DNA of 64,000 nucleotides. Source: Asterias rubens (taxonomy: Eukaryota). The notes beneath the pieces are model-generated. The model was not told the origin of the DNA. It did no database searches and saw only the letters and a list, made by a program, of their open reading frames with translations. Position numbers and translations under genes: made by a program. This document shows, one piece after another, positions 1 through 64,000 of the stretch (within the stretch, counting starts at the first letter, position 1; the number at the start of each line of letters is the position of its first letter). Location of the stretch: positions 9,176,001 to 9,240,000 of the forward strand of contig NC_047082.1 in NCBI RefSeq assembly GCF_902459465.1. The letters are read 5' to 3'.

Positions 1-309
1 GCTATACCATTTAACATGTTCGCTATAATCTGTGACTGGTATCCTGCACATTTCTGCTAGGCAGACAATATTGTTAAGCAATATTTTCTGCTTAAGCAGC
101 TTTGTGAAATTGGGGCCTGGTGGGGCCACCTTTCTCAAGATGGAAACAAAAATAAAGAAACCAAAGTCTGAGCGTTATGCAAGAAGCAATGCTGTGAACA
201 AGTCAAAAAAGCACTATCCAACATTGTTACAAACATTAGTAACAAATGAGTGGGATTAGAAACTGTGCATAGTAGAACCAAGAGAGGTTTGCCCAGAAAC
301 AATGTTAAT

Positions 310-480
310 TTTTTTTTATGCAAGTCGCCAGACACACAAGGCCTGAAGGCCACTTCAAGGTGTGGGCTACAATTATTTTTTCCAGAGGCCGTTGCCACCT
401 ACTCCTAGGGCTGAAACAGGGTTACCCCTTTTACAGTCCATACGGATGTTGGCTTGAGTATCATCAGTCCGAAGCCTGGC
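310..480 (+). repeat. Dispersed repeat, inverted copy at 54775-54945
   Basis: TGCAAGTCGCC..ACACACAAGGCCTGAAGGCCACTTCAAGGTGTGGGCTACAATTATT is present at both sites. Confidence 0.75.
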
Positions 481-1300
481 CAGTAAAGCAGAATAATTCT
501 CCTTGTGAGCTGTGGAGGTGGTTCTGGAAAGAGCTGAGTGTTTACGACTCACCACCGGCTCGTCACAGAACCACCACAGTTTACCAAAAAATATTATTAT
601 TTTCATGGCGTCTCTGCAAACCTTACTTGATAGTGGCAAATAAGCAATTATTTAGTAAGCATGTATGAGCACAGCTGTATCTCAAATAAACAAGAAATAA
701 GGTTTTAATAATTTAAGTAGTCAAATAAGACAATTTTAAGAATCAAATAAAAAACAAAATATTATGGTGCAGAACTAATGTTTATTGCTTTGGAATCAAT
801 TTCCATGAACAGCTTTTGTTTTCAATTTGGTTGAGGAAAAACAAAATAGTAATAATAACTGTAATAAAAAAAACGTATTGAAGCCACCATTATTCTCATG
901 GTCCCTATGAATAATGCATGCTGATTTGCATTACACTGAAAAGGGTACCAAACCATAAGGCCCTACCAGCCTCGGTTTGGTGACACTGCTTTCAATTGGG
1001 GAAGAAAACAAGATGGCTTCACCATTACACTGAGCTGAAATTAACCGAATTTATTTATGAACTGTAACCATGTTAATAATGTCATAACAACATTTAATAT
1101 TGATACCGACTTGAACAAAATGTAAAGTTCAACTCCAATTTGCTAGTTCTTATCATTTTATCAGGCAGATGTTTTAATGCCGCAGATTGTCTAGTTTGAA
1201 CCAGTTTTATCCATAATCATATCTGGTTGTTATGTGGGTGCATCTAATTCCCTAATCACTTCCAAATGCAACTCACAGTCCAGTTCAGACCAGTCCGACC

Positions 1301-1790
1301 CAGTTTGAACCAGTCGTGACCGGTTCTTCACTTCCATGCAACTCTCATGACACAATAACAAATAGTCATGGAATGTAGTACTGCGTTTGGTTGTGTTCTG
1401 TACAGACTCAACCCAAGATAGGAAGATGAGTAAAACCAGTCAGATCCAGTTTGAACCAGTCGTGACCGGTTCTTCATGTCCATGCAACTCTCATGACACA
1501 ACAACTAATAGTCATGGAATGTAGTACTGTGTTTAGTATCTTGTGTACAGACTCAACCCGAGATAGGAAGATGAGTAAAAACAAGTCAGATCCAGTTTCG
1601 ACTGGTTCTGTCCACTTTCAGCTTGGAATGTTTGTCAAAGTCTTCTGACCAAGTTCGAACCAGTTGTGACCGGTTCTTCACTTTCACACAACTCTCATGA
1701 AACAATCACAGAAGGTCACAGAGTGTAGTACTGCTTGGTATCTGCTGTATAAGACCAGTCAGATCCAGTTTGGACTGGTTCAATCCACTT
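1301..1790. repeat. 146-bp tandem repeat (2 full units plus diverged partial units) downstream of the transferrin stop codon
   Basis: Units start at 1301, 1447 and 1593 (CAGTTT..). Confidence 0.8.
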
Positions 1791-2411
1791 TCAGCTTGGA
1801 ACGGTTGTCAAATTCTTCAGTTTGTGCCTGTACCTTCCTCTCCACATGGGATCGCGTCCCTCTCTCATCAGCTAGACCTCACCATGAAATTTCTCAAAAT
1901 AGCCTGTTAGTTAATATCTAAATGCAACTAAAGTCTAAGCAAACAAGTCTGAGTACATCATTTATGGGTTAAAACAAAAAAGCTGAAAAAAATGCATGAA
2001 AAAAAAAAAAATTATAAGCTGAAGCAAGCAGAAAAGCAACCCCTTAAAACCATCTTATTAGTAAAGTTGTGTAATTGCACATACCAACACAATCAATACA
2101 AAATATCATGTAATGTTGGCAGCACTCTAATTCAACCAATAAAACCAGTTAACACCTTACTGTAAAAGAACACACACTGATTTAGCATGAGTACTTTTTC
2201 AGTCAAGTTTTTTAACTACAAAAAAACGAGAAAAAAAAAACCCCCAAAACAAACATTTTGATACCAGGCCATTGTTAAAAACAAAAAAAGAGATATTTCC
2301 CAGTCTTGACGTCGACTCACGCCGAAACCCAGGCTGCCAGAATGTGACATTTCTTATGCCGACTTAGAGGCCCTCCTCTCAAAAGGCCTTTCATTTCTGA
2401 TCGAACCCTCT

Positions 2412-5400
2412 CTAGCCAACAACGATGCGGCGAATCACCAAGGCGATATTCACCACGAGGAAAGACGCCAGGAGGTTGCCAGCTGATGACGTGCCTCCAT
2501 CATCCTTGTCGCAGTAGATGGCCTCGACGTCTTCCAGGTATTCCTTGCTCAGGAACTTGTCGTAGGTGTCTTTAGACCTGCGGTCCAGGAGCTGGACGGT
2601 GGAGTCTTTGAAGATGAGATTGTTAGAATTGGTGTAGTTGGACGAATCAAACATTCTAAACCCTGGACCTGTGTCACTCTTGAAAAGATTCTATGAAAAA
2701 AACCCAAAAAAAAAACACCTGAATGTTGGGTTGTATAGGCACTAAGGTGAGTCGAGTCTCTTGCATGGAACAGAAGTTGCAACATGATACAGGTTTCTTT
2801 GCAGGATTCCGACTGACAGCATTGTGGCCAGCGCGCCCAAGCTGGTCTCATGCCATCACGCTTGACTGGTTTTAATAAGTAACACCATCGCAACATTCCT
2901 ACCTATCATACAATCTATGAAGGGGAAATGCATTCTCAAAAACAAAAGTATATTATTGTTTAACAAAAGTGACACTCAACCACTAATTAATCTTTCTTTC
3001 TTACTATAACAAATTCATACTAGAATTTCAGGTAGATTAAAATAATTTCTGTTGGGCAAGTATTTCCAGTCAGCAATCAGCATACAAGGGCAAATATCAA
3101 TTCACTGTCTTTTGCAAAGAAAATACAACTAAATATTTGTATATTTCTTTTCTGCCACAGCCAGGAACACTGAGGCGAACCCCTTCTCTTCTCGATAAGT
3201 GCACTGGGTTGTTTTGGGTGCGTTACACGACATAAGGGACCAACGGCTTTACGTCCCATCCGAAGGACGAAGCAGAGTTAAGTCACTCGCTTAAAGGCAG
3301 TAGACACTATTGGTAATTACTCAAAATAATTATTGGCATAAAACCTTTCTTGGTGACAAGTAATGGGGAGAGGTTGGTGGTATAAAACATTGTGAGAAAC
3401 AGCTCCCTCTGAAGTGCCATAGTTTTGGAGAAAGAAGTAATCTTCCACGAATTTGATTTCAAGACCTCAAGTTTAGAACTTGAGGTCTCGAAATTAACCA
3501 TCTAAACGCACACAACTTCGTGTGCAGGGTGTTTTCTTCTTTCATTATTATCTCACAACTTTGATCACCGATTGAGCTCAAATTTTCACAGGTTTGTCAT
3601 TTTATGCATATGTTGAGATACACCAACTGTGAAGGCTAGTCTTTGACAATTACCAACAGTGTCCACTGCCTTTAAGAAACACAAAGGCTTGAGTTCGGTG
3701 CTCTTAAGCCCTCCACCATGACACTTATTAAATCAAACTGAATGGACTGTTTTTCTCTGCATTTGCATCTATGAACTGTTTGCAAAGGTCCATATCAAAC
3801 CAAAGTTGAAATCCTTCAACTCCTTGAAAAGATAATACTGCTTGGCCACGACACTTACATGAAGTGTCTCTCCAAAAAGAAAGAAAACAAACAAACCTGT
3901 CCATTAGTCAACAGGTCGACCATATCCTTCTTCTCGGCAGCAGTCTTGTCGCCAGACGTGACCACAGCGTGTGATGGTACCCTGGCAAGATTGCAGTTCA
4001 TGTAGTCATCTATCTCGGCTCTGGAACCGTCTGGGCACAGCAACTGGTAGTCTGCCTTATTCAGATTTATCGCCCAACTAGCTTTGTTTGTCCCGCCGGT
4101 GTTGTCCCCTACTGTAGTGTGCTTCACAAAGGCAACGTCACCCGCCCCTTCAGCCATGCATCTGCAGTAATCAAAAGATAATATGGCTATTATCTTTGCG
4201 TCACTGCGGGGCCCAATTTCATAGAGCTGCTTAAGCAGAAAATATCGCCTAACATTTGTCTACTATTAAAAAAGCAGAAATGAGCCGGATACCAGTGACA
4301 AATTGTTCTTGTGACATGTTAGTTTGGCTGGTACCCTTACTCTGGTAAGCGCACTTTTGTTATGCTTAGCTACTTGGTGTGCTTAAGCAGCATTATGAAA
4401 TTGGGCCAAGTACATTGAAGAAGTAATCTAAACAGGGCCCAATTTCATGGCCGTGCTTACCAACACTTACGAAATGCGGATTTACGCACTAACGTCTAGC
4501 ATATTTCACGGGTTTGCCGGAAACTTTTGCTTGTGCGTGTGCGTACTACATGTTCCTAGGTATTCTTAGCTAAAAAAAGCTAGAGCAGAAATTTGGCGCC
4601 TGCACAGTACGCAGATAATGGTGATCGCAGGTGCAGAATTCGACGGTAAGCAGAGCCATGAACAAAAATAATCCACAGGCATAATACCCAGGTGGGATTC
4701 GAACCCAAGACACCTATTAAACATCATTCAAATATATGTGGTGCTTACTGTTCAGTAAAATGGAGTGACTAAATCAAATAAGCAACGGATTTATCTTCAA
4801 CCTACCGGAATGCACCAGCGTAGCCAGCGTACGGTTCTGCAGCACTAGATGCACATTTGTCAGTTCCTACTCCTGTACAAAGCGCACAAAGGCTTTCTGG
4901 GTTGGTACCATCGGGGTCATTTTTCTCTGCTTTGCTTCCCGACGCACAGCTTTCACTGAAAAACTCACCTTTAAAAAAAAAAAAAAAAAAAATTCTTAAT
5001 TAATTATAAAAATAATATACAATGTAGTTGAAAAGATATTTCATGAGCAGAAATTAATGATTTACCTAAATATTCCAATTAGCAGTTACCAGTAAATAAT
5101 AACCAGTTTTTATAAAGCACTTTTTACACCCGAAGGGCGTTTTAAAGTGCTTCGAATATTATTATACCCCCTGGTGGCTGGCCCTTAAATCATTCCTTAA
5201 ACCATCTCAGCTCACTGAGGTGTATACTCCTCAGTGCAAAAAGTTTGCGTACTCGGCTAAATCAATCGCAAGAACCATCTCTGCCCTAACAGGTACCCAT
5301 TGACCCCTGGTTGGAGAGAAGCATGTTAAGTGTCAGAACTCCCTAATCCACACTCTGTCGAACAAAATCTCAAAAACTGGAGTTCGGTGCTCTTATCCGC

Positions 5401-7808
5401 CCGACCACACAACACCCTAGTAAGTGTAGTCGTCACCTTGCAGTGGCCGTCCAGCCCTGCGATGTCAAGGCGATTTCTTATTAAAAATAACTTCAAAACA
5501 AACTCCTTACCGACAGCTTGAGGGATGTCACAGGTTTCGGTTACGACGATGTCACCGCGAGTGATAAGGAAGCCTACTGGGACGATCCATCCAACGGTCC
5601 TCATTATACCTGTGTGACAAGACTTCTTCCCCTATGGACACAAAATCAATCCAGAAATAATAATAAAATTAACATCAGTCTGATTGACGATGACTAGAGC
5701 AACTAGTCAAAAAGTTTAAAAACTCACTCTGCGGTAGGGCAGTTTATAATAACAATCCTATAAGCTAAAGTAGGAGTCCCACCCATTTGTCATACCTTCA
5801 GCCTAGGGATTAAAGACAGTGTACACTATTGGTAATTGTCAAAGACTAGCCTTCACAGTTGGTGTATCTCAACATATGCATAAAATAACAAACCTGTGAA
5901 CGTTTTAGCTCAATCGGTCGTCGAAGTTGCGAGATAATAATGAAAGAAAAAAACACCCTTGTCACACGCAGTTGTGTGCGTTTAGATGGTTGATTTCGAG
6001 ACCTCAAGTTCTAAATCTGAGGTTTCAAAATCAAATTCGTGGAAAATTACTTCCTTCTCGAAAACTACGTCACTTCAGAGGGAGCCGTTTCTCACAATGT
6101 TTTATACCATCAACCTCTCCCCATTACTCGTCACCAAGAAAGGTTTTATGCTAATAATTATTTTGAGTAATTACCAATAGTGTCCACTGCCTTTAAAAAG
6201 CAGGACAGTTCTTTTCAGAACAGAGAAGTCTCCCGAAAAAAAAAAACAATAACGTTTCTAAAGCCCCATAATATATCCAATAAATTGCCTAACAGGTGCT
6301 GTGCATAAAAGGTTTACTACAAGAACACTATACATTTTTTAAAGCTATACATGCTAAAAAGATAAGAAATTCATTCAAATCAAACCAGGCATAGATTTTA
6401 AAAAGTCAGAGCAAAATATGCACAAATCAATGTACACAAACAATTTAAAAACGCATGAATTAATGTACACAAACAATTTAAAAACGCATGAATCAATGTA
6501 CACAAACAATTTAAAAACGCATGAATTAATGTACACAATCAATTTAAACAAGTCCACTTATATTCAGCATTAAATAGATGAGTCTTAAGATGCAATTTAA
6601 AAACAGCAATGGAGTTCAAATTTCTTTAGTCTGCAGGAAGACTGTTCCATAGCTGTGGTGTCACCCTGCAGTAAGCTCTTCCTCAAACTGATTTAAAGGG
6701 TCCAGCCGTCGATTTCACCAAACTCTTCCTAACTTAGGATTAATCTTAGGACTTATGACAGGTTCAGATCCGTATCAAAATACGTAGGACGCACTGAACC
6801 CGTGCTAAGTTAGGATGGGTTACTCGTCCTAACTCGAGTTAGGATTAATCCTAGCGTTTCGTGAAATCGGCTGCAGGTACTTTTTTGAAAAACAAAACAC
6901 AATGTCCACAGGTTTACATTAAACTTGCACAGTTTGAAGATAATGATGGTAGAAAAAATTCCTTTAAAATATTTCTTTCTGAGGTGCCGTGTCTGAAACT
7001 GCGACTTTGGCTACAGCTGCGGCTAGATCAGCGCGTCTATTAGTGTTGAAGAATAGGCAGATGTGCACACTAGCCATAGCGGTAGCCGAATTCGCTATTT
7101 CAGACTGGTCTTACCTTCAGGTCGTTGATGGTGAATGTAGTATCTCTTTTGACGACAGCAATACCCCAGTAGGTGCTGTCCCCTTGCCCGTAATCCTCTG
7201 CCATGATTGGGGAGACGCCACTCTCACGCCCTGCCTTGTACAGAACTCCAGCATCAAGGGTGATCAGATCAGCGCGATCGTCTATGGATTTTGGAGAAAG
7301 TTCAGAATTCTTATTATTATTATTTATTTGGCATTCAATCATGAACAGAGAGAGCAAGACAATAATCAAAATGACACAAGAACATACAACAGGGACAGCA
7401 TGCCAGAACAAAAAACAGTAACCTAACATCTGTGGCCTGAGGGCCTGTTTCCTATGCTACTGGCTTTAGAAATGATAACTATCCAAAATGTTTACTAAAT
7501 TCAGCTGACTGTTCACTGATCATAAAAGTTGAAATGTTGTAAAAATGATAATAGAAGACCCACACAAGCCTTCATTTGGGTATTTTGATTAAAAATAGGT
7601 AACTTTATATACACATATTGTATGATTGATTAAAACAATCATACAACATGTGTATAGTGACCTCAAGAGTCAAATTGTGTATACAAATGATGGCAAAAAA
7701 TGGTCGGTCGTATTGGCATAGATTTTTTTTTTCCACAAGAGTTTGCTAAACAATTTGAGGAAAGTGATGAGAAACTAGCAAACTAGAGAAAACAAACTAA
7801 AAAGAAAT

Positions 7809-7883
<75 letters not shown>

Positions 7884-10800
7884 CATTACAAACATTTACA
7901 TATAGAAACAATTTGATTTTACAAAACTAAAACTGTAAGCTTGTAGGCTGGGATGCCTTGGACAAAGCAAAACTTTAGCCCCTTTCACACGAGAGCAATT
8001 TAGCAAGGGTCCCTTGCTAAATTGTAGCATGGTTGTAAGATTTTACAAAATGCACCTCGTGTGAAAGGACAACATTTTTTGGAGTGTCCAGGGTCCCTTG
8101 TCAAATCTTGTCCAACATTGCTACATTTTGTCGGAGGTCCGGACCTACGACAAAATCTTACACTAGCGGAAGTTTTTACAAAGGACGTGGGCTACATCAT
8201 CGGGTGAAAGGAATCCTTGTTTATTGAACGACGTCCTAGGACAAAAATGCCCATACAGCGCATGCTATTGTGGGTGCTATCTTGTCCAATCAGAAGGTGA
8301 TCAGGATTACCAATTCGTCATATCACTCTCATGTCGCACAAAGGTTGTTAGTTTTTTAACTTTAGTGGGAAAGCTCACAAAATCAGTCCCACACAGTGAT
8401 AACAAAAAAACAATCCACACTCGTAAATTTTGTAGCAAAGAACCCTGGCTACATTTTGGACGTGTGAAAAGGGCTAAAGAATGACGTGAAACTGACGAGC
8501 ATACTTGTGATTTCAGCAACACAATCCAAATCAGTGTAGCTTTGGAAGCAGGATACACGTGGAGTGAAACCCTCGCCCGCGAAGGCCGAACTCATGGCTC
8601 GACATTTCTCCTTCTCAAAGTCAGAGGTCACACACCAGCGGAGGGTGTTTGCTGGACATTTTTCCAGACCTAGATGAAAGGAAAAAAAATTGTCAAGATT
8701 TAGTTTCAGTTGATGTATGACCTCAACATCTGACATCACACTTTGAGGCACGTAAATAACATCAGCCGTCGATTTCACAAAGCGTTAGGACTCGTCTTAT
8801 CTAGAGTTAGGATGAATAACTCGTCCTAACTTAGGATTAATCTTAAGGTCTGCATGCTACAGTGCAGGGTTGGGACTCGTCCGAAGTCCTAAGATTAGTC
8901 GTAAGTTAGGAAGAGTTTTGTGAAATCGATGGCAGATACTTGCATTTAGAACCTGCTAGTTGCCTGCTAGGGACAATAATACGGAGTTGGTCTAGTTGGT
9001 AAGACACTGCTCTAGTATTGCAAGGTCGTGGGTTCGAATCCCACCCGAGTAATATGCCTGTGTTTTCTTTTCACAGAGCTCGGGAAAGTGCTGAATAAAC
9101 AGTGGTTACACATATCAATGTAAACGAGTAGAACTACAATGAATAACATCATTACAGAGCTGAAAATGCTAAAAATTGGAGCAAGTAACAAGGTATTTTG
9201 GCATGGTAACCTTTTTCGAGTAAGCATAATTTTGTTGTGCTTGACTATTTTATGTGCTTAATTTTATTTATTTGGGTTTGGGAGTCATGACACCTGTTCC
9301 TGAGCAATACACTTAATTACATGCTTCTCTCCACCCAGGGGTAAATGGGTACCTGTGAGGACAGAGATGGTTCTTGTGATTGATTTAGCCATGTAGCGCA
9401 TATTAGTTGCACGGGGCTGTATTCAACCCAGGGAGCTGAGATGGTTTAAGGAATGAATCAAGGCCCAGTGACCAGGGGTAATAATGTGAAGCGCTTTGGG
9501 ACGCCCTTCCGGTGTTAAAACCTAAAAACCGACTATTATCATTATTTTTAATTGTTCCCCATAATTTATAACCCTCAATAGAACCTTTTAGAGTAGCGAG
9601 GTACGATTCACCCAGGTATTGGGCATAATCTTTGTCGACAACATTCTTGAGTGAAACTGTAGAATCCTTGAACAGAAGGTCGGAGCCTCCTGTGTAGAGT
9701 GTCGAGTCGAACATGGAGAAACCGTTCGAGTTGACATCCTCACCAAAAAGAGTCTACCACAAAGAATAAATCAAACATTACGGAAAAGATAACGGCAAGT
9801 TTCTATTCACGATACATCTTTTGGTTTCTTGGAAATGGTTTAAAGTTTGGTTAAAGGGTTTCAATACCTTTTGTAGATCAAGTATTGGGCAAGTATTTAT
9901 TTTTCATTTATTTACTTGTTTATTGATTTATCTAGATACTCATTTGATTATTATTTACTCTTCCCAAAATGTAAATTTTGTTGTTTTAGTAAATTTTCTG
10001 TATTACCTTGATAATTTATTAATTGTAAGTGTAACTAATTAAATAATGTTCAATACCTGAGCTTGCTGAAGCACATCTCGAAAATCGGCAAGAACGGTTG
10101 AAATGTATTTACTGGAGGTCATGACAGCGTGTGTTGGAACCTGTAAACAAAACAAACACCACAAATTGTCTTAAAGGCAGTGGACACTATCGGTAATTGT
10201 ACTTGAAATAATGATGAGCATAAAACCTTACTTGGTAACGAGTAATGGGGAGAGGTTGATAGTATAAAACATTGTAAGAAAACTCTGAAACTCCGAAAAC
10301 TATGTTACTTCAGAGGGAGCCGTTTCAATGTTTTATACTATCTACAGCTCTACGTCGTTTCAAGACTGCCGTAAAGAATGGTCGGCCTTCGTCAACCAGC
10401 CGCAGACACACTTGTGAGTGGTTTATTATAATATAACTCTTAACACAATAACTACATAAGTTCCCCAACCAAAATCAACCCGACTCCCTCCGAAAAAAAA
10501 AAAAAGAACAAGACACAATTATTCACTCACAAAAGCAAGATTGCAGTTGGCCTCACTTCCGACCGCTGCTCTGCTACCATCAGGACACAGCAATTCAAAG
10601 TCAGCGCTCGATAAGTCGCGTGCCCAGTCGTCACCGCTTGCCCCGTCGGTGTATTGGGTGATCGTAACTGGTTTGATGAACGCCACATCACCTGCGCCTT
10701 CAGCCAAACATCTTGATCAAGAAGAAGGGAAACATTAATTGTCACCTACTGCAGCAAATTGGTAATGGAAGTACAACTGAGAGCCATAAAGCTTAGACAT

Positions 10801-13800
10801 TGGCCCTTTTCGAATCCACCGTCTCAGCTTTGGATTCAGCTTCAGGCTCCATTCCCCGTCTTATATAAGCACACGCGCATGTCAAAACAACCGCAGGGCT
10901 AAGCTAGCCTGAGCTGAATCTTGAGCTGAAGCCGCGGATTCAGAAAGGGGTTTTCATGATGATAAGCAGCTAAAGAGTGTGGACTTTACAGGGGTGAGAG
11001 TCAATACTAACAAGCAGTCTGAAACTTGGATACAAGTTCAAAGGTATGTTGAAATGTTGGCATTTCTACTGTTTGGTAACCCCTGGGGTTAAGATTCCAA
11101 GAAAATTTTGGAAACAGTATCCAAAGCACCAGAGTAGAGGACAAATGAGCAGGATTTCTTTATTTGTGGAAACAAATATTTTCTGATTTTCTTCACCAGA
11201 CCGACATAAAAAGACTTAATTCAGCCAAAAGACTGAACAGTCTCATCCCTGACTTTACCTGAATGCGCCAGCATAGTTATAGTACAGCTCGCTGGAGCTG
11301 CGAGAACAGTCAGTGCTCAGACACAGATCACACAAACTATCAGGGTTAGTACCAAATGGATCGTAGTCGGGAGACTTAGCACCTGGGAAGGATCAAACAA
11401 ACATTATTAATCACTAAAATTCAAAGTTTCTTTTTCTTGCGAAATCAACTTCAGAGTTCCCCCTAAACAGTAACTCGTTGGCCAGATGCAATAAAAATGG
11501 TCAAGTAACAATGTTTAGTGTCCCCGCTCGCTTCCATTTTAGAGCCGCTTGTATTCAAAGCTGTGTCGAAAGGTAAACACACATCGGGTCTCAGTAGGGC
11601 TGTATAACAGGGACTTTTCGTTTTCGACAACGGATGGTTCCGCGACGGTAAAGATGACATTTGGCGTCATCTGCGCATGCGTCGGCTTTGACGACTGTCG
11701 TCCCTCAATTTCTATGACAGTACTTGGGATGAATCTTCGTTGTGCTAAAAACGACAACGTTTAGCTGAACAACCGTCGCAGAACCATCCGTCGTCGAAAA
11801 ACGAAAAGTCCCTAACATTATGGATAAGAGAAAGAAAAAAAACCACCCAGGATATCATTTAGGGCTGCATAGTACAAGGATAAGAGCTAGTGTTAAAAGG
11901 GGCTTTTGTGGATTCAGCTACAACAAAGGTTCGGTTGTGAAGGGTTTTACTTGAATAACCACCCACACAATAATGGACCCATTTTCAGAACTAAAACCCC
12001 TCCAGATCCCATTCTTGGATGTGCACCAGAGCACGACGACTGAAACCCACATTCACTATCTGTCTAGACATCAAATGTGGGTCCAGTTCATCTATCACTT
12101 CTTCTTGGTGTATCTAAACATATTAGGCATAAAATAACGAACCTGTCAACATTTGAAATCAACTCGTCAATGAAGTTGTAAGATAATAATGAAAGAAAAA
12201 GCGCCCTTGTCACACGCGTTGTGTGCGTTTAGATGCTTGATGTTGAGACCTCACATTCTAATTATGAGGTCTTGAAATCAAATCCGTGGAAAATTACTTC
12301 TTTCTCGAAAACTACATTATTTCAGAGGGAGCCGTTTCTCACAACATTTTATATTATCAACCTCTCCCCATTACTCGTAATCAAGAAAGGTTTTATGATA
12401 ATAATTATTTTGAGTAGTTACCAATAGTGTCCACTGCCTTTATTAGATAATCGATAAAACAGGAATGAAACTGAATAAATAATCAAATAATACAAAATAG
12501 CAAAACCACTCATCCATAAGCTGAAACCTCCATTATTTTATGCCAAGTGAACGTGTGAAAGTTGCATTCAGTATACAGCTCCTTCTTAAAATGGGTTTTC
12601 TTTAAACTTTCAATTAAATAGAAGCTAAGCACTAAACGTTTCGGTTCATCAAACTGGTTCATAATAAAACGCATCGATAAACTTTTCTTCTGAATATGTA
12701 ACTAAACAATTTTGTTGAAGGGATTTTCTGGGATTAGTAGAGCCAACAATGGAGTAACAGACAGGGTTCATCCATTGTGCAATCAACAATGTATAATATG
12801 ACAAAACAAACCCATTAAATAATCTGGGCCGAGTCACGAAGAAAAGAAGAAAACAAATAAACCCATTAAATAATCTGGGCCGAGTCACGAAGAAAAAAAA
12901 AAAAAAATCTTACACAATTTGAAAGTCCTATTTGATTTCATAACAACCAAAATCTGACTTCACTTCAGAGGGGAAATATTTCCTAGAAGTAAAAAAAAAA
13001 TTGTTCTAGTATAAACCTACATACCTGCATACCCTACTACTACCTTGGCGAAAGGTACATAAACGACTGGACTACTACTTTAAGCTTATAAATAGGTGTG
13101 TTATTAACAGCACTACCATGGAGAGAGTTCTATAATTTGTCTCAGCGTTTCGACTAGGATAGTTTGCTCTATGTCTTCGTCAGGCGACTGAAAGCAGATT
13201 CATACAATGTAGGCTTATCAATCAATTGTTACATCATGACTTGATGACTACTTTTTAGTATTATCAATCGTCAGCAAATAGCCAGGCTTTTAGCTAGAAA
13301 ACCACTTCACCCTTGTACCTTGTCTATTGAGCTTAAATCTAGGTTAATACAGTCACCTGGGGACCTTGCGTCACACCCAACAAACAAAGCCGACAATACA
13401 ACAGCTCAAGACACTGGTTCTAGAAGGGACCAATGTTTGAGGTTGTGCTTTAGCTATTTCTCATGAAGAGGAAGTTGAATGATGGATATGTCAAGGTTTT
13501 TCAGGGGATGGAGGGGGGGGACACCAGCCAGTGGGATAAGTAAGCTTTTTGTCAACGGCTTTCTCACGTTTCCATTATTCAAATGAAGAGAAAAAAAACG
13601 GATGTTTTTCAACACAGAACTAGTCGGTCAAAATTATCACGATACACGTTTCAGTATTTTTTCTCTTTACAAACCTGGAGCACAGCTTTGGCTGAAGAAA
13701 TTCCCGGCAGATGTAATGTCGTCCTGGCAGTCTTGGGGAGTCATATCACCTTTCTCCATGAGGAAACCTACGGGGACGTTCCATCCGGCGGTCTTCTTCA

Positions 13801-16800
13801 CTCCGGTGTGGCACGACTTCTTTCCCCGAAGGTTATTGATGTTGATGCCCGTGTTTGACTTTTTCACCACGGCAATGGCATGGTAACCGTCTGGGTCTAC
13901 AAGAAATGAGAATTGGTATAAGAAGCTTTAATCTCTCAGTGGTTTTCTTGAAACTTGTTTACCGACTGGCTAGCAGGACCAGTAAAAGCCCGGTCCATAC
14001 TTCCTGCGAATGTGATTCTGAAGCAAATTGTTTACTTCACAGGGCTGTTTCCGCAGCGATTGTTTTGCAAGAGGTTAGAACAAGTCAACTGATGAAAAGG
14101 TGCCCTTTCCCTTTCAAAAATGAAGAATACCTCAAACTCTGTACGACTGTATGACACAATAGTACCACAGTTTGCTCATCTGGAGGTTGCTATACAAAGG
14201 AATTATTTTGTTATTCGGATACCGCTGGCCAACTATCCGAAATTAACCGGATATTTGAATAGTTTTTTCGCCGCTAGAGGGCGCTATTTAAAAAAAATAA
14301 AAAAATATGAAAAACCTTTTTTTTTGCCACTAGAGGGCGCTGTTCGTCGGAAATGTCATTGTTTTAACTCTTCACGGAGGTGAGCATAGTTAAATACTTA
14401 ATTTATGCTGTTTTATGCTGTCTTAATAGAAGTTTCATAAGGATTCAGACAAAAACATTCATATCAGTTGTCGTCCGACGTCCGCGGATATCCGGATATT
14501 AAAGAATATCCGGTTACTTTGTTGTAATTACAGAACTATCCGGTTTATAAATAGGTATTCGCGCCCTATGCGGATATCCTGTTAAGAAAAAAAAAGGCAT
14601 TCGCGGTTACGGATAGGAAAACCTATTCGCCATTAACCGGATATTCAAATAATTCGCCCAGGCCTAGCCATTTGACATACATGTAGCAGCTGTCTCTATA
14701 GTCTGAGGAACTCAAATGTAAGCGTTACATTGTGACTAAGCAAGTCATTGTACCAGACATTATTCAAATCTAACTCACAAAAGGCTTTTTCATTCCACTG
14801 CCTTGGTGTCCTTGACAAGATGAGTAGCTTAAGGCCGAGTCACACTGCAGCGATAACGAAAACGATAACGACCACGACGCAATGAAAACACATTCTATTG
14901 GGTGAATTGCTCCACTCAGAATACGCACACGCTCATCCACCCAATAGAATGCCTTCTCATGGCTCCGTGATCGTTATCGTTTGCGTTATCACAGCAGTGT
15001 GACTCCGCCTCTATATTACTTACTGGCCTGCGCATACTGCTCGTTCATAATGGGTACCAAGCCGAACTCGAACCCTGCCTGATAAACGTCTCCACCATCA
15101 AGCGTGATCAGATCGGCATCGCCGTTAGCAATTGCAGCCATGCATTCCTAGATACACACAAGGTACAGAAAAAGGAGGAGACATTCTTAACCAAGTCAAA
15201 CAGCAAGGCTCACTTTCATGGAGCTGCAAAAGCACAAAAAGTAGCTAAGCACAACAGAAATCTGCTTACCAGAATAAGGTTACCAGCTTTAACTGGTATC
15301 CATTTCATTTTTGCTAAGCAGAAAATCTTTAAGCAACATTTCCTGCTGAAATGACCAAGTAGCTGAGTGACACACCTGATACAGTACTGTCTACTTTCAA
15401 ACACAAACTCAAGACTCATCTGTTCAATTTGTCAGCTTTGCTAGCTTCCGGCGTCTTGGAATGGAACCATTCCAGATACTGTGCGCCTTATCAATTTTAT
15501 GTTTTTATTATTATTATTAAGTACCAAGCAGAAATAGAATAAAATCTTACCCTTGCAGAAGTGTGTGCAACACACCGCAGCAGTGTAGGCAATGAATTAC
15601 TTGCAAATGCCGTCTTCATTGCGGCACATTTTGCTTCTTCATGACTGGATATAGTGCACCAACGTACCTCAGTCACTGAAAATAATAATACAGACATCAT
15701 TAAAAATTTCATTTTTTTTTTTTTTTTCCAACTAAAAACAACTCCTCAAGGTAGGCAGGGTCATACATGCAGACTGGTACTGCACAAGAGCTACATTAGC
15801 ACTTAAGCTGTCGATAGTGTTACTGTTTTGCAATAGGATTCACTGTTACTGGCCCAGAATTGTTCAAACAAGACCACAGCCGTTGATTTCACCAAACTTT
15901 TTCTAACTTAGGATTCATCTTAATTAAGGACTTAGGACGAGTTCAGTTACGAATCCAAAGACGTTAGGAGGCATTGAACTCATCCTAAGTTAGGACGGGT
16001 TACTCGTCCTCACTCGAGACAGGATTAATGCTAGCGCTCCGTAAAACCGGCTGCAGAACAGTTCTAACATGCATAGCCTTGTTTTTATTTTATTATCCCA
16101 TTTACTAGTAGAAATTAGAAATAAAAGAGGTTTTATCACACTCCAAGTCAACATTAAAACATAGCTTGTTTTTTACTCATAGCGTTATTACAGTGTAGTT
16201 TTCAAAGGCCTAGTCGATTGAAAAACCACAAGACCCCTGGACTTGTCTGTTTCTAAGTTTACAGACCCAACCCTAAAAGCACTACTGGCCTAGGGCCTAC
16301 GTGTAAAAATCAAAGCCTGGTGTCATACATTTCTTTATGATTTACGTCAAGGTCAAGAGCACTACATGTACGTTGACAAAAACCAATCTATGACCTTAAG
16401 TCTCTTCAAGTTCAACACTTGACAGTTTTCCCAGGAGTTGGCCTTCCCACACTTAAACTATTACTGTAACACCTCCCCCCCACCCCCCCCCCCCCCCAAT
16501 ACAAAACAAAACTCCTTGGTAATACTACCCTTAGTTAGGAGAAAGGTTAAACCAGAAAACCCTTGCTGGGGTTCATTTTTCTGAGGAACTTTATTGACAG
16601 CTACCTCTGAAACAAACCCAGAGAGTGGGTGGGGCTATAAATGACAGGAATTTCATTAGACCATGAGCTCATGGTGGAAATGGACTCCAGTTGATCTCTG
16701 TCTGCCCTTCAACAGCGCAAAGGGAAAACCCCTAAATGTCACCAGGGTGTTTATCAGACACAGGGTCCTTCAGTGAACAATGCTTCCTATTTTAGGTTCA

Positions 16801-18629
16801 AGGGAGATGTAAAAGGCCTGAAGTTACAATTGCTCTTCCAGTTCGAATAACAAGGAAGGTATAGCTTCTTCCCTGATAATGAGTTTGACAGGCGTAAATG
16901 CAGTGGACACTATTGGTAGTTACTCAAAATAATTATTAGCATACAAACCTTACTTGGTAACGAGTGATGGGGAGCTGTTGATCAAGCATCTGAAAGCACA
17001 CAACTTCGCGTGACAAGGGTGTTTTTTCTTTGATTATTATCTCGCAACCTCAATGACCAATTGAGCTAAAATTTTCACAGGTTTGTTATTTTAGTATGTT
17101 GAGATACACCAAAGTGAGAAGACTGGTCTTTGACAATATTACCAATAGTGTCCAGTGTCTTTAATGAGTTTGACAGACTTTAAGGGAAAAAGACAAACTA
17201 GCAGCGGTCTCCCTTAAGCGCTCAGCTGGCCAAGTGGTCTGGATGGTTAGGCCAAATAACAAAAAATACCAGTTGATCGTCCGGATTTTTCAAAAAAGGA
17301 GGATAAGGGCCTTACTATTTACTATTTACTATTTTTTTTTCAAGATGGCCGCTAAGTATTTCAAATCAAACAGGCCACCAATTCTTCAGTTTGAATCAAC
17401 CGCAAACTTATTTATACCTATTAGTTGCATGAGGACCTGTGTTAACACTAACAGGGTCGGATAACACTAAAAAGATTTGCTGGTAGGCATTCACTAATAT
17501 TGTTTTATGAAACAGACGGTTACAAGTGTTCGAGAGCATCAAGTTAGATTCAGGGAAAAGCTCCTAAGCCATTCCTTTTGAAAAGATGGATTTGTTGTTG
17601 CAAAAATCAAAAAAATAGTAAATAGTAAAAAAAAAAAGGATGCGGCCCCAAAAAAGGATGCGGGCGGGGACGATCAACTGTTTTTTGTTTTTTTATGGCC
17701 TTAGTGTGGTGTTCGAAATAAGTATGGATTACAAAGTACTGAAAGAAGAATGGGGTGTTTTATACACAATCGGTTGTTGCACTATCCCAGTCTGCAAGAC
17801 CAGCAACCTTGTTATTCCTTATAGACTTGGTAACCTGCCAAGAAAACTTTTGGGGTTTGAATACAATTGAATATACACTTCCTTGTGTGGCGGATACAGT
17901 TTTTAGAGCATAATAGTTAAAACAGGCCTACTGTTATTAAAGTCGTAAGAATGGAATTGTTTTCCCCATTTTTCATTGCTCTGAAGAAAACAACCAATAA
18001 GCAATTGGAGAGAAGTCAAACCGTGAGGATAGAATTTACCCGAGTATGTAACTCGAATCTTCACCTTAAAACTTTTGTTTAAGTTTCTCCCCACAAAAAA
18101 TAAATTAAAATAATGGTGTAAAAAAAACATTTGCATTAATTTTTAAGGGCGTCAAGGGCGAAGACTTAAAGGAACACATTACCTTGGATCGGACGAGTTG
18201 GTCTATAAAAAGCGTTTGAAACCATTTGTTATGAAATGCATATGGTTAGAAAGATGTTTTAAAAGTAGAATATAATGATCCACACAAGTATCACTCAAAA
18301 TTGCACGGTTTTCATTTTACTTCGCGAACTAACACGGTCGGGCCATATAAATGGCCGACTGTGTTAGTCAACGAGGTAAAAAGAAAACCACGCAATTTCA
18401 AGGCATATTTGTGTAGATCATTGTATTCTACTTTTACAACATCTTTCTAACCGATTTTATAACAAACGGTTACAGAACGCTTTTCAAAGACCAACTCAAC
18501 CGATCCAAGGCAACGTGTTCCTTTAATTATACTGTGTAGTACCAGTCTAAACTGAATCTTACCTGCACATGACACATGAAGGCAAAGTACCAGACAAATG
18601 AAACGCATGATGCTGGCCATTCCAATCAT
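2412..18629 (-). CDS. MELTF: Melanotransferrin-like two-lobed transferrin with signal peptide and C-terminal GPI-type hydrophobic tail, 751 aa
   Basis: join(complement): 18563-18629, 15551-15675, 15024-15147, 13675-13896, 11259-11382, 10531-10711, 10057-10140, 9585-9753, 8505-8669, 7115-7281, 5511-5631, 4806-4968, 3897-4161, 2412-2690. All introns are GT..AG with matching phases; total 2256 nt. Transferrin motifs occur twice: [36 protein letters not shown](L/M)[17 protein letters not shown](T/S)HAV, L(L/I)FKDST. N-terminus is [23 protein letters not shown]; C-terminus is [28 protein letters not shown]. The donor at 9584 (GTTCTA) is the weakest site. Confidence 0.93.
3155..3725 (-). mobile_element. 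SINE split by the family-A MITE at its TTAA
   Basis: Body at 3155-3290 and head remnant GAGTTCGGTGCTCTTAAG at 3676-3725 (compare 5380-5415). Confidence 0.5.
3291..3675. mobile_element. TTAA-flanked MITE family A (Kolobok/T2-type)
   Basis: TTAA target duplication and TIR AGGCAGTGGACACTATTGGTAATT. No coding capacity. Confidence 0.85.
4210..4662. mobile_element. Two adjacent GGCCCAATTTC-terminated MITEs (family C, Harbinger-like)
   Basis: TIR GGCCCAATTTCAT at 4210/4407 and at 4436. Relatives at 1-117, 27121-27318, 33014-33207 and 60925-61160. Confidence 0.7.
5125..5415 (-). mobile_element. SINE with tRNA-like head and shared body (body also at 9312-9545, plus strand)
   Basis: Body CCAGGGGT(A/C)AATGGGTACC...GAGATGGTTTAAGGAATGA is shared between both loci. 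Confidence 0.6.
5810..6196. mobile_element. TTAA-flanked MITE family A, opposite orientation
   Basis: Same TIRs and TTAA TSD as 3291-3675. Confidence 0.85.
6425..6550. repeat. 33-bp minisatellite, about 4 copies
   Basis: AATGTACACAAACAATTTAAAAACGCATGAAT(T/C). Confidence 0.9.
6706..6873. mobile_element. CAG-flanked MITE family B (Harbinger-like), nested in a family-E element
   Basis: 13-bp imperfect TIRs CCGTCGATTTCAC / GTGAAATCGGCTG with a 3-bp CAG duplication. Confidence 0.8.
7807..7885. repeat. (ATCA)n microsatellite
   Basis: Direct reading. Confidence 0.95.
7978..8474. mobile_element. TIR element (GCCCYTTTCACACG ends)
   Basis: Terminal inverted repeats flanked by TA, with internal inverted repeats. 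Confidence 0.7.
8766..8932. mobile_element. MITE family B variant
   Basis: CAG TSD and TIR CCRTCGATTTCAC. Confidence 0.8.
8970..9165 (+). mobile_element. tRNA-derived SINE
   Basis: Pol III A-box-like TGGTCTAGTTGG and B-box GGTTCGAATCCC. A second copy lies at 42000-42180 (minus). Confidence 0.75.
10171..10350. mobile_element. MITE family A, partial
   Basis: Left TIR and part of the body. Confidence 0.7.
11609..11813. mobile_element. Hairpin MITE (AGGGACTTTTCG ends)
   Basis: About 45-bp inverted arms. Confidence 0.7.
12106..12441. mobile_element. MITE family A, partial
   Basis: Body plus one TIR (CCAATAGTGTCCACTGCCTTT). Confidence 0.75.
14832..15010. mobile_element. Hairpin MITE next to transferrin exon 15024-15147
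   Basis: Arms AGGCCGAGTCACACTGC / GCAGTGTGACTCCGCCT. Confidence 0.7.
15880..16053. mobile_element. MITE family B
   Basis: CAG TSD and TIRs as above. Confidence 0.8.
16893..17164. mobile_element. MITE family A, internally deleted
   Basis: Both TIRs are recognisable. Confidence 0.75.
18166..18526. mobile_element. TTAA-flanked MITE family D (TIR AGGAACACRTTGCCTTGGATCGG)
   Basis: Long TIRs and TTAA TSD. Confidence 0.85.
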
Positions 18630-19533
18630 CGTGGAGTTGAATTGTTGAAATGCTGAGGAAACCTTAAAACAAGATGACAACATGAATATGAAACGTACAG
18701 TAACAGCAAACATTTGGGAACAGAGCTAAAACTTAATCTTTCTGAATCAACAGAATCAAACAGACCTTGAACTTTGCTTTTAAAGGGGCAGGGCGATTTT
18801 CCTCTTGTAAGGGGCCCGGCCTGGCAATTCCTGGAATTACATGCAGGCCACTGAGAACATAATAGGGTTGTGGCCGTGCAATAAAGGCCTACGCTTTCGG
18901 CCCTCATCGTATGGCCACGACCCTGCCGATTTTAAACGGCAGTTAAAGAACTCGCCGCCACTCTTTTATTCCCTTATTTATTTCCATACTCCCATGAAAA
19001 ATATTGACACTCACAATATGTACTATGCAGTACAGCAAAAACAGTATTTTTTTTTTTACAACTTTTCACTAAATCCTGGCTAAAACTGTGCTTTTAATAT
19101 CCCCCACTCCAATATCCAGAAAATCCTTTAATTGATTTAAAATGAGTTTGACAGGATAAGAAACTCAATTTTGAGTTAGTTTTCTCTGGAAACTTATCAA
19201 AACATTGTCTTGTGTGAAATGTACTAAAAGAGCAAACAAGCCTTATCTAAACATGATGTTTTCGTGATGTTTTGTCAGACAGAACAATCTACAAACATTG
19301 ATACTATGTGACCATACAAACGATTCCAGCACACAAGTAATGATGTCTTAAACTACATTCATGTGCAATAACTGTGAAAGGTTTGTTGACAAAGCAAATG
19401 CTCAATGTGTCTAGACTACACAAGGTAAACATTGAAACACTACACTGTAGCTCAAATATTATAGGCCTTGGGAGAGGATTTCTGGATTAGTCTATTTTAT
19501 GTCCATGAACTTCTCTCGTTTTATTCGCACGTA

Positions 19534-19797
19534 GGCCCCCTACTTCAGGACTTTTTAATTTGTTTGAGAACTTCATGCAATGGCAAAGGTAATGAGTTGG
19601 ATTAATTGTCAAGCGCGTAAAATGTTATTTGTGTTTCATTTCGACCAGCCACTGCAGTTGGTTGGTTCAGGCCCCCTACTTCAGGACTTTTTAATTTGTT
19701 TGAGAACTTCATGCAAGGGCAAAGGTAATGAGTTGGATTAATTGTCAAGCGCGTAAAATGTTATTTGTGTTTCATTCCTACCAGCCACTGCAGTTGA
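19534..19797. repeat. About 137-bp tandem duplication
   Basis: GGCCCCCTACTTCAGGACTTTTT... occurs twice. Confidence 0.85.
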
Positions 19798-19854
19798 TTT
19801 TACTAAATTTTCAGTTGCCACAATGTTTCCTACCTAAGTAAGTTTTTTTATGGT

Positions 19855-20130
19855 TTAAAGGCCAGGGACACTATTGGTAATTACTCAAAATAATTATTAG
19901 CATAAAACTTTACTTGGTGACGAGTAATGGGGAGAGGTTGATAGTATAAAACATACGGCTCTCTCTGAAGTGCATAGTTTTCGAGAAAGAAGTACTTTTC
20001 CACGAATTTGATTTTGAGACCTCAGATTTAGAGTTTGGAGGTCTCGAAATCAATCTAAAAGCACACAACGTCGTGTGACAATGTTTTTTTCTTCTTTCAT
20101 TATTATCTCGCAATTTTGACGACCAATTAT
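19855..20130. mobile_element. MITE family A, partial
   Basis: Left TIR after TTAA and part of the body. Confidence 0.7.
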
Positions 20131-20589
20131 TAATCAAACATTCATTGTTTTTTTTTTACTGCTCAAACACACAATACATAAATGAAAATTTTGGACAAGA
20201 CATTCAAACAAGACGTTCAGATTGTTTCAGCCGAGATCGTTTAAAATAATTTTTTTATCATAAAAAAAAGAAGACAAATCATTAAAAAAAAAAAAAAAAA
20301 AGGAGGCGGCCTCTAAAAAGGAAGCAGGCGGGGACGCTAAACAAGTTTCTGTTTTTACTCGGCCTTAGTTTCTGTTTATTCAAGAGGACTTTAACATATG
20401 GTAAAATATTAACCACGTCAAACAATGGTCAAACATGGCCTTTGAAACTGTCTGGCTCTCCAGATAGATTGTTTAAAAAAATAACAGTGTCCCTAATGAA
20501 GCAAACATTCTGCCGTCTGGTTCTGGAGTGACCTTAAAATGAATTTTTGTTTTACTGTTTACAGAGCAGAGAAGTTATGTGTTTTGTAA

Positions 20590-20748
20590 TAATAGACCTT
20601 ATGCATTGACGTCATCCAGCCGCCATCTTTGAGGTCAAACGGTGACGAAACAATCGAAACGCACATAGATTGGCCAATGAACAACCTTCTTTTGACCTCA
20701 ATGCGGGTGCGCCGTACTGAAATGACGTCATGTGCATAAGGTCTATTA
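20590..20748. mobile_element. Hairpin MITE (ATAGACCTTATGCA ends)
   Basis: Inverted arms flanked by TA. Confidence 0.7.
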
Positions 20749-21489
20749 TTACCAATACACACTGTTGCTTTTACATGCCCTCATCCTGAGATATTGATAA
20801 AATAGTCAGGTTTTGTATTGTCTGGCCCTTTGTATTGCCACAAACAATGTGGACTACTATTGTCATTACAGATGTGGACAATTTCTGGCATTGTGAAAAT
20901 AAGTCGACCTTATTCACTCCCTGCTCTGAATCTCGTAATCCTTTTCAGCCCTTCACACAACCTACCTTTGATCTGTGTAATAAGGGTTTAAAAAGTCTTT
21001 ATACAGAAAACTACTGAGCCAGAGATTCCTTTCACGCTACATTCGCAGAGAAAAGTTTAAACCCTCTTCCATACCAACACAGTGGGTTGGCCCATGCTCC
21101 ATGGTTAACCCAGTCCCAATGTTATTGTTAACCATTCCCCAGTGAGAAAGCAAACTCACTGATCTCCCATGGATCCAAGCTAACATATAAAATAAAACAA
21201 ATCACAAAAGTTTAACAATTCTTCCCTGAAAATAAGTTGGTATGGTGCTGGTTGATACCGGTAGAATTAACACGCCACGAGCAGCCGATCGAAAACACGC
21301 TGCCCTGGCCTACCGTCATAATGAACTAAAAAAGCCCCGATCGATCGATCAAGATGGCCAGGCAAGGGGCTTCCTGTGCGCTCGCTCTGGAACCAACCAC
21401 CAGCCCAAGCAACTACCACCAGAAATTTCCACTGAGAACCAAACTTTGGTGTAAAACTTGTGACAAAAAGCAAACAAATTCTTACTCAC

Positions 21490-21640
21490 CGTTGAATCTT
21501 TTTCTACCTAGGTGTGCCACCTGTTAGCTGCACTCCTTATCAATGATTTTTCACACAAAACACGTGGAAGAAAAAGTATCGTGGTATCAGAGCGTGGGGA
21601 TCAATATCGAAAGTTAACACACACTATATATAATATGCTG
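21490..21640 (-). promoter_or_regulatory. Putative non-coding first exon and core promoter of the transferrin gene
   Basis: Strong minus-strand donor CAACG|GTGAGTAAG at 21489. A TATA-like TATATAT lies near 21625-21635, with a CpG-rich tract further upstream. The acceptor upstream of the ATG exon is at 18663 or 18653. Confidence 0.45.
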
Positions 21641-23733
21641 GTCGTCGAGCATCGTCTTTTCTGGTGTAGCCTTTTGTCGAGGCCTTTGCGGACTGCTTCG
21701 CAGAGCATCACTCTCCCAAGCGACTGCACGGAAAGACCACTCGTGCGATTGGCAGCTGGACTCTCGCGGGCGTTGTCTCCAATGCTACGAAGGCCTTGAC
21801 GAAAGACTAGGGTCTGATGTGCGGGTCCGGATGGCGGACGTGACGATCGAAGCGTGACGGACATGGACTGCGTGAAACTTGTACTCATCAGTTTGCGCAT
21901 GCGATTTACAATAAATGATGGTGTAGTGTACGTGTCTAGAGAAGGGGGGGGGGGGGGGGGGGGCACTGCCGTTACCCACACAATTAAGGTCAATGTTATT
22001 GCACGAATTGTTTTGAACACTCAATCAAAATCGAGTCGAGAGTTACAAGTTTAGCTCCAAGCTGCCTTGTGTCGAGTAAAATAACGAGTTTTAAAACAGA
22101 TTTAGAACATGGGCAACGCAACGAGCGACGCAAAAGGCAAGGCAAGACGCGACGGCCGGACGGACGACGGCACGATGTGACCGCGGGCCCCCAGAGACGA
22201 CGGCGGGTATTATTAGCATGGATGTAGAACGACGCGACGCCGTATAGGGGCGCGGGGCAATATAACGACGCGCGCCGGACGACGGCAAGACGGGCAAAGC
22301 CAAAACCACTATGAAAATAACTTTGAAACCAGGCGAAGGCACAGGCGACGCGACGCACTTCTTGTCTTATCTCGTATTGTAGACCTACATTATAGTAATA
22401 AAACACTTTATGAAATGAAATTAATGCCGCTAGGTCCCCAACCGTACGTTTTGTGTTTTGCGGCGTCAAACCAAACGGCATAGTCGCAATCTGACACACT
22501 TTTTGTCGGTCGGTCATTTGCCTCATAAAGTAGTTCTATGTGCAAAATATCAAATGATTCTCGTGTTATACCAGACTAAATTCCTTCCAGCCTCGGTTTC
22601 ACCACATTAGTTCAGGAATACAAGATGGCTCCACGAGGCCGACAGAGGGGCATCATTGTCCATAGTCCCCCGTGTACAATATCAATAATAAACTGAGTAA
22701 TTGTACTAGATTGTCCTTCGGTTTCATCACATAAATTCAAATGGAAAAATACGAGATGGCTGCCATATGATGAAGGTTTGGTGACTGGGAGGCTGGCGAA
22801 ACAACGGCTTCGGCTTGGGGATCCGTTCTTTCGTCTGAAATCCTTCGTGCGCAAAACACGAGCAATAATTATTGTCATCGACACAATGCGGGGCCAAGCT
22901 AACCTGAGCCAAATCCAAAGACATCCAGTCGTTTCTGGGCTGAATGAGGTGTATTCAAAAGAGGGTGCCATCAGAAGAAGTTTAGTACACAGCTATCCAT
23001 GCTGCCAAATGGGGGACAGAATCTCCAGCACCACCCAATAATATTATTATTATTACAAATGATGACATGGTGAGTCATGGGAATTCCCCATCAAGAGAAA
23101 TGCAATATCATGCCGCGCTGTGCATCACAGCTTCACTTTTATCTTTACGGTGATCATATCAGTAAACAGACCCTGGAGGCGCTTCAGAAAATCTCATTAA
23201 TCTGGAGAAAAATTTGCAAAAGGTACGTATCAAACATTTCTTTTGTATACGCCGCCTCAACTGTTGTTGTTTTGCTGCAAATCGGATTTGTGAAAACTGT
23301 GTAAAAAAAATCTTGTTCACGCGTTTCTCAAAAGTATCATTACAATTTTGGTATTTCATACAATTGAATTGAAGTAACATCACTGTTGTTTTGCTAACAA
23401 AACGGTTGCTGGCATTGTAAGCACTTTACTCCACACATAAACTGACACCTGGTAGAAGTTTTAGATCGATCGGCCTCTCTGGGTCACGAGAGAATAATTA
23501 TTGAGAAAAAAAAAAAACGAATGTTATGGGAAAAAAAGGGAAAAGAAGACAAACGCTCACTGAGCGCAACTCCAAACGGGAAATTTGTTTTATTTGTTCC
23601 CCATCAAATTACACGACATTTCAGAAATAAAAATTTCAATAATGGATGTTATCTACTATCATCATCATTAGACCGTGTAAGCTTATGTGAATCTGTGAAC
23701 ACAGAAGAGTCTTACCAGTTTTGTAATGTTCCT

Positions 23734-24110
23734 TCAAGGGCAGTGGACACTTGGTATTCATTTACTCAATATTATTATTAGCATACAACTTTACTTGGTA
23801 ACGAGTTATGGGGAGAGGTTGATGGTATAAAACGTTGTGAGAAACGGCTCCCTCTGAAGTGACGTAGTTTTCGAGAAATAAGTAATTTTCCACGAATTTG
23901 CTTTCGAGACCTCATATATTATTTATAATTATTTTGAGGTCTCGAAATCAAGCATCTGAAAGGTGTTTTTTTCTTTCATTATTATCTCGCAACTTCGATG
24001 ACCGATTGAGCTAAAATGTTCACAGGTTTGTTATTTTATGCATTATGTTGAGATACACAAAGTGAGAAGACTGGTTTTTGACAGTTACCAATAGTGTCCA
24101 CTGTCTTTAA
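23734..24110. mobile_element. MITE family A
   Basis: TIRs and body match family A. Confidence 0.8.
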
Positions 24111-24585
24111 GATGATGTCCGGTAATGTCAGGATGGCGTGTAAGCATGACAAGTATAAAACTATTAGTTTATGTCTATAAGCATAACGCTTAAAAGTACC
24201 TTAAAACTTCCAGTTTAAGCAGGTAGAGAACACAGATGGCGGGAATGTAGTTTTACTTATTCAATTCAATTCAATTCAAAAATGGTTTATTAAAACATGT
24301 CTCGCAGTTAAAAACTGTATCGCACATGTCAACATTATAATATTTGTTTAAAATAAATTACATCAAGTAGAAGTCAATCCACTATGTTAATCCACTCGAA
24401 AATTTCAACCAAGGGTTTTCCCCGTAGCACGAAAATGTATGACAAACTCATTGTAATTTTGTTTGTTGTTGGCAAACCATCACATTGCAAGGTTACTGCA
24501 GTTGAAATATTACACAATCATGGGTGCATTGTCGTTGAATACAATCAAGAGGTGCAATCTAGAACATTCCTTTTCACGAGACGAA

Positions 24586-25102
24586 TTAAAGGCACTGGAC
24601 ACTATTGGTTATTCTCAACATAACGTTGTAGCATGAACAACTTACTTGGTAACGTGCAACGGAGAGCTGTTGATATACTTATATAAAGTATGTTTGTGAT
24701 ATGAGAAACGGCTCCCTCTTACTAAATTGTCCAGATCATGTACAATACCCGATAAACACACTGGACACTGTTGGTAATAATTGTCAAAGACCAGTCTTCT
24801 CAGTTGGTGTATCTCAACATAATATCACAAACCTGTGAAAATTTGAGCTCAAATTGGACGTCAATGAAAGAAAATATTGTGTGCTTTCAGATGCTTGATT
24901 TCGAGACCTCAAAATCTAATTATGAGGTATCTAAATCAAATTAATGGAAAATCCCCCCTTTGTTACTCGAAAAATACGTCACTTCAGAGGGAGCCATTTC
25001 TCACAATGTTTTATAATATCAACCTCTTTACTCGTTACCAAGTAAGGTTTTATGCTAATAATTATTTTGAGTAATATTACCATTAGTGTCCACTGCCTTT
25101 AA
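24586..25102. mobile_element. MITE family A: a partial copy followed by a full copy
   Basis: TIR at 24586, second copy at about 24758-25102. Confidence 0.75.
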
Positions 25103-25377
25103 AAGAAGCCAGAGAAATCACTTCCTTTTGCAATGTGCAACTTACATTTAACATTGGTTTTGATTTTGATAATATTTATACAATGATGTGTAGGGACATG
25201 TTGTACAAACATGTACTTTCCTTTGTGGGTTTACACAATCGATGAGGACAATAATTTAACGATGTTTGGAGTTGTATTTTATTTATCTACAGTCTGGATA
25301 CGGGATACTGACTGGAGTGCAAAAACAGAACTAGCATCTTGTCGGTTGGTATCGGGCCTACTTCTCTCGCGCTGACT

Positions 25378-26921
25378 ATGGCGGCTTACGGCGCAACTTT
25401 CAATTTGGTGTAAGTTTTGTTCACTCGACTGAAATAGTGTGTCGAGTTAGATATTACTTGGACAAACATGATGTTAAACGGCAGAACTACTGTTAGGCAT
25501 ATCGTACATGCATCCATATCCCTCACTGTCTTGAGTTGATTTACTCAGTTTGTTTTTGTGAGTTGCCTTTCTTCTTTGCGTCCTATAATGCGAAACTGTT
25601 TTTCTGAGTAGCATGAAACGACTGAAATTAAACTATACAAAAATCTACTTTTGCTGTGCACGTTTTGAGTCAGGGATTACATGGAAATACTTAAAAGCAA
25701 ACCTGTCCGGAGTTAAAAACATTCATTAACATTTTTATCAAAGTTCAAATTTGTAATTTGCATGTTTTTATCGGCACTTTAAAAACAATATTAATATGTA
25801 ATTTTTGATTTGGGAGTTGGAAGAATGAAAGTTCAGACCATAAATGTTTTGTTTGATTGTACTTTCAGTTACGAGGTGGTGGAGGAAGAGGGGCAAATAG
25901 AGCCAGCCCTAAAGAAACTCCGTGAGCCGGGTGAAGGGCTCCCTCTCTTGGCCGTCGACTTAGAGGGGGAAAAACTCAGCCGGGCAGGGGAGCTCGTTAT
26001 CCTGTCTGCTGCAACAGAGAAGCACACTTTCTTGTTTAACATCAAGAAGTTGGGATCCGGGGTGTTCGACAAAGGCCTTAGGGATCTTCTTCAGGATCCA
26101 GATCGTCAGAAGTTGATGTTTGACTGCCGCCAGGACTCAGACTGTCTCTGGCATCAGTACAGCGTCAAACTGACCAACGTACTGGACTTGCAATTGATGG
26201 AGGTAAATGTTTGTGCTTATAAGGATAATGCATGCTGACACTTGTGAAAGGGTTTGAATGGTTTTCACTTTTCTTTCTACCACCAGGCATGTTTGGTGTC
26301 TTGAAGTCTGGAATTACTTCACGTGGTTTTTTATTTGTAGAGTTTATTTCTTGACCAGAATAAACTATCTATTGACAGGTCGTTCATCGGGGTGATCACA
26401 TGAAACAGAACGCCGTTGTAGCATCGCTGGCTTACTCGTCATCCGGGTACCTCCCAAGGGTCAACGGCTTCAAGAAATGTCTCCAGAAGTACAACGTCAA
26501 AGACCATGGCATCCTTCAAGCCAAGGAGCGTGGTAGCCAGGTGATGAAACGTGAAGGGGTCTGGCTTGAGCAACCTCTGCAGAAGGCTCTTCTAGAATAC
26601 TCTGCAGCCGACGTCATGGGGTTTTACAAACTGTACGAGAAGCTGAAAAGCGTCGTGCGTCTGAACAACCACGCTTTAGTAGAGGCATCGAAGAACTACC
26701 TTGAGTTCTTCCGCTCTCGTGCTGTCCGCACCAACGATACGTTCGAGAGGAACGGGTTCGTACCTTGGCGTATTTTTCCAACCACACCGGGCACCGGGCC
26801 GATCACCACGTGCCAGAAATGCAGACAGGGTTTCCCGCGTTCTGATTTCAGGCAGAGAGGACAACAAATTTGTCCTGTCTGCGTCAAAGTCACGACGGAA
26901 GTCAACAAGGGGTGGTATTAA
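25378..26921 (+). CDS. EXD1/Egalitarian-like DEDDy 3'-5' exonuclease with C-terminal C4 zinc finger, paralog 1 (302 aa)
   Basis: join 25378-25409, 25869-26202, 26379-26921 (phases 2, 0; 909 nt). ExoI AVDLEG, ExoII MFDCRQDSDCL, ExoIII LLEYSAADV, C-terminal CQKC-x16-CPVC. Confidence 0.85.
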
Positions 26922-28624
26922 AAAAGAGCTGCGATCAACGGAAAAGTCTCAACAACGACAGGGAAAAATATAAACAGTTTTTCAAAACAAAGGTACCGTT
27001 GTTCAACCTATACATAAGCAAATTTTAGTTTGCTTGTTCAAACTGGGCAACTAGCTTTATATTATTATTAAGTATAACATAGGAAGTGTTATATTTTGTC
27101 ATGTCATAAATTGAAACCAAGGCCCAATTTCACAGAGCTGCTTAAGCACAATAAAGACGATATTAAGCGCAACAAAATAACTGCTTACCACTACTAGAAT
27201 ATGGTTACCATGTCACATGTACAACCTGTGGCTTGTATCCTGCTCATAATATCTGCTAATCAGAAATTTGTTAAGAAATGTTTTGTGCTTAAGCAGCTCT
27301 ATCAAATTGGACCCAGGGTTGGTTCAAATCTAAATTTCGACGAAACAAGCTTTTCGTGCTTTGTTTGCATGGGTGCGTTACGGACCAGGGTCAAGTCACA
27401 CAAGTAATCTTGAGAAAAAAACAAGATCAAAACGCGACTATGAGCATTTTTTTTGTGTGTTAAACAGCATAAAGATCAAAGGTTTTATGATGCTCAGACG
27501 TTAATTAATTTCAACACATTGACGAACAAATTTACAATCATGTATACAATTTTATTCCTCACTATTTGTTTAAATTAATACGTTAGTTTTGTGAAACTGA
27601 AAGTAGGATACGGAATTTATTTGGAGATGTTTACACTTTCAAGAATTAAATACCCATGCGGGTAATAAGTACTCAAATAATGACCCTTAAACGAACACGT
27701 TGCCTTGGATCGGTCGAGTTGGTCTTTGAAAAGCGTTTGTAACCGTTTGTTATAAATTGCATATGATTAGAAAGAGGTTTTAAAAGTAGAATACAATGAT
27801 CCACACAAATTTGCCTCGAAATTGCAATTTTATATAGTGGTTTAGCAGGGTTTCTAGATCTGGTCAGTCATTAATTTACACTTATTTGGGTTTCAAGACA
27901 TACAGTTTAGAATACACCAAGTGTTTATGTGCTGCAGGTCATCCTGGAGTGCCACTTCATCATCTTGATTTTTAATGACTCTATACAAGACAGTGTCATC
28001 TGCATACTGACGGAGATTAGATTGAATGCAAAATGGTAAATCAAAAGCAAAGATATTGAAAAGAATAGGTGCTAGAACAGCACCCTGTGGCACGCCAGAA
28101 TGAACTGCAGCCCAGTCAGATGATAAACCCATAAACTGAACCCGCTGTAATCTGTTTGAAAGATAAGACTTAAACCAGTGCAACATTGAGCCACAAGTAC
28201 CATCTTTATGTAATTTGTTCAAAAGAACTGTGTGACTCACGCGATCAAAAGCTTTTGACCAATCAAGAAATATAGCATCAATGCGGGGCGGTTTTGAAAC
28301 ATCAAGAGCAGTGGCCCAGCTATGATAAAGAGTTGTCAATTGAGTAACGCAAGATCTTTTAGGCAAGAAAGCTTCAAAATACTTGATTTAAAGATAATAA
28401 TAAATGTTCCATGATAATGTTGTATGTATTGGGTGAATATAGAAGGACAATAATAAAGAAGTAATTACCTGAAATGTAGAGGAATAAAACGAGACATGTT
28501 TACTGGTTGAGTCCTCTGTATCGAACGCGTCGGTGAGGGCGTATCGACTTGGTTGGCAAATTAGCATAGCAAGTGGATAAGTTACAATTGCGGTCAGTGA
28601 ATGGATGTCAGGAATGGAACTATT
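25843..28624 (+). repeat. Segmental duplication unit A (paralog-1 exons 2-3, downstream flank, MITE half, LINE part)
   Basis: Direct repeat of 31731-36160, which carries about 1.64 kb more (33713-35356). Confidence 0.9.
27826..28372 (-). mobile_element. Duplicate, further deleted copy of the same LINE RT fragment
   Basis: ORF 27893-28366 has the same RT motifs and is near-identical to 35357-35908. It has the same stop/frameshift after ...LNCMS. Confidence 0.9.
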
Positions 28625-31600
28625 CAGAGTAATTGAGTTACTTCCTTTTAGTTTTGATGTGGGTTTTTGTTTTTAATCAAGGGTTTTTGTTTTGAGAATA
28701 CGGGAATTGAAAGAACATTAAAATATGAAAATAATTTTGAGTGCAAATCAATACAGCGACGAAGACCAGATGTTCCGCCGATGACAGATTATTATCACAT
28801 CGTGTTTCATCACAGGATGGTGCTGTTGGAGCCTGGATGTGTCCAAGTTCGTGTTTAACCAAGCATTATGTAAATTATCAATAATAATTGACTAACAGAT
28901 TTAGAAAAAGTCCTTTAAACGGACAATTATTAATGAATTGGCGCCATTTTGTTCCATTTGAAGGAATAACTTTATGGTTTCTGAACTTACATGTAGGTAA
29001 TGAGCGTAGTTAGTGTTCGTCTGTTAGGCTACAGGGACCAGACTAAAAAATGTCGGCCTCTATTTTTTGTATTAATTGGTTTGCCGGTGGTTGTATAGTT
29101 TACTTTGCAATTTTTTTTTTTTTTTTTTCTACATTCATATCTTATTGACGGGACAGCTTATTCACTCTTATATTTCATATTAAATAATTTTAGGGATGAT
29201 TTTCCAAAAAATACCCATAGACCCTCCCAACAAACAAACAAAGTATATTATGTGTTTTTTTATACTCTTTAAAACATGATATGAATTAGTTTACGTCTAA
29301 AGAAAATATGGTAATAGTGTATAGCACCTTTAAAATGTTACGTGCTCAATAAAGATTCTGGAAATCCCTGAAAACTATGTTGCGCATCACTGCCTGAGAA
29401 CAGTTGATGTTGAACTTCGCACGCTTTGTTCACATAGTCGGTTTTCCCCGACATGTCGCGACGTACGCAACGCCCGTAGGACTTTCCGATAATGTGCCAG
29501 CAGGAATTAAAGTATAAAATACCATTCACGAATTTGGTCGAGCAATTTCTTCCGAGGACAGGAAAGCAAAGGTAGGTACTGAGTTACTTTACTTACTAAC
29601 TTATTATGTTAAAGTCTTTCCACCTTGCAAACCTTTCAAGTCTTCTTAATGTTTGTTAAAGATGACTGAAAAGTCTCCGGCCTAAACTGGTATCGGTATC
29701 GTGACTTTAAGAACTCGATGATTAGGTGATTTGGGTATAATAATGGGTGTACACTTCTGCGCAATGTACACTCACTCCAGTTAGTGCACATCAACCCACT
29801 AGTCGGTTTATGTCATTCATACGAACGACTCTAATGTTGGACAGAACAAAACAAAAGGTTTGAGAATAAATCAACAAATTCTTTGTAATCTGAAGAAAAG
29901 AAAATGATGTCAGTAAGCCATTAATTTTGAAGACTTTTGCTCAGTTGTGTTTGATCTTTTGTGTTTGAGACTTTGGAAATAGCTAGAACTGCCTTGCAGA
30001 GCTGTGTCGAAATGTGATTGGTGAGAAAATGTTTAATAATAGTTTATTAGTGCAACTGTTGCATATTATACGAACATCCGAAGATAAATCGATAATCTAC
30101 CAATTTGTTGTATTCCAATAAGCTGAATAAATATCGGATTAATCGATAGCTTGTATTTTTTAATAAGTAAAATACATGAGATTTATCAAAAATCTATCAG
30201 ATTTGATTTCCAAAAAAGTTGAAAAATTCAGATAAATCGATAATCTATCAAAAATTGGTTTTCTAATAAGTTAATCAATAAAATTAATCGACAATCTATA
30301 TAATAACTGGTGGTTGATTCCGTAGTTTATATCTATGGATCTCACTGCGTTGAATAGAGTGAGAGACGAGATCGTGGAGATCGATGGAGAACACACAGAG
30401 AAAGAGTCTGATTTGTCAGAGGGAAAATTGCCCGAAGGTATCGCGGAGGCAGATAGGGGTGAGAAGAGAAAATGTGGAGGTGCAGAGGCTGGACTAAGTG
30501 GTGAGTTTTTTTTTTTTTTTCTTTTAGTAAAGCAAGATGGCCGCGCTCCATCGCAAACAAATTACAAACATTTTGTTAATTGGTGTTTGCAGCTTTGCAT
30601 GGTGTAGAGAATAAGAGTAACTATAAATATAAATATGATTACACGTAGTAAACTTGCGGGCACAACCATGTGTAAAATCTCTTTTGAGGGAGTGTTGGCT
30701 CTGAAAGAACATTTTGGTATTGATATGACGAGTGGAATTTTGCGGCTGTGATCTGCAATAAGTTATTATAATGGTCGGGCTTATCTTGAAGGTCATCGAT
30801 TGCAGTTTAAAATCTATTAAGCGCTTCAAATCATAATTTTCCAGGTGAAGAGTTGGACGGCAAAAAAGACGAAAGTTCCGCTACGAAGAAACTCAAAATT
30901 GCCTCAATATCAGAAGGATTAAGGTAGGGGCCGGAATTATTTGAAGATTAAACCGTTGAGAAGCGACGAATAAATTATTTATAAAAATAATATGAAAATA
31001 CAGTTATGACAATATTTCGCATAAAGAATACATGCATACTGGCAGCCAATTCCATGAAGTTTCGCAACCATTTCGTCAGCCCATCACTAACTGTACAACA
31101 TTTTAATGATTGCGTAAGTTGTGCGCTAATTACACAACAAACTTTGCGCAAGTGGAATTATACGAAGAAGGTAACGTTTCATAAAAAAAATGGCTCCCGG
31201 CCTCTTATTTCCAGTTAAAAAAAATTGTTTCCCCTTATCATTGAGCATCTTTTAGTTCCATCGTTTGTTCAGTTGTTGAACTGAATAGCCAGTGCCGGGT
31301 GAGAGAGAGAGTCATTTGAGGCAAACTCTACATGATGGGCTGAGCATTCTCTCCAAATGTAAATGTAATGAGTGAAAAACACCCCTCTTTCCATTTCGAG
31401 TTGTCCCTCATCATATGGCTCTTTGAAAAGAGTGGGGGTTATTTCACTCTTTTAGAGGGGTTTCACTCCGGGACAGAGTGAAAAATCACTCAAAAAGATG
31501 CAAACTTCAATCTAAAATAGTGGAAGACCACTCGAAAAAGAGTTGTCCCTCATATGGCTCTTCAAAGAGTGCCTTTTCACTCTTTTGCATTTCGAGAGTT

Positions 31601-31731
31601 CATTTGTCCATCACGTTAAAGAACAAAATGATAATGTTTGAATTTGGAACTGGACAGATGGAGTTTCAGTTCTCAGTGTTTTGTTTGATTGTACTTTTAG
31701 CTACGAAGTCGTGGATTAAGAAGAGCAAATA
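28620..31731 (+). repeat. Segmental duplication unit B' (inverted copy of 38196-41205)
   Basis: Reverse complement of the paralog-3 upstream region, exons 1-3 and start of the first catalytic exon. Small indels separate the two copies. Confidence 0.9.
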
Positions 31732-32814
31732 ATGTTTTGTTTGATTGTACTTTCAGTTACGAGGTGGTGGAGGAAGAGGGGCAAATAGAGCCAGCCCTAA
31801 AGAAACTCCGTGAGCCGGGTGAAGGGCTCCCTCTCTTTGCCGTCGACTTAGAGGGGGAAAAACTCAGCCGGGCAGGGGAGCTCGTTATCCTGTCTGCTGC
31901 AACAGAGAAGCACACTTTCTTGTTCAACATCAAGAAGTTGGGACCCGGGGTGTTCGACAAAGGCCTTAGGGATCTTCTTCAGGATCCAGACCGTCAGAAG
32001 TTGATGTTTGACTGCCGCCAGGACTCAGACTGTCTCTGGCATCAGTACAGCGTCAAACTGACCAACGTACTGGACTTGCAAGTGATGGAGGTAAATGTTT
32101 ATCCTTTATAAAGGAGAATGCATGCTGACACTGGTGAAAGGTTTTGAACGGTTTTCACTTTTCTTTCTACCACCAGGGCATGTTTGGTGTCTTGAAGTCT
32201 GGAATTACTTCACGTAGTTTTTTATTTGTAGAGTTTATTTCTTGACCAGAATTAACTATATCTATTGACAGGTCGTTCATCGGGGTGATCACATGAAACA
32301 GAACGCCGTTGTAGCAATGCTGGCTTACTCGTCATCCGGGTACCTCCCAAGGGTCAACGGCTTCAAGAAATGTCTCCAGAAGTACAACGTCCAAGACCAA
32401 GGCATCCTTCAAGCCAAGGAGCGTGGTAGCCAGGTGATGAAACGTGAAGGGGTCTGGCTTGAGCAACCTCTGCAGAAGGCTCTTCTAGAATACTCTGCAG
32501 CCGACGTCATGGGGTTTTACAAACTGTACGAGAAGCTGAAAAGCGCCGTGCGTCTGAACAACCACGCCGTAGTAGAGGCATCGAAGAACTACCTCGAGTT
32601 CTTCCGCTCTCGTGCTGTCCGCACCAACGATACGTTCGAGAGGAACGGGTTCGTACCTTGGCGTATTTTTCCAACCACACCGGGCACCGGGCCGATCACC
32701 ACGTGCCAGAAATGCAGACAGGGTTTCCCGAGTTCTGATTTCAATCAGAGAGGACAACACATTTGTCCTGTCTGCGTCAAAGTCACGAAGGAAGTCAACA
32801 AGGGGTGGTATTAA
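30335..32814 (+). CDS. Chimeric EXD1-like exonuclease, paralog 2 (373 aa if spliced to the distal acceptor at 31757)
   Basis: join 30335-30500, 30845-30923 (copies of paralog-3 N-terminal exons), 31757-32090, 32272-32814 (copies of paralog-1 exons 2-3). Phases 1, 2, 0 are compatible and the ORF is open. A competing proximal acceptor at 31700 leads to TAA after 5 codons. Confidence 0.65.
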
Positions 32815-33573
32815 AAAAGAGCTGCGATCAACGGAAAAGTCTCAACAACGACAAGGAAAAATATAAACAGTTTTTCAAAACAAAGGTACCGTTGTTCAAC
32901 CTATACATAAGCAAATTTTAGTTTGCTTGTTCAAACTGGTCAACTAGCTTTATATTATTATAAAGTATAACACAGGAAGTGTTATATTTTGTCATGTCAT
33001 AAATTGAAACCAAGGCCCAATTTCACAGAGCTGCTTAAGCACATTAAAGACGATATTAAGCGCAACAAAATAACTGCTTACCACTACTAGAATATGGTTA
33101 CCATGTCACATGTACAACCTGTGGCGTGTATCCTGCTCATAATATCTGCTAATCAGAAATTTGTTAAGAAATATTTTGTGCTTAAGCAGCTCTATCAAAT
33201 TGGACCCAGGGTTGGTTCAAATCTAAATTTCGACCGAAACAAGCTGTTCGTGCTTTGTATGGGTGCATTACGGACCAGTGTCAAGTCACACAAGTAATCT
33301 TGAGAAAAAAAAAATCAAAACGCGACTGTGAGCATTATTTTTTGTGTTAAACAGCATAAAGATCAAAGGTTTAATGATGCTCAGACGTTAATTAATTTCA
33401 ACACATTGACGAACAAATTTACAATCATGTATACAATTTTATTCCTCACTATTTGTTTAAATTAATACGTTAGTTTTGTGAAACTGAAAGTAGGATACGG
33501 AAATTATTTGGAGATGTTTACACTTTCAAGAATTAAATACCCATGCGGGTAATAAGTACTCAAATAATGACCC

Positions 33574-33941
33574 TTAAACGAACACGTTGCCTTGAATCGG
33601 TCGAGTTGGTCTTTGAAAAGCGTTTGTAACCGTTTGTTATAAAATGCATATGATTAGAAAGAGGTTTTAAAAGTAGAATACAATGATCCACACAAATTTG
33701 CCTCGAAATTGCGTGGTTTTCCTTTTACTTTGCGAACTAACACGGTCGGCCATTTATGGGAGTCAAAAATTTGACTCCCATAAATGGCCGACCGTGTTAG
33801 TCGACGAGATAAAAGGAATCGTGTGGATCATTATATTCTACTTTTAAATTATCTATCAAACCATAATGCATTTTATAATAAACGGTTACACACGCTTTTC
33901 AAAGACCAACTCGACCGATCCAAGGCAACGTGTTCCTTTAA
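33574..33941. mobile_element. MITE family D
   Basis: Long palindromic TIRs and TTAA TSD. Only its left half survives in the duplicate at 27687-27825. Confidence 0.85.
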
Positions 33942-34289
33942 AACTTACTTGGTAAGAGCTGTTGATAATGTATATCATTTTCAGAAACGATTGATTTCCA
34001 AGAAACGTGGTTTTAGAGGGATTCTAAAAGATAATGATAAAATCTGAAACCCATTTCTGCATGAAACGTTTCTCAGATTGTGTAGTCCATTATGGGTGAT
34101 TCTTCCAGCGTGGACATACCGCTCTTCTAGAGTATCAGCGACATCTAACAAAATCCTTTTCAAATGTAGTTTAATTTATATAATTAACAATGTTTAAACA
34201 GTTCGGCGTCTCCCGCTATTTTTAGTATCCGATCGGCCAACATTTTTGGGCCGCACCTTAATTCAAGATGAATCTAGATTTCATGTTTT

Positions 34290-35908
34290 ATTATTTCATT
34301 TCATTTTCATTTCATTTCATTTATTAATTTCACAGGCACAAATTCAAGCACAGACAATAAGACAGAAGAAAACAAAAACATGAACATACAATACAATAAC
34401 AAAAAAAGCAGCACCCCTGAAGGATTTAAAAAAAGTAAACTAAATTACTATCGAGTTAATCTCCTGATGCCACAATTTACGAAGAGATAAAAAGGGACAT
34501 TACAGATGGACATTATTAAAACATGGCATACAGTATAAAAATATAGAACTATACAAGCAGTTAAAACTATAAAAGCCCTAATGGGCATTAATAATACAAA
34601 ATCGTTAAAAGAGAGATTCTAGTTAATTATGCAAAAGGCACTATAAATTTGAGAAATAAAAAACAGCAGCAAGGTATTTGAATGGGCAAGGCAACTAGAA
34701 AGTTACACTGTTTTGGTCAAGGGGACCTCCTCGCCAGGGACTAATAAATGATTCCTGAGGGAATTTGTGAAGGAGGATAAGCTATGGATAATTGTATCTT
34801 TAATGCAGGCCGGTAGTTCGTCCCATAATCTAGGGAATCTGTGAAAAAGAGAATGATGGGCAGCATTGGAACGAGCCCGATGATGGACAAATTTAACAGA
34901 TTCGATATGTCTACAGTTAATGGGAATTAGAGTGTCCGTGTCAATGTCAAATTTGTTATATAAACATTTAATAACAAACGTAATTGAAAGGAAATGAACC
35001 CTGTTGATTAACCTGTCAGAATATTCAATTTCATTTACAGAATCAATTAAAACCCTTCTCGGCAGACCCAAACAAAAACGGGTGAATCGCCTCTGTACCT
35101 TCTCCAGCGTTTTTTGCCGAGTCGAAAGAGCAGGGCACCAGACTGGAGCTGCGTATTCAAGTATGGGTCTGCTAATTGAGCGATAAAGTAAAGTCAGAAT
35201 GTAAGGGTTTCTAGTTTTAACTACTCTACCAATAAATCCGTTGAGTCTAGTGGCTTTGGAACTGACTTTATTAACATGTGTTTTCCAGCTTAAGTCCCTG
35301 GAGATAATAACACCCAAGTATTTGTAACTATCCACATTTTCCAAAGTGTTTTCAGCAATTTTATACAGTGGTTTAGCAGTGTTTCTAGACCTGGTCACAG
35401 TCATTAATTTACACTTATTTGGGTTTCAAGACATACAGTTTAGAATACACCAAGTGTTTATGTGCTGCAGGTCATCCTGGAGTGCCACTTCATCATCTTG
35501 ATTTTTAATGACTCTGTACAAGACAGTGTCATCTGCATACTGACGGAGATTAGATTGAATGCAAAATGGTAAATCAAAAGCAAAGATATTGAAAAGAATA
35601 GGTGCTAGAACAGCACCCTGTGGCACGCCAGAATGAACTGCAGCCCACAGTCAGATGATAAACCCATAAACTGAACCCGCTGTAATCTGTTTGAAAGATA
35701 AGACTTAAACCAGTGCAACATTGAGCCACAAGTACCATATTTATGTAATTTGTTCAAAAGAACTGTGTGACTCACGCGATCAAAAGCTTTTGACCAATCA
35801 AGAAATATAGCATCAATGCGGGGCGGTTTTGAAACATCAAGAGCAGTGGCCCAGCTATGATAAAGAGTTGTCAATTGAGGAACGCAAGATCTTTTTAGGC
35901 AAGAAAGC
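34290..35908 (-). mobile_element. 5'-truncated, frameshifted non-LTR retrotransposon (L2/CR1-group LINE) RT fragment
   Basis: RT motifs FLDWSKAFDRVSH, GVPQG, YADD, YKYLGV, RPILEYAAPVW, LEKVQRRFTR. Frameshifts near 35426 and 35640. 3' tail of (ATGAA)n type at about 34290-34325. Confidence 0.9.
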
Positions 35909-36934
35909 TTCAAAATACTTGATTTAAAGATAATAATAAATGTTCTATGATAATGTTGTATGCACTGGGTGAATATAGAAGGACAATAATAAAGAAGTAA
36001 TTACCTGAAATGTAGAGGAATAAAACGAGACATGTTTACTGGTTGAGTCCTCTGTATCGAACGCGTCGGTGAGGGCGTATCGACTTGGTTGGCAAATTAG
36101 CATAGCAAGTGGATAAGTTACAATTGCGGTCAGTGAACGGGTGCAAAGAATGGAACTATTAAGGAACACAAAAAGGGGTGCTCTGATCTATCACGTGTAT
36201 ATTATTTTAGGACTAAAACAAACCCTTTTCCAGGTGTTTGTCAGAGAATTTGTTTAGGAGTAGGTTTTTGTATTCTTTATAGACAAAGGTCTTAACACCA
36301 GAATTTGTGCCAGGAACTGTGTTTCATAACTTTTTTTTTTCTGTACGGCTATTTTTTGAACGCTCTTTCGCACTTTGCGTCTCCACTATTTTCACCATTT
36401 TGGTGGCCTTAAAAACCAACCAAGCAAAGTGTAAATTATTAATAAGAATCAAATAATATTGGTATAAAAAAGTCCTCCCAAGCAACAGTTAAGAAACGAA
36501 TGAATAACAGCCATTTATTTGACTTTAAAGGATTCTAATCGAGTCAAGAAACAAATTACCCGAATACCGATCAAACATGTACCCTATTTCCGCAAAACAC
36601 GCTTCCGTTCACGGACGAAGGCAATACATTTACGTTCGATTCTTCATCGATTATTTACAACTTTTATCGATAACTTGAATGTATTGTCTTTATGTCAAAA
36701 AAACTCGAGAATAATTGGAACCGATTTGTTTTTATGTGTTCGATAATGTTGTCTTGTATACGGGTGGAAGTATAAAAAGAATCCCAATAATTTGTATTAT
36801 TATTCACCAACCGTTTTTTTCTCGGATAATTCACGGCACCTTCGTTTTTTTTAAATTCAATCTGATGATTTTTTTTTTAGGAACTGTTCTTCTTCATTCC
36901 TCTGAGACCTTTGGAGTAATTTTTAGTTTGTTTT

Positions 36935-39604
36935 CTAAAACAAAGGGTCTTCATAATATTCGTCACATTCGAATTCACGATTCCAGTTATACTCTCTACT
37001 TTTCTGTACATCTTTCACATTTTTAACCTTCCTGCAGACTGGGCATTTCTGTACCCCTTCCCGCTTTTGGGTGGTTGTGAAGTCCGCACTGGGAAATAGG
37101 CGCTTGCAACCCACGCACTTGACTTCTGTGCTATAATAGCTCTGGAAAATACGCCAGGGCAGGAATGGGTTCCCTTCGTAATTATCGTAGGAACGGTCTT
37201 CTTTCAATCGGTAGAAATCGACATATCTATTCGAAACATCCCGCAGTAAATTCAGAACGTTCCCTGTTTCGCTCAGTACTTTGAACAACCGCAGCATGCC
37301 GATTACATCGGCTGCAGCATACCGTAGAAATGACTTGCGAAGAGGTCGGGTCAACCACACACCATCTGAGTGACTTTCCAATCCTTTCTTTGCCTTGATG
37401 AGATCTTCATCTTTGACGTAGTCTTCGAGACATTTCTGAAAGCCGAGAACTCTTGGAACATCTAGAACTCGTTTGTTTGTACGAAGGTTCAACTGTTGAT
37501 GGGTTGATGCATCACCTCGGTGGATGACCTGCAGTGATTTGTGTTGAATATAAAAACACGGTTGACACAATTATTATGAAAAACCTTCAGTGAAACACCT
37601 TTCATGGCAGTATGGAAGGGGCACACTGTCTTCTTGGGCACATTGGGTTGAAACAAAATTGCTTGTTATAAAATGAATACGGTTGGAAAGAAGTTTTAAA
37701 AAGTAGAACATAATGATAAAGTCCCCCGAAATAGTGGTTTTCCTTTTCTTACTTCGTGAACAGTCGCGGTCCGCCGCGGCCGTTTTGTTGAACCAATGTT
37801 CGGCGTTTATAATCAAAAGAACACACAAGGGTCCCGTTTCATTTACATGAGTGTTACTAACTGTATTGTAAGTTCTTTAAGAAACAATTTGTTTTTGTTA
37901 CCTCCATCAATTGCAAGTCCAGCACATTGGTCAGTTTGACGTTGTATTTATGCCAGAGACAGTCCGAGTCCTGACGGCAGTCAAACATCAACTTCTGACG
38001 GTCCGGATCCTGAAGAAGGTCCATCAGGCCTTTGTCGAACACCTTGGATCCCAACGTCTTGATGTCGAACAAGAACGTGTCATTCTCCGTTGCAACGGAC
38101 ACGATGGCGAGCTCACCCTTCCGGTTGAGTTTCTCCCCCTCTAAGTCGACGGCCAAGAGAGGGAGTCCTTTACGGAGTTTCTCAAGGGCTGGCTCTATTT
38201 GCTCTTCTTCATCCACGACTTCGTAGCTAAAAGTACAATCAAACAAAACACTGAGAACTGAAACTCCATCTGTCCAGTTCCAAATTCAAACATTATCATT
38301 ATGTTCTTTAACGTGATGGACAAATGAACTCTCGAAATGCAAAAGAGTGAAAAGGCACTCTTTGAAGAGCCATATGAGGGACAACTCTTTTTCGAGTGAT
38401 CTTCCACTATTTTAGATTGAAGTTTGCATCTTTTTGAGTGATTTTTCACTCTGTCCCGGAGTGAAACCCCTCTAAAAGAGTGAAATAACCACCACTCTTT
38501 TCAAAGAGCCATATGATGAGTGACAACTCGAAATGGAAAGAGTGGTTGTTTTTCACTCATTACAATATTTACATTTAGAGAGAATGCTCAGCCCATCATG
38601 TGGAGTTTGCCTCAAATGACTCTCTATTCAGTTCAACAACTGAACAAACGATGGAACTAAAAGATGCCCAATGATAAGGGGAAACAATTTTTTTAAACTG
38701 GAAATAAGAGGCCGGGAGCCATTTTTTTTATGAAACGTTACCTTCTTCGTATAATTCCACTTGCGCAAAGTTTGTTGTGTAATTAGCGCACAACTTACGC
38801 AATCATTAAAATGTTGTACAGTTAGTGATGGGCTGACGAAATGGTTGCGAAACTTCATGGAATTGGCTGCCAGTATGCATGTATTCTTTAGGCGAAATAT
38901 TGTCATAACTGTATTTTCATATTATTATCATAAATAATTTATTCGTCGCTTCTCAACGGTTTAATCTTCAAATAATTCCGGCCCCTACCTTAATCCTTCT
39001 GATGTTGAGGCAATTTTGAGTTTCTTCGTAGCGGAACTTTCGTCTTTTTTGCCGCCCAACTCTTCACCTGGAAAATTATGATTTGAAGCGCTTACATGTT
39101 AAACTGCAATCATGACCTTCAAGATAAGCCCGACCATTATAATAACTTTTTGCAGATCACAGCCGCAAAATTCCACTCGTCATATCAATAATAAAATGTT
39201 CTTTCAGAGCCAACACTCCCTCAAAAGAGATTTTACACATGGCTGTGCCCGCAAGTTTACTACGTGTAATCATATTTATATTTTATAGTCTCTTATTCTC
39301 TACACCTTGTTAAGCTGCAAACACCATTTAACAAAATGTTTGTAATTTGATTGCGATGGAGCGCGGCCATCTTGCTTTAGTCAAAAAAAAAAAAAAAAAA
39401 AAACTCACCACTTGGTCCAGCCTCCGCACCTCCACATTTTCTCTTTTCACCCCTCTCTGCCTCTGCGACACCTTCGGGCAATTTTCCCTCTGACAAATCA
39501 GACTCTTTCTCTGTGTGTTCTCCATCGATCACGATCTCCACGGAGCTGTTGATCTCGCCATACACCTTCTCGTCTCTCACTCTATTCAACGCAGTGAGAT
39601 CCAT
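36935..39604 (-). CDS. EXD1/Egalitarian-like DEDDy 3'-5' exonuclease with acidic/basic N-terminal extension and C4 zinc finger, paralog 3 (397 aa)
   Basis: join(complement) 39409-39604, 38989-39067, 37902-38226, 36935-37528 (1194 nt; phases 1, 2, 0). Motifs AVDLEG, MFDCRQDSDCL, FLRYAAADV, CVGC-x20-CPVC. A non-coding upstream exon has its donor at 40289. Confidence 0.85.
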
Positions 39605-41205
39605 AGATATAAACTACGGAATCAACCACCAGTTATTATATAGATTGTCGATTAATTTTATTGATCAACTTATTAGAAAACCAATTTTTGATAGATTATC
39701 AATTTATCTGAATTTTTCAACTTTTTTGGAAATCAAATCTGATAGATTTTTGATAAATCTCATGTATTTTACTTATTGAAAAATACAAACTATCGATTAA
39801 TCCGATATTTATTCAGCTTATTGGAATACAACACATTGGTAGATTATCGATTTATCTTCGGATGTTCGTATAATATGCAACAGTTGCACTAATAAACTAT
39901 TATTAAACATTTTCTCACCAATCACATTTCCACACAGTTCTGTAAGGCAGTTCTAGCTATTTCCAAAGTCTCAAACACAAAAGATCAAACACAACTGAGC
40001 AAAAGTCTTGAAAATTACTGGCTTACTGACATCATTTTCTTTTCTTCAGATTACAAAGAATTTGTTGATTTATTCTCAAACCTTTCGTTTTGTTCTGTCC
40101 AACATTAGAGTCGTTCGTATGAATGGCATAAACCGACTAGTGGGTTGATGTGCACTAACTGGAGTGAGTGTACATTGCGCAGAAGTGTACACCCATTATT
40201 GTACCCAAATCACCTAACCATCGAGTTCTTAAAATCACGATACCGATACCAGTTTAGGCCGGAGACTTCCCAGTCATCTCAGTACCTACCTTTGCTTTCC
40301 TGTCCTCGGAAGAAATTGCTCGACCAAATTCGTGAATGGTATTTTATACTTTTATTTCCTGCTGGCACATTATCGGAAAGTTCTACAGGCGTTGCGTACG
40401 TCGCTACGTGTCGGGGAAAACCGACTATGTGAACAAAGCGTGCGAAGTTCAACATCAACTGTTCTCAGCCAGTGCTGCGCAACATAGTTTTCAGGGATTT
40501 CCAGAATCTATATTGAGCACGTAACATTTTAAAGGTGCTATACACTATTGCCATATTTTCTTTAGACGTAAACTAATTCATATCATGTTTTAAAGAGTAT
40601 AAAAAACACATAATATACTTTGTTTGTTTGTTGAGGAGGGTCTATGGGTATTTGTTGGAAAATCATCCCTATATTTATTTGATATGAAATATAGAGGGAA
40701 TAAGCTGTACCGTCATATGAATGTAGAAAACAATAAAAAAGAAATTGCAAAGTAAACTATACAACCACTGGCAAACCAATTAATACCAAAGATAGAGGCC
40801 GACATGTTTTAGTCTGGTCCCTGTAGCTTAACAGACGAACACTAACTACGCTCATTACCTACATGTATGTTCAGAAACCATAAAATCATTCCTTCAAATG
40901 GAACAAAATGGCGCCAATTCATTAATAATTGTCGGTTTAACGGACTTTTTCTAAATCTGTTATTCAATTATTATTGATAATTTAAACACGAATTTGGACA
41001 CATCCAGGCTCCAACAGCACAATCCTGTGATGAAACACGGTGTGATATTAATATGTCATCGGCGGAACATCTGGTCTTCGTCGCTGTATTGATTTGCACT
41101 CAAAATATTATTTTCATATTTTATTGTTCTTTCAATTCCCGTATTCTCAAAAAAACAAAACCCCACATCAAAACTAAAAGGAAGTAACACAATTACTCTG
41201 AATAG
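38196..41205 (-). repeat. Segmental duplication unit B (template of B')
   Basis: Reverse complement matches 28620-31731. Confidence 0.9.
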
Positions 41206-41539
41206 AAACGAAATATTGTAATTTCTGCACTCTTTATAAACCAACCGGTTTCTATAAAAAGTTTAATGATATTTAAAATGTATTATTAAGCCAAAAGAGG
41301 CGTGTGTTGAACCGTGTGTGATATATACCTGCATAATTAAAACAAAGAAGGTCACAAAATGTGTTTAGTTGTCGGATTATGAATTGACGTTCAACGTTAA
41401 CCATATACACAACGCAGCTTGACGTAGACTACAGAAACAATGCACATGTAGAGTAATACACTAAAGATGGATGTCCATCGTTAATCATAACACCAACACA
41501 AGATAGGATATAAACAATGTAGATTGATACACTATAAAG

Positions 41540-43474
41540 ATGGATACCAACTCGACCTCAATGACAACTGTACCATCCAGTGAGCAACTCAGTAGAGACG
41601 GTAGTGTTTGTGAGTATACGAATCTCAATGATGCTTTAAATTGCAATTACAATACAACCACGTATATAGTGATATATGATGGCAACAACGGGAGGCTGGT
41701 AGTGCAGGAATCGGTTTGAGATGTTGGATGAATAATAGATCGGGGGAAACCACCGTTATTATTATATAGACATAATATACAGCGACGTAAAAACCAATCC
41801 ATCATTAGCTCATCAAAACCGTTTGAGACTCAATCCAGAGTTACTAAAAAAAACAAAAACAAAAAAACCAAAAAACTAATCAAAACCAATCAACAAAATG
41901 AATAATATTAAACAAACATTGAGCAACTGAATTTTGTACCAGGGATTGCTTTGTAACTGAACAACCCAACAATTATTTATAGAATATTAATTTTGTCTTT
42001 TACCCAAACACCGATGTGTGTTAGCACTGTATACTCAGTACTTTTCCGAGTGCTGTGAACAAATATCACAGGCTATCAACCGGGTGGGATTCGAACCCAC
42101 GACTCTTGCAATTCTAGAGCAGTGTCTTACCAACTAGACTACCGAGATTGCCCGGTAGCTAGAGGCAGTTCGAATCCTATTTTTAACATCTATTATATAA
42201 TTTAACATCTATTATGTAAATTATTGATAGGGTTAGTAGTTTGCACGTCAGCATGTACGGATTTCGCCAATCAAGTGTGTTCCTTTTTTAAACTCGACTA
42301 CTGGTGCATTTTTTTTTTCTCGTTCTGATTTATCCTCGCATTCAAATAAATTCGTTTGATTGTAACTACTGTTGTTATTTTCTTATACAGTTGTGGTTGC
42401 ATTTATTTCACTGTGTGTTGGACTCATCAACTCTCTGGTCATTGTCCTCACGATCATGTGGTTATACAGACATTATAAAGTAAGGTAAGATGTTAATATT
42501 CTACATGGATCGACCATCTAGAACAGCCTCAACATCTGACTTCGTACTTCGTCTGTCTTGAGCCTCAGTTCCCGTCCATGGTTTTAACTATGTTCTAACC
42601 AAATTCAATATTTTTTTGCAAACGTAAAATACCTCCTTGGTTGATCCACAAATGGGAGACTTTGAGGTGCTAGGTGGCAACAGACTTACCTGGTACATTT
42701 CCATTGTTTATGTAGTTCTGAGCGTGCGCACATTATCGAGAACAATTGATTTTACCTGGTAGGTCTGCTGCCACCAAGCGTCCTGAAAGTCTCCCATTCA
42801 ACGTTTCGTTTGAACAGTTGTGTGACACTGTTAAAATCTGTGGCCATCTGTTTTCGTTTTGCATTTGTTTGGCTTCCCATCTTTTTTATGAAGTACAACT
42901 ATTTTTCGAGTGGTCTTCCACTCTTTTAGATTGAAGTTTGCATCTTTTGAGTGAAACTGTCCTGGAGTGAAACCCCTTTAAAAGGGTGAAATAACCACCA
43001 GTCTTTTTGAAGAGCCATATGAGGGACAGCTCGAAATGTAAAGAGTGGTGTTTTTCACTCTTTTACATTTAGAGGATAGTTTTCCAACCGCGGTTGGCAA
43101 AAACTCGGGCTAAAGACATTGCATGGTCCAACGAGTGGGGTTATAATCTAGTAAGATAATTGTCCCAATTTTAATCAATTATTTACTGCAGAAGCGAAAA
43201 CGACCAATCAAGAAAGATCAAGACAGGCAAACCAAGCAAAGTCCTCTCCATTGATTACAAGATGACGTCCCTGGATATGATGACTGCTGATGAATACTGC
43301 CCTCAACGGTACACTTCATCCACGAATGAACGCATGGCCAGCACCGGGCAACAAGTGGGGCACACGGACCGACAAGTTGAAATGGATAATGGTGCCTTTA
43401 CGGTGGATCCGGAAAGCGTGCAGTTTGAACCACCGGATCACGTCAATATGCACCCATCGAGGGGGACGTTATAG
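41540..43474 (+). CDS. Small orphan single-pass (type III-like) membrane protein, about 148 aa
   Basis: join 41540-41609, 42391-42484, 43192-43474. Donors GTGAGT and GTAAGA, acceptors TTATACAG and TTACTGCAG, phases 1 and 2 compatible. TM segment FVVAFISLCVGLINSLVIVLTIMWLY is followed by RHYKVR. Confidence 0.6.
42000..42180 (-). mobile_element. tRNA-derived SINE
   Basis: Reverse complement contains TAGTCTAGTTGG and GGTTCGAATCCC; homologous to 8970-9165. Confidence 0.75.
42651..42798. mobile_element. Hairpin MITE (GGAGACTTT ends); second copy at 53403-53547
   Basis: About 45-bp inverted arms; two dispersed copies. Confidence 0.75.
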
Positions 43475-44260
43475 CCTGAACATCTGACGTCACAAATTGA
43501 CGTGACACGGAGAACAACTGAACAATGGATCCACTTTACAAAGATAGTCCTCACTTTAGGACTCTAAGGTCAAGGAGTAATTATGGCTAGTCATCCTACC
43601 TCCAGTCCTAGCTCGAGAAAAGACTAGTCTTAACTCTTTGTAAAATACATCACAGTCTCCACTTACAATCTGAACATGTTTTAGTTCTACATTCTTTACT
43701 TGTACACTTGGCTGACGATGCATGGAGGGCTCTGGCATGAATGAATGGCAGTCAACTTGTAGAGATGGGTGTGGAGAGGGTGTGAGCGGGTGGGGGGGGG
43801 GGGGCACACATCTCAATATGTCTTCCTAGGCTAGTCTGCTTCCATGATGACTTGGGATTTGACAACCCGAAAATTGAACTGAAATTCCGAACGCATAGGA
43901 CAAAAACATGTATTATAAATTACTTTCTTCCATTTTTATTATTATCTTCGATAATTATGCTCTCTTATTATGTTTTTATCAATATTATTTATATACCCTG
44001 TAACAGCAGTATTTCTATGGCATGCAAGTGCATGTCATTTTTTAAAGCGAACATTCTTTGGCAAAACTTTGAACCTTGGCAATTATAATACATGCACTAG
44101 TTAAATTAAGCTTAACTAAATTATCATAAAACTACTAAGCACCTTCTGCAGTATAACAAAGATAGAGATAAGACATTTGATGCCTGTGATACCGTAGAAA
44201 GAAATGGTTTCATTGATTTGTGATGACTGAAATTATTAGCATAAAACGGGTTGAAACAGC

Positions 44261-44445
44261 TTAAAGGGATAAGTTGCCTTGGATCGGGCGAGTTTGTCTT
44301 TGAAAAGTGTTTGAAGTTATAAAATACAATTATGATTAGAAAGATGTTTTAAAAGTAGAATATAACGATCCACCCAAATATGCCTCAAAATTACTTGTTG
44401 ACTCCATAAAATGGCCGAGAGTGTTAGTTCGCAAAGTCCCTTTAA
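44261..44445. mobile_element. MITE family D, internally deleted
   Basis: Starts TTAAAGGGATAAGTTGCCTTGGATCGG and ends CCCTTTAA. Confidence 0.7.
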
Positions 44446-45614
44446 AGTCTATTGGGAACCCACAGTTTTTGTTTTCATTAATAATGCATTATAATGTTTA
44501 AATCATGCCATGAAATGTATGGTTTTGGTTTAAATATCTGTATATTTTGCACTGAACGCAACGAGTTGTACTCTATTCTTTGATTACCAAATACATTTTG
44601 TTTGCTTTTATATTGTTTTAAGGTTAGGGAACCATTCCCTTTTTAAAGATTCGCCGAAAAATAATTATTAAACTTTTCTGATACGTCAGGGAAAAAAACT
44701 CCTAAAAGTTTCTGTTTCTGTTCAGTTTAATCGCAATCTCAGCATATAAACAAACTTAACTAAAAATATTAAAAATTGCTTTATTTTAATCTAGTATCTA
44801 CGCTTTTGTTTCTAACCATTGCACATAGAACTGTTTATTTAACACTCATCTTTCACCCATGCCAATTTAATGCAAAGAAATGTTTACGAAACATTTTCAG
44901 ATTCAGCTCGAAATGATTGTAGATCAAGCGCAAATAAGTCTCCTTGTATGAAGTAAACAATGATTTAAAGGAATCCATAAACAAAAAATGTTTTAACTGC
45001 AGTCAAATTACTTTCTAAATCATAAAATAATTATCACGACACCTCAAGAGATGTGATAAGCGCACATAAGTACGTCCCTTCTTATGGATAATAATTGTTC
45101 TCTCAAAATGACTTTAAAAATGTTACAAAGACCGCACTGTTTCAGTAAGTTATATTACTAATTTGTTTATCTTTTGGGTAAAACCACAACACTGCGTAGC
45201 TTAGCAAGGATGAAGCAATTTTTTAAAAGCACGTGTTTATCTCAAGCCAAAGCCTATTACAATCAACACCAACCAAATTTGGTCCAAAAAATGTATTAGT
45301 CATTGAAGTCGTTTCGTAAATGTGTTTGTGTCGAAACAACTTAGAAATTTTAGGCACCAACGCAACATTTAAGAATAATAGGCCTACAATAAACATTAAG
45401 AATTTTGTGTAAACGCATACCGCGTTGCACGATGACGATAGAGATATTATTAAGTAAACCTATGAAGTGTAGGCTCTCTTTATAGCAGTGAACTTCCGGA
45501 ACCATTGGAGGTTTCCCAAAACTAAACAACGACTCTCGTTGGTTCTTGTACTGGGTTGACTGTGGATCCCTTCCTCTAGATTGCGAAGACATGGTCAGCA
45601 GGATATGGCCACGG

Positions 45615-48600
45615 TTAAAGCTCAACAACGGCGTCATCCTGCGTTATTTTGACGTACGGGCTGGTGTTCCAAGCTGGCCACACTGGTATCACTCCATCGT
45701 TAAATGAATTCCTCGCGGCCAGACCGTCTGTTATAACTGAACCACGGTCCGATCTATCATCACTGGGCGTTGTGACTGCGCTGAAACTTGTTTCATGAAC
45801 AGCGCCCTCTTCGTCCTCGCTGTTGCTTTCCACGGCGCCATCAGCCGACAGTAACACGTCAGGCGGAATATTTCTAGTCGGGTATAACTCCGCGAGGACC
45901 TGGTAATTCCCTCGACTGGTGCTCTTGTTGATGTTGTTCTTATTCTTGTTTCTGCTCTTGGATCTACCGGATCGGTTCGTTGGTTTGTTCTTGTCCTTTG
46001 GGGCGAGCTCCAGTGTAATCGTCTTGTTGTTGTCTTTGTCGTTTTCTTGGAAGACCCAGCCTGCTCCTGTCCCTGTCCCGGTTGCTGCTGAGACGTCCGT
46101 TTCCAGCTCCCCGCAGTATTCCTGAAGATGGAGAACCTTCTCGTAGTTTGCTCGGGAAGACCTAAATGAAACACACAAATCCTTGTTAGAGTTTTGTTTC
46201 GTTTTCCACAGAGGAAATTATTTATTCAAACTTGAAACAACCCCTCACTTTACAAACATGCTGAAAATACCATGACAGCAAAACAAAATATAAATTTGAC
46301 CGATGTTTATTAAAACATTGTTGGAGTTTTCAATCAATGAGTTTGATTTAACGTTTTCCATCGCACGAGTTTAGAATCCATGCTTTTGTAAATAATATTT
46401 GTGTCCAGAAATGTTTGAGTCTTTTGTCAAATCCTCTACTGTGAGTGTGGGTGGGGGTGCGTGTGTGTGTGTGTAGAAGGGAGGGGGGGGGGGCAAATAA
46501 CTACCACACCGGGTTTAGTGACACACTGAGGACGAAGCAATGGAAACAACGGATAACCATTTTATTGTTATGTTTTACTTTAGGGCAAACTGATAAACAT
46601 CCAAAATCCTGGAAAATCTCTCAAATTTACACCTTGTAACATCCTCCTATTCCTACTTATGATAAAGTGCTGTCGAAGAGAAGATGACAGTCTAAGCAGA
46701 GAATAGAGAAAGCTCCATGGTCTACAAGATAAAGGGAAACAAAAACAAACACCGCACAATTCTCCAAACCATCAACCAACCAGCCGATGAAAAAAAATGA
46801 AAAGTATAAATGATTTCAACGACAGTTTAAAGATAAATCACAAAACATTTTCCACCAATGCATTTAAGAAAGGCAACACAAAACGCGTGTTTTCCATTAC
46901 CGAACCAAACATGGCAGTCAAACTGCGATTCTCCCAAAAGACTCCAAACACACTTATCATCCTTGTGAACAGCGCCCTCAGAGACCCAGAAGCAATTTGA
47001 TCTCAACGACCCATCTCTCCGAGTTGTTTTGACACTTTTAAAGGCCCGCGGGAAACAGGCAGAAAGACGATCATGTCATAACAGAAATTGTTTTCGACAG
47101 GAAGATGTTGTTAGCGAGATAGAACGGAGGGGGTGTGGGTGGCGGTGGGGGGATGGTTATAGGCCATGTCCTCGATTTAGGGCAATATGGTGAGCGTGCG
47201 TAGTGCCCAAATCTTCGCTTCTTTCTCTGGGAAGCCCTCCAGTTGCAAAACCGTCACCGGAGTCAAACCCGATGACATCAGCTGCGTACTCAGGTCCACA
47301 GAGTGTGCGTTCGATTAGCTTCCCCGGGTCGACCCCGGTGTGTGGCGTTTTCTTTTTCCAGGACGAACGTGTGCAGATAATTACCCACGTTCGTCCTGGG
47401 AAAAAAAAACCGCCACACACCGGGGTCGACCCAGGGAAGCTAAAAACGAACGAACCCTATATTCATAGAGGAAATAATGAATTACAAGTGACCTAAAAAT
47501 ACAAACATGATTTCATATGTGTTTTTGTCTTCTTCAGAGTTGAAGACTAGACGACAATCGTCGTGACCTTGACCCCCTGTTGGAGAAAACCTATTATCTC
47601 TGCACGCCTGCTAGACAGGTTTTGAGGTCAAATCATGTGACACCTTCCACTTGAACGTGAGTAGATGTCTTTACAAGCATCAATGGCACTGCATCGTGGA
47701 TTTAGCTCAGTGTGTATCTTCCGCACAGAGTCTTTTATATCATGGCCGGGGTTGGTACAATGGATTGCGCGTTAAACCGTAAAAAATAACAATGGAAGAA
47801 AACGTGCCGAGTGGCTGTCTGTGCCGTACGTAGGTCATACGAAGAGCAATTTTACGCTACGAAATTGTGTTTTCAGAGTTTGAGGCACTGGACACTATAG
47901 TTAATTACTCAAAATAGTTTGTCAAACGAAGAACACAAACTGAGCGAAACATTATTTTTCAGTTATTATTTTGTGCTTTTTAATAATAGGCGATATTAAG
48001 ATTTTATTTTATGATTTTTAATAATAACTTCTCCAAACCGATCTAACACTATTAAGTATTATAACAACATCCTCTTTAGAAACAATGAATAGTGAGTGTG
48101 AAAAGTANNNNNNNNNNNNNNNNNNNNNNNNNNNNNNNNNNNNNNNNNNNNNNNNNNNNNNNNNNNNNNNNNNNNNNNNNNNNNNNNNNNNNNNNNNNNN
48201 NNNNNNNNNNNNNNNNNNNNNNNNNNNNNNNNNNNCGCTATCTACCGTCAACAGTTACAACTAACTGCAACGATAATCATTGGGGCTTCTACTTAATTTT
48301 CTACGGAGCTCTGGAAGTGCCGTCTGACTTATTGAGATCCTGAAATACTTTACTGCAGGGTGATGACACCATTAACATTCGATGAAGACATCCTGAGTGA
48401 ATCTATCTCGGTGTGGGGACATAACGCAAAGGTATCGACTATCTAAGACAATGTCTAGGGATAGCGACGACCTAAAGTCAGGGTGTCGACTTCCCGGGAT
48501 AACTTAGGATTTTTCGAAATCCTAAAAGTATAATATGATGACCTGCCTTCCCGATATATCATCAGTATTAAAACGTCATCTTACGTTTATGATGTCATCA

Positions 48601-60600: not shown

Positions 60601-62929
60601 CTCACACTGATGTTTTATACTATCAACAGCTCTCCATTGCTTGTTTTCAATAATTCTCAAAACATTACAAACAACTACTGCGTCACAGGAGAGTAGGCCT
60701 ACCGGTACGAAATCGTTGATCAAAAATAGAATTGAGAAGAAAAAAAATATATATGTGACTATACTAAACTGTCCCTTTAAAATGTGCGTCGACTACACAA
60801 TAAAGCCTCTCAAATAACACAATTCGATGCAAAGCTTATAATACGGATTGTGCAGGCCCTAAAGATTCTGCTTTAAAGGTACATTGCCGAGTACAATACA
60901 CGAATTAACTGAAGTAGTACTACATGGCCCATTTGCATAGAGCTGCTAAGCACACAAATTTGCTTAGCATGAAATTTCTTCCTCGATAAAAACAGGATTA
61001 CCAACCAAATTTCCATTTGTTGCATATTGCTTGTTACTGGTATTCAGCTGTTGTTAGCTTACTCAGAAAATCACGTGGACAATTTACCAAGGAAGAAATG
61101 TTTTTACCAAGGAAGAAATGTCATGCTATGCAAATGTTTGTGCTTAGCAGCTCTATGGTGATTCTGAAGGCCCTATAGTTCATGTAGGATATCCTGTTTT
61201 ACACGGTACATTCCCGAGTACAATGCAACGATTTAAACCAGTGCACCTCTGATTGTGGAATAATTATGTATGGCCAAAGTTTGATGCCAATTACCAGTAA
61301 TTGTCGACCATTGACATAACCCCTGAAGCTGTCCACAAATAAGATAACTTTGATAAAGGTATGGTAGAATGTGTGTCACTGGAGATAGCTTTGTGATTGA
61401 GTGGATCGATGATATTTGAATGGACCAACGGTGGTTATGGTTAAAAAGAGACCTGGGCCCAATTTCATAGAGCTGCTAAACACACAAGTTTGCTTAGCAT
61501 GACATTCCTTCCTTGATAAACCCACAGGATTACCAACCAATTTTCAATTTGTTGCATCTTGCTTGTTACTGGTGTTCGGCTGTTGTTTGCTTATCCTGAA
61601 AATCAGTTGGAAATTTGATTGGTAAACCATGTTTTTATGAAGGCAAAGATTTCATGCTAAGCTATTTTGTTTTGTGCTTAGAAGCTCTATAAAATTGGGC
61701 CCTGGTTCACTGAAAACGGTTGTAACTTCACATTACAACCGGGAAGTTCTTTTCAGAACTGAGAAGTCTCCCGAATTCCGTAAAAAAAACTCCTCCGCGG
61801 TATATAAAACAAGACAGTTCTCTTAAATAAAACATAGAGCTAGATACACACATGGTGTTACCGTAGACGATTATTATATTGATACCTCACCATGCAAATG
61901 CATCAAATCCCATAACTTGACATCAACCATTTTTTCAAAGTCAATGTATTGCATTGCTTGAACTTGATGGATTCAGGAACTTTACCAGATTTATAATATT
62001 TTAGGAATTGTGATTGATTTGATCGGTAAAGAGTTACAATATCACTTCTACTTCTAGTTATATTTTAGATCGGAGCCTTCATTTTGGAATTCAATCCTGT
62101 CGTTTAACTTAAAGGATTTGGGTACTTTTTCAAAATGTCCACAGATTTACATTAAACTTACAGGGTTTGAAGATATATGATAACGGAAAGCTTCCCTTCA
62201 AATCTTACTTACTGAGGTGCTGTAGTTTTTGAGAAATGAGTAAAACAATGTAATGAAAAACAAACGTTTGTAATTAATTTCATTACATTGTTTTACTCAT
62301 TACCCCAAAACTACCGCACCTAATATTTTCAGAGAAGCTTTCTACTATCATTATCTTCAAACTGTGTAAGTTTAGTGTAAATCTGTGGACGTTATGTTTT
62401 TTGTCCTACACCCTTTAAACAATAATAATAAATAAATAAATAGAAAAAGGCAAATTAAAACAATATTCCTGCCGAACGGGTAAAACTAATAGCTTGTTTA
62501 CCTCCCACTCAAATCAGACATGAATATGAAAATAGACGATTAGAAACTTAATACTGCATAACCAGTAACACGGTTTGTCAGATTTCATTTCGTTTTCAAC
62601 CAATACAAATTAGACATCTGTTTTCGTTTCACCCCCATCAAATCAAATCAACCAACTTCGCAAGCCCACAATTTAATTTTGTTTGTATCAAGTGTTGTCG
62701 TAAAATCAAATAAAAAAAATAAAAAAAAATGAAGTCATCCTCTTGGTTATAAAAAAAACAAAACAAGAAAAACAAAACATGAACAATCATGTGGTATAAA
62801 ATGAGGTACTGGACCAGTTCATACTGCGTACTTACATGTTAATATAAAGACCGACAGAGAAGCCAAGTTCGCACCGGCCCCTTCCCCCCGTCGACGCAGT
62901 GTCTTGACCCCGTACATCTCCCGTTCCAT
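45615..62929 (-). CDS. Type I sialomucin-like membrane receptor (signal peptide, Thr/Pro-rich ectodomain, TM, long Tyr-motif cytoplasmic tail), about 558 aa
   Basis: join(complement) 62836-62929, 54974-55864, 53811-53955, 45615-46161 (1677 nt; phases 1, 1, 2). Signal region LASLSVFILTCAAIAAHVSA, LPTT repeats, TM LLLIVGGSIGGAVTLIVLVFIVVY followed by RFAKKR. The link to the last exon crosses the assembly gap. Confidence 0.65.
47318..47440. mobile_element. 123-bp near-perfect hairpin MITE with TA TSD
   Basis: ta|GCTTCCCCGGGTCGACCCCGG...CCGGGGTCGACCCAGGGAAGC|ta. Confidence 0.8.
48108..48235. other. Assembly gap (128 N)
   Basis: Run of N. Confidence 1.
48270..48700. mobile_element. Degenerate hairpin element after the gap
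   Basis: About 48285-48350 is the reverse complement of about 48620-48685. Confidence 0.55.
48882..48924 (+). ncRNA. Minimal type I hammerhead ribozyme motif (Penelope/retrozyme type)
   Basis: CUGAGGA-U-[GACUAG/UGAAA/CUAGUC]-GAAA-CGU-A: complete core, 6-bp helix II, palindromic ACGU helix III, GUA cleavage triplet, weak helix I. Confidence 0.5.
49570..50310 (-). CDS. Intronless secreted C-type lectin domain + PAN/apple domain protein, copy 1 (246 aa)
   Basis: Signal peptide MLVLTACIKNLLLLFAVFSVGLRA. CTLD: CPPGW..WQDSCY, W..A...C, LWIG, NW, NCV, GKWGD..C. PAN: CGQACWAEPRCHSFN..CQLN. Confidence 0.9.
   Translation of the reverse strand: MLVLTACIKNLLLLFAVFSVGLRAMCPPGWLTWQDSCYILLPQKMNWTDAFRVCDRPGSAMTMPETQTEQDFIWRELNQSRIQMGLVDGNPFQLWIGCKKDLTNPGHLSCPGKKVDSDYINWEESHYKDEGQNCVRMRHKNDGKWGDYFCNGTFFAACEMRVPRPVYCLTADDDGSFTSQCLLNHDIKNLTAKGVIGCGQACWAEPRCHSFNIWQQDKTCQLNNASRPEADVTDFKNMEGCSFFEL
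51319..52059 (-). CDS. Intronless secreted C-type lectin domain + PAN/apple domain protein, copy 2 (246 aa)
   Basis: Near-identical tandem duplicate of 49570-50310 with the same length and all Cys retained. Confidence 0.9.
   Translation of the reverse strand: MLVITAYIKKLFLFFAVFSVGLQAMCPPGWLTWQDSCYILLPQKMNWTDAFRVCDRPGSAMAMPETQTEQDFIWRELNTPRIQMGLMEANPFQLWIGCKKDLTNPGHLSCPGKKVDSDYINWEGSHYKGEGQNCVRMRQKNDGKWGDYFCNGTFFAACEMRVPRPVYCLTADDDGSFTHQCLLNHDIKNLTAKGFIGCGQACWAEPRCHSFNIWQQDKTCQLNNASRLEADVTDFKNMEGCSFYEL
56833..57229. mobile_element. MITE family A
   Basis: TTAA TSD and both TIRs. Confidence 0.85.
57253..58108. mobile_element. Family-A-related TTAA element with a family-B MITE nested in its right TIR
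   Basis: TTAA at 57253 and 58105. The right TIR is restored when 57927-58099 is removed. Confidence 0.75.
57927..58096. mobile_element. MITE family B nested in a family-A TIR
   Basis: CAG TSD at 57924-57926 and 58097-58099. Confidence 0.85.
58981..59358. mobile_element. MITE family A
   Basis: TTAA TSD and TIRs. Confidence 0.8.
60325..60650. mobile_element. MITE family A, degenerate
   Basis: Body similarity to family A. Confidence 0.65.
61456..61701. mobile_element. MITE family C with perfect CTG TSD
   Basis: ctg|GGCCCAATTTC...AAATTGGGCC|ctg. Confidence 0.85.
62109..62418. mobile_element. TTAA-flanked hairpin MITE family E
   Basis: TTAA TSD and long internal inverted arms. A truncated relative lies at 6693-6992. 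Confidence 0.8.
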
Positions 62930-64000
62930 TCTGGTCCTCAAGTTCACCAATTTGTAGGACGTCGTCAGCTAGTTACTGGACACAAGTAATTCACCATGCT
63001 GGGCCTGGTCGAAAAAATACCCTAGACTGCCTCCACACGGTGCCTTGTGATTTAGAGTCCAATGCTAAAAATACAGCTGTAGTTTTTAGTGGTGGGCTCG
63101 AGTGTTGCAGTCGCTGCATACCCGCGGACGGCGCTATACCACATTAAACTGAGCTACCAACCGACTGTGTAAACATTCGTCATAATTCAATCGCCCAGTC
63201 AGCCAAATCGTATACTTTCTGTAATCACAGTTGGATTGTGTACAAAAGGGCTTCCACGGTGGCCTCAATGCATTCTGCAACTGTGAATTTCTAATGCGGA
63301 GCTGCCCCGGTCGAGTCGCGTAGGAGTACAAAGTATCCCTTTTATGCTTCACATGACTAGGTACTGGGTACATGGATGCGCGCGGCTCAACTGAGAGTTC
63401 GTTGAGATTTTTTTTTTTTTAAAGGTTTGTGACACACAGTCATCACACACCACGTGGAAATCGTGACTGGCACCTGACTCCATTATGGGAACCAGATCGT
63501 ATCCCATTGGCTGATGCGTAATTATTGCTACATTGAAATGAATCACCTGCTGAAGAGGCAGACAGATTCAGCGCCCCGACTTCCAAAGTTCACATTATTT
63601 TTGTTTTTCTATGGCGCTTCATCATAGTGGAGAGGCCTGCTGCTTTGATATGCCGCGCTGTGATGCAACCTTTTCTGGCATAATTATAATATGCCTGAAC
63701 GTCTCGCAATCGAAAGGGCACATACAAGTCAATATTAGCGAAGCAGAAATTCATCCGAATGTTATGAATTAAACAAAAACATACTCCAGCTTTTCTGCAG
63801 GTTAACATTAAATCTAGTGGTAATTCTACCCAACTCTAAACCCCAAACCTCACATTGTTAGTCAATGCTAAGACAGACTCTATCAGCTGTCTATCTTTGC
63901 ACATGATAGGTCTGGGAGGGCACATCTTTTTTGATGACAGTTTTTGGACTTTTGCCCTTCCCGGGACGGCCTGTGCTTGTTTTATTGTTTTGCTTTTTTT

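What the first reader, a model, noticed from the sequence alone, without database searches (positions are those of the whole stretch)
25378..39604. Cluster of three catalytically intact EXD1-like exonucleases with a C-terminal zinc finger and no Lsm/LOTUS domain
Seen: all three copies keep every DEDDy catalytic position (VDLE, RQD, YxxxD) and end in a CxxC..CxxC finger, with only short or acidic N-termini. Known: canonical EXD1 (piRNA pathway) carries an N-terminal Lsm-like domain that binds TDRD12 and is described as RNA-binding rather than as an active nuclease; Egalitarian carries a LOTUS domain. Inference: this is a distinct, locally expanding and probably active nuclease-plus-zinc-finger subfamily, a candidate small-RNA trimming or antiviral/anti-transposon effector system.
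Basis: partly seen in the sequence, partly recalled or inferred. Interest (0 to 1): 0.75.

Follow-up and report, generated by a model that had tools for sequence, protein, structure and literature searches.

The report
Starfish exonuclease-plus-zinc-finger gene cluster
Three neighbouring starfish genes encode a probably active RNA-trimming enzyme fused to a small zinc finger; they belong to an old, widespread and unstudied family that looks like a catalytically intact cousin of the piRNA factor EXD1.

Summary
The window is Asterias rubens. It carries three spliced paralogues with a PF01612 3'-5' exonuclease domain, every DEDDy residue, and a C-terminal CxxC..CxxC finger. Copy 3 equals RefSeq XP_033645072.1, named "piRNA biogenesis protein EXD1-like". 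RNA contigs confirm two of its introns. Its first ~80 residues are predicted disordered, so no Lsm exon was missed.

The architecture differs from canonical EXD1, and the cluster is expanding locally. Copy 2 is a recent chimera: copy 3's 5' region, inverted, joined to copy 1's body. The three copies form an Asterias-specific clade.

The family is not local, though. It occurs in starfish, corals, anemones, a brachiopod, a nemertean, bivalves, fungi and Euglena, with the DEDDy and Cys columns almost invariant. The best solved match is Trypanosoma RNase D (TbRND), an active exoribonuclease with a C-terminal zinc-finger domain, followed by Egalitarian and EXD1.

The most likely function is an active 3'-5' exoribonuclease whose finger helps hold substrate. 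This is inferred, not shown. A small-RNA or antiviral role is untested. I found no paper on the family. The scan noted the same family elsewhere in this genome (s1-180053).

The parts
25378..25409 (+). Copy 1, putative first coding exon (MAAYGATFNL, phase 2, donor GT|GTAAGT)
   Evidence: The reading phase fits exon 2. It is not confirmed by reads or by any annotated model. An in-frame ATG at about 25826 is an alternative start.
25869..26202 (+). Copy 1 exon 2: ExoI (VDLEG, 25954-25968) and ExoII (CRQDSD, 26125-26142)
   Evidence: PF01612 at E 2e-9. Motif positions. The share of 31-letter words held in RNA-type runs is 0.69-0.79, which equals the exon fraction of 0.79.
26379..26921 (+). Copy 1 exon 3: ExoIII (YSAADV, 26598-26615), helical linker, C4 finger (26811-26882), stop codon
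30335..30500 (+). Copy 2 exon 1 (acidic N-terminus; 30-nt in-frame deletion relative to copy 3)
   Evidence: RNA contigs in runs X1 and X6 carry exactly the four copy-2-specific letters listed table 3 for this exon (window positions 39446, 39455, 39464, 39469 on copy 3), as shown by comparing.
30845..30923 (+). Copy 2 exon 1b (79 nt, restores the reading phase)
   Evidence: The copy-2-specific letter (equivalent to 39055 C>T) is seen in RNA contigs of X1 and X6.
31757..32090 (+). Copy 2 exon 2 (ExoI 31842-31856, ExoII 32013-32030). A second, copy-3-derived acceptor lies 56 nt upstream, so that alternative exon 2 would start at 31701, and gives a premature stop if used.
32272..32814 (+). Copy 2 exon 3 (ExoIII 32491-32508, C4 finger 32704-32775, stop codon)
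36935..37528 (-). Copy 3 exon 3 (ExoIII 37321-37304, C4 finger 37117-37034, acidic/aromatic tail, stop codon). The 3' UTR runs beyond 36400.
37902..38226 (-). Copy 3 exon 2 (ExoI 38150-38136, ExoII 37979-37962)
   Evidence: PF01612 at E 4e-12. Spliced contigs join it to exon 3 and to exon 1b.
38989..39067 (-). Copy 3 exon 1b (79 nt; GEELGGKKDESSATKKLKIASTSEGL)
   Evidence: Joint 38226>38989 in RNA contigs. Sequence.
39409..39604 (-). Copy 3 exon 1 (acidic, predicted disordered N-terminus of isoform X1)
   Evidence: RNA contigs cover 39413-39615. Equals the start of XP_033645072.1.
40290..40455 (-). Copy 3 alternative first exon (isoform X2, XP_033645073.1). Its inverted copy at 29407-29573 carries a frameshift.
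   Evidence: tblastn and phase test.
28620..31731 (.). Inverted duplicate of copy 3's 5' region (41205-38196), 92-95% identical. It forms the 5' half of copy 2.
   Evidence: Self-BLAST.
31731..36163 (.). Direct duplicate of copy 1's body and downstream flank. 25843-27825 matches 31731-33712 at 97.2% and 27824-28627 matches 35355-36163 at 97.5%. An extra 1.6 kb of LINE sequence (33713-35354) lies between the two blocks.
   Evidence: Self-BLAST.
27893..28366 (-). LINE reverse-transcriptase fragment downstream of copy 1. Related pieces lie at 34703-35404 and 35605-35913 (-). It is not part of the genes.
   Evidence: PF00078 at E 9e-18. ORF list.

Best explanation
The stretch holds three transcribed paralogues of one gene family in Asterias rubens. 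Each protein has four parts: a short or disordered N-terminus, a DEDDy 3'-5' exonuclease domain of the EXD1/Egalitarian/TbRND clade with every catalytic residue intact, a two-helix linker, and one C-terminal C4 zinc finger.

The family is ancient. It is found in animals, fungi and Euglena. Canonical EXD1 (Lsm domain gained, catalytic residues lost) and Egalitarian look like specialised relatives.

Copies 1 and 3 are old paralogues kept under purifying selection, and their exon 2 was homogenised later. Copy 2 is a recent chimera made by an inverted-plus-direct duplication. It carries copy 3's promoter and 5' exons joined to copy 1's body.

Inferred mechanism: the enzyme is an active, metal-dependent 3'-5' exoribonuclease. 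The linker and zinc finger hold the substrate upstream of the 3' end, as the zinc-finger domain does in Trypanosoma RNase D. Alternatively the finger docks a partner protein. The identity of the genes is shown. The activity, the substrate and the pathway are inferred.
For: Identity and gene structure:
- Gene models and motifs.
- Copy 3 equals XP_033645072.1.
- Spliced RNA contigs confirm two introns of copy 3.
- Copy 1's exact 31-letter words are held at the exon fraction in eight runs.
- Copy-2-specific letters appear in RNA contigs.

Family placement:
- PF01612 matches every family member scanned: the 10 proteins and the 43.
- Single-sequence search of solved structures: Bombyx EXD1 5e-15, TbRND 1.5e-11, Egalitarian 1.4e-10, EXD2 1e-4.
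- Family-profile search of solved structures: TbRND 1.5e-35 (aligned through the finger region), Egalitarian 1e-33, EXD1 2e-27, Rrp6 1e-15.
- Foldseek gives the same order.
- The top five Swiss-Prot models are EXD1, aligned only to residues 1-256.

Conservation:
- In 66 members, ExoI D is 63/66, ExoI E 66/66, ExoII D 66/66, Tyr 62/66, ExoIII D 63/66, and each Cys 65/66.
- The C4 finger is modelled at pLDDT 86-96.
- dN/dS between copies 1 and 3 is 0.19 in exon 2 and 0.23 in exon 3.

Mechanistic analogy: TbRND is an active exoribonuclease whose zinc fingers bind nucleotides R5-R9 of the substrate (PMC7797062).
Against: - No activity data exist for any member.
- Egalitarian also keeps all DEDDy residues, yet mutating them does not affect its known function (bioRxiv 10.1101/2025.08.03.668247). 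Intact motifs therefore do not prove that catalysis matters.
- The finger here is a single C4 module, not TbRND's four CCHC knuckles, so its RNA-binding role is only positional analogy.
- Copies 1 and 2 differ with dN/dS of 0.99 (12 non-synonymous and 4 synonymous codon changes). One of them may be drifting.
- Copy 2 has a competing upstream acceptor that gives a premature stop.
- Copy 1's first exon is unverified.
- No RefSeq protein for copies 1 or 2 turned up in the searches.
Confidence: 0.6

Rival explanations
1. The proteins are RNA-binding adaptors, like EXD1 and Egalitarian. The nuclease fold serves as an RNA-binding surface, and catalysis is absent or irrelevant.
For: The two closest characterised animal relatives work this way. 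EXD1 is inactive and binds ssRNA (PMC4712191). Egalitarian keeps DEDDy, but the residues are dispensable for its known function (10.1101/2025.08.03.668247). Sequence and fold place the family close to both.
Against: All five DEDDy positions are 94-100% conserved across 66 members from fungi to starfish. That is hard to explain without selection on catalysis. EXD1 lost these residues once it became an adaptor. TbRND, the best profile and fold match, is active (PMC7797062).
Confidence: 0.2
2. They are DNA 3'-5' exonucleases acting in repair or replication (like WRN-exo or EXD2) rather than RNA enzymes.
For: The PF01612 fold acts on either nucleic acid. WRN and EXD2 are detectable relatives.
Against: WRN and EXD2 score far lower (profile E about 2e-9) than the RNA-acting relatives TbRND, Egalitarian, EXD1 and Rrp6 (1e-35 to 1e-15).
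Confidence: 0.1
3. They are ordinary EXD1 orthologues whose Lsm exon was missed by the gene model.
For: RefSeq names them 'EXD1-like'. EXD1 proteins are the nearest reviewed structures.
Against: - RNA contigs and two RefSeq isoforms define the 5' exons of copy 3. They encode about 90 acidic residues, of which the first ~80 are predicted disordered (pLDDT about 40), not a beta-barrel.
- 60 of 66 family members have fewer than 70 residues before the DxE motif. In EXD1 proteins the Exo domain starts at residues 69-126.
- The catalytic residues and the C4 finger are unlike EXD1.
Confidence: 0.03
4. The cluster, or at least copy 2, is non-functional duplication debris or a transposon-carried ORF, in a LINE-rich and rearrangement-prone region.
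For: - LINE reverse-transcriptase fragments flank the copies.
- Copy 2 arose by a complex rearrangement.
- dN/dS between copies 1 and 2 is about 1.
- Copy 2 has a cryptic acceptor that leads to a premature stop.
- DEDDy ORFs are known in rotifer retroelements (PMC5408684).
Against: - All three ORFs are intact.
- The genes have canonical introns, and copy 3 has alternative first exons. All three copies have transcript evidence.
- The older paralogues show dN/dS of about 0.2.
- The paralogue lineages pair by species in the tree, as host genes do.
- The reverse-transcriptase pieces lie on the opposite strand, outside the transcripts.
Confidence: 0.07

Closest known systems
Trypanosoma brucei RNase D (TbRND; PDB 7C42-7C4C)
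   Same: It has an intact DEDDy Exo domain, then a linker, then a C-terminal zinc-finger domain. It is the best profile hit (1.5e-35, aligned through the finger region) and the best Foldseek hit (299 columns). A Euglena family member (P0037) carries both the C4 finger and a CCHC knuckle.
   Different: TbRND has four CCHC knuckles rather than one C4 finger. It is mitochondrial and trims the U-tails of guide RNAs, a process that does not exist in animals. Identity is only about 22%.
EXD1 (piRNA biogenesis protein; mouse and human; Bombyx PDB 5FIQ/5FIS)
   Same: It is the closest animal Exo domain by single-sequence search (5e-15). EXD1 proteins are the top five reviewed structural matches at 20-27% identity. 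The match extends through the helical region after ExoIII. RefSeq names the starfish genes 'EXD1-like'.
   Different: EXD1 has an N-terminal Lsm domain that binds TDRD12, has lost its catalytic activity, and was not aligned to the finger region of the starfish model (PMC4712191). The starfish proteins have no Lsm domain, keep all DEDDy residues, and have a C4 finger.
Egalitarian (Drosophila; PDB 9UJU, 9RVY)
   Same: It has an intact DEDDy Exo domain of the same clade (profile E 1e-33; Foldseek).
   Different: Egalitarian is about 1000 aa, with a large N-terminal region, WHD/EHD domains and BicD/Dlc-binding parts. It has no C4 finger. Its catalytic residues are dispensable for mRNA localisation (10.1101/2025.08.03.668247).
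Stc1 domain (PF12898; S. pombe Stc1, PDB 2LUY)
   Same: The C4 finger gives repeated weak matches to positions 49-83 of the 84-position Stc1 profile. A relative with six fingers (P0010) reaches 51 bits.
   Different: The window proteins score 12-15 bits against a cut-off of 24.8. Only 3 of 43 members reach E<=0.01. The finger profile hits Stc1's structure at E 0.36, worse than the SIRT3 zinc ribbon at 1e-4. Only one finger is present, not the tandem pair. This is a resemblance, not membership.

Membership tests
PF01612 DEDDy 3'-5' exonuclease superfamily | Significant match to the domain profile | tested here: met
   Exon 2 pieces alone score E 4e-12 to 3e-9, above the gathering score. The A. 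amurensis orthologue of copy 3 (P0004) scores 2.8e-12 over its full length.
PF01612 DEDDy 3'-5' exonuclease superfamily | ExoI D-x-E, ExoII D, ExoIII Y-x3-D all present | tested here: met
   VDLEG, CRQDSD and Y[S/A]AADV are present in all three copies. These columns are 94-100% conserved in 66 relatives.
Canonical EXD1 | N-terminal Lsm domain (the TDRD12-binding module) | tested here: not met
   Copy 3's 5' exons are fixed by RNA contigs and RefSeq. Residues 1-80 have pLDDT about 40 and no predicted strands. Pfam finds no N-terminal domain in its orthologue P0004. Copy 1 has at most about 40 residues before DxE.
Canonical EXD1 | Catalytically dead DEDD pocket used for RNA binding | tested here: not met
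   All catalytic residues are retained. At the aligned positions Bombyx EXD1 has AVSGDG where the window has AVDLEG, and CRKLSD where the window has CRQDSD.
Canonical EXD1 | Exo domain closer to EXD1 than to other exonuclease families | tested here: inconclusive
   EXD1 is the best hit for a single sequence and among reviewed models. The family profile and Foldseek rank TbRND and Egalitarian equal or better.
Canonical EXD1 | Association with TDRD12 and PIWI | not testable with these tools
   This needs co-immunoprecipitation.
TbRND-type RNase D (Exo + C-terminal zinc-finger domain) | Intact Exo domain followed by a linker and a C-terminal zinc-binding domain | tested here: met
   The profile alignment runs through the finger region. 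Foldseek aligns 299 columns.
TbRND-type RNase D (Exo + C-terminal zinc-finger domain) | Array of CCHC knuckles | tested here: not met
   The three window copies and nearly all relatives have a single CxxC..CxxC finger. CCHC knuckles were seen in the Euglena relative P0037 by Pfam; P0044 shows similar motifs by eye only.
TbRND-type RNase D (Exo + C-terminal zinc-finger domain) | U-preferring 3'-5' exoribonuclease activity | not testable with these tools
   This needs an enzyme assay.
Egalitarian | Large N-terminal region, WHD/EHD domains, BicD- and Dlc-binding parts | tested here: not met
   The proteins are 302-397 aa. Pfam finds only PF01612, with weak Stc1 matches, on the window's exon pieces and on copy 3's orthologue P0004.
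Stc1 domain (PF12898) | Tandem zinc-finger domain matched above the curated cut-off | tested here: not met
   Only the second half of the profile is matched, at 12-15 bits against a cut-off of 24.8. PDB 2LUY scores E 0.36.

The most novel reading that the evidence does not exclude
This family is the ancestral, still catalytic form from which the inactive piRNA adaptor EXD1, and perhaps Egalitarian, descended. In starfish its repeated and ongoing duplication reflects a role as a 3'-end trimming or degrading nuclease in a small-RNA or anti-transposon/antiviral pathway, with the C4 finger docking it to an Argonaute/PIWI complex or to substrate RNA.
Probability: 0.15. Interest if true: 0.75.

Novelty: new variant of a known kind. 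Interest (0 to 1): 0.5.

Why it matters
EXD1 and Egalitarian are textbook cases of nucleases that became RNA-binding adaptors. A widespread sister lineage that keeps every catalytic residue and carries a conserved zinc finger could show what the ancestral enzyme did. It also offers an untested candidate for 3'-end processing of small or other RNAs in cnidarians, lophotrochozoans, echinoderms and fungi.

I found no paper that describes the family, and databases label it only 'EXD1-like'. The label 'piRNA biogenesis protein' on these genes is therefore probably misleading.

The locus also documents how a new gene copy can be assembled from one paralogue's promoter and another's body by an inverted-plus-direct duplication.

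Tried and rejected
- **Stc1 link.** Pfam gave repeated weak matches to the second half of PF12898. Only 3 of 43 members reach E<=0.01. A finger-only profile hits the SIRT3 zinc ribbon (1e-4) better than Stc1's own structure (0.36). I treat the finger as a generic C4 module.
- **Transposon-borne ORF.** DEDDy ORFs occur in rotifer retroelements (PMC5408684). I rejected this for the cluster because of the introns, the alternative first exons, the species-paired paralogue lineages and purifying selection.
- **Related-species loci.** I tried to fetch the loci of P0003 and P0001. No DNA was served.
- **Word-based protein search with exon 3 alone.** It found only three fragments. Full-length relatives came from the exhaustive profile search.
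- **Tree with canonical EXD1, Egalitarian and TbRND.** No such sequences could be obtained, and I did not type them in. Orthology to EXD1 therefore stays open.
- **Separate Lsm-containing EXD1 elsewhere in the genome.** Only this window is readable. A findings search for 'Lsm' returned nothing. [quoted passage not shown]
- **Copy 2 splicing.** Which acceptor copy 2 uses is unknown.
- **Literature.** Searches for 'EXD1-like' and for 'Stc1 domain' plus 'exonuclease' found nothing relevant.
Full report
**What is there**

The window is eukaryotic DNA at about 39% GC. Between 25.3 and 40.5 kb there are three copies of a split gene. ORF listing, sequence reading and spliced translation give these models:

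- Copy 1 (+): exon 2 at 25869-26202 and exon 3 at 26379-26921.
- Copy 2 (+): exons at 30335-30500, 30845-30923, 31757-32090 and 32272-32814, giving 373 aa.
- Copy 3 (-): exons at 39604-39409, 39067-38989, 38226-37902 and 37528-36935, giving 397 aa.

Without it the acidic first exon (phase 1) cannot join exon 2 (phase 2).

Each copy carries VDLEG, CRQDSD and Y[S/A]AADV, plus one CxxC-x16-20-CxxC finger. Pfam PF01612 matches exon 2 at E 4e-12 to 3e-9.

**Organism and annotation**

The copy 3 translation is letter-for-letter XP_033645072.1, [quoted passage not shown]. Isoform X2 uses an alternative first exon at 40455-40290. No RefSeq protein for copies 1 or 2 surfaced in the searches.

**Transcript evidence**

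- Copy 3: contigs from three RNA-type runs join 37528 to 37902 and 38226 to 38989 across GT..AG introns with no mismatches. They cover exon 1, and the 3' UTR runs past 36400.
- Copy 2: the same contigs include a second form. Its differences at 39469, 39464, 39455 and 39446 (and 39055 in exon 1b) are exactly the letters that distinguish copy 2 from copy 3 (table 3). Copy 2's 5' exons are therefore transcribed.
- Copy 1: eight small runs hold 0.75-0.79 of its sampled 31-letter words. The exon-only share is 0.79, and the share expected from copy 2 alone is 0.45. This fits a spliced copy 1 transcript.

Two things remain unverified: copy 1's first exon, and which acceptor copy 2 uses. A copy-3-derived acceptor giving an exon start at 31701 would produce a premature stop.

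**No Lsm domain**

The AF2 model of copy 3 (66-sequence alignment, mean pLDDT 82) has residues 1-80 at pLDDT about 40 with no secondary structure. The Exo domain, two long helices and the finger are all above 90. Pfam finds nothing N-terminal. In 60 of 66 relatives fewer than 70 residues precede the DxE motif. In reviewed EXD1 proteins the Exo domain starts at residues 69-126. Canonical EXD1 is an Lsm domain plus an inactive Exo domain plus a dimerisation hook (PMC4712191).

**History of the cluster**

Self-BLAST gives these blocks:

- 25843-27825 matches 31731-33712 (97.2%, direct).
- 27824-28627 matches 35355-36163 (97.5%, direct).
- 28620-31731 matches 41205-38196 (92-95%, inverted).

Copy 2 is therefore copy 3's 5' region, inverted, joined inside intron 1b/exon 2 to copy 1's body. 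This agrees with the scan's other note on the stretch (s1-150598).

Copies 1 and 2 differ by 12 non-synonymous and 4 synonymous codons (dN = dS = 0.021).

Copies 1 and 3 are old paralogues. In exon 3, dS is saturated at 2.3, dN/dS is 0.23, and amino-acid identity is 41%. In exon 2, dS is only 0.41 and dN/dS is 0.19, and the nucleotide similarity stops at the exon 2 donor. This points to an older exchange of exon 2 between the two lineages.

**The family**

An exhaustive profile search with the exon 3 region found 292 clusters at 50% identity. Many are 300-350 aa and match through to the finger.

Named members come from:

- starfish: Acanthaster, Patiria, and two Asterias species, each with several paralogues
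- corals and anemones
- Lingula (a brachiopod) and Lineus (a nemertean)
- the bivalves Mytilus and Mya
- Basidiomycota and Ascomycota
- Euglena

The protein atlas gives the same picture.

In a tree of 24 members the starfish genes form one clade (97/99). It contains several paralogue lineages shared by Acanthaster and Patiria. The three window copies, an A. amurensis orthologue of copy 3 and an unnamed NCBI sequence (P0173) form a separate clade (100/98).

**Nearest characterised relatives**

- A single sequence finds Bombyx EXD1 first (5e-15), then TbRND and Egalitarian.
- The family profile finds TbRND first (1.5e-35, aligned through the finger region), then Egalitarian (1e-33), EXD1 (2e-27), Rrp6 (1e-15), Mut-7, EXD2 and WRN.
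- Foldseek with a pLDDT-92 model of the Patiria paralogue gives the same order.
- Among reviewed proteins the top five are EXD1, aligned only to residues 1-256 and so not to the finger.

TbRND is an active exoribonuclease whose C-terminal zinc fingers bind the RNA upstream of the 3' end. Its authors called the Exo-plus-finger combination very unusual (PMC7797062).

**The finger**

The finger gives weak matches to the second half of the Stc1 domain. These are not specific. I treat it as a generic C4 module with the conserved pattern C-x-G-C-x-R-x-F-P-x3-F...C-x-V-C.

**Reading**

Identity and evolution are well supported. Function is inferred. The near-invariance of all five DEDDy positions from fungi to starfish and the purifying selection on the old paralogues argue for a working enzyme. 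TbRND offers the best mechanistic model.

Egalitarian is a warning: it has intact motifs that are dispensable for its known role. Any link to piRNAs or to defence is speculative. I found no paper on the family.

Noticed in passing
window 42077-42148 (-), with 41916-42300: A tRNA-like sequence (Rfam tRNA 43 bits; ARAGORN calls it tRNA-Ser AGA, but it is only 72 nt long). It lies in a stretch with enormous depth in RNA contigs (up to 8e5) and many irregular joints. It is probably the head of a tRNA-derived SINE family.
   Followed up: partly
window 38173-38566 (intron 1b of copy 3); copies at 31360-31554 and 42887-43074: A repeat of about 200 bp inside the intron has contig depth of 1e3 to 1e5 in all four runs. 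That is far above the gene's own depth of about 35-100. It is a highly transcribed dispersed element.
   Followed up: no
window 49570-50352 (-) and 51319-52059 (-): Two ORFs, each encoding a C-type lectin domain plus a PAN domain (Pfam E 1e-12 and 6e-13). They lie in a tandem duplication at 90% identity (49555-50446 against 51303-52204). An immune-type gene family sits next to the exonuclease cluster.
   Followed up: partly
window 3291-3675, 5810-6196, 12105-12442, 19855-20128, 23733-24110, 24753-25104, 56832-57229, 58981-59359, 60340-60644: An interspersed repeat of about 390 bp is present in at least ten copies in both orientations at 72-92% identity. One copy lies just upstream of copy 1.
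   Followed up: no
P0004 (XP_071807509.1, A. amurensis isoform X2) against P0200 (isoform X1): The annotated X2 isoform of the copy 3 orthologue lacks 16 residues inside exon 2 that include the ExoI DxE motif. If real, it is a catalytically dead splice form.
   Followed up: no
window 31690-31760: At the copy 2 breakpoint the copy-3-derived sequence (up to ...GAGCAAATA) abuts the copy-1-derived sequence (ATGTTTTG...) with only 1-3 nt of shared letters. The join leaves two acceptor sites 56 nt apart.
   Followed up: partly
window 48108-48235: A run of 128 N (assembly gap or masked).
   Followed up: no
P0010 (701 aa, ENA contig): A relative with one Exo domain followed by six copies of the same C4 finger. 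This shows that the finger is an independent, repeatable module.
   Followed up: partly

Follow-up and report, generated by a model that had tools for sequence, protein, structure and literature searches.

A DUP-NML-INV/DUP-type rearrangement of two convergent EXD1-like genes in Asterias rubens, the probable source of an expressed chimeric exonuclease gene

Chimeric new genes arise in animals by duplication combined with exon shuffling, as in the Drosophila chimeric duplicates such as jingwei, and complex rearrangements of the DUP-TRP/INV-DUP type at MECP2/PLP1 are mediated by inverted repeats. Like the Drosophila chimeras, the Asterias rubens gene described here carries the 5' exons, and putatively the regulatory region, of one parent on the catalytic exons of the other, with both parents kept, but its parents are tail-to-tail paralogs of one family and the fusion needed an inversion-duplication, not retroposition or a simple tandem duplication. 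With DUP-TRP/INV-DUP (also summarised in PMC6902434) it would share the use of inverted homology to reverse the direction of synthesis, a second, microhomology junction that resolves the event, and a recurrence-prone locus where one junction is constrained and the other variable; nothing is triplicated in Asterias, however, and the middle segment stays single-copy.

The closest described system is DUP-NML-INV/DUP, a class of complex rearrangements at human Xq22/PLP1 in which three isomers fit the same two junctions, and in which oppositely oriented repeats mediate one junction and microhomology the other (PMC6902434). The Asterias locus likewise has two duplicated segments, one of them inverted, with single-copy sequence between, joined distal to distal and proximal to proximal at microhomology or oppositely oriented homologous elements, and two of the three isomers occur in the two Asterias species compared below. 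It differs from the human cases in its scale (kilobases against hundreds of kilobases to megabases), in being fixed or at least common in a wild invertebrate species instead of a de novo disease allele, in an inverted homology made of paralogous exons in place of Alu, LINE or LCR elements, and in having yielded an expressed in-frame fusion gene.

Layout of the locus and its two junctions

We compared the window (64,000 nucleotides of A. rubens contig NC_047082.1) with itself by repeat search and blastn. Three EXD1-like DEDD-type 3'-5' exonuclease genes, P1, X and P3, were recognised from sequence, on five segments in the order A, B', A', C, B and, for P1 exon 1, in the unique sequence U upstream of them. 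B' is inverted relative to B; there are two copies each of A and B and one of C.

25843-28627, plus strand: segment A, with P1 intron tail, catalytic exon, zinc-finger exon and 3' flank carrying a LINE remnant
28620-28624, no strand: junction 1, where the end of A meets inverted B at its distal end, CTATT microhomology
28620-31731, plus strand: segment B', inverted copy of the P3 5' region
31731-31731, no strand: junction 2, where the proximal ends of inverted B and A meet, 1 nt overlap
31731-36163, plus strand: segment A', with P1-type intron tail, X catalytic and zinc-finger exons and 3' flank
34292-35900, minus strand: LINE, 5'-truncated, with RVT_1 and an (ATTTC)n tail, part also present in A
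36164-38195, minus strand: segment C, single-copy, with the P3 zinc-finger exon and most of the P3 catalytic exon
38196-41205, minus strand: segment B, the P3 5' region with exon 2, exon 1 and alternative first exon

Segment A matches A' in two blocks, 25843-27825 with 31731-33712 (97.2% identity) and 27824-28627 with 35355-36163 (97.5%). B' matches inverted B in two blocks as well (28620-29583 with 41205-40278, and 29660-31731 with 40279-38196), at gapped identities of 91.6-94.6%, or 2.0-3.7% difference when only substitutions are counted (96-98% identity). Matches that run for kilobases at such identity exclude chance, and all four copies carry private substitutions and indels. The 1643 bp of A' that are absent from A (33713-35354) correspond to a deletion at 27824/27825, with GC microhomology, which took out part of the LINE. 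The layout of A, B', A', a unique C and an inverted B, which a sequence-only reading of this DNA had claimed, is thereby reproduced and the observation of a rearranged locus confirmed.

At junction 1 the end of A (the equivalent of 36160) is joined to the distal end of B (41205). A'-type sequence runs up to ...GGAACTATT and B-type sequence begins at CTATTCAGAG..., and the aligned junction displays the 5 bp common to both (CTATT, 28620-28624) that had been proposed as microhomology; the junction sequence occurs once in the 417.6 Mb assembly. Junction 2 joins the proximal end of B (38196) to the proximal end of A (25843), and here the suggested jump from the P3 catalytic exon to the P1 intron end holds at base level: B' stops at 31731, after the first 31 nt of the P3-type catalytic exon, and A' resumes 25 nt upstream of the P1-type acceptor. 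The join is thus 56 bp out of register within the paralogous exon, and this offset leaves about 56 bp of homeologous sequence tandemly duplicated, giving two acceptors (31700|31701 and 31756|31757). Non-allelic homologous recombination (NAHR) between the paralogous exons was rejected as the origin of this junction on account of the 56-bp offset and the 1 bp overlap.

Assignment to the DUP-NML-INV/DUP class, also proposed earlier, agrees with the published definition (PMC6902434): the junctions are distal-distal and proximal-proximal, B' is inserted inverted between direct copies of A, and C lies at normal copy number between the two duplicated segments. The overlap is 5 bp (CTATT) at one junction and, at the other, 1 bp at the edge of the 56-bp homeologous block in inverted paralogous exons. 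We consider it probable (about 0.78) that a DUP-NML-INV/DUP of the convergent P1/P3 pair in the A. rubens lineage made the expressed chimera X beside both of its parents. The P1 body (segment A) would have been duplicated in direct orientation, and between its two copies the 5' region of P3 would have been inserted as an inverted copy; where the proximal ends meet, at the margin of the paralogous catalytic exons, they overlap by 1 bp. Such junctions would be the signature expected of two template switches in replicative repair (FoSTeS/MMBIR), and it is from these junction signatures that we infer a replicative template-switch mechanism. The LINE would have inserted first, followed by the duplication and then by the 1643-bp loss from A. 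The outcome would be three genes, P1 with its own first exon and promoter, an unchanged P3, and the new X, in which a P3-type leader and 81-aa N-terminus are spliced to P1-type catalytic and zinc-finger exons.

The isomeric locus of Asterias amurensis

In Asterias amurensis the upstream sequence U and the segments A, C and B are contiguous (U-A-C-B), which is the ancestral order that had been predicted for a sister species. A. amurensis also has a P3-to-P1 chimera of its own, inverted, on the other side of P3 and with different breakpoints, so that A-invB-A-C-B in A. rubens stands against A-C-B-invA-B in A. amurensis. This second chimera, another isomer of the same rearrangement class, is new here and has no gene call. 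With an isomeric structure and a chimera in the second species, the history is more complex than a single private event. The amurensis locus was read from position 1 of L009, and exon 1 of the chimera and the distal end of the B-like copy lie outside it. In A. amurensis, junction 2 crosses over in register within the 3' third of the catalytic exon and lacks the 56-bp stub, and its being in register makes a homology-driven exchange plausible there. Junction 1 joins the A' equivalent of 34130, against 36160 in A. rubens, and on the B side the breakpoints of the two species are only ~10-15 bp apart. No transposable element boundary or hairpin was found behind this near-coincidence, the sequence being unique in the genome with only weak inverted repeats.

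The divergence within A. rubens amounts to 0.76-0.82 of that between A. rubens and A. amurensis for both A/A' and B/B', an equal relative age which, as far as sequence can tell, is consistent with one duplication event. Both A copies of A. rubens contain the LINE, and its site is cleanly empty in amurensis a1. Informative characters that group the copies by species number 12 substitutions and 3 indels against 0 in the b segment, and 8 substitutions and 4 indels against 4 in the a segment. The four opposing sites pair rubens A' with amurensis a2 and rubens A with a1, where ~0.2 would be expected from parallel hits. The a-segment tree is near-star, with copies diverging by 2.5-2.9% and species by 2.6-3.5%.

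These data bear on two accounts of the amurensis structure. The first, a sub-reading of our preferred explanation, holds that the convergent paralogous catalytic exons supply inverted homology from which each species made its own chimera after speciation, and we put it just short of an even chance. All four breakpoints differ between the species, the copies cluster by species, the LINE insertion predates the rubens duplication and postdates the split from A. amurensis, and the human pattern of inverted repeats at one junction and microhomology at the other (PMC6902434) fits the amurensis junctions well. Independent origins leave the 10-15 bp proximity of the B-side breakpoints with no repeat or strong hairpin to account for it, would crowd both duplications into the first third of the time since divergence, and sit poorly with the four ortholog-like sites in the a segment. 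We advance tentatively, at rather less than even odds, the wider proposal that tail-to-tail paralogs act as a recurrent inversion-duplication generator, both species having independently built P3-to-P1 fusions with reading frames kept.

The competing account, which may be true but which we would not favour, is one older event before or around the species split, with the isomers interconverted by two inversions through homologous recombination between inverted copies, while gene conversion and an amurensis deletion across junction 1 shifted the breakpoints and homogenised the copies within each species. It would explain why a P3-to-P1 chimera is found in both species, in layouts that are exactly two of the three isomers of the class, why the B-side breakpoints nearly coincide in genome-unique sequence, why the a-segment tree is near-star with copy divergences close to those between species, and why ortholog-like sites so exceed the expectation from parallel hits. 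It must also accommodate the differences between the species at both junctions and the informative characters that group copies by species, and the 1.6-kb LINE would need to have been copied between paralogs by gene conversion.

The chimeric gene, its parents and its transcripts

P1 and P3 form a convergent pair, on the plus and minus strands respectively, and both encode a C-terminal Cys-rich motif. The exons of the three genes are as follows.

25378-25409, plus strand: P1 exon 1, encoding MAAYGATFNL plus 2 nt, in U, the unique upstream sequence that the duplicated segment does not include
25869-26202, plus strand: P1 catalytic exon, in A
26379-26921, plus strand: P1 zinc-finger exon, in A
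28572-29571, plus strand: X leader, transcribed, at least 1 kb, donor ~29571 spliced to ~30326
30335-30500, plus strand: X coding exon 1, with ATG, acidic, KRK, 166 nt
30845-30923, plus strand: X coding exon 2, with KKLK, 79 nt, joined to 31757 in RNA run X3
31701-31731, plus strand: P3 catalytic-exon stub behind the duplicated acceptor, with a B'-specific TAA at 31717-31719
31757-32090, plus strand: X catalytic exon, P1-type, in A'
32272-32814, plus strand: X zinc-finger exon, P1-type, in A'
36935-37528, minus strand: P3 zinc-finger exon, in C
37902-38226, minus strand: P3 catalytic exon, mostly in C
38989-39067, minus strand: P3 exon 2, in B
39409-39604, minus strand: P3 exon 1, in B
40288-40455, minus strand: P3 alternative first exon, in B

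All three models are intact and every intron is GT-AG. P1 has an open reading frame of 302 aa, and its first exon is 100% identical to that of a 302-aa gene called in A. amurensis; the A. rubens EXD1-like isoform X2 (P0152) maps to the P3 exons at 100% identity. X combines two B' exons with two A' exons in an intact frame of 373 codons, since the 166 nt of exon 1 and 79 nt of exon 2 leave phase 2 and so place acceptor 31757 in frame. The claims that its N-terminal exons derive from paralog 3 and that they are fused in frame to P1 catalytic and zinc-finger exons are thus both borne out, the former with the A. amurensis ortholog P0151 as a guide. The N-terminus of X comprises 81 aa and is acidic, with KRK and KKLK patches; exon 1 is 30 nt shorter than P3 exon 1 through an in-frame deletion, and the leader has its homologue in the alternative first exon of P3 isoform X2. 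Neither the X nor the P1 protein was among the matches of the protein searches. The A' zinc-finger exon as query matched only open reading frame fragments of metagenome contigs, the best of which (P0200) comes from a 2.8-kb ENA contig, possibly one that crosses junction 2.

EXD1 is a piRNA factor of Bombyx and mouse and part of the PET complex (PDB 5fis/5fiq; PMC4712191). It is characterised by an exonuclease-like fold, an N-terminal Lsm-like domain, loss of the catalytic acidic residues and partnership with TDRD12 and a PIWI protein. The sea-star proteins, named 'piRNA biogenesis protein EXD1-like' by NCBI, have a related fold: the catalytic exons match Pfam PF01612, and the best PDB sequence match is EXD1 (5fis/5fiq, E 1e-14) over the exonuclease-like fold, although a CCHC-domain exonuclease (7c42), Egalitarian and EXD2 resemble them about equally. 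Unlike EXD1, they have catalytic acidic residues in their sequence, with Exo motif I kept as D-x-E (AVDLEGE) opposite Bombyx S-G-D (AVSGDGA) in the 5fis alignment, and DxE, an RQDSD motif and YxxxD were read by eye in P1, X and P3. They further differ from EXD1 in a C-terminal CxxC...CxxC motif and in having no Pfam Lsm domain (PF01612 was the only Pfam match in P0151, P0152, P0001 and P0157). A literature search for Asterias together with EXD1 found no paper.

X yields transcripts, of which at least some are spliced to acceptor 31757 and encode the intact 373-aa protein. The 30923-to-31757 splice that the sequence-only reading had named for an RNA search was found exactly, as a GT..AG joint in one contig of one run (X3, depth 79), with 28 nt on its shorter side, just below our 31-nt threshold for bridging. 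At 30908 this contig differs from the reference B', with C in place of T; since C is B-type as well as ancestral, polymorphism within B' is required. Record 14 of the same run, which covers 32270-32730 and a further 97 nt of the catalytic exon, is of A' type: it has 0 differences, where 8 would be expected had it come from A. Junction 1 is bridged by RNA contigs in run X3 (record 10, 28575-29569) and run X7 (record 25, 28572-29369). Either contig has a single mismatch, where the B copy would be expected to give 70-77 differences, and the leader joint 29569->30324 (GT..AG, cut +2) appears in both runs. In both runs, too, P1 exon 1 is found spliced as a loose end onto the catalytic exon, which shows P1 to be expressed as well as X. 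The proposed promoter and N-terminus swap stands for the N-terminus and is putative for the promoter, as RNA contigs cross junction 1 from A-derived sequence into B' and do not locate the transcription start.

A distinct function, localisation or regulation of the X protein is putative. The 1122 coding nt contain no frameshifting indel and the 4628 non-coding nt contain 21, where ~5.1 would be expected in coding sequence for pairs (P ~0.006), or P ~0.08 for one lineage alone. Substitution density is 2.6% in coding and 2.7% in non-coding sequence and the zinc-finger exon has a replacement to synonymous ratio of ~14:5, which together indicate weak constraint on protein sequence. The codon comparison with amurensis P1, tabulated for the zinc-finger exon only, indicates that X keeps nearly all ancestral residues and P1 has ~8 replacements against 1 synonymous change. 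It is conceivable, though we doubt it, that X has no function of its own and is a by-product that happens to be transcribed, a recent duplicate on its way to becoming a pseudogene, with a productive isoform that is incidental. The equal densities and near-neutral ratio would agree with this, as would the productive splice being seen in one run only and the duplicated acceptor with its in-frame TAA, 56 nt upstream of the productive one; splicing to 31701, a possible competitor of 31757, would end the protein early at SYEVVD*. Against it, the 373-codon frame is still intact at ~2.5% divergence, the sole coding indel is the in-frame 30 nt with no frameshifts (P ~0.08, one lineage), X has the better conserved of the two rubens zinc-finger exons, and its expression depth is of the same order as that of P1 in run X3.

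The rearranged locus is not an assembly artefact: a wrong stitching of two haplotypes or collapsed paralogs might be suspected from copies 96-98% alike (a range prone to assembler error), from the roughly half depth of the B'-specific contigs in run X1 relative to neighbouring contigs (depths were left out of copy-number and zygosity inference), and from finding no DNA contig across junction 2 among those listed (its support being the spliced RNA contig and the assembly), but is highly improbable given B'-specific contigs in four runs from four studies (in DNA, X1 records 3 and 4 and X6 records 19 and 20, with 0-1 differences against 22-31 expected for B), RNA contigs from two independent runs that cross junction 1 with no more than 1 mismatch, the copies' own substitutions and indels, and a spliced RNA joining a B'-type to a P1-type exon, which is impossible in cis in the unrearranged locus because P3 and P1 lie there on opposite strands.

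Implications for gene birth in Asterias

To our knowledge, complex rearrangements made by template switching have been described chiefly as disease alleles in humans, and base-resolved natural cases that persist in a species with an expressed in-frame fusion gene are rare. The Asterias locus offers both junctions at base resolution, intact parents beside the chimera, an internal clock (LINE insertion, then duplication, then deletion) and, in a sister species, the unrearranged adjacency together with a second, differently broken chimera in an isomeric layout. No principle is overturned, and this is a well-documented new case of known processes. It opens the questions of recurrence or isomer flipping, of the rate of sequence exchange between copies, and of whether a new N-terminus and leader on a DEDD exonuclease alter its expression or localisation. 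If true, independent fusions in both species would be parallel gene birth driven by locus architecture.

Layout and class of the rearrangement

Three EXD1-like exonuclease genes lie in the window, namely P1 (+), P3 (-) and X (+), a chimera that joins the start of P3 to P1. Comparison of the window with itself (repeat search and blastn) recovered the layout read earlier from the sequence alone, in which an inverted copy of the P3 5' region stands between two direct P1-type copies.

Segments of the A. rubens locus, downstream of unique sequence (U)
25843-28627: A, P1-type copy; 25843-27825 matches A' 31731-33712 (97.2%) and 27824-28627 matches A' 35355-36163 (97.5%)
28620-31731: B', inverted copy of B; 28620-29583 is the reverse complement of B 41205-40278, and 29660-31731 that of B 40279-38196
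31731-36163: A', second P1-type copy
36164-38195: C, single-copy sequence
38196-41205: B, 5' region of P3

Divergence, counted as substitutions only in ungapped columns, is ~2.5% for A/A'; for B'/B it is 2.0% proximally and 3.7% over the middle and distal parts. A stretch of 1643 bp of A' (33713-35354) is missing from A, through a deletion with GC microhomology that begins within a palindromic repeat. At base level the A/B' junction (junction 1) reads ...GGAACTATT/CTATTCAGAG..., and the five bases common to both sides (28620-28624) are the microhomology previously proposed. The 417.6-Mb assembly contains its sequence once, and hence no alternative haplotig. The B'/A' junction (junction 2, at 31731), where the overlap is one base, falls as described just inside the P3-type catalytic exon and near the P1-type intron end: B' enters the exon for 31 nt and A' resumes 25 nt ahead of the P1-type acceptor, which leaves a 56-bp homeologous block twice in tandem.

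In the DUP-NML-INV/DUP class two segments are duplicated, with their distal ends joined at one junction and their proximal ends at the other, and the junctions of the described cases are mediated by microhomology or oppositely oriented repeats (PMC6902434). The same junction pair fits three structures: two proximal copies flanking an inverted distal segment, two distal copies flanking an inverted proximal segment, or an inversion of everything between the outer copies (PMC6902434). The A. rubens locus shows every structural feature of this class, to which it had already been assigned, in the form with the distal segment inverted between proximal copies. Divided by the rubens-amurensis divergence, the within-rubens divergence comes to 0.82 for A/A' and 0.76-0.77 for the three parts of B/B', and this agreement is consistent with the A and B duplicates having arisen together. 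Judged from the junction signatures, a replicative origin with two template switches (FoSTeS/MMBIR) would be the best-fitting mechanism.

Other repeats are also present in the window. A SINE-like family of ~390 bp has at least 10 copies (72-92% identity, both orientations), and is also found in the A. amurensis locus.

Copies of the SINE-like family
3291-3675
5810-6196
12105-12442
19855-20128
23733-24110
24753-25102
56831-57229
58981-59358
60340-60644

An element of ~360 bp (18165-18526 and 33573-33941; partial copies at 27686-27826 and 44257-44392) aligns with its second copy in either orientation and is thus palindromic and MITE-like; the 1643-bp deletion of A begins within the A copy of it. 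Two Rfam tRNA matches, at 42081-42144 (-) and 8988-9044 (+), score 43 and 36 bits, are truncated relative to the model and may not be genes but the heads of tRNA-derived repeats. A direct repeat of ~900 bp (49555-50446 and 51303-52204; 89.8%, 1.75 kb apart) is unrelated to the exonuclease cluster, and the 128 N near it (48108-48235) represent an assembly gap or a masked stretch.

Gene models and transcripts of the chimera

The catalytic exons match PF01612 (3'-5' exonuclease family) in Pfam, and a library search with cluster look-up returned proteins named 'piRNA biogenesis protein EXD1-like' from Asterias amurensis (P0003, P0151) and other starfish. The best solved-structure matches were Bombyx EXD1 (5fis/5fiq, E 1e-14), a CCHC-domain exonuclease (7c42), Egalitarian and EXD2. 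Unlike EXD1, the starfish proteins retain the D-x-E of Exo motif I in the alignment, and Pfam found in them no Lsm domain, which EXD1 has. They belong to the EXD1/Egalitarian-like branch of PF01612 exonucleases and depart from EXD1 proper in these two defining features.

The A. rubens EXD1-like isoform X2 (P0152) matches minus-strand exons 40455-40288, 39068-38991 and 38228-37899 at 100%, and minus-strand 37534-36938 at 99%; it thus maps onto the P3 exons and identifies P3 as an annotated gene. This isoform begins in an alternative first exon (40288-40455, -) whose ORF (MLNFARF...) is without homolog, and this start may be an annotation artefact. The X counterpart of that exon (29407-29573, +) lies within a long non-coding leader, which splicing joins to a site just before the ATG at 30335. 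Three gene models were built, guided by P0151 and by a 302-aa gene called in A. amurensis, and in all of them every intron is GT-AG and every ORF is intact.

Exons of the three gene models
25378-25409, 25869-26202, 26379-26921 (+): P1, 302 aa
30335-30500, 30845-30923, 31757-32090, 32272-32814 (+): X, 373 aa
39604-39409, 39067-38989, 38226-37902, 37528-36935 (-): P3, 397 aa

Exon 1 of P1 lies in the unique sequence upstream of A, so A' came without it and its start codon must come from B'. Exons 1 and 2 of X sum to 245 nt with phase 2 left over, which puts the acceptor at 31757 in frame; from the duplicated acceptor at 31701 the reading is SYEVVD and then a B'-specific TAA. The in-frame graft of P3 N-terminal exons onto P1 catalytic and zinc-finger exons is borne out by the intact 373-aa ORF.

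Logan contigs of four public runs (four studies, three organism labels) were placed on 27800-33000, and each contig difference was compared with the paralogous copy. Almost all of the other letters in these contigs are the B copy mapping on B', or the A copy on A'.

B'-specific contigs
28757-28951, 28997-29257: run X1 (DNA), records 3 and 4; 0-1 differences seen, 22-31 expected for B
28708-29017, 28997-29579: run X6 (DNA), records 19 and 20; 0-1 differences seen, 22-31 expected for B
28575-29569: run X3 (RNA), record 10; 1 difference seen, 77 expected for B
28572-29369: run X7 (RNA), record 25; 1 difference seen, 70 expected for B

The RNA contigs of runs X3 and X7 reach 45-48 nt left of junction 1 and so bridge it, and both runs contain the spliced joints 29569 to 30324 and 32088 to 32270, with GT..AG ends. 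Run X3 also contains a GT..AG joint from 30921 to 31755 (one contig, depth 79, shorter side 28 nt), which fits equally with the cut two places to the right, at 30923|31757. This is the transcript junction that had been predicted for the chimera, seen in a single run, and with P3 and P1 on opposite strands the unrearranged locus could not yield it in cis. The contig carries C at 30908, the ancestral, B-type letter, against T in the reference B', which would be a polymorphism within B'. In record 14 of the same run an A'-type zinc-finger exon (0 mismatches, 8 expected for A) is joined by splicing to the catalytic exon. P1 is expressed too, since runs X3 and X7 have loose ends at 31757 with P1 exon 1 sequence.

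The displayed contigs of the four runs included no DNA contig bridging junction 2. They listed no joint to acceptor 31701 either, an absence that says little because such transcripts are probably degraded. In run X1 the word depth of the B'-specific contigs at 28757-29257 is ~150 against ~250-280 in their neighbours, contig depth being an unreliable measure; the lower value could stem from heterozygosity, either for SNPs or for a structural variant.

Copy-specific contigs in independent runs, together with the RNA across junction 1, argue against a mis-assembly; the structure and the chimeric transcript are real. Of the proposed swap of promoter and N-terminus, the N-terminal part stands and the promoter part is putative, since the leader RNA contigs enter from A-derived sequence across junction 1. 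The sequence-only reading is otherwise supported, with caveats on mechanism, promoter and competing acceptor use.

The A. amurensis counterpart and the number of origins

The A. amurensis locus around P0151 (L009, CP134971.1:12974534-12997202) was compared with the window, in whose orientation it runs U, a1 (P1, 302 aa), C, b3 (P3); the order expected before rearrangement is thus present there as the adjacency U-a1-C-b3. Beyond this, an inverted P1-type copy, a2 (equivalent to A' 34130 to 31733), adjoins the distal end of b3, and after it comes b2, in which the P3 5' region is repeated in inverted orientation and runs off the locus end. A 4.9-kb insertion within b3, in the P3 upstream region (L009:4690-9577), is absent from both A. 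rubens copies; it holds a copy of the palindromic MITE-like element. The A. amurensis layout is a second isomer of the same class, so this species too has a P3-to-P1 chimera.

Exons of the A. amurensis chimera
L009:204-282: exon 2
L009:1051-1375: catalytic exon
L009:1556-2098: zinc-finger exon

This chimera (L009:1-4700 = CP134971.1:12974534-12979233) has an ORF open from exon 2 on, a stop codon one codon earlier than in the other copies, and is missing among the genes called in L009. The 56-bp stub is absent from it, and the first ~two thirds of its catalytic exon are P3-like, with an in-register switch to P1-like near the 3' end. The other junction links the equivalent of A' 34130 (not 36160) to b, at a position that lies just ~10-15 bp inward of the rubens breakpoint.

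Separate events after speciation in A. rubens and A. amurensis are given a probability of about 0.45. Every breakpoint differs between the species, and informative characters sort the copies by species, with 12 substitutions and 3 indels against 0 in b and 8 substitutions and 4 indels against 4 substitutions in a. Both rubens A copies also carry a LINE at the identical position, and the amurensis a1 site is cleanly empty, which gives the order speciation, LINE insertion, duplication.

LINE insertion
34292-35900: 5'-truncated LINE with RVT_1 and an (ATTTC)n tail

One older shared event, followed by isomerisation (recombination between inverted copies), gene conversion and deletion, has somewhat better than one chance in three. 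In its favour, the layouts are isomers that can be converted exactly into each other, the breakpoints on the B side lie almost together in genome-unique sequence without a strong hairpin, the a tree is almost star-like, and rubens A' groups with amurensis a2 at four scattered sites, with ~0.2 expected from parallel mutation. Marine invertebrates commonly have high heterozygosity, and this makes the dating less certain still.

Constraint on the chimeric gene

Across 1122 coding nt of duplicated exons there is a single indel, 30 nt long and in frame, in X exon 1, whereas 26 indels occur in 4628 non-coding nt, and in 21 of these the length is not divisible by three. Under neutrality ~5.1 frameshifts would be expected for the pairs (P about 0.006) and ~2.5 for a single lineage (P about 0.08), which speaks for some constraint. 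That constraint is weak is indicated by a substitution density that is alike in coding (2.6%) and non-coding (2.7%) sequence and by roughly 14:5 replacement to synonymous changes. By these comparisons X appears to be a young gene that is expressed, has kept its frame and is under weak or shifting constraint.

The zinc-finger exon of X (32272-32814) keeps the ancestral residue at almost every variable site, which likewise speaks for some constraint, and in the P1 exon (26379-26921; A copy) a single synonymous change stands beside about eight replacements specific to that lineage. The P1 copy has kept its native promoter and lost 1643 bp of 3' flank, and the X copy is closer to the ancestral sequence. 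It may be the 'parent' copy, P1, that is under relaxed constraint or new selection. The grafted N-terminus of X comprises 81 aa and is acidic, with KRK and KKLK patches; that it would change the localisation or regulation of X is a reasonable hypothesis. The locus is well resolved and combines two known kinds, a chimeric gene born by duplication and a complex inversion-duplication; an added twist is that the sister species has an isomeric counterpart with different breakpoints.
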